From positions 768,001 to 832,000 of the forward strand of contig CAUVXB020000002.1 in NCBI GenBank assembly GCA_963555825.3: a stretch of DNA of 64,000 nt, read 5' to 3'. The DNA comes from Alphaproteobacteria bacterium. Its GTDB lineage: Bacteria; Pseudomonadota; Alphaproteobacteria; JAAXGF01. The notes beneath the pieces were generated by a model, which worked only from the letters and a program-made list of their open reading frames with translations, had not been told where the DNA came from and searched no databases. The first letter of the stretch is position 1; each line of letters opens with the position of its first letter. Shown here in pieces: positions 1 to 64,000 of the stretch. The position numbers were made by a program, and so were the translations under genes.

Positions 1-554
1 GATCTCGACCCGCTTGGTCTTGGGCAGACCGGCTAGGTGGGCAGCGAGCGTGCGGGGGAAGTTTTTTTGAACGCCTCGATCACCCGCTGGTCCTGCTTGG
101 GGTGCTGCGGCCGGGCGCTGATGTGGGAGAAGGACAGCGCGACGAGAAGGTCGGAGATCGCCCGCTCGCTATAGATCACGCCAAAGCGTTCTTCGATCAC
201 CCGTTTCAGGTCAACCCGCCGCCAGCGAACCACACCGTCAATCTCTGGATCGGGGCCCGTTTCGACGATCACCGACAGTTCGCCCATCTGCTCGTCGGTC
301 AAGAGCCGGGGGCGGCCCGCACCGGGACGGTTCTTCAAGCCGTCTGCCCCTTCATCGTTGAAGCGGTGCGCCCAGTCTCTCAGCGTCTGGCGATCCATGC
401 CGCCGACCTTAGCGGCTTCCGCTCGGCTCATGCCGTCGTAAACCGCCGCCAAGGCCAAAAGCCGGCGAACTTGGCGGGGATCGCGACTGTGCTTGGCCAA
501 ACACCGGAGCTCAATGCTGTCGTAGTCGTCCCGAAGAGCAATGCATACTGACAT
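1..554 (-). CDS. IS630 transposase with probable -1 programmed frameshift (ORF A 33-554; the shifted frame runs off the window)
   Basis: ATG at 554; motifs RLLALAAVYDG and DRQTLRDWAHRFN; TTC AAA AAA AC at 61-71; the shifted frame reads NFPRTLAAHLAGLPKTKRVEI and is open to the window edge. Confidence 0.85.
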
Positions 555-637
555 GGCGAATCTCCTTCGCCAGCCTTGAATCACATCCAGCCCAAAAAGG
601 GAAACCCTTGCGAGTCAGAATTTTGCGCCGTTGGTAT
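1..637 (-). mobile_element. IS630-family insertion sequence (partial, runs off the left window edge)
   Basis: HTH-type transposase N-terminus with an A7 slippery run; putative end ATACCAACGGCGCAAAATTCTGACTC (minus strand) next to a TA at 638-639, the IS630 target dinucleotide. Confidence 0.8.
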
Positions 638-670
638 TACCTATCCTTGGCTTCTCCTTGGCTTCGTTTT

Positions 671-2281
671 TTATGGTGCGATTGCCGCGCAGCGTCGGAT
701 ATTGAGGCCGAGGGCACGCAGATTGACCACGTAGCGCATGGCCGGCATGCCGCGAATGCGTAGGTGAGCCAGGTTCATCTGGTACTTTAATCGCGACATG
801 GTCGCTTCTATGCCGGCCCGCCATCTGTAGACGTCGCGGAAGGCATCGCTTTGTTCATAAAGCCGGCGCTTTTGGTTGGCAGCCCTGGCCGGGGTATATT
901 GAAAGCGGGAAAATTGGCCGTCACGCTTGGCCGCCTGCACGGGACATCGCAGTATATCGGGACATTTTTGGCAGATGGAAAGGTCGAAACGGGCCTGCAG
1001 CTTGGCTTTGGCGAGCGAGGCTGAAACCGGTTCGACGTTATTGGGACAGCGCAAGACCAAGCCTTCTTCGTTGAGAGTGAAATCCTCCAACGTCAACCGT
1101 CCCGAGACGGCGCCTTTCGGCGGTCGCGCGGGCGCCACGAGATTGATGTTCTGTTCGCGCGTCAGAGCCATGTTGTCACTGGAACCGTAATGTGAATCAC
1201 CCAGCATCACCGCCGGCGTCAGCGCGCGCTCGCTCAGATCATCCAGCGCATCGGCCAAGCGATGGCCGTCATGCACCGTCATCTTGTGGACCTCCACGTG
1301 GGTGATGAGGTCCGGTGTCGCGGCAACCGCCTCGTTACTGACATCTTCACAATAGGTTTCGACGATCTGCGCCATGTATCCTTGACCCTTGTGCGCGTTG
1401 TAGCTCGCGTCCGGGTCGGCCGGATTGCCGACGGTATCGCACGGCACATCCTTTGGATCTCGAATCGCGGCGCGCGTTGCGTCACGATCGCCATACTCAT
1501 CATCAACGATCTCGAACTGATCGCGCAGAACCCTCTCCAGGATCGCAAAACTGAAAAGCTTTGCCGCCGCCGTGTCACGGAATTGCAGCACCAGGGCTAG
1601 GAGATACTGACCCGCTTCGCCGAGGCGCCGTTTTGAAACACTCGGCGCCGTATTCGCGAACGCGCCATTACCCTCGCGATCGACATAGCGGCGGATCACC
1701 TCCTTGCTGATCTGCTCGTGCAGACCGGGATGATATCGCTCAAGCTCACGGGCAAACTTCGAGATGCTCTCAACAACGATACCAAGTCGTGTCAGCGCCC
1801 GCATTGCCGAACGAAGGGCCGTCGAATCCATGCGTTGGTGGCTGGTATCGACAGAGAACCCCTGCACCAGCCGATCCGTCAAACACCGGAACAGCAATTC
1901 ATCGAGACCTTGTTCGATAAACAGACGGCGATAGTTGCGCAGGGTTTTCTCACAGAAATAGCTGTCCGCTTCGCTGCGCACGTCCAAGGCATAGTGCCAC
2001 GCCATATTGAAGGCCAGGGCCTCGACGGTCTCTGCATCGCTCAGATCGTGCAGCTGCTGCAAAAGCAAGACCCCGATGACAACGTGTAGATCCTTCGATG
2101 GTCGGCCCATGCGTTCATCAAGGTGACGGCAAAGATCGTCAACCGGAAGTTCGACAAGCAGATGGTTCCGAAAAACCCCGGCCCAGGATTGCTCCATCAG
2201 GCGCCGACGTTTGTCCCCGAAATCGGACCAGCGATCAAACAATTCCCCAGTCCGTCGGTCGCGTAAAGTAAACATGCACAA
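671..2281 (-). CDS. IS1182/IS5-like DDE transposase
   Basis: GRPSKD..LLLQQLHDLSD, MDST, DPDASY, GDSHYG, Cys motifs (CP..CQKC..C), and YRWRAGIEATMSRLK; putative element end CTTGACGGGGCGGTAAAAAG near 2333. Confidence 0.8.
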   Translation of the reverse strand: MCMFTLRDRRTGELFDRWSDFGDKRRRLMEQSWAGVFRNHLLVELPVDDLCRHLDERMGRPSKDLHVVIGVLLLQQLHDLSDAETVEALAFNMAWHYALDVRSEADSYFCEKTLRNYRRLFIEQGLDELLFRCLTDRLVQGFSVDTSHQRMDSTALRSAMRALTRLGIVVESISKFARELERYHPGLHEQISKEVIRRYVDREGNGAFANTAPSVSKRRLGEAGQYLLALVLQFRDTAAAKLFSFAILERVLRDQFEIVDDEYGDRDATRAAIRDPKDVPCDTVGNPADPDASYNAHKGQGYMAQIVETYCEDVSNEAVAATPDLITHVEVHKMTVHDGHRLADALDDLSERALTPAVMLGDSHYGSSDNMALTREQNINLVAPARPPKGAVSGRLTLEDFTLNEEGLVLRCPNNVEPVSASLAKAKLQARFDLSICQKCPDILRCPVQAAKRDGQFSRFQYTPARAANQKRRLYEQSDAFRDVYRWRAGIEATMSRLKYQMNLAHLRIRGMPAMRYVVNLRALGLNIRRCAAIAP

Positions 2282-2333
2282 TTATAATCCAGCCGACTCT
2301 CATGAGGAATCGACTTTTTACCGCCCCGTCAAG

Positions 2334-3036
2334 ATTCGGTTATAGCTCCCAGGAACGCCCGATATGCCCCTACGATACATTCACACCCGAGCAGCGGATC
2401 GTATTCGTCACTGACTATCAGGAAGGCCCCTATCTGCTGGACCCGTTTTATCAGGTATATGCGGACCGGTTAGAGGCCGGCTTGTATCGGCTGCGCGAGA
2501 TCGCGCCGGACCGGTTCTATCACTCGGAGTATTTTCGATCATACTATCGCCGCACCGGACTGGCCGAAGAGATCGGCTTCCTGGTGTCCCCGCCCCACGA
2601 CATGATGCTGGTGATATCCCTGATGCGGGCCGGCACCAGCACGCCGTTCAGTGACCGAGACATGAACAAACTGCGTCGTATGGAACCGATCGTTCATGCC
2701 TCGGCGGCGCGACATTGGCGAAATCTGGGACATCCCCAGTCCCGCGAGACAGAGGCGGAAACGGCCCGACCACGGCTGAACCTTCAAGTCACCAGCGCTT
2801 TCGAGAATTTCGGCGACGGCGTTCTGACAAGCCGTGAACGCGAGGTGGTGCGCATGGTATTGCGCGGTCATTCATCCAATTCCATCGGACGCCAATTTCA
2901 AATCACCACCGGGACGGTCAAGATTCATCGCAAGAACATCTACGCGAAACTCGGGATTTCCTCCCAGTCCGAGCTATTTTCCCACTTCATCTCCTTCCTG
3001 TCGGGCATTGTGGAACCGGGCGAAGTTGGTCGGTAA
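2334..3036 (+). pseudogene. LuxR-family regulator, 5'-truncated by the upstream IS
   Basis: C-terminal LuxR HTH (LTSREREVV..GTVKIHRKNIYAKLGISSQSELF); the first codons of the listed ORF lie within the IS end, so the native N-terminus appears missing. Confidence 0.7.
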
Positions 3037-3107
3037 GAGCGCGTTCAAGGACGACATCCCACCGAGGGCACTGTCATGTAGTGAACCCAGCGAATTGGTG
3101 GTGCGGC

Positions 3108-3326
3108 AATTCCCTGATCGGTCAGAGAAATTCCTTGTTCCGCGCAAAAATTACCCGGTTCTAAGTTTTAGGGATTTCTCTTCTTAAGCTATTGGAGTTA
3201 TTGGGTGTTTGGAGGTTGGCGAAGCCGACTTCGGGCCGGTTTTATTGAGAAATTGCCTGTATTTTCCTCTGGTTAACGGGGAATCACGGCCAGAGACGGG
3301 TTCGCCGCAGGCTATCCTTTCCGCCA
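3108..3326 (+). other. Putative att-like boundary of a separate island: degenerate TTCCCTG repeats ending in a tRNA-3'-like GGGTTCG...TCCGCCA
   Basis: AT-richer non-coding stretch with TTCCCTG/TTCCTTG/TTGCCTG variants, ending GAGACGGGTTCGCCGCAGGCTATCCTTTCCGCCA. Confidence 0.35.
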
Positions 3327-3438
3327 ACATTTCAGGGGGTCAGCCTCGGTCATCGCGTTCGAGGACCGTTCCGTCCGTGCCGGGGTTCGTGCCGGCCCCG
3401 TGTCTCGCGCGGCGCTGCACGCCGGCGGCAACCGCGCG

Positions 3439-3687
3439 TTAACCCTCTGGCGGCAAGATCTCCTGGATACAAACGTCGTCGACCAGGTGTTCGCGTTTGA
3501 GGTCCGCCAGATGCGCCCGCTTATGCTCGTTCGGCAGATCGGCGCCGATGCCGGCCGTCATGGCAAGGACGAGCGAGCGGTCGCTCATGTCGAGCCAATA
3601 ACCGCGGCGCACCAGTTTGTCGTTCTCGTCTCTGGCAAACGGGTCGTCGGGATTGGCGCCGAGGTCGGGCTTGTAAAATTGGAGCAT
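3439..3687 (-). CDS. Hypothetical protein (82 aa)
   Basis: Protein-like composition with ATG start; GAGGA upstream on the minus strand. Confidence 0.7.
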   Translation of the reverse strand: MLQFYKPDLGANPDDPFARDENDKLVRRGYWLDMSDRSLVLAMTAGIGADLPNEHKRAHLADLKREHLVDDVCIQEILPPEG

Positions 3688-3749
3688 CGCTCGTTCGTCC
3701 TCGACGATTTACGCGGCGGCGCGGATGCGCCCAAACCGGGGCCTATTGG

Positions 3750-3800
3750 TGGTAGCGGAGGAGGGACTCGAACCCCGACACGCGGATTATGATTCCGCTG
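3750..3800 (-). repeat. att direct repeat: displaced 3' part of tRNA-Met
   Basis: Identical to 13633-13684 except one missing C (C4 versus C5). Confidence 0.95.
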
Positions 3801-3843
3801 TCGAAGCTTTGCATCTGCTTTCTAGCAATTGCCGGAAATTTCG

Positions 3844-3856
3844 TAATCTATTGATA
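3844..3856 (-). promoter_or_regulatory. Putative IHF site near the left att (similar site at 13616-13628)
   Basis: TATCAATAGATTA matches the WATCAANNNNTTR consensus; the right-hand site TTTCAATGACTTA has one mismatch. Confidence 0.5.
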
Positions 3857-3925
3857 AACCGTATGTAAAGTCGTTCTCCAGTTTGCGTTTGCTTTCCGGT
3901 CAATGCGCCAATATCCTGTCTCTGT

Positions 3926-3945
3926 GGTGACATCCTGGTGACACG
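3926..3945 (+). repeat. Putative integrase arm-type site (tandem GGTGACA), left copy
   Basis: GGTGACATCCTGGTGACACG is 19/20 identical to 13567-13586 and abuts the integrase RBS. Confidence 0.75.
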
Positions 3946-3956
3946 GAGGCAAAATC

Positions 3957-5150
3957 ATGCTCACCGAGCGCATCATACGGGACGCCAAATCCAAAGGCAA
4001 GGCGAGGACGATCTGGGACGGCGAGGTCAAGGGCCTCGGGCTCCAGATCACCCAGGGCGGCAAGAAGAACTACGTCATCCGCTACATGGTCTGCGGTCGG
4101 AAGCGCCAGGCGATCCTCGCCCGTGCCGGCGAGACATCACTACGGGACATCCGAAAGCGGGCCGGCGAGGAAATGGTGCGAATTCGTTCCGGCGAGACCG
4201 ACCCTCTGACGCGCCGGGACGCAGCGAGGCAGGCGCCGACCGTGGCGGAAGGGGTACAACGGTTCTTCGAGGAATATTGCCCGCGCCGGATTGCTAACGG
4301 ACGCTTGAGCGCGCGGACCGAAACGGACTACCGGAAACAGGCGAACCTCACGATCCTGCCGGCCCTCGGGAAGCGCAAGATCGCGGACGTAACGCGCGCG
4401 GACATCGAGCGGGCCGTCGCCCCGCGCGGACCAGTGCAGCGAAACCGGACGCTCGCCCTTATTTCTCGGATGTTCAATCTGTTCGAGGATTGGGAGTGGC
4501 GAGCGCAGAACACAAATCCGGCAAAGCGAATCGAGAAGGCACGCGAGGAACCGCGCGACCGCGTTCTAGAGCCTTCCGAGCTGGCCGCGTTGGCGAGGGC
4601 ACTGACTGGCATTGAAGACAAGTACCCTGCCCCTGTTGCCGCGATCCGCGTTGCCGCCGTCACCGGCTTGCGCATTGGCGAGGTTCGGACAATCCGCTGG
4701 GAGGACGTCAGTTTCGAGACCGGTCGCCTCACAATGCCGAAGACAAAGAGCGGGCGGCGGGTTCATGACCTGCCCGCGGCGGCGCTGGAAATCCTAGCCG
4801 CCCTACCCCGCATAAACGATTGGGCCTTCACGACGGGGCGGGATGCTCCGACTACCTATCGCTATTGCCACATCGTGTTTACGGAGGCCGCGCGCGCGGC
4901 GCGCTTAGAGGACGTGCGGTTACACGACCTCAGGCGCACCGTGATGACCAGTGCTGCGGCCGCGGGCGTCGGGACTCATGTGCTCCGGGACCTGTTGGGC
5001 CACAAGACGACGGCGATGGCCGATCGTTACGTCCGCGCCGTCGGGAACCCCGTCCGCGATGCTCGCGAACAAGTAGGCGCGGCCATGGCCGCCATGATGG
5101 AGGGCAAGGGCGGAGAGGTCATTTCCATGGAGCGACACCGTGGCAAGTAA
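3957..5150 (+). CDS. int: Tyrosine integrase with N-terminal arm-binding domain
   Basis: Catalytic motifs GLRIGE, KTK, HDLRR, LLGH and DRY; GGAGG RBS. Confidence 0.95.
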   Translation: MLTERIIRDAKSKGKARTIWDGEVKGLGLQITQGGKKNYVIRYMVCGRKRQAILARAGETSLRDIRKRAGEEMVRIRSGETDPLTRRDAARQAPTVAEGVQRFFEEYCPRRIANGRLSARTETDYRKQANLTILPALGKRKIADVTRADIERAVAPRGPVQRNRTLALISRMFNLFEDWEWRAQNTNPAKRIEKAREEPRDRVLEPSELAALARALTGIEDKYPAPVAAIRVAAVTGLRIGEVRTIRWEDVSFETGRLTMPKTKSGRRVHDLPAAALEILAALPRINDWAFTTGRDAPTTYRYCHIVFTEAARAARLEDVRLHDLRRTVMTSAAAAGVGTHVLRDLLGHKTTAMADRYVRAVGNPVRDAREQVGAAMAAMMEGKGGEVISMERHRGK

Positions 5151-5490
5151 GAAACCACCGCTTGGGAGCCCCGCCGACTTGGTGGAGATATTCCGTACCT
5201 TCCTGCACGAACGCCTCGAATGGGACCTCACCCTAGATCCGCGGCTGATGTTCCGGATTCTGGAGCTTGCCGAGTTGGGATTGGATCACCCGAAAGCTCT
5301 AGAGCGCACCAAACAAGCGCAGGACCGACGTCTAGAACAAAAGGTGCGGACCCTGGCAAAGCGATACAGGACTTCGGAAACCAAGGTTCGCAAGCGGTTG
5401 CGGCGCGTAAGCAAAAATGCTGGCTATCGCTCTGACGACGCGCTCCGCAAGCGCATAGATCGGATTCGGCGGCCCTGGTTATCAGAATAG
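5140..5490 (+). CDS. Hypothetical basic protein, possible DNA-binding regulator
   Basis: Overlaps the integrase stop; K/R-rich C-terminus; followed by GGACAGAAT/GGACTGAAT/ATTTGTCC repeats at 5494-5518. Confidence 0.6.
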   Translation: MASKKPPLGSPADLVEIFRTFLHERLEWDLTLDPRLMFRILELAELGLDHPKALERTKQAQDRRLEQKVRTLAKRYRTSETKVRKRLRRVSKNAGYRSDDALRKRIDRIRRPWLSE

Positions 5491-5578
5491 CCAGGACAGA
5501 ATCGGACTGAATTTGTCCGTTCTAAAGCGCGGATAAGTCGCGCAAGGTGACGGCTCCACAAACACAGGAGTTGCCACC

Positions 5579-5773
5579 GTGTTCGACCCCACCAAGCTCT
5601 ATTTTGCGAACGATCCGGCGCTGAAGGCGCTCGGACCCTACTCGACCCTCGCGCACTGGCGTTCGGAAGGGCGTGGCCCGGCCTATATCAAGATCGGCTC
5701 GCGCGTTGCCTATTCAGGCAAGGCGTTGAACGACTGGTTGGCCGCCCGCACCGTCGAACCACAAGCCGCATAG
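5579..5773 (+). CDS. AlpA/excisionase-like HTH protein
   Basis: STLAHWRSEGRGPAYIKIGSRVAY motif; AGGAG RBS before a GTG start. Confidence 0.9.
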   Translation: MFDPTKLYFANDPALKALGPYSTLAHWRSEGRGPAYIKIGSRVAYSGKALNDWLAARTVEPQAA

Positions 5774-5833
5774 AGAAACCCGCCGGGCGACGACTACCGG
5801 CGGGCTTCATGGTGTTCCAACAGCGACGACGTT

Positions 5834-5903
5834 GGGGGCGGGATGGTTCCGAGGACGCTCTCTAAAAGCACGCCTTGCGGGTTCAATTCCCGCCGCCTCC
5901 ACC
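5834..5903 (+). ncRNA. tRNA/tmRNA-like RNA: Ala-type acceptor stem, canonical T-arm, CUCUAAA loop
   Basis: GGGGGCG (5834-40) pairs with CGCCTCC (5894-5900) with a G3.U70 wobble, then A-C-C; T-arm GCGGG-TTCAATT-CCCGC; hairpin GCT-CTCTAAA-AGC. Confidence 0.65.
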
Positions 5904-5922
5904 CCAGCCGATGGTGGCTTGA

Positions 5923-7575
5923 ATGGGCGAAATACTTATAGCACCCAGCTTCGCGGACTGGCAAGGGAAAGCCGCCGCGCTGGAATTGAGGCGCCAAGGG
6001 CGCGAACTGGTTGGTTCCTGCCCTTCGTGTGGCGGCACAGATCGCTTCGCGGTCAAACCGGTCCAGGGCGGCGCGGCGCTGATCCATTGCCGTCAGTGCA
6101 AGGGCTTCGTCGACATCTTGAAGGCCGCCGGGCTCGCCGAGGATCGCCCGACGAACGGGGCGGCACCGACCCGCGAATTCGAGTATCGCGACCTGAGCGG
6201 CAAGCACTACCACAGCGCTTTTCGCCAAGGCGACGGGCCGGGCAAGAAATGTTGGCAGCGGCCCGGCTTCAAGGGGCGCCCGCTCCCCTATCGGATCGAA
6301 CACCATGCGGATTTCGGAGACCACCCCATCGTGATCGCCGAGGGCGAGCCCAAGGCCGACCGGCTCGCGCGTCTCGGATACGCCGCCGTGGCATGGTGTG
6401 GCGGCGCGGAGGCAGTACTGCGCACCCGCTGGGACGCGCTGGGCGGCTCCGACGTGATCCTGTGGCCGGATGCCGACAAGCCGGGCATGAAGGCCATGGA
6501 GCAGCTTTCCGGCGTGCTGGAGGGGCTCGGATGCGCCGTCCGATGGGTGGCCGTGCCGGACGGCAAGCCCAAGGGCTGGGACTGCATGGACGCATCCGAG
6601 GCGGACATTCACCGGCTGATCGAGGGCGCCGGAGATTTCGTCGTCTCCCTAGGGGCGGGACGAGACGACGAAACCTTTGTGCCGTCCATGCGCGAGTATC
6701 TCGACATGGACCTGACCCCCCCCGAATTCTTGGTTGAAGGGCTGTTCACGGCGGCGGGATTGAACGCGGTCGGCGCCAAGCCGGACGCCGGCAAGACCAC
6801 GTTCGAGCGCACGCTTGCGATGGCCGTGGCGCGGGGCGAGACGTTCCTGGGGCGCCGGACGAAGCAAGGGCCGGTTTTCCTGGGGCTGTTCGAGGAAGAC
6901 CCGTCTTTCACCCGGGATTTCCTCGTGAAGCTCGGCGCGACCGCGGACGACCCGATCTATCCGTTCATCCAGCCGGCGCCGGAAGACATGTTCGACAAGC
7001 TGGCCGCATGGATCGAAACCCACCGCCCCGCGCTGGTGATACTCGACACGATGGCGAAGGCCATGCCAGGTGTCGACCTGAACGACTATTCCGAGGTGAA
7101 TCGGGCAATCACGCCATACGCCACGCTTGCCCGCACCACGCGGACCTGCATCTTGTTCGCTCACCACAACCGGAAGGGCGAAGGTGGCGACACCGGGGAG
7201 GAATTGCTCGGCTCCACCGCGATTCGGGGCAACATCGACACCACCCTCATCATCCGCACGGAAGGCGACCGCCGCGTCGTGGAGACGACGCAACGCTATG
7301 GCGCCAACATGCCGGAGACCTATCTAGACATCGACGAGGCCACGGGCCGCGTCCAAGCCGCCGGAGAGAAGCGGGAAACCCGACGATCCGACATGCGCGA
7401 GAACATCCTCTACATCGTCGGGGAGGCGGGCGAGCCGATGAAGAAATCGGACATCGAGGACAAGGTGAAGGGGAGCGGCAAGGCGATCCGCGCCATGTGC
7501 GACCAGCTTGCCGAGGAAGGCGCGCTCACATCATGGAAACAGGGCAATGCGATCATGTATGCTCTACCGAATTGA
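5923..7575 (+). CDS. Primase-helicase (P4-type Zn finger, TOPRIM, RepA/AAA_25-like helicase)
   Basis: CPSCGGTDRF..CRQC; AEGE..AD and WPDADKPG; Walker A AKPDAGKT; LVILDT; HHNRK; LLGSTA. Confidence 0.9.
   Translation: MGEILIAPSFADWQGKAAALELRRQGRELVGSCPSCGGTDRFAVKPVQGGAALIHCRQCKGFVDILKAAGLAEDRPTNGAAPTREFEYRDLSGKHYHSAFRQGDGPGKKCWQRPGFKGRPLPYRIEHHADFGDHPIVIAEGEPKADRLARLGYAAVAWCGGAEAVLRTRWDALGGSDVILWPDADKPGMKAMEQLSGVLEGLGCAVRWVAVPDGKPKGWDCMDASEADIHRLIEGAGDFVVSLGAGRDDETFVPSMREYLDMDLTPPEFLVEGLFTAAGLNAVGAKPDAGKTTFERTLAMAVARGETFLGRRTKQGPVFLGLFEEDPSFTRDFLVKLGATADDPIYPFIQPAPEDMFDKLAAWIETHRPALVILDTMAKAMPGVDLNDYSEVNRAITPYATLARTTRTCILFAHHNRKGEGGDTGEELLGSTAIRGNIDTTLIIRTEGDRRVVETTQRYGANMPETYLDIDEATGRVQAAGEKRETRRSDMRENILYIVGEAGEPMKKSDIEDKVKGSGKAIRAMCDQLAEEGALTSWKQGNAIMYALPN
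6636..6673. repeat. 12-bp-arm palindrome, copy 1 (inside the primase-helicase linker)
   Basis: TTTCGTCGTCTC-N14-GAGACGACGAAA. Confidence 0.9.
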
Positions 7576-7612
7576 TTTCGTCGTCTCGTCTCCTCTTAGG
7601 GAGACGACGAAA
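7576..7612. repeat. 12-bp-arm palindrome, copy 2 (right after the primase stop); putative replication origin element
   Basis: TTTCGTCGTCTC-N13-GAGACGACGAAA, same arms as copy 1. Confidence 0.85.
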
Positions 7613-7676
7613 CGGCACCGGCAGGATGGCCCGCCCTGCCGTCACCTTTGGCAAGCTCACTCTGAAAGAGGAACAC

Positions 7677-7958
7677 ATGACGGATACCGGAGCATTTCAC
7701 TATTTTGACCCCCGCGACACGAACCCGCCGCCCGTGCCTATCAACCTGGACGTGGCCACAACCAGACGCCTCTACCAGATCGCTGAGTGGTACGCCCGCA
7801 TCCTCAAGGCGAACGGCCACGAGCCGCCAGCCGACCCGCTGCGCTGCTTGATCGACGCGGGGGAGTCGCTGATTGCTGCCGTCCAATCGCGTGACAAGCT
7901 GTTGCGCGAGCATGGCATCGACCCTGACAAGATAAGCACTTGGACGACACTGCATTGA
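7677..7958 (+). CDS. Hypothetical protein (93 aa)
   Basis: GAGGA RBS then ATG 7677; C-terminal part of listed ORF 7008-7958. Confidence 0.6.
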   Translation: MTDTGAFHYFDPRDTNPPPVPINLDVATTRRLYQIAEWYARILKANGHEPPADPLRCLIDAGESLIAAVQSRDKLLREHGIDPDKISTWTTLH

Positions 7959-8090
7959 GGAGCTCAAAGGTACTGTGACCGCCTCGATCCTGCGTGGTCT
8001 GGGGGGGTTATCGCATGTTCTCACGTTTTTTGTGTCGGCCTGAACTGCGGTATTGACATACCGTGCTATTAGACCAATTCTAAACTGGCA

Positions 8091-9317
8091 ATGTTTGGGT
8101 TCCTGAACCGCCTTCGCGGCCCCGAGACGCGCTCCGCCGAGATCGATCTGGGCGCGTTGTACGCCTCGTTCTTCCAGTCCGGCGGCGGGGCCTTCAGTTT
8201 TTCGCAATCGCCCGCGATCTTGGTTTCCAGCTTGGGCGTGCTGGACAACGCCGGGGCACTCTTGACCCAGAGTCGACGCCTGGGGCGGCAGAGCCCGCTG
8301 CTGATCGCCTACCGCGCCGTGATCGAGTCCGGAGTGCTGACCGGCGAGCCGGAGGCCCCGGAGTACGACGACGCCGTTCCCGAGGCCGTCGTCGAGGCCG
8401 TCGCCGACTTGTGGACCGACGCGCATGACCCCGACCGCGAGCGCGACCTACTCGACCGCCTGGTCGTGGACGGCGAATTCTTGGAGCTGGACGACGGGAC
8501 GATAGTTCCGCCCGATGGTTTCGAGCCGATCATGGCGGGGCCGAAGTGGAACCGCGAGGTAGTCGGATACAAGATCGGCACGGGCTCACGCGCTCGCGCG
8601 GCGGGCCTGCGGTATGTCGGAGATCGCCCCATGGGCGCGAGCCGCGCCTTGCCGTGGATCGCCCCGGCGCTCCCCCCGGCGGCTGGCCTTCTCAATGCCC
8701 GCACCGGCGCCGCGCACGCCCTCGGCACCATGGCAAAAATCGCCTCTGTCATCTCGAACGCGAGCCCCGACCGGATCACCGCGTCGGCTGGCGTGCGTTC
8801 GGGCCTCGTGGACCAAGCCGGGACGGCGGAAGCGGAGCGCCAGCCGATCCACTCGGCGAACGTCGGATCGGTCCCGTACCTGCGAATCGGCGAGGAAGTG
8901 AAGCGCATCCAGACCGGCCCGGACGAGACGGCCCGCAAGTACGAGGCGCAGCTTGAAAAGGACGTATCTGCCGCGTTGAACATGCCCTTGAGCGAATTGC
9001 TATCCGACTACTCTACGGGCTCCTTTTCGAATCTCCGCATGGCATGGCAGGACGCCGAGCGCGAAATCGCCCGCCGCCGCCGATGGTGGCACCGCCGCTA
9101 CCGCTTGCCCCTGTATCTCGAAATCCTTTCCGACGCCTTCGCGGCGGGCCGACTCCCGCGCATGAACATGCAGACGATGGCGCAGATCAAGAAACCCGCA
9201 TGGCGCGGGCCTAAGCGGCTTCCGCCGCAACCCGAGAAGGAAGCGCAATCCCTGGCGCTCCTCGCCCGCGAGGGCATCATCACCGCCGCTGACGCGCGGG
9301 ATCAACTGGAGACCTAG
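8091..9317 (+). CDS. Phage portal protein, lambda gpB-like
   Basis: SDYSTGSFSNLRMAW and WRGPKRLPPQPEKEAQ..GIIT resemble lambda-family portal motifs; first gene of the head cluster. Confidence 0.75.
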   Translation: MFGFLNRLRGPETRSAEIDLGALYASFFQSGGGAFSFSQSPAILVSSLGVLDNAGALLTQSRRLGRQSPLLIAYRAVIESGVLTGEPEAPEYDDAVPEAVVEAVADLWTDAHDPDRERDLLDRLVVDGEFLELDDGTIVPPDGFEPIMAGPKWNREVVGYKIGTGSRARAAGLRYVGDRPMGASRALPWIAPALPPAAGLLNARTGAAHALGTMAKIASVISNASPDRITASAGVRSGLVDQAGTAEAERQPIHSANVGSVPYLRIGEEVKRIQTGPDETARKYEAQLEKDVSAALNMPLSELLSDYSTGSFSNLRMAWQDAEREIARRRRWWHRRYRLPLYLEILSDAFAAGRLPRMNMQTMAQIKKPAWRGPKRLPPQPEKEAQSLALLAREGIITAADARDQLET

Positions 9318-9321
9318 ACCC

Positions 9322-10569
9322 ATGAATAAATCCGTACAACTCGCCATCCGGGCGTCGGAAATCCGTTCGGAGATCAATGGCCTGGAGCCGGGCGACGCCA
9401 CCCTTGCGAAGCGCCGCGAGCTTCTGGACAGCCTCAACACCGTGGAGAGCGAATACCGGGCGGCACTCACGAGCGAGGCCGAGGCCGAGGTGGGTGCTGC
9501 CGACGTTCACGGCCTCACCGGCGCCGAGCGCGAGTTCCGCGAGCTGACGACGAAGGCCGAGCTTCGAATGGCGTTCCGGGCCGTCATGAACGGCGACCCG
9601 CTGACTGGAGCCGAGAAGGAGTTGCAGGAACATCGAGGTCTGTCTGGCCACTCCGTCCCATGGGATATGATCGGCCCGCGCCCCGCGCCCCGGACTGAGG
9701 ATCGCGCGGACGCCGTATCTTCCGCGCCCGCCGACAGTCACCTGCAACAACATCCGATCCTAAGCCGCGTGTTCGCCCGGAGCGCGACCGCGACCTTGGG
9801 GGTTGCAATGCCGCAGGTTCCAAGCGGCGAGCAAAATTATCCGGTTGTCACGACCACCGACTCCGCCGTGATCCTGGTGAAGGACGCCGCCGAGGGCGAC
9901 GCCGCGGACGCCGGTATCACTGCTCACGTCATCGAGCCGAAGCGGCTACAGCGGTCCTATCTGTTCCGCCGCGAGGATCAAGCAGTCCTGGGCGGCCTGG
10001 AGGAAGCCTTGCGGGCCGACCTGTCCATGTCGGTTTCCGATCTGCTCGACGCGCAAGTCCTGGCGGGCGACGGCACCACCGGAGCGCAATTCGCCGGCTT
10101 CCTGGCGACCGCCGCGAATGGCGGCTTGACCGACCGGAGCGACAGCCCGGCCCGCGTCACGTTCGCCCTGGCGGCGGCTGAGGCGGCGCGGGGCATCGAC
10201 GGCAAGTATGCCGGCGGCCTCGGCGAGTGTGCCGTCGTCATCGGAGACGACACCGCCCGCGATCTTGCGAGCAAGTTCCAGACCAACGACTCCGATTCGG
10301 CCTTGGCGTACATGGGCCGCACCACCATGAAGACGATGGCGTCCGCAAACGTCCCCGCCGCGGCTTCGATGTTCCAAGAGGGCATCGTCGGCCGCATGGG
10401 TGCTGCTGGTGCAAACGCCGTTTGTCCGGTCTGGGATTCAATGTTCATGATCCGGGACGAAATCTCTGGTCGGAAGTCCGGACAGATCGGTCTCACCATC
10501 GGCATGTTGGCCGGGTTCGACATTCTGCGCGCCGGTGGCTTCGACCGCCTCAAGTTCAAGGTCGCATAA
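9322..10569 (+). CDS. Major capsid protein (HK97 fold, N-terminal helical scaffold region)
   Basis: Helical N-terminus; motif DLLDAQVLAGDGT..GFL; C-terminal FDILRAGGFDRLKF; 415 aa. Confidence 0.8.
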   Translation: MNKSVQLAIRASEIRSEINGLEPGDATLAKRRELLDSLNTVESEYRAALTSEAEAEVGAADVHGLTGAEREFRELTTKAELRMAFRAVMNGDPLTGAEKELQEHRGLSGHSVPWDMIGPRPAPRTEDRADAVSSAPADSHLQQHPILSRVFARSATATLGVAMPQVPSGEQNYPVVTTTDSAVILVKDAAEGDAADAGITAHVIEPKRLQRSYLFRREDQAVLGGLEEALRADLSMSVSDLLDAQVLAGDGTTGAQFAGFLATAANGGLTDRSDSPARVTFALAAAEAARGIDGKYAGGLGECAVVIGDDTARDLASKFQTNDSDSALAYMGRTTMKTMASANVPAAASMFQEGIVGRMGAAGANAVCPVWDSMFMIRDEISGRKSGQIGLTIGMLAGFDILRAGGFDRLKFKVA

Positions 10570-10571
10570 CC

Positions 10572-11075
10572 GTGGCCTTGGAGTACCGCTACGCGACCTT
10601 GGAAGTCCGCGCCGCCGATGGCGGGCTGATCGAGGGCATCGTCATGCCCTACACGCGCGAGGCGAATATCGCCGGAGCGTTCCGCGAGTCCGTGGACGCC
10701 GGAGCGTTCGGGCAGATCAACGACGTCATCCTCAACTTGATGCACGACCACCGCGAACCGCTGGCCCGGACGGAAGGCGGCGGCCTCACCCTGGAAGACG
10801 GGGCCGACCGCTTGTTCCTGCGCGCCGACATTCCCGAGTATCGAGGCGACGTGCGGGACCAAGTGAAGCGGCGAATCCTTAGAGGTTTCAGTGTCGAGAT
10901 GGAGGTGAAGGCCGAAGACTGGCCGACCCCGGACCGCCGCGTCATTCGGGCCGCGACCCTGTGGAATATCGGCCTTGTCGATCGACCGGCCTACAGCGAA
11001 GCGACCGCCGCGATCGCCAAGCGGGCGAAGGAAGCGTGTCGAGTGGTGCCGCGCTTGTGGCCCCTGACCGTATGA
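10572..11075 (+). CDS. HK97-family prohead protease
   Basis: FRESVDAGAF, MHDHREPLART, GFSVE and IGLVDRPAY; GTG start just after the capsid stop. Confidence 0.9.
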   Translation: MALEYRYATLEVRAADGGLIEGIVMPYTREANIAGAFRESVDAGAFGQINDVILNLMHDHREPLARTEGGGLTLEDGADRLFLRADIPEYRGDVRDQVKRRILRGFSVEMEVKAEDWPTPDRRVIRAATLWNIGLVDRPAYSEATAAIAKRAKEACRVVPRLWPLTV

Positions 11076-12892
11076 GCGCGAGCGCCCTCCGCCGCTGGTC
11101 TCTCCGCAATCTCGTGGTCGCGGACGGACCCCGCGCCGGGCGCCCGTTCCGCATCGCGTCGGCACCGTGGGGCGACGTGCTCGACGCCATGGACGATCCC
11201 GAGCTTGAACAAGTCACGATCCGGGGCAGCGTCCAGTCCGGCAAGACCGCCGCGCTGATCGCCGCTGCCCTGGGGCACATGGCCGCCGGTCGATCCGTGC
11301 TGATCTTCGAGCCCGACGACAAGCTGAAACGCGCCCTTGCAACCCGCATCCTCGCCTGGGGCCGCCTGTGCAAGGACGAAGCCATCCGGGAAGCCTACGA
11401 TCCGAAGCGGCCACCCTTCGCACGCTCTACGGACGCGGGCGGGCGCTGTGAAATCCTCTCCGCACGCGAGGGCGGGGCGGGCGTCATGCGGACGGCGGAG
11501 ATCGTCATCGTGGACGAACTTCGCTTGTTCCACATTGACCTGCTCGGCGACCTGATCGACCGCATGGCGGCCTACGGCGGCAAGGGCCGACTGATAACCG
11601 CGTCCAGCGCCGGATATCAAGACGAGTGCAAGACTACGCACGAGCTTGAGAAATCCGATTCCCGGCGCTGGTTTCTCCGCTGCCACCAGTGCGGCCAAGA
11701 GAACGTCGCGGACTGGAGGAACGTGAACTACAAGGCGCGACGGTATCCGTTCTACGTCATGCCGTGCTGCGGATCGACGCTTGAGGGCGTCCCTTTCCGC
11801 CGTGCCATGCAGGCGGGGCGCTGGAAGGCGACGAAGGACGAGATGGTCCCTGGCACGGCAGGGTTCCACCTGGACGCTTTCCTTTCGCCCTTCGAGTCCT
11901 TGCGAACCATCGTGCGCCAGTGGAAGCGGGCCGACGCGCACCGGAAGCAAACCGGCAGCATGGCCGAAACCATATCGTTCCAGACCGGGCGGCTGGCGCT
12001 GCCCTACAAGCCCGAGGCCGCGCAAGGCGTGACCCCGGAAGCCCTGCGCACGTCGTGCCGCGAAGATTACGACCCCTCCACCGTGCCGGCGGCGGCCGGC
12101 GTGCTGATCGGGGCCTGCGACGTGCAAGACGATCGCTTAGAGGCGGAAATCTCCGCCTGGGGCCTCGTGGAAGTAGCGCGCGACGACGCATCGCAACTGA
12201 AGGGATGGGGCAGTCACGAATTCCGGGGCCTCCAACACGGCGGGCGCTGGTATCGGCTTCGCCGTTGGGCGTTGGAATATCGCCGCTTCCATGGCGACCC
12301 GGGAACGCCAGAGTTGTGGGAACAACTGGCGGAGTTCATGGAGCGCCCGCGACCGCACGCCACCGGCCCGATGTTGCGCCCCGTCGCGGTCGGAATCGAC
12401 ACCGGCGGCCACTACGGCCCGCAAGTTGCCGATTTCTGCAAGGTGCGGGGCCGTGGATATCAGCCGCTAAAGGGACTTCCCCCACAGAGATACGGCGCGG
12501 TCCTGGCGCGCCGATCCGTGACCGCCGACAGTCTGGAAAGCTACGGCCCCGAGGGCCTGATGCTGGTATGCGGGAACGCTGGAAAGGCGTCATGCTTTAG
12601 CCTCATGCGGCAGTCAATCGCGGGCGTCGAGCCTAAGCCGATGGTCTGGCCGATGGACGAGTCCAAGTATGGGCCGGAGGAATTCGAGGGCATCGTTTCC
12701 GAAACCCTTATGCGGACCCTCGACAAGCGCACCGGCGCGACCCGCTTGATGTGGCGGAAGATCGCCCGCGCAAACGAACCGCTCGACGTGCTGGTCTACA
12801 GCCTCGCGCTTGTCTCTCACCTGGGCCTGGGTTTCATGCTCGCCGAGGCCGACGCCATCGCCAGCGCCGCCGGACGGAAGGAAGCCGCATGA
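11072..12892 (+). CDS. Terminase large subunit, lambda GpA family
   Basis: SVQSGKT, IVIVDE, RRWFLRCHQCG, DVQDDRLE, IDTGGH and NEPLDVLVY; ATGA-coupled to the protease. Confidence 0.9.
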   Translation: MSASALRRWSLRNLVVADGPRAGRPFRIASAPWGDVLDAMDDPELEQVTIRGSVQSGKTAALIAAALGHMAAGRSVLIFEPDDKLKRALATRILAWGRLCKDEAIREAYDPKRPPFARSTDAGGRCEILSAREGGAGVMRTAEIVIVDELRLFHIDLLGDLIDRMAAYGGKGRLITASSAGYQDECKTTHELEKSDSRRWFLRCHQCGQENVADWRNVNYKARRYPFYVMPCCGSTLEGVPFRRAMQAGRWKATKDEMVPGTAGFHLDAFLSPFESLRTIVRQWKRADAHRKQTGSMAETISFQTGRLALPYKPEAAQGVTPEALRTSCREDYDPSTVPAAAGVLIGACDVQDDRLEAEISAWGLVEVARDDASQLKGWGSHEFRGLQHGGRWYRLRRWALEYRRFHGDPGTPELWEQLAEFMERPRPHATGPMLRPVAVGIDTGGHYGPQVADFCKVRGRGYQPLKGLPPQRYGAVLARRSVTADSLESYGPEGLMLVCGNAGKASCFSLMRQSIAGVEPKPMVWPMDESKYGPEEFEGIVSETLMRTLDKRTGATRLMWRKIARANEPLDVLVYSLALVSHLGLGFMLAEADAIASAAGRKEAA

Positions 12893-13545
12893 GCCGCACA
12901 CCGACAGACGTGATCGAAGTCGAGTTCGGAGAGGACACCCGCTACTCACCGCCCACCGGCGCCGAACGCTGGAGCGCCTTTAGTCGGACCGACATCCTGT
13001 CCGCGCTGAATGATGAGCCCAGGGGAAACCCGCTTATCACGCACGGCGGCCACCCTCCGCAATGGGCGATCATCGGCGGCTGGAACGTCACCGCCGACGC
13101 CTTCATTCCACCACCCTCGACGGCGGGACAGCCCCGCGCGAACGTGACCGGCTTCGAGGACGCCGCCAGCGCGGCGGGCTTCGCCATCGAGTGGGACACC
13201 CTTGCGGCGGCCTCCGCGACCGGCCTCCGCGAGATGTTGCTGGTCCTTGCCTACGAGGGCGGCAAGGCGGTCAAGCGCACGATATTCAGAACGCCTGCGT
13301 CATCGGCAATCGACCCCACCGTGATCGCGGCGCAAGAACGGCTGTTGCTGCAATCCCTGCTCCGCACCCGCGACCAGCGGGCGGGCTCGGGCGGCATCAT
13401 CAAGCACGACCACGGCGAAGGCTCGGGCGAGGAATTCGAGAGCTTGGCCGTCCTGGATCGCCGGATCGCGGAGTGCCGCGCCCGGATCGCGTGGTTCGAG
13501 CAAGCGGCGGAGGGCAACGACCTGCCCCGCCTGGAGACGTGGTAG
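12889..13545 (+). CDS. Hypothetical protein with gpW-like (head completion) C-terminus
   Basis: ATGA-coupled to the terminase; EEFESLAVLDRRIAECRARIA resembles the gpW C-terminal helix. Confidence 0.55.
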   Translation: MSRTPTDVIEVEFGEDTRYSPPTGAERWSAFSRTDILSALNDEPRGNPLITHGGHPPQWAIIGGWNVTADAFIPPPSTAGQPRANVTGFEDAASAAGFAIEWDTLAAASATGLREMLLVLAYEGGKAVKRTIFRTPASSAIDPTVIAAQERLLLQSLLRTRDQRAGSGGIIKHDHGEGSGEEFESLAVLDRRIAECRARIAWFEQAAEGNDLPRLETW

Positions 13546-13566
13546 GCGGGGCAGTGCCGGGCGGGC

Positions 13567-13605
13567 GGTGACATCATGGTGACACGCTCCTATTCCCGTG
13601 TCACC
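13567..13605. repeat. Putative integrase arm-type sites, right copy
   Basis: GGTGACATCATGGTGACACG plus an inverted CGTGTCACC at 13597-13605. Confidence 0.75.
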
Positions 13606-13632
13606 GAATTCCATCTAAGTCATTGAAAACGT

Positions 13633-13709
13633 TGGTAGCGGAGGAGGGACTCGAACCCCCGACACGCGGATTATGATTCCGCTGCTCTAACCAGCTGAGC
13701 TACTCCGCC
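13633..13709 (-). tRNA. tRNA-Met (CAT), elongator type
   Basis: 77-nt cloverleaf GGCGGAG...CTCCGCT-ACCA; anticodon arm GCGGA-ATCATAA-TCCGC; encoded CCA. Confidence 0.95.
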
Positions 13710-13737
13710 CCGAACGGCGCCTGCGTTGGAAGGCTGC

Positions 13738-13766
13738 GGTATACGGGCCCGTGCGAGGGCTGTCAA
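13738..13766 (-). promoter_or_regulatory. Sigma70 promoter of tRNA-Met
   Basis: TTGACA-N17-TATACC on the minus strand. Confidence 0.8.
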
Positions 13767-13787
13767 GCAGCCCCAAGGGGGCCGCCG

Positions 13788-14909
13788 TCAGGCGGCAAGC
13801 CGAGCCTCGGGCCGCTCGATCCAGCCGCCGCCGAGCACGCGTGGCCCCTGGTAGACGACGCAGGCCTGGCCGGGCGCGATGGCGGCCTGCGGTGCGACCA
13901 AATCGACCGCGGCGCGGTCGCCGCCCAAGTCCCTGACGGTGGCCGCGACGGCGGCCTGGTTGGCGCGCAGCTTGACGTCGACGTCGAGGCCCTCGGCCGG
14001 CAAGGCGCCGGCGGCCAGCCAGTTGACGCCCGAGACCGTCAGCGTCTGGCCCATCAACGCATCGCGCGGGCCGACCACGACGCGCCGCTCGGCGGGCTCG
14101 AGGCGCAGGACGAACAGCGGCTCGTGCCACGAAACGCCCAGGCCGCGCCGCTGGCCGACGGTGAAATCGACGATGCCATCGTGGCGGCCGAGCACACGGC
14201 CGTCGATATGGACGATGTCGCCCGGCGCGCCGGCCTCGGGGCGCAGGCGCCGGATGACGTCGGCGTAGGAGCCGCGCGGCACGAAACAGATGTCCTGGCT
14301 GTCCGGCTTGTCGGCGACGGCGAGACCGAAGCGGGCGGCATGCGCGCGGGTCTCGGTCTTGGCCATGCCGCCAAGCGGAAAACGCAGCATCGCGAGCTGG
14401 TCGCGCGTCGTGGCGAACAGGAAATAGCTCTGGTCGCGGTCGGCGTCGATGGCGCGGTGCAGCTCGGGGCCGTGCGCGCCGATCTCGCGGCGCACGTAAT
14501 GGCCGGTCGCCAGCGCGTCGGCGCCGAGGTCGCGCGCGGTGCCCAGGAGATCGTGGAACTTGACCGTCTGGTTGCAGCGCACGCAGGGGATCGGCGTCTC
14601 GCCGCGCAGATAGCTGTCGGCGAAATCGTCGATCACCGCCGCCTTGAAGCGGCTCTCGTAGTCGAGCACGTAATGGGCGATGCCGAGCCGGTCGGCGACA
14701 CGGCGCGCGTCGTGGATGTCGCGGCCGGCGCAGCAGGCGCCCTTGCGGCCGGTCGCCGCGCCGTGGTCGTAGAGCTGCAGCGTCACGCCGACGACCTCGA
14801 AGCCGCCTTCCGCCATGAGCGCCGCGGTGACCGACGAATCGACGCCGCCCGACATCGCGACGACGACGCGGGTTTCGGCGGCCGGCTTATCGATGCCCAA
14901 TTCGTTCAT
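13788..14909 (-). CDS. mnmA: tRNA 2-thiouridylase MnmA
   Basis: [43 protein letters not shown] and PGQACV. Confidence 0.97.
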
Positions 14910-14984
14910 GGCGCGAGTCCGTTCATGGCGCGCAATATAGGCATTCGGGGCGGTCGCGCAACCGTGCGGGCGCCCTGAACCGTC

Positions 14985-16736
14985 TCATGCGGCGCCCTTC
15001 TTGGTGACGAAGTAGGGGTCCGTGCCGGCGGCATGGTCGGTCGCGTCGACGACAGCGACGATTTCGGGGACCTGCCGCTTGATCATCACCTCGACGCCCT
15101 GGCGCAACGTCACGTCGGCCATGGCGCAGCCCTGGCAGCCGCCCTCGAAACGGATGAAGGCGGTATCGTCCTTGACCTCGACCAGACTGACCAGGCCGCG
15201 GTGAGCGCTCACCGCCGGATTGACCTGCTCGTCGAGGATGCGCTGCACGCGGTCGGCCGGCGCGGCGCCGGGCTCGCCGATGCCGTCGAGCGACGGGTCG
15301 AAGCGGACGTCGGCGACCTCGGTCAGGTAGTGGCGAAACATGTCCGCGATGACGCCGGCGAGCGGGATCGACGCGCCGGGCGATCCGGCGATCCTGAGCG
15401 TGACGATCCCGTCGGCAAAGCCCCGCAAGATCAGGTCGCCGCCCCGGTCGGCGATCAGGGGTCGGACCCGCTCGGCGAGCAGCCATTCGATCCGCGCCGA
15501 CACGTCGGCGCCGTCCGCTGGCGCGGGGCGGGCCTCGGCGCTTGCGACCCGGGCCGGGTCGTCGGCAACCCGATGGTCCAGCGCCTGCTCCAGATCGGCG
15601 ATCAGGTCGTCGGGGTTCTCGAGGCCGACCGAAAGCCGCAGCAGGTCGACGGGCGCCGGCGTCGACGGCCCTTCGATGCTGGCGCGGTGCTCGATCAGGC
15701 TCTCGACGCCGCCGAGCGAGGTCGCGCGCTTGAACACTGCGACCCGCGCCGCCGTCGCCACCGCGGCAGCCTCGCCGCCCGCGACCCGGATCGACAGCAT
15801 GCCGCCGAAGCCACCGGTCATCTGACGCGCTGCGACCGCATGGCCCGGGTGACCGGGCAGCCCGGGGTAGAGAACTTCGGCGACGCGCGGATGTCCCTCG
15901 AGATGGCGCGCGACGGCGAGCGCGCTCTCGGAGCATCGCCCGACGCGGACGAACAAGGTGCGCATGCCGCGCAGCAACAGCCAGGCCTCGAAGGGGCCGA
16001 GCACGGCCCCCGCGTCACGCCGCCAGGCGCGGATCCGATGCCAGAACGAATCGCTGCGCGCGCAGACGATCGCGCCGGCGAGCACATCGCTATGGCCGTT
16101 CAGGTACTTGCTGGCGGAATGCACCACCAGGTCCGCGCCGAGCGCGAGCGGCCGCGTCAGCACCGGCGTCGCGACCGTGCTGTCGACCGCGACGCGCGCG
16201 TGGGCGGCGTGGGCGATGTCCGATACGCCCGCGATGTCGGTGACGTCCCAGGTCGGGTTCGCCGGCGTCTCGAGCCAGACCAAACGCGTCTTTCCGGGGC
16301 GCATCGCGGCGGCCACCGCGTCGATGTCGCAGGTGTCGACGAACTCGACCTCGAGGCCCCACGACACCGCGAAGTCGACAAGCCAGGTGCGCAACGCCCA
16401 GTACATGACGCGCGACACGACGACATGATCCCCCGGCAACAGCGATTGGAACACGGCGGTCGCCGCGGCCATGCCCGAGGCGAAAAGCAGGCAATCGTCG
16501 CCCGCCTCGAGGGCCGCGAGGAGCTCCTCGGGCTCGTCGTAGGTCGGATTGTGCGGCCGCGTATAGCCGCGACCCGAACTGTAACCGCCGTCGGCGTCGC
16601 GCTCATACGTCGTCGATGGGTGGATCGCCGGCACCAGCGCCCGTGTCACCGCGTCGACGCGGCCCAGGGCCTGGGCGGCGAGGGTCTCGGGGGAGAGCGT
16701 GCGTCCCTCTCTCTCGTTACTGTCGTGGTCACTCAT
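14985..16736 (-). CDS. Cystathionine gamma-synthase/lyase-family PLP enzyme fused to two NifU/NfuA-type domains
   Basis: ASGMAA, ETPANP, HSASKYLNGHSD, TSLGGVESL and LRLSVGLE, then VRPLIADRGGD and VNPAVSAHRG..GGCQGC..DATDHAAGTDPYF in one frame. Confidence 0.9.
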   Translation of the reverse strand: MSDHDSNEREGRTLSPETLAAQALGRVDAVTRALVPAIHPSTTYERDADGGYSSGRGYTRPHNPTYDEPEELLAALEAGDDCLLFASGMAAATAVFQSLLPGDHVVVSRVMYWALRTWLVDFAVSWGLEVEFVDTCDIDAVAAAMRPGKTRLVWLETPANPTWDVTDIAGVSDIAHAAHARVAVDSTVATPVLTRPLALGADLVVHSASKYLNGHSDVLAGAIVCARSDSFWHRIRAWRRDAGAVLGPFEAWLLLRGMRTLFVRVGRCSESALAVARHLEGHPRVAEVLYPGLPGHPGHAVAARQMTGGFGGMLSIRVAGGEAAAVATAARVAVFKRATSLGGVESLIEHRASIEGPSTPAPVDLLRLSVGLENPDDLIADLEQALDHRVADDPARVASAEARPAPADGADVSARIEWLLAERVRPLIADRGGDLILRGFADGIVTLRIAGSPGASIPLAGVIADMFRHYLTEVADVRFDPSLDGIGEPGAAPADRVQRILDEQVNPAVSAHRGLVSLVEVKDDTAFIRFEGGCQGCAMADVTLRQGVEVMIKRQVPEIVAVVDATDHAAGTDPYFVTKKGAA

Positions 16737-16924
16737 TGCCGGCGCTCTCCATGGAGCCTGGACTTTCCGTCGCGCTCGACCGGTCGCCCATCCGCGAGCC
16801 GAGCATCGCTAGAATAAACATAGGGCGTCTCGATATTTGCGGAATTTTTTACCGCGACGCGAGGCCCGCCCACGGTAGTCTTGCGCGATATGCCTCTTGA
16901 TCCTGTAGCCAAGGTGACTTGCCG

Positions 16925-17851
16925 ATGACCACGCCAGACCCCGACCTGTTCCGCCCGACCGCCGGCTTCCTCGGCGCGCCGTTCAGCCACGACCTCGGCG
17001 GCGCCAAGGCGGCGATCCTCGGCATGCCGTTCGACTGCGGCGCCGATCCCAGCCGCATCGGCTCGCGCTCGGGGCCGACCGCGATCCGCGAGCAGGCCAA
17101 GCGGCTCGGCCGCCCCTATCCGCCGTTCTCGATGGTCGACCCGGTCGCCGCTCTCGGCCTGGTCGACTGCGGCGACGCGCGCGTCACGCCGGGGCGCATC
17201 GACGAATCCTACGAGATCATGGAGGCCGCGGTCGGCTTCATCGCCGACCAGGGCGCCGTTCCCGTCACCATGGGCGGCGACGGCGCGGTGACGCTGCCTC
17301 AGCTCCGCGCGCTCGGCCGGCGCCACCCGGGCCTCGTGGTGCTCCATTTCGACGCCCACACCGACGCCTACCCGGTCGAGGGCCAGAACCGCTTCACCAA
17401 CGCCACCACCTTCACCTGCGCGGCCGAGGAGGACGTCATCGACGCCGCCTCGTCGTACCACATCGGCACGCGCGGGCCGTGCCGCTTCCCCGACATCGTC
17501 GAGCGGGCGCGAAAGCTCGGCTACCGGGTCGTCACCGCCGACGAGCTGTACGCCCAAAACATCGCCAACGTGATCGCCGCCGTGCGCGAGGCGATCGGCG
17601 ACCGGCCGGTCTATCTGTGCTGGGACATGGACTTCTTCGACCCGTCCTGCGCGCCCGGTGTGTGCGATCCGACCTGGGGCGGCGTCTCGGCGCGCGAGGG
17701 GCTGGGCATCCTGCAGAGCCTGGCCGGCATGAACATCGTCGCCTGCGACGTCAACACGGTGAGCCCGCCGCACGACGCCGCCGGCATGACAGCACTGCTC
17801 GCCGCAACGGTCATGCTGCTCTGCCTGCACCTGGTGTGTCTGCGGCCGTAG
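16925..17851 (+). CDS. Agmatinase/ureohydrolase family protein
   Basis: GSRSGP, GGDG, HFDAHTD, DMDFFDP and TVSPPHD. Confidence 0.9.
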   Translation: MTTPDPDLFRPTAGFLGAPFSHDLGGAKAAILGMPFDCGADPSRIGSRSGPTAIREQAKRLGRPYPPFSMVDPVAALGLVDCGDARVTPGRIDESYEIMEAAVGFIADQGAVPVTMGGDGAVTLPQLRALGRRHPGLVVLHFDAHTDAYPVEGQNRFTNATTFTCAAEEDVIDAASSYHIGTRGPCRFPDIVERARKLGYRVVTADELYAQNIANVIAAVREAIGDRPVYLCWDMDFFDPSCAPGVCDPTWGGVSAREGLGILQSLAGMNIVACDVNTVSPPHDAAGMTALLAATVMLLCLHLVCLRP

Positions 17852-17915
17852 CCCGGTATTATCCTTGGTATTCCCGCCTCGGCCGGGGCCCGCCGGGCGT
17901 CCTAGATCAATTCCC

Positions 17916-17944
17916 GGTCATCTTTACGCACGTCAAAGATGACC
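17916..17944. promoter_or_regulatory. Perfect 10-bp inverted repeat between convergent genes
   Basis: GGTCATCTTT-N9-AAAGATGACC; function unknown. Confidence 0.4.
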
Positions 17945-18153
17945 TGCGCTCATTCGCCGCGCAGGCCAATCTTATGGAATCAAGCCGATCTTATGGGATT
18001 AGGGTTGGCCGCCCCCACTGCCGCTAACGAACGAGACGCATGACGTTGCCGGTGTTGCGGCTCCACTACCATCGCCGGAAGCGCGCAAGCGAACCCACCG
18101 ACACAGCCTCCGAGCAGCCTGCACGAGCTCGGTGGTGTCGTAATCCATGAGCC

Positions 18154-18816
18154 TCACTTCTTGACCCGCTTGTGTCGCCACCAGGCGTCTTCGTTGAGCG
18201 AGTACATTACCCTGTAGTGGGCGATCTTCTTGTCCTCTTTGACGACCGGAATCTGGTTGTCAAGGATGTAGGTCTTGCCGTCCATGAACACCGCGAGGAT
18301 AGCGTGGCCGAGCTTGAGATTGAGGTCCTTGACCACGACGACGCGCAGTTGCTCAGCCGGGAAGCCCAGTTCACGCAGCGTCATGTACTTGGTGATCGCG
18401 TAGTCCTCGCAGTCGCCGCGCCTGTTGAAGAACTGGTCGGGCGCTTCCCAGTAGTCCTTCTTATTCCAGTTGATCGGGTCCTTGATGTAGCGGCGGTTGG
18501 GTGGGTTGAGGAACTTGTGGACCTCGACGAGCAGATCGTAGTCGTGCGGCTTCGAGCGCAGGCTGTCGATGAAGTTGCGCCATTCGAGGTACAGGCATTG
18601 CTTGGACTCAGTCACGGTACACGGCCCTTCGTACTTCGCCCTCTTGGCGTCGTAGCGCGAGATCGCAGCGATCCAATGCTTGAACCTGTCGATGGTCGTT
18701 CTCTCGTCCTCGGTGGTGTTGAAGAAGCTCTCGGTCGCCTGGACCGTGACGGGGAGCGACACCAGCGCAGCCACCATTGAGATCGTGAGAACAATCCGGC
18801 GAAACATGTTTGCCAT
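18154..18816 (-). CDS. Transglutaminase-like cysteine peptidase (BTLCP/LapG-like, C93), secreted
   Basis: Signal peptide; GDCEDYAITKY, HAILAV and ILDN supply the Cys-His-Asp triad. Confidence 0.92.
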   Translation of the reverse strand: MANMFRRIVLTISMVAALVSLPVTVQATESFFNTTEDERTTIDRFKHWIAAISRYDAKRAKYEGPCTVTESKQCLYLEWRNFIDSLRSKPHDYDLLVEVHKFLNPPNRRYIKDPINWNKKDYWEAPDQFFNRRGDCEDYAITKYMTLRELGFPAEQLRVVVVKDLNLKLGHAILAVFMDGKTYILDNQIPVVKEDKKIAHYRVMYSLNEDAWWRHKRVKK

Positions 18817-18818
18817 CG

Positions 18819-19220
18819 CTACCTGCTGGGAGCCCCATCTCGGGGAACGGGAACGGCGTGGTCTGCCTTTATGATTTCAGGTTCATCCCGCGCCTGTTCG
18901 GCCTCCTCCAGCCTCTCCTTGACGAAGTCGATAATTTGCTCCAGCCCGAAGGCCTTCATGTAGTGGTCCATGGCGGCTTCGTTCTTGCCGAAACTACGGT
19001 AGCATTCGGCCAGATAGAATTGCACCCACGGGTCGGGCTCCTGCTCAAGGACCTTCTCAATCGGCTCGAAGAAAGCTTCGTCGAAAGTTTCATGACAGAG
19101 CGTGGACACCCGCTTGGAGGATTCATGGGGTGCTTCTTCTTGAGCTTGGACCGGCACCGCGCCGAACAACGCCACCAATACCATGGCGATGAGAGCCGAG
19201 CGCGTATGGCTATGAAACAT
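18819..19220 (-). CDS. Secreted TPR-like protein
   Basis: Signal peptide ending VQA; FYLAECYRSFGKNEAAMDHYMKA is TPR-like; start uncertain. Confidence 0.65.
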   Translation of the reverse strand: MFHSHTRSALIAMVLVALFGAVPVQAQEEAPHESSKRVSTLCHETFDEAFFEPIEKVLEQEPDPWVQFYLAECYRSFGKNEAAMDHYMKAFGLEQIIDFVKERLEEAEQARDEPEIIKADHAVPVPRDGAPSR

Positions 19221-19534
19221 AGTCGTCACGATTAGTCGGTGAAATTCAACGTGGTCCATGTGGACGTGCCATCGTTCTCGGGCCATCGTCAGTAGATGCA
19301 ACAGAATTGAGGCGAATCGATGACCCGGCGCATGGTCCGAGGTCATCCCGAATATGCGGTGCCGAGGCGACTGATGGGTCGATCCGATAGCCCGTCATCG
19401 AATTGCCCCAATCCTGGTGCATGTATCCGCGATGATCGTGAAACCGATGGCACTGGCCGCCGCCGCGCTGGCAGTCCTGGCGCTCGTCTTTTCGATCGCC
19501 CCCGCAACCGCCGCGCACGATGCCCAGGTTGCTA

Positions 19535-20713
19535 GTGTCCTGATCGATAAATTGATATGATTATGTCTCTATTTGTTTTTAGGAGGCGCGATTGATGGCG
19601 AGAGTGGCGGTGACGATCTCTTTGAGCGATGACGAGCGCGCCGAATTGGAGGCGCTGTCTCGTCGTCGCAAGACGTCGCAGGGGCTTGCGCGGCGGGCTC
19701 GGATCGTCTTGGCGGCGGCGGAAGGGTTGGAGAACAAGGAGATCGCCGTTCGTCTCGAGGCGAGCGCGGACACCGTGGGCAAGTGGCGTCGCCGCTATGC
19801 GGCGGAGGGCCTCGACGGTCTGTACGACGAACCCCGCCCCGGCGCGCCGCGTCAAATCGGCGATGACGCCATCGCGGAAGCGGTCCGGCTGACGCTGGAA
19901 GAGACGCCGCCGGACGCGACCCATTGGAGCCTTCGCTCGATGGCGCGGGCGAGCGGCCACGCGCCCTCGACCATTCATCGCATCTGGCGGGCCTTCGGCT
20001 TGCAGCCGCATCGCTCGGAGACCTTCAAGCTGTCGAGCGATCCCTTCTTCGTGGAGAAGGTCCGCGACATCGTCGGTCTGTATTTGGCGCCGCCGGATCG
20101 TGCCCTGGTTCTCTGTGTCGACGAAAAGAGCCAGATCCAGGCCCTGGACCGTTCCCAGCCCCTCTTGCCGATGCGCCCCGGGCAGGCGGAGCGGCGCAGC
20201 CACGACTACAAGCGCCACGGCACGACCTCTCTCTTCGCGGCCCTCGACATCGCCACGGGAGAGATCATCGGCAAATGTTTCCCGCGCCATCGGGCCCGAG
20301 AGTTCCGCAAATTCCTCGACCTCGTCGAGGCGAACGTCCCTGCTGATCTCGACATCCACATCGTCATGGACAACTACGGGACCCACAAGACCAAGGCGAT
20401 CCGCGACTGGTTCGCCAAACGGCCGCGCTGGCAGGCCCATTTCACACCCACCAGCGCCTCCTGGCTGAACCAGGTCGAGCGCTGGTTCGGGCTGCTGACC
20501 GACAAGCAGATCAGGCGCGGCGTCCATCGCTCCACCAAGGAGTTGAAGCGCACCATCCTCGACTACATCGACACGACAAACCAGAACCCCAAACCCTTCA
20601 AATGGACCAAATCCGCCGATGACATCCTCGGCGCCATCCAGCGCTTCTGCCTCCGAACAATCGAAATCGCTGAACAGCAGGCGAAAATCATGCGAACTTC
20701 GGAATCGGGACAC
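19535..20713 (+). mobile_element. IS630-family insertion sequence
   Basis: TA duplication at 19533-34 and 20714-15; ends GTGTCCTGAT and GTGTCCCGAT (reverse complement). Confidence 0.92.
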
Positions 20714-20716
20714 TAG
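19595..20716 (+). CDS. IS630 transposase
   Basis: [20 protein letters not shown] and [10 protein letters not shown]; the stop codon uses the target TA. Confidence 0.95.
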
Positions 20717-21882
20717 GTTTAACCACTGGGACCTCCGGGCGGTCACCGCGTATAAGCCGGACGCATTCAATACGAGCGAAGGCTCGTGGGTGGTAGACAA
20801 GCAACGGCAGTTCGGCGACGTCACCGTTACGGTCCTCGACTATTCCGACGGCATGTGGCGGTCGCGGTTCGTCGTCGAGCGCGGCGGCGAGACCCTGGCC
20901 GACTGGATTTCCGCGACGTGGTCCATAAGAGGCACGACCCGCGATCTGAACGGCGACGGCCTGCCCGACGTGGTGGTCGAGAGCTACAGCGGTGGGGCGC
21001 ATTGCTGTACCAGCGTGCATGTGTTCGACCCCGCCAACGGGTTCCACCACCTGTTCAGCTTCACGCTCGGGAATACCGGGTTCGTGTTCATCGATCCCGA
21101 CGGCGACGGGCATTGGGAGTTGCTGGTCAGGGACAACATCTTCTCCTATTGGGCGGCGGCGTTTGTTTACACGCCCTTCCCTGCCGCCGTGCTGCGCTAC
21201 CGCGACGAGACCCTGGAGGTGGCCACGGATGTCATGAAAAGACCGCTCGCCGAGTTGCTGGCCGAGTCGAGGTGCGGTGATGCCCCCTGCACGATTGAAC
21301 TCGTCGCCGATGTGTTACGCGATGGGGCCACCTCTACCGAGGACTGGAACGTCTACGAGGACCAGGACTTCCTTGGCCTAATCCTGGATTACATCTACGC
21401 GGGCCAGGCTGGGGCCGCTTGGGAGGTACTAGACAGGGCGTGGCCGCTCGATGAGGCGAGCAAGGTGGTGTTCCGCACGAGCCTGTTGCGGCAGCTACTG
21501 AAAAGCCCCTACTGGGGCGCGCTGGTGGAAATGAACGGAGCGGTGCTTACGTCGCCGGAGTAGGGACGTGATCCGGCGCTCGACTGCCGTGTGGCAGGGC
21601 GAAGCGCAGGCTCGTCGCATAGCCCGCCAACAACCGGTGTTCAATGGCCCCAGGATCGCGCCACAGAGGCGAGATCTGGTCATGGCCTTGGGGGCTCACC
21701 GCGTAGCAAACGTCTCTCCCCGCGGCGCGAACGCCGTGGCCATGATCGTGGGCCCGGTAACGCGACGGCCACCACGGAACAACGCGAGGCGCCGTCAGTC
21801 CCGATACGGCTTACGGCTGCGGTAGAGATCGAGACAGCCGGCGGGGCCTATGCCCCCGGTGCCGGGTTCGGCGGCCGATCGG

Positions 21883-22131
21883 CTAGGTCTCCCGTCGGAT
21901 CAGCGAGGCCTCGATCTCGCGCAGATACTCGCGCAGCTTCAAGCCGACGTAGAGAATCCCATAGAGAGGCAGGCCGACGAAGTACGCGTACCACATCGCG
22001 ACCCAGGCATCCTCGTTCGGCTCTCCCAAGAGGATGACGAGCATGAAGAAAACGAACACAGCGAAACTCACCGCGATGCCGGCCACCGACTGGATCTTGA
22101 GCCAGTGGGTCAGGCGTGTAGATGTCAGCAT
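21883..22131 (-). CDS. Small membrane protein (two hydrophobic segments)
   Basis: AAGGGGG RBS, ATG 22131, two hydrophobic stretches. Confidence 0.6.
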   Translation of the reverse strand: MLTSTRLTHWLKIQSVAGIAVSFAVFVFFMLVILLGEPNEDAWVAMWYAYFVGLPLYGILYVGLKLREYLREIEASLIRRET

Positions 22132-22271
22132 TTTTCGATCCCCCTTAGATGTCTGAGAACGGCAGAGCAATAATCCCCCACTGAAGCGGCCGGTCGATCC
22201 GGCTGCGGCGGACCAAAATGGGACCGCGTATAGCCTTCTGTCAGGGTTGCTCTGACTGGAAGGCGGGGGGG

Positions 22272-23771
22272 ATGTATCGGGTGGAGTTGTACGCACGGGT
22301 TCGGCGGGCGTGTCATGTCGAGGGGATGAGCACCCGCGAGGCCTCGCGGGTGTTTGGTGTAGACCGCAAGACGGTCCGTAAGATGCTGTCGTTCTCGGTG
22401 CCGCCAGGGTATCGCCGAAGCGCGCCGCCGAGGCGGCCAAAGCTGGGTCCGTTCACGGGAATCATCGATCGGATCTTGGAAGACGATCGGACCAGCCACC
22501 GCAAGCAACGGCACACTGCGAAGCGCATCTTCGACCGCCTCCGGGACGAGTACGGTTTCACGGGCGGCTACACCATCGTGAAGGACTACGTTCGTGAGCA
22601 GGGGCTTCGGTCGCGTGAGGTGTTCGTGCCACTCTCCCATTCCCCCGGTCACGCCCAGGCGGACTTCGGCGAAGCGATGGCGGTGATCGGCGGCGCGTTA
22701 CGGAAGATCCACTTCCTTGCCTTCGACCTTCCCCACAGTGATGGTTGCTTTGTTGCGGCCTATCCGGCGGAGACGACCGAAGCATTCTGCGATGGCCACA
22801 ACGCGGCGTTTGCCTTCTTCGGCGGCGTCCCCCGATCCATCCTGTACGACAACACCAAGCTGGCGGTTGCCCGGATCCTGGGCGATGGGAAGCGGCAGCG
22901 AACGCGCGTCTTCACGGAGCTTCAGTCCCACTATCTGTTCGAGGACAGGTTCGGCCGGCCGGGCAAGGGCAACGACAAGGGCAAGGTCGAGGGACTGGTC
23001 GGCTTCATCCGGCGGAACTTCCTGGTCCCCGTCCCGCGTGCCGAGAGCTTCGCGGCCCTCAACGATGCTCTCGCCGAACAGTGCCGCCGGCGCCAGGCGG
23101 CGCGGCTGCGGGGCCACAAGGAGACCATCGGCGAGCGTCTCGAGCGGGATCGTCAAGTTCTCTTGCCATTGCCGCCTGCTCCCTATGATGCCTGCGATAA
23201 GCGCCCTGGACGGGCGAGTTCGCTGTCGCTGGTGCGTTACCGCAGCAACGACTATTCCGTGCCCGTGGCCTACGGCCACCGTGAGGTGCTCATCCGGGGC
23301 TACGTCGATGAGGTGGTGATCAGCTGCGGGGCCGAGGTGATCGCCCGGCACCGCCGGTCCTACGACAGCGAGGACCTGATCTTCGACCCGCTGCATTACC
23401 TGCCCTTGATCGAGCAGAAGATCGGCGCCCTCGACCAGGCCGCGCCATTGGCGGGCTGGGACCTGCCCGAGGCCTTCATCACTCTGCGGCGGCTCCTCGA
23501 AGCTCGTATGGGCAAGGCAGGCAAGCGCGAGTACGTCCAGGTGCTCCGTCTACTGGAGACCTTCCGGCTCGAGGAGGTCGAGGGTGCGGTCGGCGACGCC
23601 CTGCGGCTCGGCGCAATCGGCTTTGATGCGGTGAAGCACCTGGTACTGTGCCGCATCGAGCGGCGGCCGCCCAGGCTCAACCTCGACGTCTATCCGTATC
23701 TGCCGCGCGCCCGGGTCGCGATGACGTCCGCCAAGTCGTACATGAGCCTGCTGTCGGGGCTCGGCGCATGA
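22272..23771 (+). CDS. istA: IS21 transposase IstA
   Basis: AQADFG, LYDNTK and KGKVEGLV DDE motifs. Confidence 0.95.
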   Translation: MYRVELYARVRRACHVEGMSTREASRVFGVDRKTVRKMLSFSVPPGYRRSAPPRRPKLGPFTGIIDRILEDDRTSHRKQRHTAKRIFDRLRDEYGFTGGYTIVKDYVREQGLRSREVFVPLSHSPGHAQADFGEAMAVIGGALRKIHFLAFDLPHSDGCFVAAYPAETTEAFCDGHNAAFAFFGGVPRSILYDNTKLAVARILGDGKRQRTRVFTELQSHYLFEDRFGRPGKGNDKGKVEGLVGFIRRNFLVPVPRAESFAALNDALAEQCRRRQAARLRGHKETIGERLERDRQVLLPLPPAPYDACDKRPGRASSLSLVRYRSNDYSVPVAYGHREVLIRGYVDEVVISCGAEVIARHRRSYDSEDLIFDPLHYLPLIEQKIGALDQAAPLAGWDLPEAFITLRRLLEARMGKAGKREYVQVLRLLETFRLEEVEGAVGDALRLGAIGFDAVKHLVLCRIERRPPRLNLDVYPYLPRARVAMTSAKSYMSLLSGLGA

Positions 23772-24532
23772 CCGACACACCGCAAGTGCTGCTCGCCCAC
23801 CACCTCAAGACGCTGAAGCTGCCGACCTTCCTGCGCGAGTACGACAAGATCGCCCGGCAGTGCGCCTCGGAAGGCGTCGATCACGTCCGCTACCTGTTGA
23901 GACTCGCCGAGCTCGAGCTGATCGACCGCGAGCGCCGCATGGTCGAGCGGCGCATCAAGGCGGCGCGCTTCCCCGTGGTCAAGAGCCTCGACAGCTTCGA
24001 CTTCAAGGTCATCCCCTCGCTCAACAAGGCGCTGGTCCTGGAGCTGGCCCGCTGCGAGTACATCGAGCGCCGCGAGAACCTCATCGCGCTCGGCAACAGT
24101 GGGACCGGCAAGACCCACATCGCCCTCGGTCTCGGCCTGGCGGCCTGCCAGAAGGGCCTCTCGGTCGGCTTCATCACCGCCGCCGCGCTGGTCCACGAAC
24201 TCATCGAGGCCCGCGATGACAAGCAGCTGCTGAGGTTCCAGAAGAAGCTCGCCACCTACAAGCTTCTGATCGTCGACGAACTCGGCTTCGTGCCGCTGTC
24301 GAAGACCGGCGCCGAGCTGTTGTTCGAGGTGTTCAGCCAACGCTACGAGCGGGGCTCGACCCTGGTCACCACCAATCTGCCCTTCGACGAATGGACCGAG
24401 GTGTTCGGCTCCGAGCGCCTCACCGGCGCGCTCCTCGATCGCCTCACCCACCACGTCAACATCCTCGAGATGAACGGTGACAGCTACAGGCTCAACCAGA
24501 GCCGCAGGCGTCAAACCCCGACTGCTAACTGA
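23768..24532 (+). CDS. istB: IS21 helper ATPase IstB
   Basis: GNSGTGKT, LLIVDELG and ALLDRLTHH. Confidence 0.95.
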   Translation: MTDTPQVLLAHHLKTLKLPTFLREYDKIARQCASEGVDHVRYLLRLAELELIDRERRMVERRIKAARFPVVKSLDSFDFKVIPSLNKALVLELARCEYIERRENLIALGNSGTGKTHIALGLGLAACQKGLSVGFITAAALVHELIEARDDKQLLRFQKKLATYKLLIVDELGFVPLSKTGAELLFEVFSQRYERGSTLVTTNLPFDEWTEVFGSERLTGALLDRLTHHVNILEMNGDSYRLNQSRRRQTPTAN

Positions 24533-24929
24533 ACCGACCACCCAGCCCACGCTTGACCCCGTGGGCCCACAGGTCCCTCCCGCGCGCGCCGCCGCGTCAG
24601 CCTGTTGAGGGCACGCCGCGTCGCGCGCGGGGCCCTCCCGTGGACTACGGGGACAAGCCCGCAGCCGCCAAGCGGTCCCTTCTTACACCGCCGAGGTGGT
24701 CCCTTTTTGCTCCGCCATTGACAGATGTCTCCGCTGGCTCCATGTCCCAGCTGTGAGGCGCCTTCGACTCGGCGCACAGCCTACGGTATGCGTAACGATA
24801 ACACGGAGTGGTTGGGCGACGGTCGTCGCGGGCGCCGAGATTGCCGTCCGCGCCACTACACTATCGAAGATTCGGAATTCGAGACGCGTTGCGCTACTAT
24901 GTCGGGCGACTGAAGTGGGGGCTCGGGCG

Positions 24930-25181
24930 GTGCGCGTGGTTCACGACGTCAAGATTCGACTGTCGGCTTGGTTCGATCAAGCCGTTGCCTGCCTGCGATC
25001 GTGTTCCGGGGCGACGGCGATCGAGTACGCTATCATCGCTGCATCGGTCGCCGTGGCGATCATCCTGGCGCTGAATTATCTCGGCGTCTCGCTCTCGGAT
25101 GTGTTTGAAGAAATAACGGCGGCATTCGATCCAGAACGCCGCTGTGTCGTGGTCGGATCGAACTGCGACAAGAACGACTAG
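24930..25181 (+). CDS. Flp-family type IVb pilin-like protein
   Basis: G|ATAIEYAII prepilin motif followed by a hydrophobic helix; start uncertain. Confidence 0.75.
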   Translation: MRVVHDVKIRLSAWFDQAVACLRSCSGATAIEYAIIAASVAVAIILALNYLGVSLSDVFEEITAAFDPERRCVVVGSNCDKND

Positions 25182-25267
25182 ATTCAGCGACCACCGACGA
25201 TCGATCAATTACGCTCTTTCGATTTTTGATTCCCGTGCCGGGCCACCACACGTATCCATTTCGGGTC

Positions 25268-26515
25268 TCATGTGGCGGTCAGGTAGTCGTACGCCGACAG
25301 CACGTGGGTGCGGACGATGTGTAGGAAGTCTTCGATATCGACGTACTCGTCCCACGAGCCCATGCCGGTCGGAAAGGGGCCGTAGACGTAGGCCGGCACG
25401 TCGCGGTATCGCCACAGCCGCGTGTCGGTGCCGCCCAGGCTGACCACCGGGTCGGGCTCGTGGCCCCGGAGCTGCTTCACGTTGGCGCGCAGAATGTCGA
25501 CCATCTCGCCCTCGGGGTCGCACCAGCTCGGCGCCTGGAAGTTGATCTCTTCCATCTCGGCTTGCGGGTAGCGCGCGACGATTTCCTCCAACGCCGCCAT
25601 CACGCGGTCCTTCTCGAGGCCGACCGGAAAGCGCACGTCGGCCTCGATGACGCATTCACTGGGGATCATGTTGACTTTGAGGCCGCCCCGGATGACGCCC
25701 AGATTGACCGTGACCTTCTGGATGATCTCCGAAGCGCCCTCGCCTTGCGCCCTTTCGAGCGTCGCGGCGTTGCGCTCCAGTACGGCGCCGACGTTGCCCG
25801 GCGGCGGCGTATCGATGTCCTCCAAGGTCTCCAGTTCGGCGGCGAGCCCGACGGCGATCTTGGTCGCGCTCTCCGTGGAATGGGTGTAGGCGCCGTGGCC
25901 GCCGCGCGTGCGCACCGTGAATTTGAGCCACAGCGGGCCCTTCTCGCCGAAGCGGATCGAGTAGGGGCTCGACGGCTCGCCGTTCAGGCAGCAGTCGCCG
26001 TGGACCTCGGGGTGATTCTCCATCAGATAGCGCGCGCCGTAGGGCCCGAAGGTCTCCTCGTCGGACACCGCGGTCAGCGTCAGCCGGCCGTTGAGCCGGT
26101 CGCGGATGCGGTTGAGGTAGACGAAGGTGAAGATCGACGCCGAGGTGCCGCATTTCATGTCCGCCGAGCCGCGCCCCCAGACCTTGCCGTCGGCCACCGC
26201 GCCCGACCACGGGGGTTGCGTCCACGGATCGGCCTCGTTGACCGGAAAGCAGTCGATGTGTCCGTTGAGCACCAAGTGCTTACCCGCGCCTGCGCCCTCG
26301 AAGCTGCCGACCACGTTGGCCATCTCGGGGTGCGCGACGATCAATCGATACGGCGCGTCCTCGGCGTCGAGGAAGTCTGTGATATGGGCGACCGCCTCGC
26401 GGGTGTCGCCCGGCGGGTTGGGGCTCGCCGCCGCGACGAAGCCCGAGAAGAAATCGATCAGCTTGCCGCGGTCCGCCTCGATCCAATCGAGCAGCATCTG
26501 CTTGTCGTCGGACAT
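25268..26515 (-). CDS. M20-family hydrolase (ArgE/DapE-like)
   Basis: LNGHID, GRGSADMK, SDEE, GEP and GGTD. Confidence 0.9.
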   Translation of the reverse strand: MSDDKQMLLDWIEADRGKLIDFFSGFVAAASPNPPGDTREAVAHITDFLDAEDAPYRLIVAHPEMANVVGSFEGAGAGKHLVLNGHIDCFPVNEADPWTQPPWSGAVADGKVWGRGSADMKCGTSASIFTFVYLNRIRDRLNGRLTLTAVSDEETFGPYGARYLMENHPEVHGDCCLNGEPSSPYSIRFGEKGPLWLKFTVRTRGGHGAYTHSTESATKIAVGLAAELETLEDIDTPPPGNVGAVLERNAATLERAQGEGASEIIQKVTVNLGVIRGGLKVNMIPSECVIEADVRFPVGLEKDRVMAALEEIVARYPQAEMEEINFQAPSWCDPEGEMVDILRANVKQLRGHEPDPVVSLGGTDTRLWRYRDVPAYVYGPFPTGMGSWDEYVDIEDFLHIVRTHVLSAYDYLTAT

Positions 26516-26584
26516 TCGCGCCTCCCTCGTCTGTCGATCCGCCGGTCGCCGCCGAATGTTAGCACGTGACCGCGGCGACATCGC

Positions 26585-26788
26585 CTAACGGCGCGCGGCG
26601 AGCACCATCCAGGCCGCCAGCGCGGCGAGCGCGAGGCCGACCGGTAGCGAGACGATCACCGGGATTTCGGTGCCGCCGATGGTAATCGCGGTGTCAGCGA
26701 CGAGGCGCAGCAGGTGGAGCACAGCGACCGCGCCGAACACCAGTGCCGCGACGTGGAGCGCCCGTTTCTGCATTCGTCTGGCCATCAT
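26585..26788 (-). CDS. Small membrane protein
   Basis: Two hydrophobic helices; VAVLHLLRL; follows the upstream gene by a few bases. Confidence 0.7.
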   Translation of the reverse strand: MMARRMQKRALHVAALVFGAVAVLHLLRLVADTAITIGGTEIPVIVSLPVGLALAALAAWMVLAARR

Positions 26789-26792
26789 GCGC

Positions 26793-27491
26793 CTACTGGA
26801 AGTTCCGATAGATTGCCGCGTACCAGTTGCGGAAGGCGTCGATGCTGCGCGTCGCGGCGTCGATCACGATCGCCTCCTGGGCCGGGCTGGTGGCGTAGCG
26901 CGCGAAGTCGTCGAGCGCGCGGTCGCGGTGCACCAGATCGGCCTCGCCGTGGACGTGGAAGAAGGTCGCGTGTTCCTCGGCGAATTTATACTTGCTGACC
27001 ACCGCGTCGAAGCGCTTCGCGTTGACCGGCGCGAGCTGGTACTCCTGGATCGCGAAGGTCGCGAGACCGGCGAGCCAGCCGTCGGTCAGCGGCGCATTGA
27101 CGTATCGGTCGGTCAGCGCGATCAGCTCGGGCGAGGGCGTGTGCTCGTGGACCTCGGCCTCGGTCAGGCCGAGGCAGGCGATGCCGAAGCGCTTCATCAT
27201 GTCGATGTGGCGCTCGGCGACGACGAGTTCCTTGATGCCGTGCTCTTCGGCCAGGTTGTTGATGATCTTGTCGCGCACGTCGGCGTGCGGGCAGACCGCG
27301 TAGGTCGCCGCGAAGCCGCGCAGGAACTCCCAGTGGTAGTACTCCATGACGAAGCCACGCATGACCGCGATCGGCAGGGTGCCGGCGTACCATTCCTGCA
27401 TCAGCGGGTCCTGGTCGACGCCACGCTCCGCCGAGAGCCGCTCGAAGGCGTCCTTGAAGCGCCGCTTGCGTTGCTCGAAGGCCGTCGTCAT
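26793..27491 (-). CDS. Heme-oxygenase-like (TenA/PqqC/CADD) iron-dependent redox protein
   Basis: NLAEEHG..H, a later E, and FFHVHGEADLVH metal-ligand pattern. Confidence 0.75.
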   Translation of the reverse strand: MTTAFEQRKRRFKDAFERLSAERGVDQDPLMQEWYAGTLPIAVMRGFVMEYYHWEFLRGFAATYAVCPHADVRDKIINNLAEEHGIKELVVAERHIDMMKRFGIACLGLTEAEVHEHTPSPELIALTDRYVNAPLTDGWLAGLATFAIQEYQLAPVNAKRFDAVVSKYKFAEEHATFFHVHGEADLVHRDRALDDFARYATSPAQEAIVIDAATRSIDAFRNWYAAIYRNFQ

Positions 27492-27566
27492 CGCTGGTCC
27501 CCATCGCCGCGTCGGTGATCTGCCCTATGATGCCCGATTGGCGGCGGGTGCCAGCGGTTATGCGTT

Positions 27567-30443
27567 CTACCGTTTTCTGTCGAAACTGATGACCTTGTAC
27601 GAATCGGCGGTTTTCTCGATTTTTGCCGTGGCGCGCTCGATTAGGCCGCCGGTGAGCTCCCCCGCTCGATATTTGATGTCTACAACGAACGTCGTCCCAG
27701 AGATCGACCTTACCGACAAGTCCTCGAAATTGGTGAGCTCGACGGTCCGAGTGCCGCCGATGATGCGCTAGAATTTTTGTCCGTTGAAGTATTTCTTGAT
27801 CACGGACTTCAGGTGATCGTCCTTTTCGACCTCGGCCTTGTCGACGACGATGCTCGGCGCCGGCGGCGCGGTGAGCAGGGCGGTCTGGGTCCCCTGCTGG
27901 GCCTCTGATCCACCGCTCTCCGAACCGGTCTGCGGCAGTGAGACCCTGATCAACCGAATTCTGAATTTCTTGGGGACTGAAACTGCTGTATTTACCGCCA
28001 ACCAACCACCTGCCTCGGCTTCGAACTTTCCATTGGCGAAGGCTGTGTTTACTTTCAGCCGACTTATCAGAGTCTTGAATCTTGTATTTTTTTTCAATAG
28101 CGCGGACATCACCGCGCGTAATCTACCCGACTGATCGATCGAGCCCGCAAAATTCCCCGCCACATCGTCCAAGGAATAGGCAACGTTGAATTCGTTATTG
28201 GCGATTTGGACGTTCTTTCTCTCCATCGCGTCGCTTTCCAAATCCACTATTTCGAGAATCCATTTGCCATTGAACGACGATCTGGACGGCGCCAGCATCG
28301 CCGTCTGGAACGCCTGCTCCGCCTTGGCTTTCTCGGCCGCCTTGCGTTCTTCCTCGTTGCGTTTGGCTTGCTCGGCTGCCAGGCGTTCGGCCTCGGCCAT
28401 GCGGGCGCGGGCGAGCACCGCATAGGTGCCGCCCGGGAACTGCTGCAGGTAGACCCGGTAGTCGATCGCGCGGTTGCTGTCCTTGATGGTGTCCCACAGC
28501 GCGCGCTCCCGCGCCTGGCGCTGGGCGGCCGCCACCTGGGCCTCGGCCGCCTTGCGCGCGGCTTCCTGGCGCTTGGCCTCCTCGACTGCGAGGCGCTTCG
28601 CCTCGGCCTCGGCGGCCTTGCGCTCGGCCCGCTTGCGCGCGGCTTCTTCCGCTGCCTGGCGTTCGGACGCCTTGCGCTTGGCTTCCGCCTCGGCGGTGGC
28701 GCGCGCCGCCTCTTCCGCCGCCTCCTTGCGCTTCGCTTCTTCGGCGGCGACGTGCGCCGCTTCTTCCGCCGCGACGCGCTTGGCCTCGGCCTCGGCGGCG
28801 AGCCGCGTGGCCTCCCGGCGCGCGGCCGCCTCGGCGGCCTTGCGCTCGGCCTCCTGGCGCTTCGCTTCCTCGGCGGCGTGTCGCGCGGCTTCTTCTGCCG
28901 CGACACGCTTGGCCTCGGCCTCAGCGGCGAGCCGCGTGGCCTCCCGGCGCGCCGCTTCCTCGGCAGACTTGCGCTCGGCCTCGGCCGCCGCCTGGCCGAA
29001 CGTCGCCAGCCTGAGCGTCGCCAGCGCGGCGAAGGCGCCCTCGGGGAACTGCGAGAGATAGGCCTGGTAGTCGGCCGCCTCGGCGCTGTCCTTGATCGCC
29101 TGCCAGAAGGCCAGCTCGGCGGCGCTGCCCTGCACCGCCGCGCGGCTCTCGGCACCGGCCTCGAGCCGGGCAATGCGCGCCTTGGCGAGCGGTGCGTAAA
29201 CGCCCGCGGGGTAGGCGTCGAGATAGGCCTGGTAGTCGGCCGCGAACTGGCTGTCCTTGACGGCGCTCCACAGCGCCACCTCGGCGGGCGCGATCGCCGG
29301 CGCCGCCGGGGCGGCGGGCGCGGCGGTCGCGACCGTGGTCGTCGGCGTCACGGCGATCGGCACGAACAGGAAGTCGCCGCCGTCGTGGCCGGCCTTGCGC
29401 ACGTCGGCGTATTCCGGCGTCTGATCGGCGTTGACCACGATCGGCCGCTTGATGGCGTCGAACAGCGCCTGGCCGTCGAGTATATCGGTGTTGCCTTCGA
29501 GCGCATCGAGGAACGCCTTGGCGAACACCGAATGGCCGCCGCCGCCGGCATCGAGCACCGGCTCGAGGCCGCCCGAGGTGAGCGCCGTGCGCGAGCGCCG
29601 GCCGTTCATGCGCTTGAGCCAAGCGGTGCGCTCGGCGCCCGTCTTGAGGCTCGCCGCGGCGTTGCGCGTCAGCTTGCCCGAATAGCACGAATCGGCGACC
29701 ACCATGACGTGTTTGGCGCTCATCGCCCGAAGCTGGCCCGAGATGTCGTTGTTCGACACCCAGTTGACCGGGTTGTCCGGCTCGGCGTCGACCGGCAGCC
29801 AGTAGCCCTCGTCCGAGCCGATGTCGAGGCTGCCGTGGCCGGCGTAGTAGATCAGCAGGTTGTCGGTCTCGTTGAGCTCGGCGCGCAACCGCGACAGCGC
29901 CGAGATGATGTCGTAGCGCGTCGCGTCGACCAGCACCTCGACATCGAAGCCATAGTGCCGCTCGAGCATCTCGGCGACCGCCTCGGCGTCGACCACCGCC
30001 ATTTCCAGATCGGATAGATGCTTGTATGCGTTATTGCCGATGACCAGCGCGTGGAAGCGGCCGTAGACGGCGGGCCCCTCGGCGACTGCCGCGGCGCGCC
30101 GCACCAGCACCTTGTGCTCGGCGCGGTCGCCGTACGAGCCCTCGAGCACCAGCAAGAGATCGGTGCGGCCGACCGGGACTTCTTGGCGAATGCGGAAGCT
30201 GCCGTCGGGCGCCACCTTGACCGGCGCGCCGTTGACCGTCAGCGTCACCTCGCCCGGCGCGATCACGCGGCCCGAGAAGTCGACGGTCTCCTGGTCGGTC
30301 TTGAGCCGGCGCGGCGCGTCGATCACCGCGAGGCTCGACTGCGCCAGCACCAGCGGCGCCGCCGTCGCGTCGCCCCGGTCGCCGGCGCGCGCGTCGCCCG
30401 ACAGGCCGAAAACCAGCAGGGCGACGAACACCGCCCACCTCAT
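27567..30443 (-). CDS. Secreted caspase-like (C14) protein, paralog A, with an in-frame TAG at 27768-27770
   Basis: Signal peptide, beta-rich N-domain, YYAGHG/DSCYSG dyad, three W..KDS..DY..YL..(F/Y)P.G repeats, Ala/Glu/Lys/Arg coil; similarity to paralog B continues 66 codons past the TAG. Confidence 0.85.
28715..28965 (-). repeat. 129-bp (43-aa) tandem duplication in the coiled-coil region
   Basis: ARREATRLAAEAEAKRVAAEEAA occurs twice, 43 aa apart; boundaries approximate. Confidence 0.8.
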
Positions 30444-30676
30444 CGTGCAACCCCCTTCATACCGAGAGTTTAGCGAACGCAGCCGGTTATGGGAATGTCA
30501 ACGGTCACAGGCTCACAAAGCTGTGTGGCGAAGGTCCAGCGCTTGTTCGCGCCAACTCGGCGCGATCGTTCTCGACCAATTCGATCTCGCAAAACAGCCA
30601 TAAGATGCTATGAGGCTGAAGGACGCAGCCTCAAGCTCCTTCGATTATTTCAACCTCGATCAGAAGGAGCGACACG

Positions 30677-31810
30677 ATGGCACAGTTTCCGGTATCGACC
30701 TCCAATGAACACGCTATTTATGCGGCACTGGAGTTGAGCAAGAACAGCTGGCTTTTGGCGATCCAGGCTCCGGGGCGGGGCAATCCGAGCTTGCATCCGA
30801 TCAAGGGCGGCGACGCTGAAGGACTGATGGCCAAGCTGGACGCGGCGCGGGACCGGGTGGTCAAGGTGACGGGTCGAACGCCGACGATAACGCTGTGCTA
30901 CGAGGCCGGCTACGACGGCTTCTGGTTGGCGCGGTTCCTCGAGCAGCGCGGCATCGAGTGTCTGGTCATGGAGCCGGCCAGCTTGCGGGTCAACCGCCGG
31001 GCGCGGCGGGTGAAGACCGACCGCATCGATGTCGAGAATATTCTTCATACGCTGATCGCCTGGTGCCGCGGCGAGCGTCATGTCTGCTCCATGGTGGTGA
31101 TTCCGAGCGTCGCGGAGGAGGACCTTCGCCGCTCTCATCGGGAACGTGACCGATTGGTCCGCGAGCGAACCGCCCACATCAACCGGATCAAGGGTCTGCT
31201 ATTCGGTCAGGGCATTCGCGGCATCAATGTCAAGGCGCGCTACAAGACCTTGACACCGGCGGCGCTGGTCACCGGAGACGGCCGACCCCTGCCGGACCGT
31301 CTCGGCCGCGAGATCGCGCGGGAGATCGCGAGACTGGCCCAGGTCCAAGCGCAGATCGTCGAGGTCGAGCGTGAGCGTGATCAAGCGCCGACACCGTGTG
31401 TGGCCACGGAAAGCAAGCGTCACCAGCTGCTGCGCTTAAAGGGCCTCGGCCCGGCCTTATCCACGACGCTCGCACGGGAAGTCTATTATCGCCAGTTCGC
31501 CAATCGCCGACAGGTGGCAAGCTATATCGGGATCACGCCCAGTGCCTATGACAGCGGCGACGGGCGCCGCAGCCAAGGCATCTCCAAGGCGGGCAATCGG
31601 CTGGCACGGGTTGCCATGATCGAAGCCGCATGGCTTTGGGTCCGCCATCAACCCGATAGCGCTCTGACCCAGTGGTTCCATGACCGCACCCAAGGTCAGA
31701 AGGGGCGCATCAGGCGCGTCATGATCGTCGCCCTGGCCCGCAAACTGGCGATCGCGCTTTGGCGGTATCTGGAAACCGGGCTGATCCCGGTGGGTGCTGT
31801 CGTCAAATAG
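30677..31810 (+). CDS. IS110 DEDD recombinase/transposase
   Basis: ALELSK, CYEAG, KTDRID, GITPSAYDSG, ISKAGN and VALARKL. Confidence 0.95.
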   Translation: MAQFPVSTSNEHAIYAALELSKNSWLLAIQAPGRGNPSLHPIKGGDAEGLMAKLDAARDRVVKVTGRTPTITLCYEAGYDGFWLARFLEQRGIECLVMEPASLRVNRRARRVKTDRIDVENILHTLIAWCRGERHVCSMVVIPSVAEEDLRRSHRERDRLVRERTAHINRIKGLLFGQGIRGINVKARYKTLTPAALVTGDGRPLPDRLGREIAREIARLAQVQAQIVEVERERDQAPTPCVATESKRHQLLRLKGLGPALSTTLAREVYYRQFANRRQVASYIGITPSAYDSGDGRRSQGISKAGNRLARVAMIEAAWLWVRHQPDSALTQWFHDRTQGQKGRIRRVMIVALARKLAIALWRYLETGLIPVGAVVK

Positions 31811-32105
31811 GACTGCGGATCAGCTCAGCGTTCTAACGGGCTTCATTCCCCGATGGGAACGCTTGTTGGCAGGTTGGATGTGTGACTGCATGTCTCCTTG
31901 GCGAAGGTGCCGTCCACAAGATTAGTCCCATCCCCGTCCTGTGATGGTCCATGTATACAGCATTGTGGCAAGCCGGATCGGAGCTGCCGGATATAAGGTG
32001 ATGCGATCACTCGCACGAAACACGGAACTCATCGCAAGACCCGCCCTGGATACAAAGCCATAACCAATGGAAGAGACGATCATGTGGCGTAGATTAAATC
32101 CACCT
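31811..32105 (+). ncRNA. Putative bridge RNA/seekRNA region
   Basis: Segments match both target flanks and the predicted donor junction (see findings); RNA boundaries unknown. Confidence 0.65.
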
Positions 32106-32202
32106 TGACAGCAAACGCCTCATATAAGGAGACATACCAATGTGACTGGCGAGTTGTGTGACAAATCATGCGTGGCGTAGAGAAGTTCGGCGCGTTTTTC
32201 CG

Positions 32203-34869
32203 TCATCTTTCCCAGCTGATGATATTGTACGAGTCAGCGGTCTTCTCGATTTTCGACGTGGTGGACCCCAAACTGCTAACGTCGCCTGTCGTAAATGCAT
32301 AATTGATGCGGGCGATGAACATCGTTCCCGAGACCGACTCTACCGACACGTTCTCGACATAGACGATTTCCAAGCGTTTCCCACTACGAGTCATAAAATG
32401 CTGATTCTTGAAGTATCTTTTGATCACCGATTTCAGGCGATCATCTGTTTCGACCTCGGCCTTGTCGACGACGACATCCGGCGTCGACGGCGCGGTTAGC
32501 AGCGTGGTCTGGACTCCACCGCTGGCAAGAGACCCATAGGTCATTCCCCCCGTTTTGAATGCCAGAACCCTGTACGCAAAACCGGTCCATTCGAGCGTCG
32601 CGATACCGTGGTCATCGGATTTGAAACAAATATTCTCCCAAATATATTCAACATTTATAGTTATTATGTTACTAGATATTTCTAACGTTTTCATTTTTGT
32701 AATAGAAATCATTTTGCTTCGGTGAAATTTTCTTGATGTTGTACATTTTCTTTGTATTTTTCTTTTATTGTAAAATTTGGTAATTGCCTGGCGGACTTCC
32801 GGATCGGCGAGGATTTCTTCTTCCGAGGGAACGACGGCCGTCTGCGAGGGCGCCGTCAGTAGCGCCGTTTGGGTCTCCTGCTGGGCCTTGCGCTCCTCCT
32901 CCTTTCGCTTGGCCTCCTCGGCCGCCTGGCGCTTGCGCTCGGCCTCGGCCGCCGCCACCTTGCGCTCGGCGGAGGCGAGGCGCACCTGCGCCAGGGTGGC
33001 GTACGTGCCGGCCGGGTATTGCTGTAGGTAGGCTTTGTAATCGACCGGGTTGGCGCTGGTCTTGACCGCGTCCCACAGCGCGCGTTCGGCGGCGCTGCGC
33101 TCGGCCTCGCGGCGCGCCGCGTCCTCGACGACCTTGCGCTCGGCTGCCTTGCGCGCGGCATCTTCCTCGGCCTGGCGCTTGCGCTCGGCCGACGCGGTAG
33201 CCGCCTGGCGTTCGACCTCGGCCTTGCGGTTACGCGCCAACGCGGCGAAGTCGCCGTCCGGGTAGCGTTGCAGATAGGCGTCGTAGTCGGCCGGATTGGC
33301 GCTGTCCTTGACCGAGTTCCAGTAGCCCAGCTCGGCCGCCAGGCGTTGCGCCGCCTCGGCGGCGGTCTGCTCCTTGGCGGCCTTCTCGGCGGCGATGCGC
33401 CGGCGCTCGGCCGCCTCGGCCTCGGCCCGCTCGGCGGCCGCCATCCGCGCCTTGGCGAGCGGCACGAAGTTGCCTTCCGGGAAGCGCTCCATATAGGCCT
33501 GGTAGTCGGCCGCGCTGCCGCCGTCCTTGATCGCGTTCCAGAACTCGAACTCGGCCATGTTGGCCTGGTCGGCCGAGCGCCGTTCCGCCTCGGCGTCGAG
33601 CGACCCGACGCGCGCCCTGGCGAGCGGCGCGAAGATGCCGTTGGGATAGGCCTCCAGGTAGGCCTCATAGTCCCTGGCGTTCTGGCTGTCCTTGACCGCC
33701 TGCCACAACGCGATCTCGGCCGGCGCGATGGCCGACGTCGGCGCCGCCGCGGGCTCGGCAGCAGTCGGTGCCGTCGGCGTCATGGCCACCGGCACGAACA
33801 GGAAGTCGCCGCCGTCGTGGCCGGCCTTGCGGATATCGGCGTACTCCGGCGTCTGATCGGCGTTGACGACGATCGGCCGCTTGATCGCGTCGAACAGCGC
33901 CTGGCCGTCGAGCACTTGCGTGTTCTTGCGCAGCGCCTCGAGAAAGGACTTGGCAAAGACCGAGTAGTCGCCACCGCCGGCGTCCAACACTGGCTCCAAC
34001 CCGCCCGAGGTCAGCGCCGTGCGCGAACGCCGTGCGTTCATGCGGCTGATCCAAGCCGTGCGCTCGGCGCCCGTCCTGAGCTCCGCTGCGAAGTCGCGGG
34101 TCAGCTTGCCCGAGTAGCAGCTATCGGCGATGACCATGACGTGCTTCGCGCGCATCGCTCGAAGCGTGCTGGTGATCGTTGTGTTGCGCACCCAGTTCGC
34201 CGAACTGTCCGGCTCGGCATCGACCGGCAGCCAAAACCCCTCGTCCGCGCCGATGTCCAGGCTGCCGTGACCAGCGTAGTAAACCAGCAGATTGTCGTTC
34301 TCGGTCAGATCGGCGCGAAGCCTATCTAACGCCGAAATTATGTCGTAGCGGGTCGCGTCGATCAGCGTCACGACGTCGAAGGCGTAGCGCTCGCCGAGCA
34401 TCTCGGCCACCGCCCGGGCGTCGCTCGCCGCCATTTTGAGGTCGGTCAGATGATCGTAGTCGTTGTTGCCGATCACCAGGGCGTAGTAGTCGCCGTAATC
34501 GATGCCCTCGGCGGTCGCCGCGGTGCGGCGCACGAACACCTTGTGCTCGGCCTTGTCGCCGTACGAGCCCTCGAGCACCAGCAACAGGCGGCTGCGGCCG
34601 ACCGGGACCTGCTGGCGGATGCGGAACGAGCCGTCCCCGGCGACCGCCACCGGCATGCCGTTGACCGTCAGCGTCACCTCGCCCGGCGCGATCGCCCGGC
34701 CGGTGAAATCGACGGTCTCCTGATCGATGTCGAGCCGCTTGGGCGCGTCGATTACCGCGAGGCTCGACTGTGCCAGCACCAACGGCGCGGTCACCTCGCC
34801 CGCGGCGTCGGCGCGTGCGTTGCCCGACAGGCCGAGAACCAGCAGGGCAGCGAACACCGCCCACTTCAT
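32203..34869 (-). CDS. Secreted caspase-like (C14) protein, paralog B
   Basis: Same architecture as paralog A; YYAGHG/DSCYSG; four helical repeats; two C-terminal modules. Confidence 0.9.
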   Translation of the reverse strand: MKWAVFAALLVLGLSGNARADAAGEVTAPLVLAQSSLAVIDAPKRLDIDQETVDFTGRAIAPGEVTLTVNGMPVAVAGDGSFRIRQQVPVGRSRLLLVLEGSYGDKAEHKVFVRRTAATAEGIDYGDYYALVIGNNDYDHLTDLKMAASDARAVAEMLGERYAFDVVTLIDATRYDIISALDRLRADLTENDNLLVYYAGHGSLDIGADEGFWLPVDAEPDSSANWVRNTTITSTLRAMRAKHVMVIADSCYSGKLTRDFAAELRTGAERTAWISRMNARRSRTALTSGGLEPVLDAGGGDYSVFAKSFLEALRKNTQVLDGQALFDAIKRPIVVNADQTPEYADIRKAGHDGGDFLFVPVAMTPTAPTAAEPAAAPTSAIAPAEIALWQAVKDSQNARDYEAYLEAYPNGIFAPLARARVGSLDAEAERRSADQANMAEFEFWNAIKDGGSAADYQAYMERFPEGNFVPLAKARMAAAERAEAEAAERRRIAAEKAAKEQTAAEAAQRLAAELGYWNSVKDSANPADYDAYLQRYPDGDFAALARNRKAEVERQAATASAERKRQAEEDAARKAAERKVVEDAARREAERSAAERALWDAVKTSANPVDYKAYLQQYPAGTYATLAQVRLASAERKVAAAEAERKRQAAEEAKRKEEERKAQQETQTALLTAPSQTAVVPSEEEILADPEVRQAITKFYNKRKIQRKCTTSRKFHRSKMISITKMKTLEISSNIITINVEYIWENICFKSDDHGIATLEWTGFAYRVLAFKTGGMTYGSLASGGVQTTLLTAPSTPDVVVDKAEVETDDRLKSVIKRYFKNQHFMTRSGKRLEIVYVENVSVESVSGTMFIARINYAFTTGDVSSLGSTTSKIEKTADSYNIISWER

Positions 34870-35044
34870 CGCTCAACCCCCTTCATGGAGAGAGATTAGC
34901 GAACGCAACCGGTTCTGTGAATGGCATGCGTCGCACGCATAGGCCGTTGCGAATTCCGGACAATCCGCCGTTTGTGCTGGGGCGCGGGCTGTGAGACTAT
35001 CGCGCCGGCGGCGCCGAGGGCCGCCGGATTCGGGGAGTACGATC

Positions 35045-37348
35045 ATGCCGCTCGACGAAAACCACGGCTACGCGCCGCGCGACTTCAAGCAGGTCGGCTC
35101 GCGGCCACTCAGGCCCGACGGCGTCGACAAGGTGACCGGCCGCGCGCGCTTCGGCGCCGACGCGACGGCGTCCGGCATGCTGATCGCCAAGATACTGCGC
35201 AGCCCGCACGCCCACGCCCGCATCCTGGGCTTCGACACCTCGAAGGCCGTGGCGCTGGAGGGCGTCAAGGCGGTCGTCACGCGCGACGATTTTCCCGACG
35301 TCGACCCGGACGCCATCATGACCGGCGAGGAGGACGACGAGCTGCGCTGGGTCGCGACCAACGTCATGGCGCGCGACAAAGCGCTCTACCAGGGCCACAC
35401 GGTGGCCGCCGTCGCCGCGACCAACGCGCGTATCGCGACCCAAGCGCTCGGCCTGATCGATGTCGATTACGAAGTGCTGCCCCATGTCACCGACGTCGAC
35501 GAAGCGATGAAGCCCGGCGCGCCGGTGCTGCACGACGACATGTTCACCTCGGGCGTCGAGCCAAAGCCAGAGACGCCGTCGAACGTCGCGAGCCGCGTCG
35601 AGGTCGTCCACGGCGACGTCGAGGCGGGCTTCGCCGAGGCCGACGTCATCATCGAACGCGACTTCACCACCGAGGCGGTGCACCAGGGCTATATCGAGCC
35701 GCACGCTTGCCTGGCGAGTTATGGCGAGGACGGCCAGGCCGAGCTGTGGTGCTGCACCCAGGGCCACTTCGCGATCCGCAACGGCTGCGCCCAGATCCTC
35801 GGCATGGACATCTCGAAGCTGCGCGTCACGGCGTCCGAGATCGGTGGCGGCTTCGGCGGCAAGACGCGCGTCTTCATCGAGCCGGTCGCGCTGGCGCTGT
35901 CGCGCAAGGCGGGCCGGCCGGTCAAGCTGGTGCTGACGCGGGAAGAGGAGTTCATCGGCACCGGGCCGACCGCGAGCACTGCCATGACGGTCAAGATCGG
36001 CGCCACCAACGACGGCCGGCTGGTCGCTGGCGAGGCGTTGCTGAAGTACCAGGGCGGCGCCTTCCCGGGCTCGCCGGTCGGCTCGGGCGTGATGACCGCT
36101 TTCGCCTGCTACGACATGGACCACGTCAAGGCGGTCGGCTACGACGTCGTCACCAACCGGCCGAAGGCGGCGGCCTACCGCGCGCCGGGCGCGCCGATGG
36201 CGGCTTTCGCGGTCGAAAGCGTCGTCGACGAGATCGCCGAGACGATCGGCATGGACCCGGTCGAGCTGCGCCTGAAGAACGCCGCCAAGCAAGGCACCAA
36301 GGCGGCCTACGGGCCGACCTTCGGGCCGATCGGCTTCGTCGAGACGCTCGAGGCGGCCAAGGGCCACGCCAATTACGCCGCGCCGCTCGGCGCCAACCAG
36401 GGCCGCGGCGTCGCCAGCGGCTATTGGTTCAACTGGGACGGCGAGACCGCGGTCGGCCTCAACGTCAACCTCGACGGCACCGTGATGGTCGCCGTCGGCA
36501 CGCCCGACATCGGCGGCTCGCGCGCCTCGATGTGCCTGATGGCGGCCGAGGAGCTGGGCATCGACTACGACCGCGTGCGCACCTACGTCGCCGACACCGG
36601 CGCGCTCGGCTTCAACGACGTCTCGGCGGGCAGCCGGGTGACCTTCGCCTGCGGCATGGCGACGATCCAGGCGGCGCGCGACGTGATTGCCGAGATGTGC
36701 GGCCGGGTGGCCAAGATATGGGGCATCCCGGCCGACGCGGTCACCTGGGAGGACGGCTGCGCCAAGCCGTCCGGATCCAACGCCGGCGATTTCGAGCCGA
36801 TGTCGCTGGCCGCTATCGCCAAGATCCAGGCCGAGACCGGCGGGCCGATCGCCGGCCACGCCGAGTTCAGCGCCAAGGGCGTCGGCGTCAGCTTCGGCAC
36901 CCATGTCGTCGACGTCGAGGTCGACCCCGAGACCGGGCGCGTCACGGTGCTGCGCTATCTGGTGACCCAGGACGCCGGCAAGGCGATTCATCCGAGCTAT
37001 GTCGAGGGCCAGTTCCAGGGCGGCGCGGCGCAGGGCGTCGGCTGGGCGATCAACGAGGAATACGTCTACGGCGCCGACGGCCGGCTGCAGAACCCGGGCT
37101 TCCTGGACTACCGCATGCCGGTCGCCTCGGATTTGCCGATGATCGACACGGTGATCGTCGAGGTGCCCAACCCGGGCCATCCCTATGGCGTGCGCGGCGT
37201 CGGCGAGACCTCGATCATCCCGCCGATGGCGGCGGTCGCCAACGCCGTGGCCCGGGCGACCGGCGTGCGCATGACCTCGCTGCCGATATCGCCGCCCAAG
37301 CTGCTGGCGGCGCTCGGCGCGGCCAGCCCGAAGCTGGCCGCCGAGTAG
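35045..37348 (+). CDS. Xanthine dehydrogenase-family molybdopterin-binding large subunit
   Basis: KVTGRA, LRSPHAHARI, HQGYIEPH, IGGGFGGK, YRAPG, GSR, VEGQFQGG and GVRGVGE. Confidence 0.95.
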   Translation: MPLDENHGYAPRDFKQVGSRPLRPDGVDKVTGRARFGADATASGMLIAKILRSPHAHARILGFDTSKAVALEGVKAVVTRDDFPDVDPDAIMTGEEDDELRWVATNVMARDKALYQGHTVAAVAATNARIATQALGLIDVDYEVLPHVTDVDEAMKPGAPVLHDDMFTSGVEPKPETPSNVASRVEVVHGDVEAGFAEADVIIERDFTTEAVHQGYIEPHACLASYGEDGQAELWCCTQGHFAIRNGCAQILGMDISKLRVTASEIGGGFGGKTRVFIEPVALALSRKAGRPVKLVLTREEEFIGTGPTASTAMTVKIGATNDGRLVAGEALLKYQGGAFPGSPVGSGVMTAFACYDMDHVKAVGYDVVTNRPKAAAYRAPGAPMAAFAVESVVDEIAETIGMDPVELRLKNAAKQGTKAAYGPTFGPIGFVETLEAAKGHANYAAPLGANQGRGVASGYWFNWDGETAVGLNVNLDGTVMVAVGTPDIGGSRASMCLMAAEELGIDYDRVRTYVADTGALGFNDVSAGSRVTFACGMATIQAARDVIAEMCGRVAKIWGIPADAVTWEDGCAKPSGSNAGDFEPMSLAAIAKIQAETGGPIAGHAEFSAKGVGVSFGTHVVDVEVDPETGRVTVLRYLVTQDAGKAIHPSYVEGQFQGGAAQGVGWAINEEYVYGADGRLQNPGFLDYRMPVASDLPMIDTVIVEVPNPGHPYGVRGVGETSIIPPMAAVANAVARATGVRMTSLPISPPKLLAALGAASPKLAAE

Positions 37349-37359
37349 GGCGGCGGCCG

Positions 37360-37605
37360 ATGGTCCGCGTGCAACTCGGCGGCACGCTCAAGAACGCCGC
37401 CGGGGGGACAAGCGAGTTCGAGATCGAGGCCGCGACGATCCGCGAGCTGCTCGACCGGCTCGGCGAGCAATGCCCCAAGCTCTGCCCGGTGCTCGAGCGC
37501 GGCGTCGCCGTCGCGATCGACGGCCAGATCTATCGCGCCCAATGGTTCCAGCCCGTACCGCCCGACAGCGAGGTCTTCATCCTGCCGCGCATGACCGGCG
37601 GCTAG
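37360..37605 (+). CDS. MoaD/ThiS-family protein
   Basis: Beta-grasp pattern with C-terminal GG. Confidence 0.9.
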   Translation: MVRVQLGGTLKNAAGGTSEFEIEAATIRELLDRLGEQCPKLCPVLERGVAVAIDGQIYRAQWFQPVPPDSEVFILPRMTGG

Positions 37606-37886
37606 CCCGGAATTCTCACCATGGACAGGTGCGGCACGGCGGATATCGGACGACAGGCTAGGAAAAGCGCGCGGCGCGATGCTTGCGCATCGGGCAAGCG
37701 CTTTGACGCGGCCTGTCGTCCGAGATCCGCCGCCCTTAAGGGTCGCGCCGGGCGGGCCGTCCGCGGCGTCGAAGGCCTTGACCGTGGCCCACGCCACGCG
37801 CGGCGGCCTTCTCCTGGCGGATCGGCGACCGCCCGACGCGATGACGCGCCTGTCCATAGTGAGAACGCCAGGCTAGGCCGTCAGCC

Positions 37887-38804
37887 ATGACCCGGGTCGA
37901 CGCGCCGACGGCGGCTTCACCCGCGCTCAGCTATTCGCGCGGCGTGCTTCTCGTGCTGCTCGCCGGGGTGTGCTGGTCGTCGATGGGGCTCGCCATCCGT
38001 TCCATGGAGGCCGCCAACGTCTGGCAGATCCTGTTCTACCGCTCTTGCGCGCTGGCGCCCTTCCTGTTCGCGATCATCGCCATCCGCTCGGGCGGCAGGC
38101 CGCTCGCGGTCATCCGCAAGGCCGGCGTCGCCAGCGTGATCGGCGGTCTGGCGCTGGTCGTCGCCTTTACCGGCGGCATCTATGCCATCCAGACCACGAC
38201 GGTCGCCAACGCCATGTTCCTGTTCGCGACCGCGCCCTTCATGGCCGCGCTGCTCGGCCGGCTGGTGCTGGGCGAGCGGGTGCGGTCCGCCACCTTGATC
38301 GCCGCGGCGGTCGCCCTGGTCGGCATCGTCATGATGGTCGCCGAGGGCATCGCGCTCGGCTTCATGCGCGGCAATATCGCCGCGTTCGTGTCGGCGTTCG
38401 GCTTCGCCGTCTTCACCATCGCGCTCAGATGGGGACGGCTCGAGGACATGCTGCCGACGGTGTTCCTGTCCGGCGTCTTCGCCATCGGCGCGACCGGCGC
38501 CGTGTGCCTTACGGCCGGCTACACCTTTGCGATCCCGGCTTGGGACATCTCGATCGCGCTTGCCCTCGGCGTCTTCCAGGTCGGCGCCGGGCTGGTGTGT
38601 TTCACGATCGGCTCAAGGGTCGTGCCGGCCGCCGAGCTCGCGCTCTTGTCGATGACCGAGGTCGTACTCGGTCCTCTGTGGGTCTGGCTGTTCCTCGGCG
38701 AGACCACCGGGCTCTACACGCTCTTGGGCGGCGCCATCCTGATGGCCGCGATCGCCGGCAACGCCATCTCCGGCCTCAGGCGCAAGCCGACGCCGGTGAT
38801 GTGA
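37887..38804 (+). CDS. DMT/EamA-family transporter
   Basis: About ten hydrophobic segments with duplicated LGE motifs. Confidence 0.9.
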   Translation: MTRVDAPTAASPALSYSRGVLLVLLAGVCWSSMGLAIRSMEAANVWQILFYRSCALAPFLFAIIAIRSGGRPLAVIRKAGVASVIGGLALVVAFTGGIYAIQTTTVANAMFLFATAPFMAALLGRLVLGERVRSATLIAAAVALVGIVMMVAEGIALGFMRGNIAAFVSAFGFAVFTIALRWGRLEDMLPTVFLSGVFAIGATGAVCLTAGYTFAIPAWDISIALALGVFQVGAGLVCFTIGSRVVPAAELALLSMTEVVLGPLWVWLFLGETTGLYTLLGGAILMAAIAGNAISGLRRKPTPVM

Positions 38805-38969
38805 ACGGCGACGGCGAATTTACCCCGGAAGGCCGATCTCCAAATTCGCTGGCAAGCGCGTCAAAATCACGGCATGTTTGTTCGTCGAATGGATTGAACA
38901 CGGTCCGACAAAACTAGCGGTGCTTTCCCGAATGGCCGAAACGATCGCGCGCCGAGGCAGGAGCCTCTC

Positions 38970-40853
38970 ATGACAGAAGACACCGTCGAGCGGCGATTAT
39001 CGACAATCCTGGCCGCCGACGTCGTCGGCTACAGCCGTCTCGTCGGCATCGACGAGGCCGGCACGGTCGCCGCCATCAAGACGCTGATCAGCGGTTTGAT
39101 TGAACCGAAGGCGGTCCAGTATCACGGGCGCATCGTCAAACTGATGGGCGATGGCTTGCTGATGGAGTTCGTCAGCGTCGTCGATGCCGTGCTCTTCGCG
39201 GTCGAAATTCAGGGCGCCATCGCGATGCGAAACGAGGACATCGAAGAGGACCGCCGGATCGTCTACCGGGTCGGCATCAATATCGGCGACATCATCGTCG
39301 ACGGCGAGGACATCCACGGCGATGGCGTCAATATCGCCGCGCGGCTCGAAACCATCGCGGAACCCGGCGGCATCTATATTTCCGACGCGGCCTTTAGCCA
39401 AGTCCGGGGCAAGCTCGATCTGACCTTCGAAAGCCTCGGCGAACAGATGGTCAAGAACATCGCCCAGCCGGTGTCGGTCTGCCGCGTCGTCATGGACGAC
39501 AAGGCCAACGACCGTATCACCGACGTGCAGCGCGCCGAGCAGCAACGCCGGCCATTATCGCTGTTGATTGCTGCGGGTGTCGCGGTTTTCGCCATCGTTG
39601 GCGGTCTCGCTTGGTGGCAGTTCGGCAAGCCACCAGCCGCGCCCGAAGCGCCGGCTCAAGCCGTCCTGCCATTGCCTGACAAACCCTCGGTCGTCGTGCT
39701 GCCGCTCAAGAACCTGTCGGACGAGGCCGGCCAGGACAGCCTGTCGAGCGCCATCTCAGAGGACATCACCACGGAGCTCTCGCGCTTTTCCGATCTCTTC
39801 GTCATTTCGCCCGATTCGGCGAACTTCTATCGCGACCAGAAGAAGACGCCCAAACAAATCGGCCGCGAGCTGGGCGTCCGCTATGTCTTGGCGGGCAGCA
39901 TGCGGCGGGCGGGAGACCGCTTGCGCGTCACCGTTCAACTGATCGAGGCTGAGAGCGAATCGCAGGTGTGGACCGAAAAGTACGACCGCACGATCACCGA
40001 TGTCTTCGTCGTGCAGGACGAGATTGTCCGCTCGGTGGTGACCGCGCTGGGCGAGACGATCTGGCGCAGCGCCGCCGCCAAACTGGCCGCCAAGCCGTTG
40101 GAGAACTTCGCCGCCTCCGACTTTCTCCTGCAGGGGCTGGAGGTCTTCCACAAGCTGAACAAGGACGCGACCCAAGAAGCACGGCGACTGTTCCTGAACG
40201 CCAACGAACTGGAGCCCGAGTTCGGACTGCCCTATATCGGTCTCGCCTGGACCCATTACATTGAATACCGCGCCCAATGGGTCGAAACGGGCCCGGAGGC
40301 ACTGGACAAAGCGACCGAATTTGCCGAGCAAGCATCGGAGTACCTCGGCAGCGACGATAAGGTTTATCGAATCTTGTCGAAAATCAGCCAGGCGCGCGGC
40401 GAATTCGACAAGGCGCTGGCGCAAATCGAGCGGGCGTTGGAGCTCAACCCGAACGACGGCGACCTGCTCGCCACCTATGGCGACATGCTGGCCTATGCGG
40501 GGCAGAGCGGTGACGCCCGACCCTGGGTCGACGACGCCATGCGCCGCAACCCGCATTTCCCCGACTGGTATGCCTCGGTGCTGGCCAAGATCCTCTATCT
40601 CCAGAAGGACTACGATGGCGCCATAGCTGCCCTCAACCGCGTCGGAACGCTGGCGATCTGGGATCGTCGCATCCTGGCCGCCAGCTACGGGCAACTGGGC
40701 CGCCGAGACGACGCGCAGAAGCACGTCGAGGCCGTGCTCGAAAGCGATCCCGAATTTTCGCTGGCGACGTTCAAATCGACGGTCCAATACCGCCGCGACG
40801 CCGACAAGGATCACTTCCTCGACGGCCTGAAGAAAGCGGGATTGCCGGAATAG
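38970..40853 (+). CDS. Class III adenylate/guanylate cyclase with TM, TolB-like and TPR domains
   Basis: AADVVGYSRL, MGDG, GINIGD, GVNIAARLE, LPDKPSVVVLP and TPR repeats. Confidence 0.92.
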   Translation: MTEDTVERRLSTILAADVVGYSRLVGIDEAGTVAAIKTLISGLIEPKAVQYHGRIVKLMGDGLLMEFVSVVDAVLFAVEIQGAIAMRNEDIEEDRRIVYRVGINIGDIIVDGEDIHGDGVNIAARLETIAEPGGIYISDAAFSQVRGKLDLTFESLGEQMVKNIAQPVSVCRVVMDDKANDRITDVQRAEQQRRPLSLLIAAGVAVFAIVGGLAWWQFGKPPAAPEAPAQAVLPLPDKPSVVVLPLKNLSDEAGQDSLSSAISEDITTELSRFSDLFVISPDSANFYRDQKKTPKQIGRELGVRYVLAGSMRRAGDRLRVTVQLIEAESESQVWTEKYDRTITDVFVVQDEIVRSVVTALGETIWRSAAAKLAAKPLENFAASDFLLQGLEVFHKLNKDATQEARRLFLNANELEPEFGLPYIGLAWTHYIEYRAQWVETGPEALDKATEFAEQASEYLGSDDKVYRILSKISQARGEFDKALAQIERALELNPNDGDLLATYGDMLAYAGQSGDARPWVDDAMRRNPHFPDWYASVLAKILYLQKDYDGAIAALNRVGTLAIWDRRILAASYGQLGRRDDAQKHVEAVLESDPEFSLATFKSTVQYRRDADKDHFLDGLKKAGLPE

Positions 40854-41030
40854 GCACCCGCGCCGGCAATGCCATCTCGGGCCTGCGCCGCAAACCGCCG
40901 TCGGTGATCTAAACGCGGACGGACCCCTCTCGGCCTCCAGCGAAGCCCCCATTTTGCCCGCGATGACGGGAGGATATGGTACATCCTCGCAGCGCTGCGG
41001 GGGCCGAACCGCGTGCGCCGAAGGGATGTC

Positions 41031-41492
41031 ATGAGCGTCGACAATATGCAGCCGTCCAAGCGAGACGAACCGGACGATCGGGCCCTGTTCAATCGCCTTG
41101 TCGTGGCGTACCGGCGCGGCGAGGTTGCTATCGATATCGACGCGGCTGCGCTGGGACATCCCCATTGCCCCTTGTCGGCAAAGGTTTATTCGACGCGCGC
41201 GTTCTATGCGATCGTCGCCGTGGTCGGCCTGTCGTTCGCGGTGTTCGGTTATGAAGTGGCGATTGGCGCCACGGTGGGATCGCTCGTGTTTTACTGGATC
41301 GTCGGCCGCCGCCTGGTGCATCGCAAGATGCGGGCGTTCGCCTGCGCACAGATCACGGGCAACGTCGAGCTGTGGCGGAAGATGTGGCGTTTCGGCGCCA
41401 TCACCCTGTCGCGGGTAACGGCAGACGGTCCGCTGCACTGCCGCGCGCCGGAGGAGAGTTGGCGTGCATTTTCCAGAGACTGCAAAACTTGA
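41031..41492 (+). CDS. Hypothetical membrane protein
   Basis: Hydrophobic hairpin; LWRKMWRFG; AAGGGA RBS. Confidence 0.65.
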   Translation: MSVDNMQPSKRDEPDDRALFNRLVVAYRRGEVAIDIDAAALGHPHCPLSAKVYSTRAFYAIVAVVGLSFAVFGYEVAIGATVGSLVFYWIVGRRLVHRKMRAFACAQITGNVELWRKMWRFGAITLSRVTADGPLHCRAPEESWRAFSRDCKT

Positions 41493-41896
41493 ACGGTGCC
41501 TCGGGCTATTTCGGGCATGCCCTCGACGCCGGCCATGCGGATTTTGGTATTTCGCCGTTCGACGTCTGCCGATCGCGCCGGACCGCAGGTTCGTCTCCGA
41601 CCTCGAGAGCACGGCCGCGCTGGACTAGAAACGGCGGCGGAAAGCCCGCGGTTCCGATCGACGCCACCGATGTTCGCTGACCGCTCCAAACCGGACGCCG
41701 GAAACGAGATCGCTGGACGCCTCCTAATGCCTCTTTGCGGACCCCGGGGATGAAGGTCACGGCGATTGCTCGGTGGCCAAGCGAATGGCACTGACGGCTA
41801 CATTGTTGTAGCATGCAAAATACGAACAGATGAGTCGGACCCGATTTCCTTGGACACAGAATTGGCTTAATCGAAGTGTCCAAGGAGGACCGGAAC

Positions 41897-42307
41897 ATGA
41901 CCGACAATTTTGAGAACAAAGTTGCTGTTGATGGGCCTGTGGTAAACGAGGGCGAGCTTGGCTCGTCCACGTTTTCCCCGGGCCAGGTTTCGCCGGCAGG
42001 CCCGCTGGGACTTGGCCAGCGGTGGACGGTGACGCGCAAGCGTGAGGTTGCCCTGCGGCTTTTGCGTGGCGAGCCGGTGGAACTTTTGTCGCGGCAGTTG
42101 GGCGTGGAGATTTTCCGGCTCGAGCAGTGGCGTGAGAAGGCGATCGCCGGGATCGATGCCTCGCTCAAGGAACGCAAGGGCGATCCGGTGAAGGCGGAAC
42201 TGGACATCGCCATGAAGCGGATCGGGGAGTTGATCATGCAGGTGGAACTGCTGGAGGCCAAGACGGAGACGTCCGGCCCTTTGGGGCGGCGGAGGTCGCG
42301 GCGATGA
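41897..42307 (+). CDS. IS OrfA (HTH)
   Basis: RKREVALRLLRGE..LSRQLGV..LEQWRE; AGGAGG RBS before ATG 41897. Confidence 0.85.
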   Translation: MTDNFENKVAVDGPVVNEGELGSSTFSPGQVSPAGPLGLGQRWTVTRKREVALRLLRGEPVELLSRQLGVEIFRLEQWREKAIAGIDASLKERKGDPVKAELDIAMKRIGELIMQVELLEAKTETSGPLGRRRSRR

Positions 42308-43215
42308 GTGCCGCCACCTCTCCCGGCACGGGTTTGGCCTACGGCCTCCAGCGGGTCTGTGCGGCCTGGGGTTTTGCCCGTTCCTCGTTCTACGCCATGA
42401 AATCCCGGCAGCAGGCCACCGCTGAGCGCCCACCAGCAAAGCGCCGGGGACCGAAGCCCTCGATCTCGGACGAGGCTCTGCTGGTGGCCATCGAGGCCGA
42501 CCTGGAGGCATCCCCCTGGGAGGGCGAGGGACACCGCAAGGTCTGGGCTCGGCTTCGGGTCTGTCGTGGCATCCGTGTTTCCCGCAAGCGGGGGCTCCGG
42601 GTGATGCGCGAGAACAACCTGCTCTCGCCCCATCGCTGCCGCCGCCGTGGCGGAAATCCCCATGTCGGTGAGATCATCACCCATGCCCCCAACCTCATGT
42701 GGGGCACGGACGGCGTTCGGGTGTTCACGGTGGACGACGGCTGGGGCTGGATATTCACCGCCATCGAGCATTGGAACGCCGAGTGCGTCGGCTGGCATGT
42801 GTGCAAGCGAGGCGACCGCTTCGCCGCCCTTCAGCCGATCTCCATGGGGCTTGCGAGGCTGTATGCCTCGACCTCCGCCGGTGCGGCGCGGGGGCTGGCC
42901 TTGCGGATGGATCACGGCTCCCAGTATCTGTCGGACCACTTCACCAACCAGATCAAGTTCTGGGGCATCCAGCCGTCCTACGCCTTCGTCGAACAGCCCC
43001 AGACCAACGGCGTCGCCGAGAGGTTCAATCGCACGCTCAAGGAACAGATCATCCATGGCCGCATCTACCGCAACATCGCGGAGCTGCGGAACGCCGTCCG
43101 CGGGTTCGTCGAACAGTACAATGCCCAGTGGATCGTGGAGAAGAACGGCTACCTGAGCCCCGCTCAAGCTCGTCAGGCGTGGCACACCGCGATGTCACTC
43201 AGGCCCGCCGCATGA
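42304..43215 (+). CDS. IS OrfB DDE integrase-core transposase
   Basis: WGTD, MDHGSQY and NGVAERFNRTLKE; ATGA overlap with OrfA. Confidence 0.9.
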   Translation: MSAATSPGTGLAYGLQRVCAAWGFARSSFYAMKSRQQATAERPPAKRRGPKPSISDEALLVAIEADLEASPWEGEGHRKVWARLRVCRGIRVSRKRGLRVMRENNLLSPHRCRRRGGNPHVGEIITHAPNLMWGTDGVRVFTVDDGWGWIFTAIEHWNAECVGWHVCKRGDRFAALQPISMGLARLYASTSAGAARGLALRMDHGSQYLSDHFTNQIKFWGIQPSYAFVEQPQTNGVAERFNRTLKEQIIHGRIYRNIAELRNAVRGFVEQYNAQWIVEKNGYLSPAQARQAWHTAMSLRPAA

Positions 43216-43282
43216 GACAAACTTGTGTCCAAGGAACCGGGTGCGATACAAAAATACGAACAGATATAAGGGGCATCGGAAC

Positions 43283-43531
43283 GTGAAGAGAATCATAGCT
43301 ATCACGCTAACGTGCTTTATCGCGTTATCGTCAAGCGTGGTTTCATCGCAGGTCGTCGCTGCTGAAGACAAAGATCTTGCGGCCGTGGCCATCGACAACA
43401 AGGGCAAAGTAGTAGGGTTGGTCGTCGGCTGCGTGGTGGCCTTCCCAGTTGGGTGCATCATAGGTGCAGTTGCTGGGGTGGCCTATGATGAAGTCGTTGA
43501 GCCGATGATAGTTGGTGAGGACGGCAGATAG
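43283..43531 (+). CDS. Small secreted/membrane protein with a glycine-zipper-like segment
   Basis: AAGGGG RBS, GTG start, signal peptide, GLVVGCVV..GCIIGAVAG. Confidence 0.6.
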   Translation: MKRIIAITLTCFIALSSSVVSSQVVAAEDKDLAAVAIDNKGKVVGLVVGCVVAFPVGCIIGAVAGVAYDEVVEPMIVGEDGR

Positions 43532-43630
43532 GATTGCGTGGCGTCGTCGCGGTCGTTACCGCGTAGACGGCCGGCGACGCGCCCTGTCGTCACTGATTTC
43601 AGCGATTGCGACCATCGGCTTCAGTATTCG

Positions 43631-43789
43631 TCACTGCTGCCGGACACCCTGCGGGTGGCTTGCGACCAACCGATCTATAACCTGGCGGTACGTATTCAGC
43701 GTTGCCAGGGTCGCTTCCTTGTCGGCCTCCATGAGGCGCGAATAGCACACCACGTCGGCAGCGGGTATGGCCGCGAGGCGGCGCTCCAT
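43631..43789 (-). pseudogene. Adenylate cyclase N-terminal remnant
   Basis: MERRLAAIPAADVVCYSRLMEADKEATL resembles the start of 38970-40853; AAGGGAGG RBS; stops after 52 codons. Confidence 0.8.
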
Positions 43790-43995
43790 GTGACGGCCTC
43801 CCTTGTCGGTGAGACTAGCGAGTTTCAGTGGAAGAATCTATCTGCGGAGAGAATCCTCGATTTGCCGCCTTGTGGTAGTTTCCGGACATCCAGCGGTTGG
43901 TATCGCGGGGTCCGCTTCCCATTCGCAAGCGGAATTGAGAGGCCGAAAGTCCATCCCCGCTTATCGGTCGATGCGGTTCCCGCCGCCGCCGGAAA

Positions 43996-44481
43996 TTACT
44001 GAGCCATGGCATCGTTGCCGAGGAAGAGGATGGCGATGCCGACCACGATACAGGCGCCACCGACCAACTGGCGCCACGACAGCGTCTCCTTGAAGACCAG
44101 ATAACCGACGACCATGGTGATGACGATCGTGCCCGAAACGATGACCGGCACGGCGACGGTCGCCGGCATCGGCTTGACGTCGCCGATGCCGCCGAACAGG
44201 TAGAAGTAAGCGATCTCGGCGCCGCCGATGCAAATGCCGGCCGCCGCGGCCCAATGATACGCGGTCGTCGGCAGCGCCAGGCTGTGCCCGCCACGCAGAA
44301 CGACGAATGCGATGAACGCCATCGACGTCGAGAGCGCCGCGAGCTGCAGGCACACCGTCGCCAGGATGGTCGACGTCGCCTCGGCCGGGACATGCGATCC
44401 CGACACCTTGATCAAGAGATTGTAGCCCGCGTAGAGCAGCGTGACCGTGACAAGCAAAAACGTGCTGACCATTTCTCCCAT
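43996..44481 (-). CDS. Single-domain EamA/DMT-like membrane protein
   Basis: About five hydrophobic segments; FKETLSWRQLVG; start uncertain. Confidence 0.8.
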   Translation of the reverse strand: MGEMVSTFLLVTVTLLYAGYNLLIKVSGSHVPAEATSTILATVCLQLAALSTSMAFIAFVVLRGGHSLALPTTAYHWAAAAGICIGGAEIAYFYLFGGIGDVKPMPATVAVPVIVSGTIVITMVVGYLVFKETLSWRQLVGGACIVVGIAILFLGNDAMAQ

Positions 44482-44664
44482 CCCCTCAAACATTCATCCG
44501 CACAACCGACCGCGAGAGCAACAAGTACTGTCACGGACCGGTCCCTGGCGCCATCCGATAGCCTATTCGATCCTCGTCGGTGGTTGTCGATTTCCTCCGA
44601 CTTGATTTGTCATCGGGATTTCTCGACGATACCGGCGTCTATCAGCCGAAGGAGGAAACCGCGG

Positions 44665-45627
44665 ATGGCGGCGAGCAACCGCAATGCCCAAAGCGCGGAG
44701 ACGCAACCGATGACGGGCCGTCGGTTCGCACAGTCGCTCGACTGGAACCTGCTGAGGACCTTCTACCAGATCGTCCAGGCCGGCGGCATCAGCGAAGCCG
44801 CGCGGCGCAGCAGCCGCAAGCAGCCGGCGTTGAGCATGGCGCTCAAGCGGCTCGAGGACCACGTCGGCGCGCGGCTCTGCCGGCGCGGCCCGGGCGGCTT
44901 CAAGCTCACCCGCGAGGGCGAGCTGCTGGCCGAGACCTGCGGCGCGCTCTACGGCGGCGTCGCCAACATTCCGCACTCGGTCGCCAACGTGGCCACCGAC
45001 GTCCACGGCCGGGTCCGAATCCAGTTGATCAGCAACCTGGTCGACCCGCGCATCGACGACGCCATCCAGTCGTTTCACCGCGCCCACCAGCTGGTCGAAC
45101 TCTTCATCAGCGTCGCCACGTGGGACGTCATTCAACGCAGCGTGCTGCGCGACGAGGTCGAGATCGGCATCGCGCCGAGCCATCACCGGGATTCCGACCT
45201 GCGCTACGAGCTGTTGTTCCACGAGGTTTACCGGCCCTACTGCGGACGCTCGCACCCTTTGTTCGGCGTCACCGCCGACCGTCCCGCCGACCTCGCCGCT
45301 TACCCCTTTATCCTGACCGGCGCCGACGAACCCTACCAGCAGACCAAGTTCCGCCAGCGCTATGGCCTGGGCCGCCACGTCGCGGGCCTCTCCGAGCACC
45401 TCGAGGAAGCGCGCCGGATGACCGTGCTCGGCCTCGGCCTCTGCTTCCTGCCCGAGGCGTTCGTCGCGCGCGAAACGGAAAGCGGCCACCTGCATCCGGT
45501 ATTGGGGTCGGATAACAACCCGTCGTCGGAGATTTCCGTCATTTCCCATCCCCAGGCGCCGCCGCACCGGGCGCGCGACCTGCTGTTGGAGCACTTCCGC
45601 GACGTCATGCCCCTAACACGAAAATGA
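44665..45627 (+). CDS. LysR-family transcriptional regulator
   Basis: LDWNLLRTF..GISEAA..QPALSMALKRLE; GGAGG RBS. Confidence 0.93.
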   Translation: MAASNRNAQSAETQPMTGRRFAQSLDWNLLRTFYQIVQAGGISEAARRSSRKQPALSMALKRLEDHVGARLCRRGPGGFKLTREGELLAETCGALYGGVANIPHSVANVATDVHGRVRIQLISNLVDPRIDDAIQSFHRAHQLVELFISVATWDVIQRSVLRDEVEIGIAPSHHRDSDLRYELLFHEVYRPYCGRSHPLFGVTADRPADLAAYPFILTGADEPYQQTKFRQRYGLGRHVAGLSEHLEEARRMTVLGLGLCFLPEAFVARETESGHLHPVLGSDNNPSSEISVISHPQAPPHRARDLLLEHFRDVMPLTRK

Positions 45628-45656
45628 GAGACCGCAACGCGAACCTAGTCGATCGT

Positions 45657-45687
45657 TGTAGCATCAGTTACATTGATGATAATCATC
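45657..45687. promoter_or_regulatory. Overlapping palindromes upstream of the ABC operon
   Basis: CATCA-N7-TGATG (LysR-type T-N11-A) at 45662-78; TGTA-N8-TACA at 45657-72; GATGAT-A-ATCATC at 45675-87. Confidence 0.55.
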
Positions 45688-45846
45688 GGGTTAATGGACC
45701 TATTACCTAATTCCGCGAATGTTTAGAATGATTTGTTTGGGATTCCAAATACCGATCCAGAGACATCGTCCGAAAGCGGCGAAGCACTGGTTGGAGGGCG
45801 CTTGGTGGAACACGAAACGGCGGCCGAACGGTCGCTGAAGGATGGC

Positions 45847-46677
45847 ATGGCGGCGTCCGAAGAAGCCGCACCGCGCCACAGGGAACGGTTCTTGGAGTTG
45901 CTGTCGCCGCCCTCGGCGCGCCGCTCGGCAGTGCTGGGGGTCGTTGGCGCCATTGTCTTTTTCGCCGTCTGGGAGGCCGGCCATTACGCGACACCCGAAG
46001 CGGGCCAGCGCTTCCTGCCGGCGGTCGAGCAGGTCGTGGGCAAGCTCATCTTCCTGTTCACCGAAAAGGGCTTCCTGACAGATGTGGCGGTCAGTTGCAT
46101 GCGCATCTTCGGCAGCTTCTTCATAGCCTCGCTCATCGCCGTGCCGCTGGGCATCGCCATGGGCTGCTTCGGCAGCCTGAAGGCGCTGGTCAACCCGACC
46201 GTGTCGGGCTGGCGATATCTGCCAGCGGCCTCCTTCATCCCGCTGCTGCTTGTCTGGTTCGGCCCGTCCGAGACGGCCAAGATCGCGCTGCTGATCCTCG
46301 GCGTCGTTTTCTTCCTCGTCGCCATGGTGCTCGACAATACCGAGGCGGTTCAACGCGAGTTCATCGAGGCGGCGCTCACCATGGGCGCGAGCCGCACGCG
46401 CATCGTCTTCGAGGTCGTGGTGCCGGCGGTATTCCCGGCCATCATCGATTCGATGCGTACCATGATCGCCGTAGGGTGGACCTATCTGGTCATCGCCAAG
46501 ATCGTCGGCGCCCAGGACGGCATCGGCGCGGTGATGATGCGCGCCGGGCGGTTCCTGCATGTCGACATCATCATGGCCGGCATCATGATGATCGGCATTC
46601 TCGGCGTTCTGACCGACATCCTGTTCCGCGTCGCCTCGCGTTTTCTCTTCCCGTGGAATGTCGCGCGAAAGGTTTGA
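45847..46677 (+). CDS. ABC transporter permease (TauC/SsuC-like)
   Basis: EAALTMGA motif and PLLLVWFG; start uncertain (45733-45847). Confidence 0.9.
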   Translation: MAASEEAAPRHRERFLELLSPPSARRSAVLGVVGAIVFFAVWEAGHYATPEAGQRFLPAVEQVVGKLIFLFTEKGFLTDVAVSCMRIFGSFFIASLIAVPLGIAMGCFGSLKALVNPTVSGWRYLPAASFIPLLLVWFGPSETAKIALLILGVVFFLVAMVLDNTEAVQREFIEAALTMGASRTRIVFEVVVPAVFPAIIDSMRTMIAVGWTYLVIAKIVGAQDGIGAVMMRAGRFLHVDIIMAGIMMIGILGVLTDILFRVASRFLFPWNVARKV

Positions 46678-46680
46678 CGG

Positions 46681-47493
46681 ATGACCGAACGCAGCCAGCC
46701 GGACACCCTGCCCAGAGACGCCGTCGTGGCGCGCAACATCACCAAGCAGTACGTGAAGGGCACGTTCACGGCGCTCGACGATATCACCCTGACGCTCCAC
46801 GAGAACCAGTTCGTCTGTTTCATCGGTCCGTCGGGCTGCGGCAAGACGACCATGCTGCGCCTGATCTCCGGGCTCGAGATGCCGACCCGCGGACGGCTTT
46901 CGACTTTCGGCGAGGCGATCGGCGGGCCGGGACCGGACCGCGGCATGATCTTTCAGGCCTATACCTCGTTTCCCTGGCTCACGGCTCGCAAAAACATCGA
47001 ATACGGCATGAAGATCGTCGGCGTGCCCAGGGCCGAGCGCGAGCAAAAGGCGACCGAGATGCTCAAGTTTGTCCATCTCGAGGATTTCGAGAACAGCTAT
47101 CCGCACAGCCTGTCGGGCGGCATGAAGCAGCGCGTCGCTCTCGCCCGCACTCTGGCGCAGGACCCGCAGGTTTTGCTGATGGACGAGCCCTTCGGTGCGC
47201 TCGACGCCCAGGTCCGCTGGGAAATGCAGGAAATGATGATCGAAGTCATCGAGCGCGAGAGCAAGACGGTGATCGCCGTCACCCATGACATCGAGGAGGC
47301 CATCTATCTCTCCGACCGAATCATCTTCTTCACCCGCCAGCCTGGCCGCATCAAGGCCGACATCGCGCTTGAGTTCAAGCAGGGGCGGCGCTTTCCGCGC
47401 AAGGAGGAACTCTTCGAGCAGCCGGGCTACGTCGAAATGGAACGCCAGCTTTTCGCCATGATGCGCGAGGAGATCACCGGCAGCGCAGCCTGA
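46681..47493 (+). CDS. ABC transporter ATP-binding protein
   Basis: GPSGCGKT, LSGGMKQR, LLMDEPF and THD. Confidence 0.97.
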   Translation: MTERSQPDTLPRDAVVARNITKQYVKGTFTALDDITLTLHENQFVCFIGPSGCGKTTMLRLISGLEMPTRGRLSTFGEAIGGPGPDRGMIFQAYTSFPWLTARKNIEYGMKIVGVPRAEREQKATEMLKFVHLEDFENSYPHSLSGGMKQRVALARTLAQDPQVLLMDEPFGALDAQVRWEMQEMMIEVIERESKTVIAVTHDIEEAIYLSDRIIFFTRQPGRIKADIALEFKQGRRFPRKEELFEQPGYVEMERQLFAMMREEITGSAA

Positions 47494-47559
47494 ACGATGG
47501 CGCTGTCGGCAACGATCGAAAATCGAGATCCGATACCGTATCCAGCAAGGGAGGAAGCC

Positions 47560-48726
47560 ATGAGAAGTAATAAACGTCTAATTCGAACGACCGCCGCGTT
47601 GGCGCTGATCGCCGGCATCGCGGGCGGCTTGGCGCTGGCGGCGCCGTCGCCGGCGCGGGCAGCCGAAGAGATCGACATCGCCATCATCTCTTTCTCACCC
47701 TACGCGCCGTGGTACATCGTCAAGGAAAAGGGCTTGGCAAAGGGCCTCGACATCAACGTCCGCCTCATCGAGGACATCACGGCCAAGAACGCCGCCGTCA
47801 CCAGCGGTAGTGTGCCCTGTATGCTGAACACCCTCGACTCGGTTGTCGTAGCGCGCGCCGCCGGTGTGCCGCTCAAGGTCATCGCCGTACCGGCGATGTC
47901 CTACGGCCTCGACGAGATGGTGGTCGACGCCTCGATTACCTCGGTCGACCAGTTCCCGGGCAAGAGCTATGGCGCCGACTACGCCTTCCTAAACCACATG
48001 TGGATGCTGTTGACGCTTAAGAACGCGGGCCTCCCCCTCGATGCCCTGTCGCACAAGATCATGTTGCCCCAGGACAGCGCCGCTGCGTTCGTCAGCGGTG
48101 GCCTCGACATCGACGTCAATTACAAGCCGTTCTCCACGCAGTCACTGACGCGGTCGGGCGCCCATGCGCTCAAGACCAGCCTCACCGACCGGACATGGGA
48201 GCGCGGGTTGATTTCGGAAGCCATTGCCTGCAACGAGACCTGGCTCAAGGAAAACCCGGACACCGCCAAGGAGTTGCTGCGCGCCTGGTTCGAGGCCGTC
48301 GATTGGTGGAAAGAGAACCCGGTTGAAGGCAACGATTTAATTGCCAAAGGCCTCGACTGGCCGGTCGCCGATGTCAGGGAGACCCAATACGGCGCCATCA
48401 TGCTGAGCCTCGACCAAAACCTCGGTGCCTTCGGCATCGGCGGTGGCAAGCCGGTCTGCGCCAGCCTGCCCGACGGGGCGCCCGAGGGGCCCTCGGAGCC
48501 GAGCGGCTGGGGCGCCTCCCTGTTCGGCGGCCGACCGGATTGCGAGGCCGGCTATCTGCCCGCCACCTGGGACCTGTTCAATAGCGTCTACAGAGAGGCT
48601 GGGGTCGTCGACACCACCGCCATGGCCAGTGACGGTCTCGACACGAGCGTTCTGGAAGCACTCGTCGCCGACGGAATCGATAAGACGTACATGTCCAACG
48701 CCTGGATCGGGCGGGTCGGGCTGTAA
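47560..48726 (+). CDS. ABC transporter substrate-binding protein (NMT1/SsuA-like)
   Basis: Signal peptide, GGAGG RBS, operon position. Confidence 0.88.
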   Translation: MRSNKRLIRTTAALALIAGIAGGLALAAPSPARAAEEIDIAIISFSPYAPWYIVKEKGLAKGLDINVRLIEDITAKNAAVTSGSVPCMLNTLDSVVVARAAGVPLKVIAVPAMSYGLDEMVVDASITSVDQFPGKSYGADYAFLNHMWMLLTLKNAGLPLDALSHKIMLPQDSAAAFVSGGLDIDVNYKPFSTQSLTRSGAHALKTSLTDRTWERGLISEAIACNETWLKENPDTAKELLRAWFEAVDWWKENPVEGNDLIAKGLDWPVADVRETQYGAIMLSLDQNLGAFGIGGGKPVCASLPDGAPEGPSEPSGWGASLFGGRPDCEAGYLPATWDLFNSVYREAGVVDTTAMASDGLDTSVLEALVADGIDKTYMSNAWIGRVGL

Positions 48727-48800
48727 TCGCGAGCTGTCGATCGTAGACCGGGCGCTGGATCGCGGGATCCGGCGCCCGGGCAACGCGAGGAGATCATTCA

Positions 48801-49991
48801 ATGCCTGATCCAAAGACCGGCGAGCTGCGCGGCAACCGCAACCTCAATCGCTTGCGGCGCATTTCGCAGACCAAGCAGGACGAGGAGATCAAGCGCAACC
48901 TGGAACTCGGCCTCGAGGCCGCCGCCTCGATCAACGACCGGTCCATCTCGCTGTTCAGCCGCGGTCATCAACCCGCCTTCGCCGGTATCAACACCTTCCT
49001 GAAGATGCCCTACTGCGAAGACATCCGCAATGTCGGCGACTACGAGGCGGCGTTCGTCGGCGTGCCGTTCGACACCGGCACGACCTACCGGCCCGGCACC
49101 CGTTTCGGGCCGCAGGCGGTGCGGCGGATTTCGGCCGTCTACGACGGCTATTCGGTCGACGGCGGCGTCGATCTCTTCGAGGAGCTCGACATCTGCGACG
49201 CCGGCGACGTGTTCGTCATCCCGGGCAACATCGAGAAAACCTTCGACCAGGTTTCGAAGGCGATCTCGCACATCTACACCTCGGGCGCCTTCCCGGTGAT
49301 CTGCGGCGGCGACCACAGCCTCGGCTATCCCAACGTGCGCGGCATCGCGCCGCATATCGAGGGCAACGTCGGCATCATCCATTTCGACCGGCATATCGAC
49401 ATGCAGGACATGGACATGGACGAGCGCATGCACACCACGCCGTGGTTCTGGACTTCCAATGCTCACGAGAGCGTCGACGTCCACGGCACGCACCGCGACC
49501 ACAGCCATATGCACGACATCGGCCTCGACAACTGCCCGCCAAAGAACCTGGTGCAGATCGGCATCGGCGGCTGGTACGGCTCGCGGCCCGGCTCCGAGGT
49601 CGCCAACGAGCGCGGCACCAGCGTCATGACCATGAAGGATGTCGAGGAGCTGGGCGTCCAGAAGGCCGCCGAGATGGCGCTCGAGCTTGCCTGGAAGGAC
49701 GCCGTGGCGGTCTATCTGTCGTTCGATATCGACTCGATCGATCCCGGTTTCGCGCCCGGCACCGGCACCCCCGAGCCCGGCGGCTTCTTGCCCCGCGAGG
49801 CGCTCGAGATGGTCCGCCTGATCGCCCGCGAGGGATTGTGCGGCATGGAAGTGGTCGAGGTCTCGCCGCCCTACGACGTCAACGACAACACCTCGCAGCT
49901 CGCCTGCCGGGTCATGCTCGACGTCCTCGGTACGATGGTCGTCGAAGGCAAGCTCGGCCACCGCGACCGGGTCATGGCGGCCGAGGACTGA
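48801..49991 (+). CDS. Ureohydrolase resembling guanidine hydrolase GdmH, with a His-rich insertion
   Basis: AGINTFLK, TTYRPGTRFGPQ, GGDHS, HFDRHID, DERMHT, SFDIDSID and EVSPPYD. Confidence 0.85.
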   Translation: MPDPKTGELRGNRNLNRLRRISQTKQDEEIKRNLELGLEAAASINDRSISLFSRGHQPAFAGINTFLKMPYCEDIRNVGDYEAAFVGVPFDTGTTYRPGTRFGPQAVRRISAVYDGYSVDGGVDLFEELDICDAGDVFVIPGNIEKTFDQVSKAISHIYTSGAFPVICGGDHSLGYPNVRGIAPHIEGNVGIIHFDRHIDMQDMDMDERMHTTPWFWTSNAHESVDVHGTHRDHSHMHDIGLDNCPPKNLVQIGIGGWYGSRPGSEVANERGTSVMTMKDVEELGVQKAAEMALELAWKDAVAVYLSFDIDSIDPGFAPGTGTPEPGGFLPREALEMVRLIAREGLCGMEVVEVSPPYDVNDNTSQLACRVMLDVLGTMVVEGKLGHRDRVMAAED

Positions 49992-50030
49992 CATGGCGGG
50001 TGTCGCGGCCGGACGTGATCGCTGTCCGAC

Positions 50031-50720
50031 ATGATTGGCGCGCTGCTTCTCGGCCTGCTGCTCGGCATGCAGCATGCGCTCGAAGCCGACCATTTGGCGG
50101 CGGTGGCGAGCCTGGCGACGAGCGCTCGCTCGCGGCGCGGCATCCTGCGCCACGGCGTCAGCTGGGGCGTCGGCCATATGCTGACGCTCGCGGTCTTCGC
50201 CGGCGCGGTCATCGTCTCGGAACGCACCATCGGCGGCGCCCTCGCCGGCTGGCTGGAAGGCGCCGTCGGCGTCATGTTGGTGCTGCTCGGCGCCAGCGTG
50301 CTGCGCCGCCTCTATCGCGGTCGCATCCACTTCCACGTCCACGACCACGCCGACGACCGGGTCCACCTCCACGCCCACTCCCACGCCGACGACGCGGCGC
50401 CGCACCAGCACTCGACGCACGACCACGAGCATCCACGCGGCGTTCCGTTGCGCAGCCTCGCGGTCGGCATGATGCACGGCCTGGCGGGCTCGGCCGCGCT
50501 GGTCGTGCTGGCGGCGACCGCGCTCAGCTCACCGCTCGAGGGCTTGATCTACGTCGCCCTGTTCGGGCTCGGCTCGGTCGGCGGCATGGCGCTGCTGTCG
50601 TTCGCGATCGCCATCCCGATGCGCCTCACGGCCAACGTCCTGACCTGGACGCACCGCGGCCTGCAGGGCGGCATCGGTTGCGCCACGATCGTCCTGGGCG
50701 GCGTCATCATCCTCGGCTAG
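50031..50720 (+). CDS. Nickel/cobalt permease-like protein (NiCoT/UreH-type)
   Basis: HALEADH signature, His-rich loop, and GMMHGLAGSA. Confidence 0.85.
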   Translation: MIGALLLGLLLGMQHALEADHLAAVASLATSARSRRGILRHGVSWGVGHMLTLAVFAGAVIVSERTIGGALAGWLEGAVGVMLVLLGASVLRRLYRGRIHFHVHDHADDRVHLHAHSHADDAAPHQHSTHDHEHPRGVPLRSLAVGMMHGLAGSAALVVLAATALSSPLEGLIYVALFGLGSVGGMALLSFAIAIPMRLTANVLTWTHRGLQGGIGCATIVLGGVIILG

Positions 50721-51748
50721 TCGGCGTCGGCGTCGAGCTCGGGATCGGACACCGTGCCGCGGTGCGCTCGGCGGTATTCGTAGGCGTCGGTGATCATGCT
50801 CTCGGTCCATAGGCCGCAGTTGGTCGGCGGGTAGCGCGCGGGATTGCCCGGGCCGGTACAGCCCGGCAGCGTGCGCACCACCGTCCTGTAGTTGGCGCCG
50901 AAGAAGAACGGCATCGAATAGCGCGCGCGGTCCGCCGTGTTGATCACCCGGTGCGGCGTCGAGACGAACCGTCCGTTGGTCCAGCGCATCATCATGTCGC
51001 CGATGTTGACCACGAATGTGCCGGGGATCGGCGGCGCCTCGACCCAGTCGCCCGCCCTGTGGCCGACCTGGAGACCGCCGGCGTCGTCCTGCCACAGGAT
51101 CGTGAAGCACTCGTAATCGGTGTGTGGACCGATGCCGATCCGTTTCGGCTCGATCGGGCCCTGGCGCGACGGATAGTAGATCAACCGCAACTGCGCCATC
51201 GGCTTGTCGATATTGTCCTCGAAGAAGTCCTCGGGCAGGTCGAGGGCCATTGCGAACGCGCGGAACAGAAAGTGGCCGAGGTCGAGGACCCGCTCGAAGT
51301 AGCCGTAGACTGCGGGCCGGAACGACGGCAGCGCCGCGGGCCAGACGTTCGGCCCGTACATGATGTTGCCGGCCAGGTAGTCCGGGTCTTCGTCGCCCAG
51401 CTCCAACGAGACCTCGTAGCCTTCCTGAAAATCCACCTCGGCCGTCGGACCGGCATAAAGCCCGCCCAAGGGGACGTAACCGCGGTGGCGCTGGAGTTTC
51501 GCGATGTCGAGATCCATCTTGGCCTCGAGCGGCAGCGCGAAGAAGTCCCGCATCGCCATCTGCGCGCCGTCGATCACCGTCTGCGGGATGCGATGGTTCT
51601 TGACGTAGAAGAAGCCGACGTTCCGGCAGGCGTCGTCGAGCGCCTCGGCGACCGTCAATTTGTCGCGACGGTCGCCGAGAATCAGACCGTCGATGTCGAT
51701 GACCGGAATCTCGTCGTCCCGGATCGATCGTGCGTCGAGGTCAGCCAT
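50717..51748 (-). CDS. 2-oxoglutarate/Fe(II) dioxygenase (isopenicillin N synthase family)
   Basis: IPVIDI, GFFYVKNH, HTD..H triad and RYS. Confidence 0.93.
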   Translation of the reverse strand: MADLDARSIRDDEIPVIDIDGLILGDRRDKLTVAEALDDACRNVGFFYVKNHRIPQTVIDGAQMAMRDFFALPLEAKMDLDIAKLQRHRGYVPLGGLYAGPTAEVDFQEGYEVSLELGDEDPDYLAGNIMYGPNVWPAALPSFRPAVYGYFERVLDLGHFLFRAFAMALDLPEDFFEDNIDKPMAQLRLIYYPSRQGPIEPKRIGIGPHTDYECFTILWQDDAGGLQVGHRAGDWVEAPPIPGTFVVNIGDMMMRWTNGRFVSTPHRVINTADRARYSMPFFFGANYRTVVRTLPGCTGPGNPARYPPTNCGLWTESMITDAYEYRRAHRGTVSDPELDADAD

Positions 51749-53168
51749 GCCGAACCGAAGCGATCGCAGGCCGTCCCGTGAGCGGCCGCCGCGCCTCGAT
51801 CGCTCGGGCGACGCGGAACACGGTGACGTCGTCGTAGGGCCGCCCGGCGATCTGCACGCTGGTCGGCAGGCCGCCCGTCGTCATGCCCGACGGCACGGCG
51901 AGCACCGGGCAGCGGCCGAACATGTTGAACAACCCGGTCATCGCCCAGTCGCTCGCGCCGACCGGCTTGCCGTTGACGCGCAGGCTGTCGTCCCAGGGTT
52001 TCATGTCGGCGGCGACCTCGTGGGTCGCGACGGTCGGGCAGACGAAGGCATCGAAGCTGCGGAACAGCGGCCCAAGATGTTCCCACCAGACGCGCCCCGC
52101 GACGGTCATCGCGCGGTGGAAGTCGGCCGCCGTGACGGCTTCGTTGTAGCGCGCGAAATAGGGCGTGTAGTCGCATACCAGGTCAGCGTGGTCGCGCACC
52201 GCGGCGGTGAAGTCGTCGGCGTAGATATGCGCGCCCCAGGCATGCGACGCCTCGACCGCCTCGCCGGCCCAGTCGACCGCGACCTCGCTGACCACCGCAC
52301 CGGCCTCGGCGAGCGCCGCGACGGCGGCCGCGGTCTCACGGCGGACATCGGCATGCACCTCATAGCAGCCGAGGTCGATCGAATAGGCGATCCGCAAACC
52401 GGCGATGCCCTTCGGCTCGCCAGGGATGCGCAGCTTGGGCCGCACCGTGTTGTGATCGAGCGGATGCGGGCCGGCCATGGCGTTCTGCATCAGCGCGCAG
52501 TCGGCCACCGTGCGGGCCATCGGGCCAATGTGGAAATAGGCGTCGTTGTTGTAGGCCGCGACGTTGGGGTTGCGCCCGAACGGCGGTTTGAAGCCGACGA
52601 CACCGCACAGCGCTGCCGGGTGGCGGATCGAGCCGGCGCTGTCCGAGCCGGTCGCCAGCGACGTCGTGCCGGCGGCCAGCGCGGCGCCCGAACCGCCCGA
52701 CGACGAGCCGGAAGTGAACGCCGGGTTCCACGGATTGCGCGTCACGCCATAGCGCTTGGAATAGCACACCCAGGGCCAGACGAACTCGGGGCAGGTGGTG
52801 CGCGCATGCACGATCGCGCCGGCGCGGATCAGCCGCCCGACCGAGGGGTTGGTCGGCCCCGTCACCTGGTTGGCGGGCACCAGCGAGCCGGCGGTGCCCG
52901 GCTTGCCGGCGATCGCCGTGTCGTCCTTGACCGCGAGCGGCAGGCCCTCGAGCGAGCGCGGCCGGCCATCGGTCTTGGCGTATTTCGCCTCGGCCTTCTT
53001 CGCCCGCGCCATCGCCTCGTCGAAGTAGCGCGCGGCGAAGGCGTTGATCACCGGCTCGACCGCCTCGGCGCGGGCGATCACCGCGGCCATCAGCTCGACC
53101 GGCGACAGCGCGCGGCGCTTGAAGCGCGCCAGCGCCTCGGCGGCCGGCATGTAATGGAGATCGGCCAC
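51741..53168 (-). CDS. Amidase-signature family protein
   Basis: AVKD, GSSSGGS and GSDSAGSIR; GTG start at 53168. Confidence 0.92.
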   Translation of the reverse strand: MADLHYMPAAEALARFKRRALSPVELMAAVIARAEAVEPVINAFAARYFDEAMARAKKAEAKYAKTDGRPRSLEGLPLAVKDDTAIAGKPGTAGSLVPANQVTGPTNPSVGRLIRAGAIVHARTTCPEFVWPWVCYSKRYGVTRNPWNPAFTSGSSSGGSGAALAAGTTSLATGSDSAGSIRHPAALCGVVGFKPPFGRNPNVAAYNNDAYFHIGPMARTVADCALMQNAMAGPHPLDHNTVRPKLRIPGEPKGIAGLRIAYSIDLGCYEVHADVRRETAAAVAALAEAGAVVSEVAVDWAGEAVEASHAWGAHIYADDFTAAVRDHADLVCDYTPYFARYNEAVTAADFHRAMTVAGRVWWEHLGPLFRSFDAFVCPTVATHEVAADMKPWDDSLRVNGKPVGASDWAMTGLFNMFGRCPVLAVPSGMTTGGLPTSVQIAGRPYDDVTVFRVARAIEARRPLTGRPAIASVRHG

Positions 53169-53179
53169 GGCGTCCCCCT

Positions 53180-54370
53180 TCAGTCCGCGCCGCACACGGC
53201 GAGCGCGCTGAGATAGTAGACCTTCGCGGCGGTCAGGAAATCGGCGACCGCGATGCTCTCGTCCGGCTGGTTGATGTCGTCGACCTTGCCGGGCCCGTAG
53301 ATCACCGTCGGGATGCCGGCGCGCAGCAGGTGCGAGGCGTCGGTGCCGAAGAACACCTGCGGTATCAGCGGGCCGATGTGGGGCGCCGCGCCGCACACCG
53401 CCTGATGGACCGCGGCGACGGTGCGGACGATCGGTTCGTCGTGTGCCACGCGGTAGGGGTACTGCTGGCAGAACGCCGGCGGCTGCAACAGCTCGACCGC
53501 CACAGTGCCCGTCTCGACTCCCTCGATCGCGCGCTCGATGTCGGCCTTTACCCCGCCGGGCGTCATGCCCGGCACGGTGCGGACGTCGATCAGCGCCTCG
53601 GCCTGCGCGGCGAGCATCGACGGTACGCCGCCGCCCGCAATCGAACCGACGTTGAGCGTCGGCAGGCCGGGAAACTCGTCGTGCGGCTCGAAGCGCAGCA
53701 CGCCTTCGTCGAGCGCGCCGAGCGTCGCGACCAGGCCGTCGATCGCGTTGCGGCCGGCGGAACGCTGGCAAATGTGGGCGCTCACGCCCGACACGCGGAG
53801 CCTGAGCTGGGTGACACCCGCATGCGCCGTCAACAGGTTGAGGTCGGTCGGCTCGCCGTTGATCGCCGCGTCCGCCGTGACGCCTTGGCCGAGCATATGG
53901 GTGGTGCCAAGGCCGAGCGCATCGCATTCGCCGATCACGGCCGAGAGGACGACGCGGCCGCCGAGGCCGTCGGTGTCGCGCGCGAGCGCCGCCATGCAGC
54001 CGATCATGGCGCCGACCGCGGCCTTCATGTTGTTGATCTCGGCGCCGAACAGCCGGTCGCCGATGCGCCGCGGCGTATAGGGATCGGCGGTCCCGCCGAC
54101 GGGCACCGGCAGGGTGTCGAGGTGGCCGTTGAACAACAAGACGGGCCCCGGCCGGCCACTATCCAGCGTCGCGATCACGTTGCGCCGGCCGGCCAGCACT
54201 TCCTGCTCGACGACGTCGAGGCCGAGGCCGCGCAACGCGTCGGCGGCCCAGCGCGAGATCGCGTCTTCCGCGCCCGAGACGCTCGGCTGCGACACCAGCG
54301 CCTCGACCGCGCCGATGACCTCGCTCTCGTCGATCGCGGCGGTGCGCGCGGTGTCGGGAAACCCTGTCAT
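53180..54370 (-). CDS. M20-family hydrolase (ArgE/DapE-like, variant ligands)
   Basis: FNGHLDT, NNMKA, GEC, GEPT and FGTDA. Confidence 0.85.
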   Translation of the reverse strand: MTGFPDTARTAAIDESEVIGAVEALVSQPSVSGAEDAISRWAADALRGLGLDVVEQEVLAGRRNVIATLDSGRPGPVLLFNGHLDTLPVPVGGTADPYTPRRIGDRLFGAEINNMKAAVGAMIGCMAALARDTDGLGGRVVLSAVIGECDALGLGTTHMLGQGVTADAAINGEPTDLNLLTAHAGVTQLRLRVSGVSAHICQRSAGRNAIDGLVATLGALDEGVLRFEPHDEFPGLPTLNVGSIAGGGVPSMLAAQAEALIDVRTVPGMTPGGVKADIERAIEGVETGTVAVELLQPPAFCQQYPYRVAHDEPIVRTVAAVHQAVCGAAPHIGPLIPQVFFGTDASHLLRAGIPTVIYGPGKVDDINQPDESIAVADFLTAAKVYYLSALAVCGAD

Positions 54371-54907
54371 GCCGTGCATTATCGCCAAATTCGACGCGAA
54401 GTGACAGCCGGCTTGCAAGCGATTATTCTTCATCGCCCCGCACCATCGCCCACCGAGCAGCGCCCGTATGTCCGCCAGCTTTCCGCATCTCTTCTCGCCG
54501 CTCACCCTCGGGCCGCTGACGATCAAGAACCGGATATTCTCGACCGGCCACATGACCATGATGGTCGAGCATGGCAAGCCGACCGACGACCTGGTCGCCT
54601 ATCATGCGGCGCGCGCGGCGGGCGGCGCCGGGCTGATCATCACCGAGGCGGCGCGCGTCCACGCCTCGGGGGTGTCTGGCGGTAGCGCGCTCGATGCGTC
54701 GCGTGACGACTGCATCGAAGGATACGGCCGCATCGCCCGGGCGGTGCACGCGCATGGCTGCGCCGTGTTCGGCCAGCTGACCCATTCTGGCCGGGTGATG
54801 TACACCTCGGGCGACGGCACCCGGCCGGTCCCTTACGCGCCATCGACGCTGCCCGACGAGCGCTTCCACAACATGCCGCGCGCGATGCCGGTTTCGATGA
54901 TCCACGA

Positions 54908-56561
54908 GGGTGTGGGTCTGGTATGGAAAATCTAAGTCATTGATTTAGTGCGTTTTTTGTGTCGAGACGAACGGCCGAAATCGGCTATTCGTGACAATGG
55001 GCCGCTCCAAGGCAGGATTTTGTCACGACGGCAGGGTCGAGCAGGGGAAGGTGGGAACGCTCCGCACCGCCAGAAGCGGTACGATGCCGTGTCTCGAAAC
55101 CCAACATCGGGAGCATTCCCATGGCAGTATCCCCGCCTCCGGCGCCTTCGTCCATCGATCTTTCCGGCCTGCCTCCTCGGGTCGTCGAGGCGGCCGCCCG
55201 GGTGCTCGCACTGTGTCGCGAGGAGCTTCGTTCCGAGCCGCGCCCCGAGGCGCCCGAGGAGGTCGAGTTGCGGGTGCGTGAGGCCACGAACGAGTTCGCT
55301 CGCGATGTCATGGGCGCCGTCATCGAGAACCGGGACGATGGCGCTTCCCGGATCGAGCGGGACGGGCAGAGCTGGTTCCGGGTCGCGGTGACGCCGAAGA
55401 CGATCATGACCTCGCTCGGTCCGGTGACCTACCGGCGAGCGCGTTACCGCAGCGGCGCGAGCGGGGCATCGCCGGTGCCGGTCGACGAGAGCCTGGGCCT
55501 CGTCGACGATTACCTGACGCGGCCGGCGGCCGAGCTCGGTCTGCTGATGATGGGTCACTGCACGGCCCGGGAAGCGGCGGCGTTCTTTGCGAAGACCGGC
55601 GCCATGACGCCGTCGGTGAGCACCCTGCAGCGCCTGACCCTGAGCATGCACGAATGCTGGGAGAGCCTCGGCCCGGAGACGCTGGGCAGCATCCGTGAGG
55701 CCGAGGGCATACCGCAGGACGCGACCACCGCCTCGGTCTCCCTCGACGGCGTCATGGTGCCGCTGAGACCCGGCGAGGACGGTCGCGCCAAGGCCTCCTG
55801 GCGCGAGGCTGCCTGCGGCACGGTCTCCTTCCACGACGCCGAGGGCAAGCGCCTGAAGACCCTCTATCTCGGCCGCATGCCGGAGAGCGGCAAGCTCACG
55901 CTGAAGGCGCAGCTTGCAAGCGAAGTCGCACACATCAGGCGAGCACGCCCCGAGATCGGGATCGTCGCTATCGCCGATGGCGCCGCCGACAACTGGACCT
56001 TCCTGGAGACCCTGTCGCCCGAAACCGAGGTGATCGACTTCTGGCATGCTTGCGAACATCTGCAAACCGCGTCCGACCATGCCGTGGCGCCCGGCTGGTT
56101 CGAGAAGTACCGCGAGATCCTCCGTCACGATCCCCGTGGCGTCGCCAAGGTGATCCGGGCGCTGCGCCACCTTCGCGATGCCGCCGCTGCGCCGGACCGG
56201 GCCGAGACCGAGCGGGAACTCGCCTTCTTCCGCAAGCATCGCCATCGCATGCGCTACCACGCCCTGAAGGAAGAGGGCATCGCCATCGGCTCAGGCGTGG
56301 TCGAAGCTGCCAACAAGACCCTGGTGACACAGCGCATGAAGCGCTCCGGCATGCGCTGGCGGATCGTCGGCGGACAGGCTGTTCTGACCTTCCGCGCCCT
56401 GATCAAATCCGGCCGCTTCGAGCGGGCATGGAAGGCCCTGATCAGCGCAACCGACACACCGGCCAACGACAACATCAGTCCACGTGCAGCAGCCATGGCA
56501 ATCGCTGCCTGAACTCAACGAACCAAGCCGCAGACATCACTGCCATGCGAGACTCGCACCC
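54908..56561 (+). mobile_element. ISKra4/ISLre2-like (Mutator-like) insertion sequence
   Basis: IRs GGGTGTGGGTCTGGTATGG and GGGTGCGAGTCTCGCATGG; 8-bp duplication ATCCACGA at 54900-07 and 56562-69. Confidence 0.9.
55121..56512 (+). CDS. ISKra4-like transposase
   Basis: SLDG, ADGA, DFWHACEHL and IGSGVVEAANK..RMKRSGMRW. Confidence 0.9.
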   Translation: MAVSPPPAPSSIDLSGLPPRVVEAAARVLALCREELRSEPRPEAPEEVELRVREATNEFARDVMGAVIENRDDGASRIERDGQSWFRVAVTPKTIMTSLGPVTYRRARYRSGASGASPVPVDESLGLVDDYLTRPAAELGLLMMGHCTAREAAAFFAKTGAMTPSVSTLQRLTLSMHECWESLGPETLGSIREAEGIPQDATTASVSLDGVMVPLRPGEDGRAKASWREAACGTVSFHDAEGKRLKTLYLGRMPESGKLTLKAQLASEVAHIRRARPEIGIVAIADGAADNWTFLETLSPETEVIDFWHACEHLQTASDHAVAPGWFEKYREILRHDPRGVAKVIRALRHLRDAAAAPDRAETERELAFFRKHRHRMRYHALKEEGIAIGSGVVEAANKTLVTQRMKRSGMRWRIVGGQAVLTFRALIKSGRFERAWKALISATDTPANDNISPRAAAMAIAA

Positions 56562-58200
56562 ATCCACGAGGTCGTCGGCGCCCACGGCGCGGCGGCGCGG
56601 CGCATGACGCGCGCCGGGCTCGACGGCGTCGAGGTGTTGGCGAGCCATGGCCTGCTGCCGGCGCAGTTCCTCAACCCCCTGGTCAATCGGCGCGACGACG
56701 ACTACGGCGGCAGCCCGGGGAACCGCCTGCGCTTCCTGCGCGAGGTCGCCGACGCGGTGCGCGCCGCGGTCGGGCCCGACACGGTGCTCGGCCTGCGCAT
56801 CTCGGGCGACGAGATGCAGCACGACGGGCTGACGCCCGACATCGTCATCGACGTGCTGGAGGCGCTCGATGCCGACGGGGTGTTCGACTATTTCAACGTC
56901 ATCGCCGGTTCGATGTCAGGCCTCGCCGGCTCGGTCCATGTCGTGCCGCCGATGTTCATCGACACCGCCTACGTCGCGCCCTTCGCGGCGACGGTCAAGG
57001 CCGTGACCGGCCGTCCGGTGTTCGTCGCCGGGCGCATCAACCAGCCGCAGATCGCCGAGCAGGTCATCGCCTCGGGCCAGGCCGATATGTGCGGCATGAC
57101 GCGGGCGATGATCTGCGACCCGGCGATGGCCGGCAAGGCGGCGGCCGGGCGCAGCGACGACATCCGCGCCTGCATCGGCTGCAACCAGGCGTGCATCGGC
57201 CATATGCAGACCGGCTATCCGATCTCCTGCATACAGTTCCCCGAGAGCGGGCGAGAGCGGACCTACGGCACGCGTGTGCCGGCCGAAACCCGGCGCAAGG
57301 TGCTGGTCGCCGGCGGCGGCCCGGCGGGCATGAAGGCAGCCGCCGTCGCCGCCGAACGCGGCCACGCTGTGACGCTTTACGAGCGCGCGGCGCGGCTCGG
57401 TGGCCAGGCGCTGCTGGCCCAGCTCCTGCCGCGCCGCGCCGAGTTCGGCGGCATCGTCACCAACTTGGCGCGCGAGATGGAACTGGCCGGCGTCACCGTG
57501 GTCAAGAACAGCGAGGTAACGGCGGCGCTGATCGACGCCGAGGCGCCCGACGCCGTGATCGTCGCGACCGGCGCCGCGCCCTACCGCCCGGCCATCGAGG
57601 GCGCCGACGACGGCCATGTCGTCGACGCCTGGCAGGTGCTGAACGGCGAGGTCAACGTCGGCCAATCGGTCGTCGTCGCCGATTGGCGCTGCGACTGGGT
57701 CGGCTTGGGATTGGCCGAGAAGCTGGTGCGCGACGGCTGCCACGTGCGCCTCGCGGTCAACGGCACCATGGCGGGCCAGAGCCTGCAGCAATACGTCCGC
57801 GACCACTGGGTCGGCGAACTGCACACCCTCGGCGTCGAGATAATCCCCTACGCGCGCGTCTTCGGCATCGATGCCGACACGGTCTATCTGCAGCACACGG
57901 CGAGCGGCGAGCCGATCCTGTGCGAGGCCGTCGACACGCTGGTCACCGCGCTCGGACACACGCCCGAAACGACGCTCGAGGCCGCGCTGGCCGATTACCC
58001 GGGCGACGTCCAGCTGGCCGGCGACTGCCTCAGCCCGCGCACCGCCGAGGAAGCCGTCCTCGAAGGCCTCAAGGCCGGCTGCGCGGTCTGACGGCCATGG
58101 CCGCCTCGCGTGCGGCACCTCGAAGCGGCCCGCCGCGATTGATCACCGCCCGATTGCCGGGCATTGTCCTGGGACCGGGCCGAATTAGGGAGGCGACAGC

Positions 58201-59382
58201 GTGACCAGCCAGACATCCGAGGCTCCGCGCGGCTTCGCGCGCGCCGAGTTCGAGCAGCGTTTGGCGCGCGCGCAACGGGCAATGGCCGACGACGACCTCG
58301 ACGCGCTGGTCGTCACCTCGGCGCCCAACGTGCGCTATTTCACTGGGCTGGCGACCGAGTTCTGGGAGAGCCCGACGCGTCCCTGGTTCGTCGTCGTGCC
58401 GCGCGAGGGCGAGCCGATCGCCGTGATCCCCGAGGTCGGCGGCCCGGGCATGGCGATGACCTGGGTCGGCGATATCCGCACCTGGCCGGCGCCGCGTCCG
58501 GCCGACGACGGCATCTCCTTGATGCGCGACACGCTCACCGAACTGCCGCGCCGAAGCGGGCGGATCGGCTGGGAGATGGGCCGCGAGTCGATCATACGCA
58601 TGCCGATCGTCGATTTCGACGCACTTCGCGCCGGCGCCGGCAACCTCGAGTTCGCCGACGGCTCGCCGACCATCTGGCGCCTGCGCGGCATCAAGTCGCC
58701 GGCCGAGATCGCGCGCCTGCGCCGCGTCTGCCAGATTGCCAGCGACGCCTTCGCGGCGCTGCCCGAAAAGCTGTGCATCGGCGAGACCGAGATCGATGCC
58801 TGCCGCAAGATGCGCGTTGAGCTGATCGAGCGTGGCGCCGACGGCGCGCCCTTCGTCGCGACGGTCTCGGGCGTCGGCGGCTACAGCCAGTGCATCGTCG
58901 GGCCGACCGAACGGGTTTTGAGCGACGGCGACGTGCTGTTCATCGACACCGGCGCGACCTACGACGGCTATTTCTGCGATTTCGACCGCAACTTCGCGTT
59001 CGGTGCGCTGTCGGACGCGGCCCGGCGCTGCCACGAGGCGGTCTGGGACGCGACCGAGGCCGGCATCGCCGCCGCGCGGCCGGGCGCGACGTCGAGCGAT
59101 CTGTTCCGCGCCATGTCGGGCGTGCTCGAGGCGGCCGGTTCGCGGGGCCTCAACGTCGGCCGCATGGGCCACGGCCTCGGCATGCAGCTGACCGAGCCGC
59201 CGTCGAACATGCCGGGCGACGAGACGCCGCTGGTGCCCGGCATGGTGATGACCATCGAGCCGGGCATGGAATACGCGCCCGGCCGCATGATCCTGCACGA
59301 AGAAAACGTCGTCATCACCGAGGACGGCTGCGAGCTGCTGACCCGCCGCGCGCCGCGCGACATGCCGATCATCGCCGGCTAG
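58201..59382 (+). CDS. M24-family peptidase (Xaa-Pro aminopeptidase/creatinase fold)
   Basis: IDTG, CDFDR, GHGLG, TIEPG and HEENV. Confidence 0.92.
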   Translation: MTSQTSEAPRGFARAEFEQRLARAQRAMADDDLDALVVTSAPNVRYFTGLATEFWESPTRPWFVVVPREGEPIAVIPEVGGPGMAMTWVGDIRTWPAPRPADDGISLMRDTLTELPRRSGRIGWEMGRESIIRMPIVDFDALRAGAGNLEFADGSPTIWRLRGIKSPAEIARLRRVCQIASDAFAALPEKLCIGETEIDACRKMRVELIERGADGAPFVATVSGVGGYSQCIVGPTERVLSDGDVLFIDTGATYDGYFCDFDRNFAFGALSDAARRCHEAVWDATEAGIAAARPGATSSDLFRAMSGVLEAAGSRGLNVGRMGHGLGMQLTEPPSNMPGDETPLVPGMVMTIEPGMEYAPGRMILHEENVVITEDGCELLTRRAPRDMPIIAG

Positions 59383-59586
59383 GTCAATCGGATTTCAGGA
59401 GTCGCCAATCGAATTTCGCGCGCCACCACCCTATAGAACGAAGTTTTTTTAATTGGAGTCGGGAACCATTTATCTTACTGTATTTATTCAATAACAATGG
59501 TGTCTGACCCCAGATTATTTAGACTCACGGTTGTGAGCGTCGGCCGCGTCGACGTTCGATCGACGCCGCCCGAGGCGAGGTGGCGC

Positions 59587-60525
59587 TCAGCGCCCGATGG
59601 CGGCCAGGTGGCGGGCGAAGTCGGGCTCGCCCATCAGCGTCTTGCAGCGCTCGAAGCGGTTGACCGCATAGGCCCAGAAGTCCTCGGCCGGGTTCTCGTT
59701 GGCGTGCTGGATGAGGCCCCACAGCGTCCACAACAGATCGCACATCGCCTTGTAGATGACCATGCGGCCGTAGACGTGCGCGGGCGCCGCGCCGCCGCAG
59801 TAGGCGTCCATCATCTCGCGGTCGTGGCGGGCCTCGAAGCCGGCCTCGACCGAGAGGTCGCCCAAGTCCCAGATCGGGTCGTTCATGCCCGAATATTCCC
59901 AGTCGACGATCCACATGCGCGCACCGTCGTCGAGCAAGTTTTCGCACAATGGGTCGCAGTGGCAGGGCGCCAGCGGGGTCGGGTTGGCGTCGAGCACCCG
60001 GCGCACCGCCTCGGCCTCGGCGACGACGTCGTGGTAGCCGTCGGGCAGCGCCGCGCCCTTGCCGTCGAGCAGCGCCAAGTAGTCGTCGATCATGGCGAAC
60101 AGCTCGAAGCGGAAGCGGAACTCCCGGCCGCAGTCGTGCAGTTGCTTAAACGCCCGCGCGGCGCGCGCCGGCGCGCCGGCGCTCGAGCGAAAGCTCTCGG
60201 GCGACATCGTCTCGGTGCCGTCGAGATAGCGCGTCACCATCAGCCCCGACGGCGCGTCGGCGTAGAGCAGCTCGGCCGAGACGCCGGCCTCGGCGGCGAG
60301 CCGCGCGTTGTGCATCTCGACTGCGCGGTCGATGTATTCCTCGGTGCCCTTGCCGGCCACGCGCAGCACGTAGCGCTCGGCGCCCGCCTCGATTCGATAC
60401 ACCAGGTTGGTCAGGCCGCCGAGCCGCTCGATCACGACGTCGTCGGCGCCGAGCCCGGCCAGCATCGGCACTGCCTTCATCGCCTCATGAGCCGCTTCCA
60501 TCGCCGTCTCCCCCTCGCTGGTCAT
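59587..60525 (-). CDS. Choline/ethanolamine kinase-like phosphotransferase
   Basis: GGLTN, CHCDPLCEN and DWEYSG. Confidence 0.9.
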   Translation of the reverse strand: MTSEGETAMEAAHEAMKAVPMLAGLGADDVVIERLGGLTNLVYRIEAGAERYVLRVAGKGTEEYIDRAVEMHNARLAAEAGVSAELLYADAPSGLMVTRYLDGTETMSPESFRSSAGAPARAARAFKQLHDCGREFRFRFELFAMIDDYLALLDGKGAALPDGYHDVVAEAEAVRRVLDANPTPLAPCHCDPLCENLLDDGARMWIVDWEYSGMNDPIWDLGDLSVEAGFEARHDREMMDAYCGGAAPAHVYGRMVIYKAMCDLLWTLWGLIQHANENPAEDFWAYAVNRFERCKTLMGEPDFARHLAAIGR

Positions 60526-62990
60526 GATTTCAACCTCGCCCCGGCCGGATCGTAGAGCGGGCTGTCGACGCGCCGCGCCGGATGGCGCACGCAGAACGCC
60601 TCGATCTCGAACACGCTCTCCGTCGCGAGCTCGGCCGGAAGATAGCCCATCAGGATCGTCTTGCCGATGGTATGGCCATAGCCCGCGCTGGTCACCAGGC
60701 TGACGACCGCCTCGTCGTGCAGGATCGTTTCGCCGCCGAACACGGCAATCCGGTCGTCGACCGTGAAGGTCGAGAGGCGGCGCGCGGGCGGTTCCGCGTT
60801 GGCGCGCTCGAGCGCGGCGCGGCCGATGAAACCGCCCTTCGATTTCAGGTGCACGCGCCCGCCGAGCCCGGCCTCAACCGGGTTGTAGTCGGGCGTCACG
60901 TCGGCGCTCCAATAGAGGTAGCCCTTCTCCATGCGGAGCGTCTGGATCGCCCGGTAGCCGACGTCGGCGATGTCGTGCGGTTCGCCGGCCCGCCACAGGG
61001 TCTGGTAGAGCTGGCGGGCGAATTCTGTCGGCACATGCAGCTCCCAGCCGAGCTCGCCGCCATAGCCGATGCGAATGGCGAGGACCGGCGCGGAGCCGAT
61101 GTTCAGCCGCCGCGCCGTGGCAAACGGGAAGCGCGCGTTATCGACCGGCGCGTCGGCGACGGCCTCGAGGACGCGCCGCGCGGCGGGGCCGCACAGGTTG
61201 ATCACCGCGGTGGCCGACGTGACCTCGGTCAGGACGGCCGATCCGTCGGCCGGCAGGTGACTTTCGATCCAATGCGCATCGTGCACGCCGAAGCCCGAGC
61301 CGGTGACGATGTAGAAGACGTCATCGGCGATCCGCGTCACGGTCAGGTCGGCCTCGATGCCGCCGTGTTCGTTGCACAACTGCGTATAGACGACACGGCC
61401 GACGGGCTTGTCCATGTTCGAGACTGCGAGGTGCTGCATGGCGTCGAGCGCGCCCAGGCCGCGCAGTTCGAACTTCGAGAAGCTGGTCTGGTCGATCAGC
61501 CCGACGCGCGTCCGCACGGCGCGGTGTTCCTCGGCCACGTACGGTTCCCAATTGGGGTTCTCGAAGGCGGCGCGGTCGACCGGCTCGACGCCGGCCGGCG
61601 CGAACCAGTTGGGCCGCTCCCAGCCGTTCGCCGAGCCGAACACCGCGCCCTTGGCGGCGAGCGTCTCATGCAGCGGGCTGAGGCGGACGTTGCGCGCGGC
61701 GACGCTGCCCTCGCCCGGGAAACGCATCTTGTAATGATGCGCGTAGTGTTCGACGGCGCGCGGGTACATGAATGCCCGAGTGCCGTGGTGGACGCCGAAG
61801 CGGCGTACGTCGAGCGGCCAGAGATCGAGGCTCGGCCGGCCCTCGACGATCCATTCGGCCATCATCTCGCCGGCCCCGCCGCCCGCCGCGATGCCGTAAA
61901 GAAAGCCGGTCGCGACGAACAGGTTGTCGCGCTCGGGCGCGCGGCCCATGACGAAATCGCCGTCCGCCGAATAAGGAATCGGGCCGTTGATCACCTGGCG
62001 CACGCCGACCTCGTTGACCACCGGTGTGACCTCGCCGGCGAGCGTCGCCAGCGGCTCGAAACGCTCGAAGTTCTCGGGCAGGAGCTGCTGGGCGAAGCCG
62101 TCGGGAATGCCGTTCTCGCCGAACGGCACGGTGTTGTCCTCGTAACCGCCGATCACCAGGCGGCCGCCGGCGTCGGGCTTGTAATAAACCAGTCGGTCGG
62201 GGTCGCGCATGTTGGGCAGGTCGTCGGGCATGCCGGGGATCGGCTCGGTCACGATGTACTGGTGCTCGAGCGCGCAGGCCGGCGCGTTGACGCCGAGCCC
62301 GGCGGCCAGCTCGCGGCTCCACATGCCGGCGGCGAGCACGACGGTTTCGGCCGCGATCGGACCGTCGGACGTTTCGACGCGGCTTATGCGGCGTCCCTCG
62401 GTCGCGAAGCCGGTGACTTCGACCCCCTCGCAGATTCGCACGCCGCGCGTCCGCGCGCCCTTGGCGATCGCCTGGCACAGGCTGGCCGGATCGACGTGGC
62501 CGTCGGACGGGATGTAGGCCGCGCCGAGCACACCGTCGCGCGACATCAGCGGGAACAGCGCTTCCGCCTCCGCCGCCGAGATCATGTGCGCCTCGAGGCC
62601 GAAGCTGCGCGCCATGGTGGTCAGGCGCTTTATCTCCATCATGCGCGCCTCGGAACAGGCGAGGCGCAGGCTGCCGGCCTTCCTCCACTCGATCGCCTGG
62701 CCCGTCTCGGCCTCGATCGCGTCGTAGAGCGCGACCGATTTCTGCAGCATGCGCGTCGTGTTGCGCGACGAGCGGAGCTGGCCGACCAGCCCGGCGGCGT
62801 GCCAGGTCGCGCCCTGGGTCAACCCGGCCTTCTCGACCAGCACGATGTCGCGCTCGCCCATCCTGGCCAGGTGATAGGCGATCGAGCAGCCGATGATGCC
62901 GCCGCCGATAATCAGGTACTGGCAGTGGCCGGGCGTGGTCGCTTGGTGGTCACGCCGCACGGGGTCGTGTTCATCACGATCGCCCATCAT
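60522..62990 (-). CDS. GcvT-family FAD-dependent oxidoreductase (dimethylglycine/sarcosine dehydrogenase-like)
   Basis: IIGGGIIG, TWHAAG, GWERP, ELGWEL and LRMEKGY; start coupled to the upstream stop. Confidence 0.93.
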   Translation of the reverse strand: MMGDRDEHDPVRRDHQATTPGHCQYLIIGGGIIGCSIAYHLARMGERDIVLVEKAGLTQGATWHAAGLVGQLRSSRNTTRMLQKSVALYDAIEAETGQAIEWRKAGSLRLACSEARMMEIKRLTTMARSFGLEAHMISAAEAEALFPLMSRDGVLGAAYIPSDGHVDPASLCQAIAKGARTRGVRICEGVEVTGFATEGRRISRVETSDGPIAAETVVLAAGMWSRELAAGLGVNAPACALEHQYIVTEPIPGMPDDLPNMRDPDRLVYYKPDAGGRLVIGGYEDNTVPFGENGIPDGFAQQLLPENFERFEPLATLAGEVTPVVNEVGVRQVINGPIPYSADGDFVMGRAPERDNLFVATGFLYGIAAGGGAGEMMAEWIVEGRPSLDLWPLDVRRFGVHHGTRAFMYPRAVEHYAHHYKMRFPGEGSVAARNVRLSPLHETLAAKGAVFGSANGWERPNWFAPAGVEPVDRAAFENPNWEPYVAEEHRAVRTRVGLIDQTSFSKFELRGLGALDAMQHLAVSNMDKPVGRVVYTQLCNEHGGIEADLTVTRIADDVFYIVTGSGFGVHDAHWIESHLPADGSAVLTEVTSATAVINLCGPAARRVLEAVADAPVDNARFPFATARRLNIGSAPVLAIRIGYGGELGWELHVPTEFARQLYQTLWRAGEPHDIADVGYRAIQTLRMEKGYLYWSADVTPDYNPVEAGLGGRVHLKSKGGFIGRAALERANAEPPARRLSTFTVDDRIAVFGGETILHDEAVVSLVTSAGYGHTIGKTILMGYLPAELATESVFEIEAFCVRHPARRVDSPLYDPAGARLKS

Positions 62991-64000
62991 CCGGTGACGC
63001 CGGTCGGATAGCGGGCCGCGTTCCAGAAGCCCTCGGGCGTCTCGAGCAGCGCGGCCAGGCCGGTGCGCTCGATCATCAGCGCGGTCTCGCTGCGCGCGTC
63101 GTCGAGCACCTCGGCCTCGTCGACGGTCGCGACCGCGCGGCCCGCCATCAACACCCGGCCGTCGACGATGACGGTGTCGACGTCGGCGCCGTTGGCGTAG
63201 TTCGGGATGCGGAAGAGCGGCATGTTTGGCGGGTAGAGATGCGGCTTGGCCATGTCGATCAGGATCACGTCGGCCTGCTTGCCGGCCTCCAGCGAGCCGA
63301 TCCGGTCTTCGAGGCCGAGCACGCGGGCGGCGTCGCACGTGACCATCTCGATGACCTTGCCGGGCGGCATGACCGCGGCGTCGTGGAAGTGGGTGCGCTG
63401 GTAGTGCATGCACTGGAACATATGGCGGAACATGTCGGCGCCGCGGTCGGGCGCGGTGCCGTCCGAGCCGATCGCCACGGTAACGCCGGCCTCGATCAGC
63501 TCGGGCGCCGGGCAGCGCGCGACAATCGAGGCGATGGCGCTCGGGTTGTGGACGATCTTTGTGTCGGTCTCGCGGCACAGCGCGATCTCGCGCGCCGACA
63601 TGTTGTTGCAATGCGACAGGAAGACGTTCGCGCCGAGCAGGCCGAACACCTCGTGGGCGATCTCGATCGAGCCGTTGCGGTGGCCGTCCTGGGTGAGCAG
63701 CAGGCCGCGGCCGCGCGCCATGTCGCGCACCGCGTGGGATTGCTCGATCAGTTCGCCGAGCGGCGCTTCGCCGCCGTCGACGTCGGCGCGGCCATAGACC
63801 GGCAGATTGAGCGCGATGTTGACGCGGCCTTGCGCCGCGCCGTGCCACTCCTCGATCAGCGTCTCGCTGCAGGCGAGCTGGTCGGCTTCGGTGATCGCGA
63901 GCGGCACCGCGGTGTCGCCCTCCCAGCGCGCGAAGCGCCGCGGAAACGGCGGCCGGCACGGCCCGACGGCGAGGAACGAGCGGATGCCGATCTCTTCGAT
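62987..64000 (-). CDS. Amidohydrolase-family protein (partial, 5' end outside the window)
   Basis: SHC, VHNP, GSDG and GSLEAGKQAD; frame open to the window edge. Confidence 0.88.
   Translation of the reverse strand: MEEIGIRSFLAVGPCRPPFPRRFARWEGDTAVPLAITEADQLACSETLIEEWHGAAQGRVNIALNLPVYGRADVDGGEAPLGELIEQSHAVRDMARGRGLLLTQDGHRNGSIEIAHEVFGLLGANVFLSHCNNMSAREIALCRETDTKIVHNPSAIASIVARCPAPELIEAGVTVAIGSDGTAPDRGADMFRHMFQCMHYQRTHFHDAAVMPPGKVIEMVTCDAARVLGLEDRIGSLEAGKQADVILIDMAKPHLYPPNMPLFRIPNYANGADVDTVIVDGRVLMAGRAVATVDEAEVLDDARSETALMIERTGLAALLETPEGFWNAARYPTGVTG

What the first reader, a model, noticed from the sequence alone, without database searches (positions are those of the whole stretch)
5834..5906. 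tRNA/tmRNA-like RNA with alanine identity and an amber (CUA) loop inside the satellite
Seen: a 7-bp acceptor stem GGGGGCG/CGCCUCC with G3.U70 and discriminator A, a perfect T-arm (GCGGG-UUCAAUU-CCCGC), a short D region (GGAUGGUUCCGA), and an interrupted arm GAGG-AC-GCU-[CUCUAAA]-AGC-ACG-CCUU. The 3' end reads ACCCCA, so CCA would need maturation. Known: G3.U70 is the AlaRS identity element; tmRNA's tRNA-like domain has a similar stem-less D loop (N4-GG-N4-GA); CUA reads UAG; satellite P4 places its processed CI immunity RNA between its excisionase gene and its primase gene, the same position as here. Inference, three options: an Ala-inserting amber suppressor, a tmRNA mimic lacking the tag reading frame (decoy for SmpB, AlaRS or anticodon nucleases), or an RNase P-processed immunity RNA. 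Four of the ten element genes end in TAG.
Basis: partly seen in the sequence, partly recalled or inferred. Interest (0 to 1): 0.82.

Follow-up and report, generated by a model that had tools for sequence, protein, structure and literature searches.

The report
Tag-less mini-tmRNA in a phage satellite
A small mobile island in an alphaproteobacterium carries a 68-base RNA gene that keeps only the alanine-accepting, tRNA-like end of the bacterial ribosome-rescue RNA (tmRNA); this kind of RNA is already known from phages, and this copy is a divergent one in an unusual carrier.

Summary
The sequence described is there, at 5834-5901 (trailer to 5906). It has a perfect 7-bp acceptor stem with G3:U70 and discriminator A, a stem-less 12-nt D-loop with GG and CGA, a canonical T arm, and an irregular hairpin between them.

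It is the best match in the host's 6-Mb genome to a model of phage tag-less tmRNAs. It scores 44.4 bits; the host tRNA-Ala genes score 24.5-32.4.

That family is the published 'TLD only' tmRNA of mycobacteriophage DS6A (PMC4131195, PMC11915505). It is common in viral contigs and shows strong covariation and near-invariant alanine identity. This scan has met the family before on other DNA, but not in a satellite.

The window copy is a low-scoring outlier. Only the acceptor, D-loop and T arm align, and it falls below Rfam's tmRNA cut-off.

It lies between alpA and primase in a 9.9-kb island integrated in tRNA-Met. The island has portal, capsid and terminase genes.

Sister copies keep the RNA unchanged. 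One variant differs only in two loop bases, which removes the 'CUA'.

Most likely it is a tmRNA mimic that competes for SmpB and AlaRS. The amber-suppressor and P4-CI-like readings are not supported. Expression is only hinted at.

The parts
5834..5901 (+). Tag-less tmRNA-like RNA: acceptor 5' strand to discriminator A
   Evidence: R1 family model 44.4 bits, positions 1-78 of 78. Rfam tmRNA positions 1-374 of 374, 33.5-42.1 bits.
5834..5840 (+). Acceptor stem, 5' strand (GGGGGCG), G3 of the G3:U70 pair
   Evidence: Identical to the 5' acceptor strand of the host's own two-piece tmRNA.
5841..5852 (+). Stem-less D-loop GGAUGGUUCCGA (GG at positions 12-13, CGA at 17-19)
   Evidence: Aligns to the family D-loop in R1. 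The family's near-invariant U16 is C here.
5853..5876 (+). Irregular middle hairpin (G53-C74, G54-C73, inner stem 5857-5859/5867-5869, loop CUCUAAA 5860-5866) and a 2-3 nt spacer, in place of helix P2 and the mRNA-like domain
   Evidence: Fold energies. Not alignable to the family P2 helix. Loop bases 5862 and 5863 differ in a sister copy.
5877..5893 (+). T arm GCGGG-UUCAAUU-CCCGC
5894..5900 (+). Acceptor stem, 3' strand (CGCCUCC), U70
   Evidence: Identical to the host tmRNA acceptor 3' strand.
5902..5906 (+). 3' trailer CCCCA; CCA is not encoded exactly
   Evidence: CCA is encoded in only 26 of 98 family members.
5780..5805 (+). G+C-rich hairpin just after the alpA stop codon, without a U tract
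   Evidence: A variant contig in X15 shows changes on both strands (G5782C with C5801G) that keep the pairing (table 7). Not called as a + strand terminator.
5579..5773 (+). Small HTH protein (AlpA/excisionase-like), upstream neighbour
   Evidence: Pfam HTH_17, E 1e-4, below the curated cut-off.
5923..7575 (+). Primase-helicase, starts 17 nt after the RNA trailer
   Evidence: Pfam AAA_25, Zn_Ribbon_Prim, Toprim. PHROG 239 DNA primase/helicase.
3957..5150 (+). Tyrosine integrase of the island
   Evidence: Pfam Phage_integrase, Arm-DNA-bind_3.
3750..3800 (.). Left att repeat (copy of the 3' part of tRNA-Met)
   Evidence: Direct repeat families D1 and D2, 100% identical to 13633-13684.
13633..13709 (-). 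tRNA-Met(CAU); its 3' 52 nt form the right att repeat
   Evidence: ARAGORN, Rfam tRNA 65.1 bits, repeats.
8091..12892 (+). Head and packaging genes of the island: portal 8091-9317, capsid-like 9322-10569, large terminase 10961-12892
   Evidence: Pfam and PHROGs. The capsid assignment is weak (Pfam E 0.002, below cut-off).

Best explanation
It is a divergent tag-less ('TLD-only') tmRNA: a gene for only the alanine-accepting, tRNA-like end of tmRNA. It is carried by a 9.9-kb satellite-like island integrated in tRNA-Met.

Inferred mechanism:
1. It is transcribed with the alpA-primase leader.
2. RNase P cuts the 5' end at G5834. The 3' end is trimmed and completed by the CCA-adding enzyme.
3. AlaRS recognises it through G3:U70 and A73, and SmpB through the D-loop/T-loop elbow.
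4. With no resume codon or tag frame, it competes with the host's two-piece tmRNA for SmpB, AlaRS, EF-Tu and stalled ribosomes. This damps rescue-and-tagging while the island or its helper phage is active.

Shown here: the sequence anatomy, the family relation, and conservation in sister copies. Inferred: processing, charging, SmpB binding and the effect on trans-translation.
For: Anatomy: perfect acceptor stem with G3:U70 and A73, stem-less GG...CGA D-loop, canonical T arm.

Model scores:
- Rfam tmRNA aligns end to end, and the overlapping clan (tRNA-type) matches scored lower and were dropped.
- Family model R1, built without this sequence, gives 44.4 bits. That is the best hit in the 6-Mb genome, against 32.4, 28.1 and 24.5 bits for the host tRNA-Ala genes.

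The family is real and of the published DS6A type:
- DS6A 28478-28557 scores 61.2 bits on R1.
- 12 of 19 modelled pairs show double-sided changes.
- 13 of 15 tested loci pass Rfam's tmRNA cut-off.
- With a pattern that leaves the acceptor free, 97 of 98 have G3:U70 and 98 of 98 have A73.

Precedent: passages read in PMC4131195 and PMC11915505 say the DS6A-like molecule strongly inhibits tmRNA in E. coli, perhaps by titrating SmpB.

Host partners: SmpB and a two-piece tmRNA with the same acceptor stem are present.

Conservation:
- 0 differences across 5777-6035 against sister element L011. The 277 bases just upstream (5500-5776, alpA and the spacer before it) carry 119 of the 325 differences counted over 5500-7700.
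- A third lineage differs only at two loop bases.
- Contigs from two metatranscriptome libraries cover the RNA (X19 5774-5917, X18 5648-5891).
Against: - It is below Rfam's tmRNA gathering score (33.5-42.1 against 47), and host tRNA-Ala genes score similarly on that model.
- On R1 it lies below 93 of 94 hits in a second, unseeded set of 99 viral loci, 91 of which score 54 bits or more.
- The family's covarying P2 helix and GAC spacer are not recognisable, and the near-invariant U16 is C.
- CCA is not encoded, and no promoter-like site was found.
- The zero-difference block extends about 110 nt into the primase gene with no synonymous change. Recent recombination could therefore explain the identity as well as selection could.
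- RNA-library contigs do not prove transcription; the tool itself says so.
- No covariation could be measured for this subtype. Only identical or near-identical copies were found.
Confidence: 0.45

Rival explanations
1. A tRNA-like processing signal that acts in cis. The structure serves only as an RNase P (and 3' nuclease) cleavage site. It separates the alpA message from the primase message and sets their ends, with no trans-acting role.
For: - It sits inside a co-oriented gene string, 60 nt after the alpA stop and 17 nt before the primase start. It is preceded by a conserved hairpin that could protect the alpA 3' end.
- No promoter of its own was found.
- Family members in phages also lie tightly between co-oriented genes, for example terminase and portal, or protease and capsid.
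Against: - Processing needs only a tRNA-like shape. It does not explain retention of G3:U70, A73 and the tmRNA-type D-loop, which are near-invariant in the family.
- An acceptor stem identical to the host tmRNA's is not needed for cleavage.
- The two roles are not mutually exclusive.
Confidence: 0.2
2. An evolutionary relic. The two ends of a captured one-piece tmRNA gene were left behind after the middle was deleted. They are now neutral and persist only because the block was exchanged recently between islands.
For: - Low score against the family, with an unalignable middle.
- The identity block covers flanking non-RNA sequence too.
- The 27-nt T-arm/acceptor end is identical to a stretch at the very end of a Halomonas phage record, the kind of sequence mobile elements carry as attachment sites.
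- Islands often capture tmRNA gene ends (PMC4131195, passage read).
Against: - All 12 stem pairs of the acceptor and T arm are intact, and the D-loop GG and T-loop are canonical.
- The one divergent copy seen changes only apical loop bases, while the neighbouring hairpin changes by a compensatory pair.
- An attachment-site relic would hold the 3' half only, not a matching 5' half.
Confidence: 0.15
3. A decoding RNA: an alanine-charged tRNA without a D arm, whose 7-nt loop CUCUAAA presents anticodon CUA and suppresses UAG.
For: - The loop has U at position 2 and A at positions 6-7, as anticodon loops do.
- ARAGORN in metazoan-mitochondrial mode draws a D-loop tRNA with anticodon cta at 5833-5904.
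- 4 of about 10 island genes end in TAG.
Against: - The mitochondrial-mode call also appears for 30 of 200 shuffles of the 36-nt middle and for 6 of 91 family members.
- Standard ARAGORN, with and without lowered thresholds, finds nothing.
- The stem under the loop has 3 pairs followed by a 2x3 internal loop.
- A sister copy reads CUGCAAA, so CUA is not conserved.
- Read-through of the four TAG genes adds 3 to 55 residues with no recognisable product.
Confidence: 0.04
4. A P4-CI-like immunity or antisense RNA, processed by RNase P and acting by base pairing on island or helper transcripts.
For: Only position: it lies between the excisionase-like gene and the primase gene.
Against: - No C4/CI-type or other antisense family appears in Rfam even at E 10.
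- No complement of the 13-nt hairpin top (2 mismatches or fewer) or its 11-nt core (1 mismatch or fewer) occurs anywhere in the island.
- The loop itself varies between copies.
- Helper-phage targets could not be searched, because the helper is unknown.
Confidence: 0.05

Closest known systems
'TLD only' (CDS-less) tmRNA of Mycobacterium phage DS6A (Hudson, Lau and Williams 2014, PMC4131195; Nawrocki, Petrov and Williams 2025, PMC11915505; both cite Mao et al. 2009, which I did not read)
   Same: - About 70-80 nt, with an acceptor stem carrying G3:U70 and A73.
- Stem-less D-loop with GG...CGA, canonical T arm, no tag reading frame.
- Carried by a mobile element and lying between co-oriented genes.
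- Missed by ARAGORN and unannotated in the record.
   Different: - The window RNA lacks the family's 6-7 bp covarying P2 helix, the inner tetraloop hairpin and the GAC spacer.
- It scores 44.4 bits against 61.2 for DS6A on R1.
- It sits in a chromosomal satellite-like island rather than a phage.
- Its host's own tmRNA is the two-piece form.
tRNA-like domain of canonical tmRNA (Rfam RF00023; host two-piece form RF04321)
   Same: - Acceptor stem identical to the host tmRNA's (GGGGGCG/CGCCUCC).
- Alanine identity elements.
- D-loop without a stem (features as listed in PMC3968760, passages read).
   Different: - No mRNA-like domain, pseudoknots or tag frame.
- One piece, whereas the host's is permuted.
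- Canonical T-loop UUCAAUU, whereas the host tmRNA has GGCAGUA.
- Below the Rfam cut-off.
tRNA-Ala
   Same: G1-C72, G2-C71, G3:U70, A73 and the T arm. The host tRNA-Ala genes score in the same range on the Rfam tmRNA model.
   Different: - No D stem, no regular anticodon arm, no variable region.
- Not called by ARAGORN.
- The host tRNA-Ala acceptor stems differ (GGGGCCG, GGGGGUG) and those genes encode CCA.
CDS-less ~65-bp tmRNAs of Mallomonadaceae plastids (PMC11915505, passage read)
   Same: tmRNA reduced to the tRNA-like domain alone.
   Different: An organelle's own gene, not a mobile-element cargo. The sequences were not compared here.
Phage P4 CI immunity RNA (C4 family)
   Same: A small processed RNA.
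   Different: No Rfam match and no antisense target. CI RNA is not tRNA-shaped with alanine identity (recalled).

Membership tests
TLD-only (tag-less) tmRNA, DS6A type | 7-bp acceptor stem with G3:U70 and discriminator A73 | tested here: met
   In the family, 97 of 98 have G3:U70 and 98 of 98 have A73 when the acceptor is left free.
TLD-only (tag-less) tmRNA, DS6A type | Canonical T arm (5 bp, 7-nt loop UUCRANU) | tested here: met
   5877-5893.
TLD-only (tag-less) tmRNA, DS6A type | Stem-less 12-nt D-loop with GG and a UCGAC-type end | tested here: inconclusive
   GG and CGA are present and in register. The near-invariant U16 is C, and the base after CGA is G. CGAG is rare: 3 of 91 unique members and 5 loci in all of IMG/VR.
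TLD-only (tag-less) tmRNA, DS6A type | Covarying 6-7 bp P2 helix closed by a GAC-type spacer before the T arm | tested here: not met
   R1 aligns one closing pair only and skips 19 nt; the spacer is CUU. The best local fold is 2-4 pairs, an internal loop and 3 pairs.
TLD-only (tag-less) tmRNA, DS6A type | No tag reading frame or mRNA-like domain | tested here: met
   68 nt in all. Rfam's 310 middle positions are replaced by 20 nt.
TLD-only (tag-less) tmRNA, DS6A type | Score within the family's range on a family model | tested here: inconclusive
   44.4 bits. This is above all host tRNAs (32.4 or less), but below 93 of 94 hits in an unseeded set of 99 loci and below DS6A at 61.2.
TLD-only (tag-less) tmRNA, DS6A type | Alanylation by AlaRS, SmpB binding, inhibition of tmRNA tagging | not testable with these tools
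   Needs biochemistry and reporter assays. The host does encode SmpB.
Canonical tmRNA (RF00023 / RF04321) | Rfam gathering score, plus an mRNA-like domain with resume codon and tag frame | tested here: not met
   33.5-42.1 bits against 47. ARAGORN finds no tmRNA. There is no room for a frame.
Suppressor tRNA (tRNA-Ala with anticodon CUA) | Cloverleaf with D arm and 5-bp anticodon stem, and a conserved anticodon | tested here: not met
   No ARAGORN call in bacterial mode. The mitochondrial-mode call is matched by 30 of 200 shuffles. The loop differs in a sister copy.
P4 CI / C4 antisense RNA | Rfam C4 match and complementary target sites in the element | tested here: not met
   No such hit at E 10. 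No complementary site in 3750-13684.
Capsid-forming phage satellite (cf-PICI-like island), as context | Integrase, AlpA, primase and head/packaging genes; no tail or lysis genes; att repeats; dependence on a helper phage | tested here: inconclusive
   Gene content and 51-nt att repeats are met. Several ORFs have no match, and helper dependence is not testable here.

The most novel reading that the evidence does not exclude
The RNA is not a passive decoy. It is an alanine-charged, D-arm-less decoder whose apical loop is a swappable anticodon (CUA in this island, GCA in a sister copy). The satellite would then recode UAG, or in the sister copy cysteine codons, to alanine in the host or helper phage while it is active.
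Probability: 0.04. Interest if true: 0.85.

Novelty: new variant of a known kind. Interest (0 to 1): 0.42.

Why it matters
Tag-less tmRNA mimics are in print from one phage (DS6A) and two plastids, yet they are common in phage DNA and go unannotated. ARAGORN made no call on 118 of 120 viral loci examined.

This copy extends the kind in two ways:
- The carrier is a small chromosomal satellite-like island, not a phage.
- The host uses a two-piece tmRNA.

If it is functional, interference with ribosome rescue would also be a tool of phage parasites. It would also give a compact, testable RNA (68 nt, 12 perfect stem pairs, irregular middle) for asking which parts of the tRNA-like domain are needed to engage SmpB and AlaRS.

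If it is only a relic or a processing site, the finding is ordinary.

Tried and rejected
**Searches for diverged relatives of this subtype**
- Primase-based locus search in genome contigs: 1 locus, L011.
- Primase-based search in viral contigs: none.
- The host's order: 0 of 12 other genomes.
- Subtype pattern in metagenome contigs: one unrelated ~97-nt mini-tmRNA, L134.
- CGAG-type pattern in viral contigs: 5 loci, none of this subtype.
- blastn of 5777-5925 against named phages: only a 27-nt T-arm match.
- Result: no covariation test was possible for this subtype.

**Shared context with the viral family**
- tblastn of nine island proteins against 120 viral loci gave nothing at E 1e-3.
- Flanking ORFs of the viral copies are diverse. 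I scanned 76 of 151 with Pfam.

**Other tests that gave no support**
- The unconstrained fold z-score is not significant.
- No promoter-like site was found, and the only terminator-like site is on the minus strand.
- ARAGORN mitochondrial mode gave a tRNA(cta) drawing. I rejected it as evidence after controls.
- TAG read-through gave nothing meaningful.
- Antisense target search was empty.

**RNA-library contigs**
They cover the RNA in two studies. They cannot show transcription, ends or strand, and parts without cover mean nothing.

**Literature**
Paper searches for a description of a broad phage family of such RNAs found only the DS6A and plastid mentions. Subscription-journal papers, including Mao et al. 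2009, are not in the library, so I do not claim the family is unpublished.

Full report
**Observation.**
- The acceptor stem GGGGGCG (5834-5840) pairs with CGCCUCC (5894-5900), 7 pairs with G3:U70, and the discriminator is A5901.
- The T arm is perfect: GCGGG-UUCAAUU-CCCGC (5877-5893).
- The D region is 12 nt, GGAUGGUUCCGA (5841-5852).
- An interrupted hairpin has the apical loop CUCUAAA (5860-5866).
- The trailer is CCCCA, so CCA is not encoded as such.

Standard ARAGORN finds no gene here, and Rfam at gathering thresholds finds nothing.

**What Rfam says.** At a permissive threshold, the tmRNA model RF00023 aligns from its first to its last position, with its 310 middle positions replaced by 20 nt. 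The score is 33.5 bits and 42.1 bits, against a cut-off of 47. Overlapping clan matches scored lower and were dropped. This alone is not specific: the host's tRNA-Ala genes score 36.2-45.4 bits on the same model.

**Host and carrier.**
- The host has a permuted two-piece tmRNA (RF04321, 144 bits; tag ANDNDKLALAA) and one smpB gene.
- The only close sister record is titled as an alphaproteobacterial MAG.
- The host tmRNA's acceptor stem is identical to that of the window RNA. Its T-loop (GGCAGUA) and D-loop differ.
- The RNA lies in a 9.9-kb island bounded by 51-nt direct repeats (3750-3800 and 13633-13684). The repeats copy the 3' part of tRNA-Met, 13633-13709 on the minus strand.
- The island encodes a tyrosine integrase, a small HTH (AlpA-like) protein, a primase-helicase, a portal, a weak capsid match and a large terminase.
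- No tail or lysis genes were recognised. It therefore looks like a capsid-forming phage satellite, but helper dependence is untested.

- These sequences share features the pattern did not force: UCGAC at the end of the D-loop, a helix after it, and GAC before the T arm.
- In an alignment of 67 of the 91, 12 of 19 modelled pairs show double-sided changes, with 16-41 sequences per P2 pair.
- 13 of 15 loci tested pass Rfam's tmRNA cut-off at 54-77 bits. L025 and L042 do not.
- ARAGORN makes no call on 118 of 120. One lies inside a long tmRNA call and one inside an odd tRNA-Arg call.
- 35 of 120 have an ordinary tRNA gene within 1 kb.
- A second pattern left the acceptor free and gave 104 unique sequences. 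Of these, 98 have at least 6 of 7 acceptor pairs. Among the 98, 97 have G3:U70, all 98 have A73, and 26 encode CCA.
- The flanking genes are ordinary and diverse phage genes. I scanned 76 of 151 flank ORFs. None resembles the island's proteins.
- Cultured Streptomyces phages carry members with no feature annotated under the match in most rows.

**It is the published kind.** Passages read in PMC4131195 list mycobacteriophage DS6A as 'TLD only'. They say a similar molecule strongly inhibits tmRNA, perhaps by titrating SmpB, citing Mao et al. 2009. PMC11915505 repeats this and adds ~65-bp CDS-less tmRNAs from two plastids. My model R1, built from the 67 viral sequences, finds DS6A's copy at 28478-28557 with 61.2 bits, in an unannotated gap between gp33 and gp34. 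Earlier reports of this scan reached the same reading on other DNA. None concerned a satellite.

**Is the window RNA a member?**
- R1 gives it 44.4 bits. That is the best hit in the whole 6-Mb genome (E 2.2e-7), and the only other hit is tRNA-Ala(CGC) at 32.4 bits.
- Unseeded members score 71.5, 67.5 and 53.1 bits.
- In a second set of 99 loci, 94 hits range from 35.2 to 78 bits, and 91 are at 54 or more. The window RNA is therefore a low outlier.
- The alignment shows why. The acceptor, D-loop and T arm align, but the 19-nt middle does not, the spacer is CUU, and U16 is C.
- The general pattern occurs in 1 of 401 sampled genomes of the class, this one, with no hit for the reversed control.
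- The tRNA-like fold costs 0.5 kcal/mol more than the minimum-energy fold. This is within the family's range (median 0; 18 of 91 at 3 or more).

**Conservation.**
- L011 is a sister island, about 86-90% identical in DNA.
- Over 5500-7700 there are 325 differences, but none between 5777 and 6035. The 277 bases just upstream (5500-5776) hold 119 of them.
- The identical block starts right after the alpA stop codon. It covers the hairpin, the RNA and about 110 nt of the primase gene, so recent exchange can explain it as well as selection can.
- Twenty runs from nine studies hold the stretch. I laid four of them.
- DNA run X15 shows many variable sites in alpA and in the primase gene. Among the 41 best-supported rows shown (83 more were not shown), only 5862 C>G and 5863 U>C fall in the RNA, both in the apical loop. 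There is also an extra G in the G run at the RNA's 5' edge.
- The same variant contig carries a hairpin upstream with changes on both strands that keep the pairing (table 7).
- Contigs from two metatranscriptome libraries cover the RNA: X19 at 5774-5917 with no differences, and X18 at 5648-5891. The tool warns that this does not show transcription.

**Rivals.**
- Amber suppressor: weakened by the loop variant (CUA becomes GCA), the irregular stem, the absence of a standard tRNA call, and meaningless read-through products. The mitochondrial-mode ARAGORN drawing is matched by 30 of 200 middle-shuffles.
- P4-CI-like antisense RNA: has no Rfam match and no target in the island.
- A purely cis processing role, or a relic: these remain open. 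The intact stems and the alanine identity argue for more than either, but not decisively.

**Verdict.** The feature is real and is best read as a divergent, tag-less tmRNA mimic on a satellite-like island. This is a new variant of a known kind. Its function is inferred from the DS6A precedent and has not been shown.

Noticed in passing
window 30303-30386 (-): ARAGORN calls an 84-nt tRNA-Thr(GGU) here, but Rfam shows no tRNA match even at E 1. The stretch is G+C-rich and looks like coding sequence, so this is probably a false positive.
   Followed up: partly
window 5780-5805 (+): A G+C-rich hairpin lies right after the alpA stop codon, without a U tract. A sister copy in run X15 changes both strands and keeps the pairing. 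It could protect the alpA 3' end or act as an attenuator before the RNA.
   Followed up: partly
window 5777-6035: A block with zero differences from sister island L011 starts exactly after the alpA stop codon and runs about 110 nt into the primase gene. The upstream flank is far more diverged (119 differences in 5500-5776), and differences in the primase gene resume past about 6200. This looks like a module boundary or recombination joint.
   Followed up: partly
window 671-3036: A DDE transposase (671-2281, minus strand) and a LuxR-type regulator (2302-3036) lie just left of the island's left att repeat.
   Followed up: no
window 13788-14909 (-): An MnmA-type tRNA 2-thiouridylase gene lies next to the tRNA-Met that serves as the island's integration site.
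   Followed up: no
L134 66-162 (+): A metagenome contig carries a ~97-nt tag-less tmRNA with a longer inner arm and an encoded CCA (53.1 bits on R1). The family's middle part therefore varies in length.
   Followed up: partly
phage records H2-H8 (Streptomyces phages LuckySocke, GiJojo, pSt2308, Shaeky, BRock, Alone3): Cultured Streptomyces phages hold DS6A-type tag-less tmRNA genes. No RNA feature is annotated under the match in any of them.
   Followed up: no
Halomonas phage vB_HmeY_H4907 (OQ832096.1) 40379-40405: A 27-nt stretch identical to the window RNA's T arm and acceptor 3' strand (5877-5903) sits at the very end of this phage record, unannotated. It may be an attachment site derived from a tmRNA or tRNA gene end.
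   Followed up: no
window 8091-9317 (+): The island's portal ORF matches only the C-terminal part of the lambda-family portal profile (positions 203-354 of 354). It may be a shortened or divergent portal.
   Followed up: no
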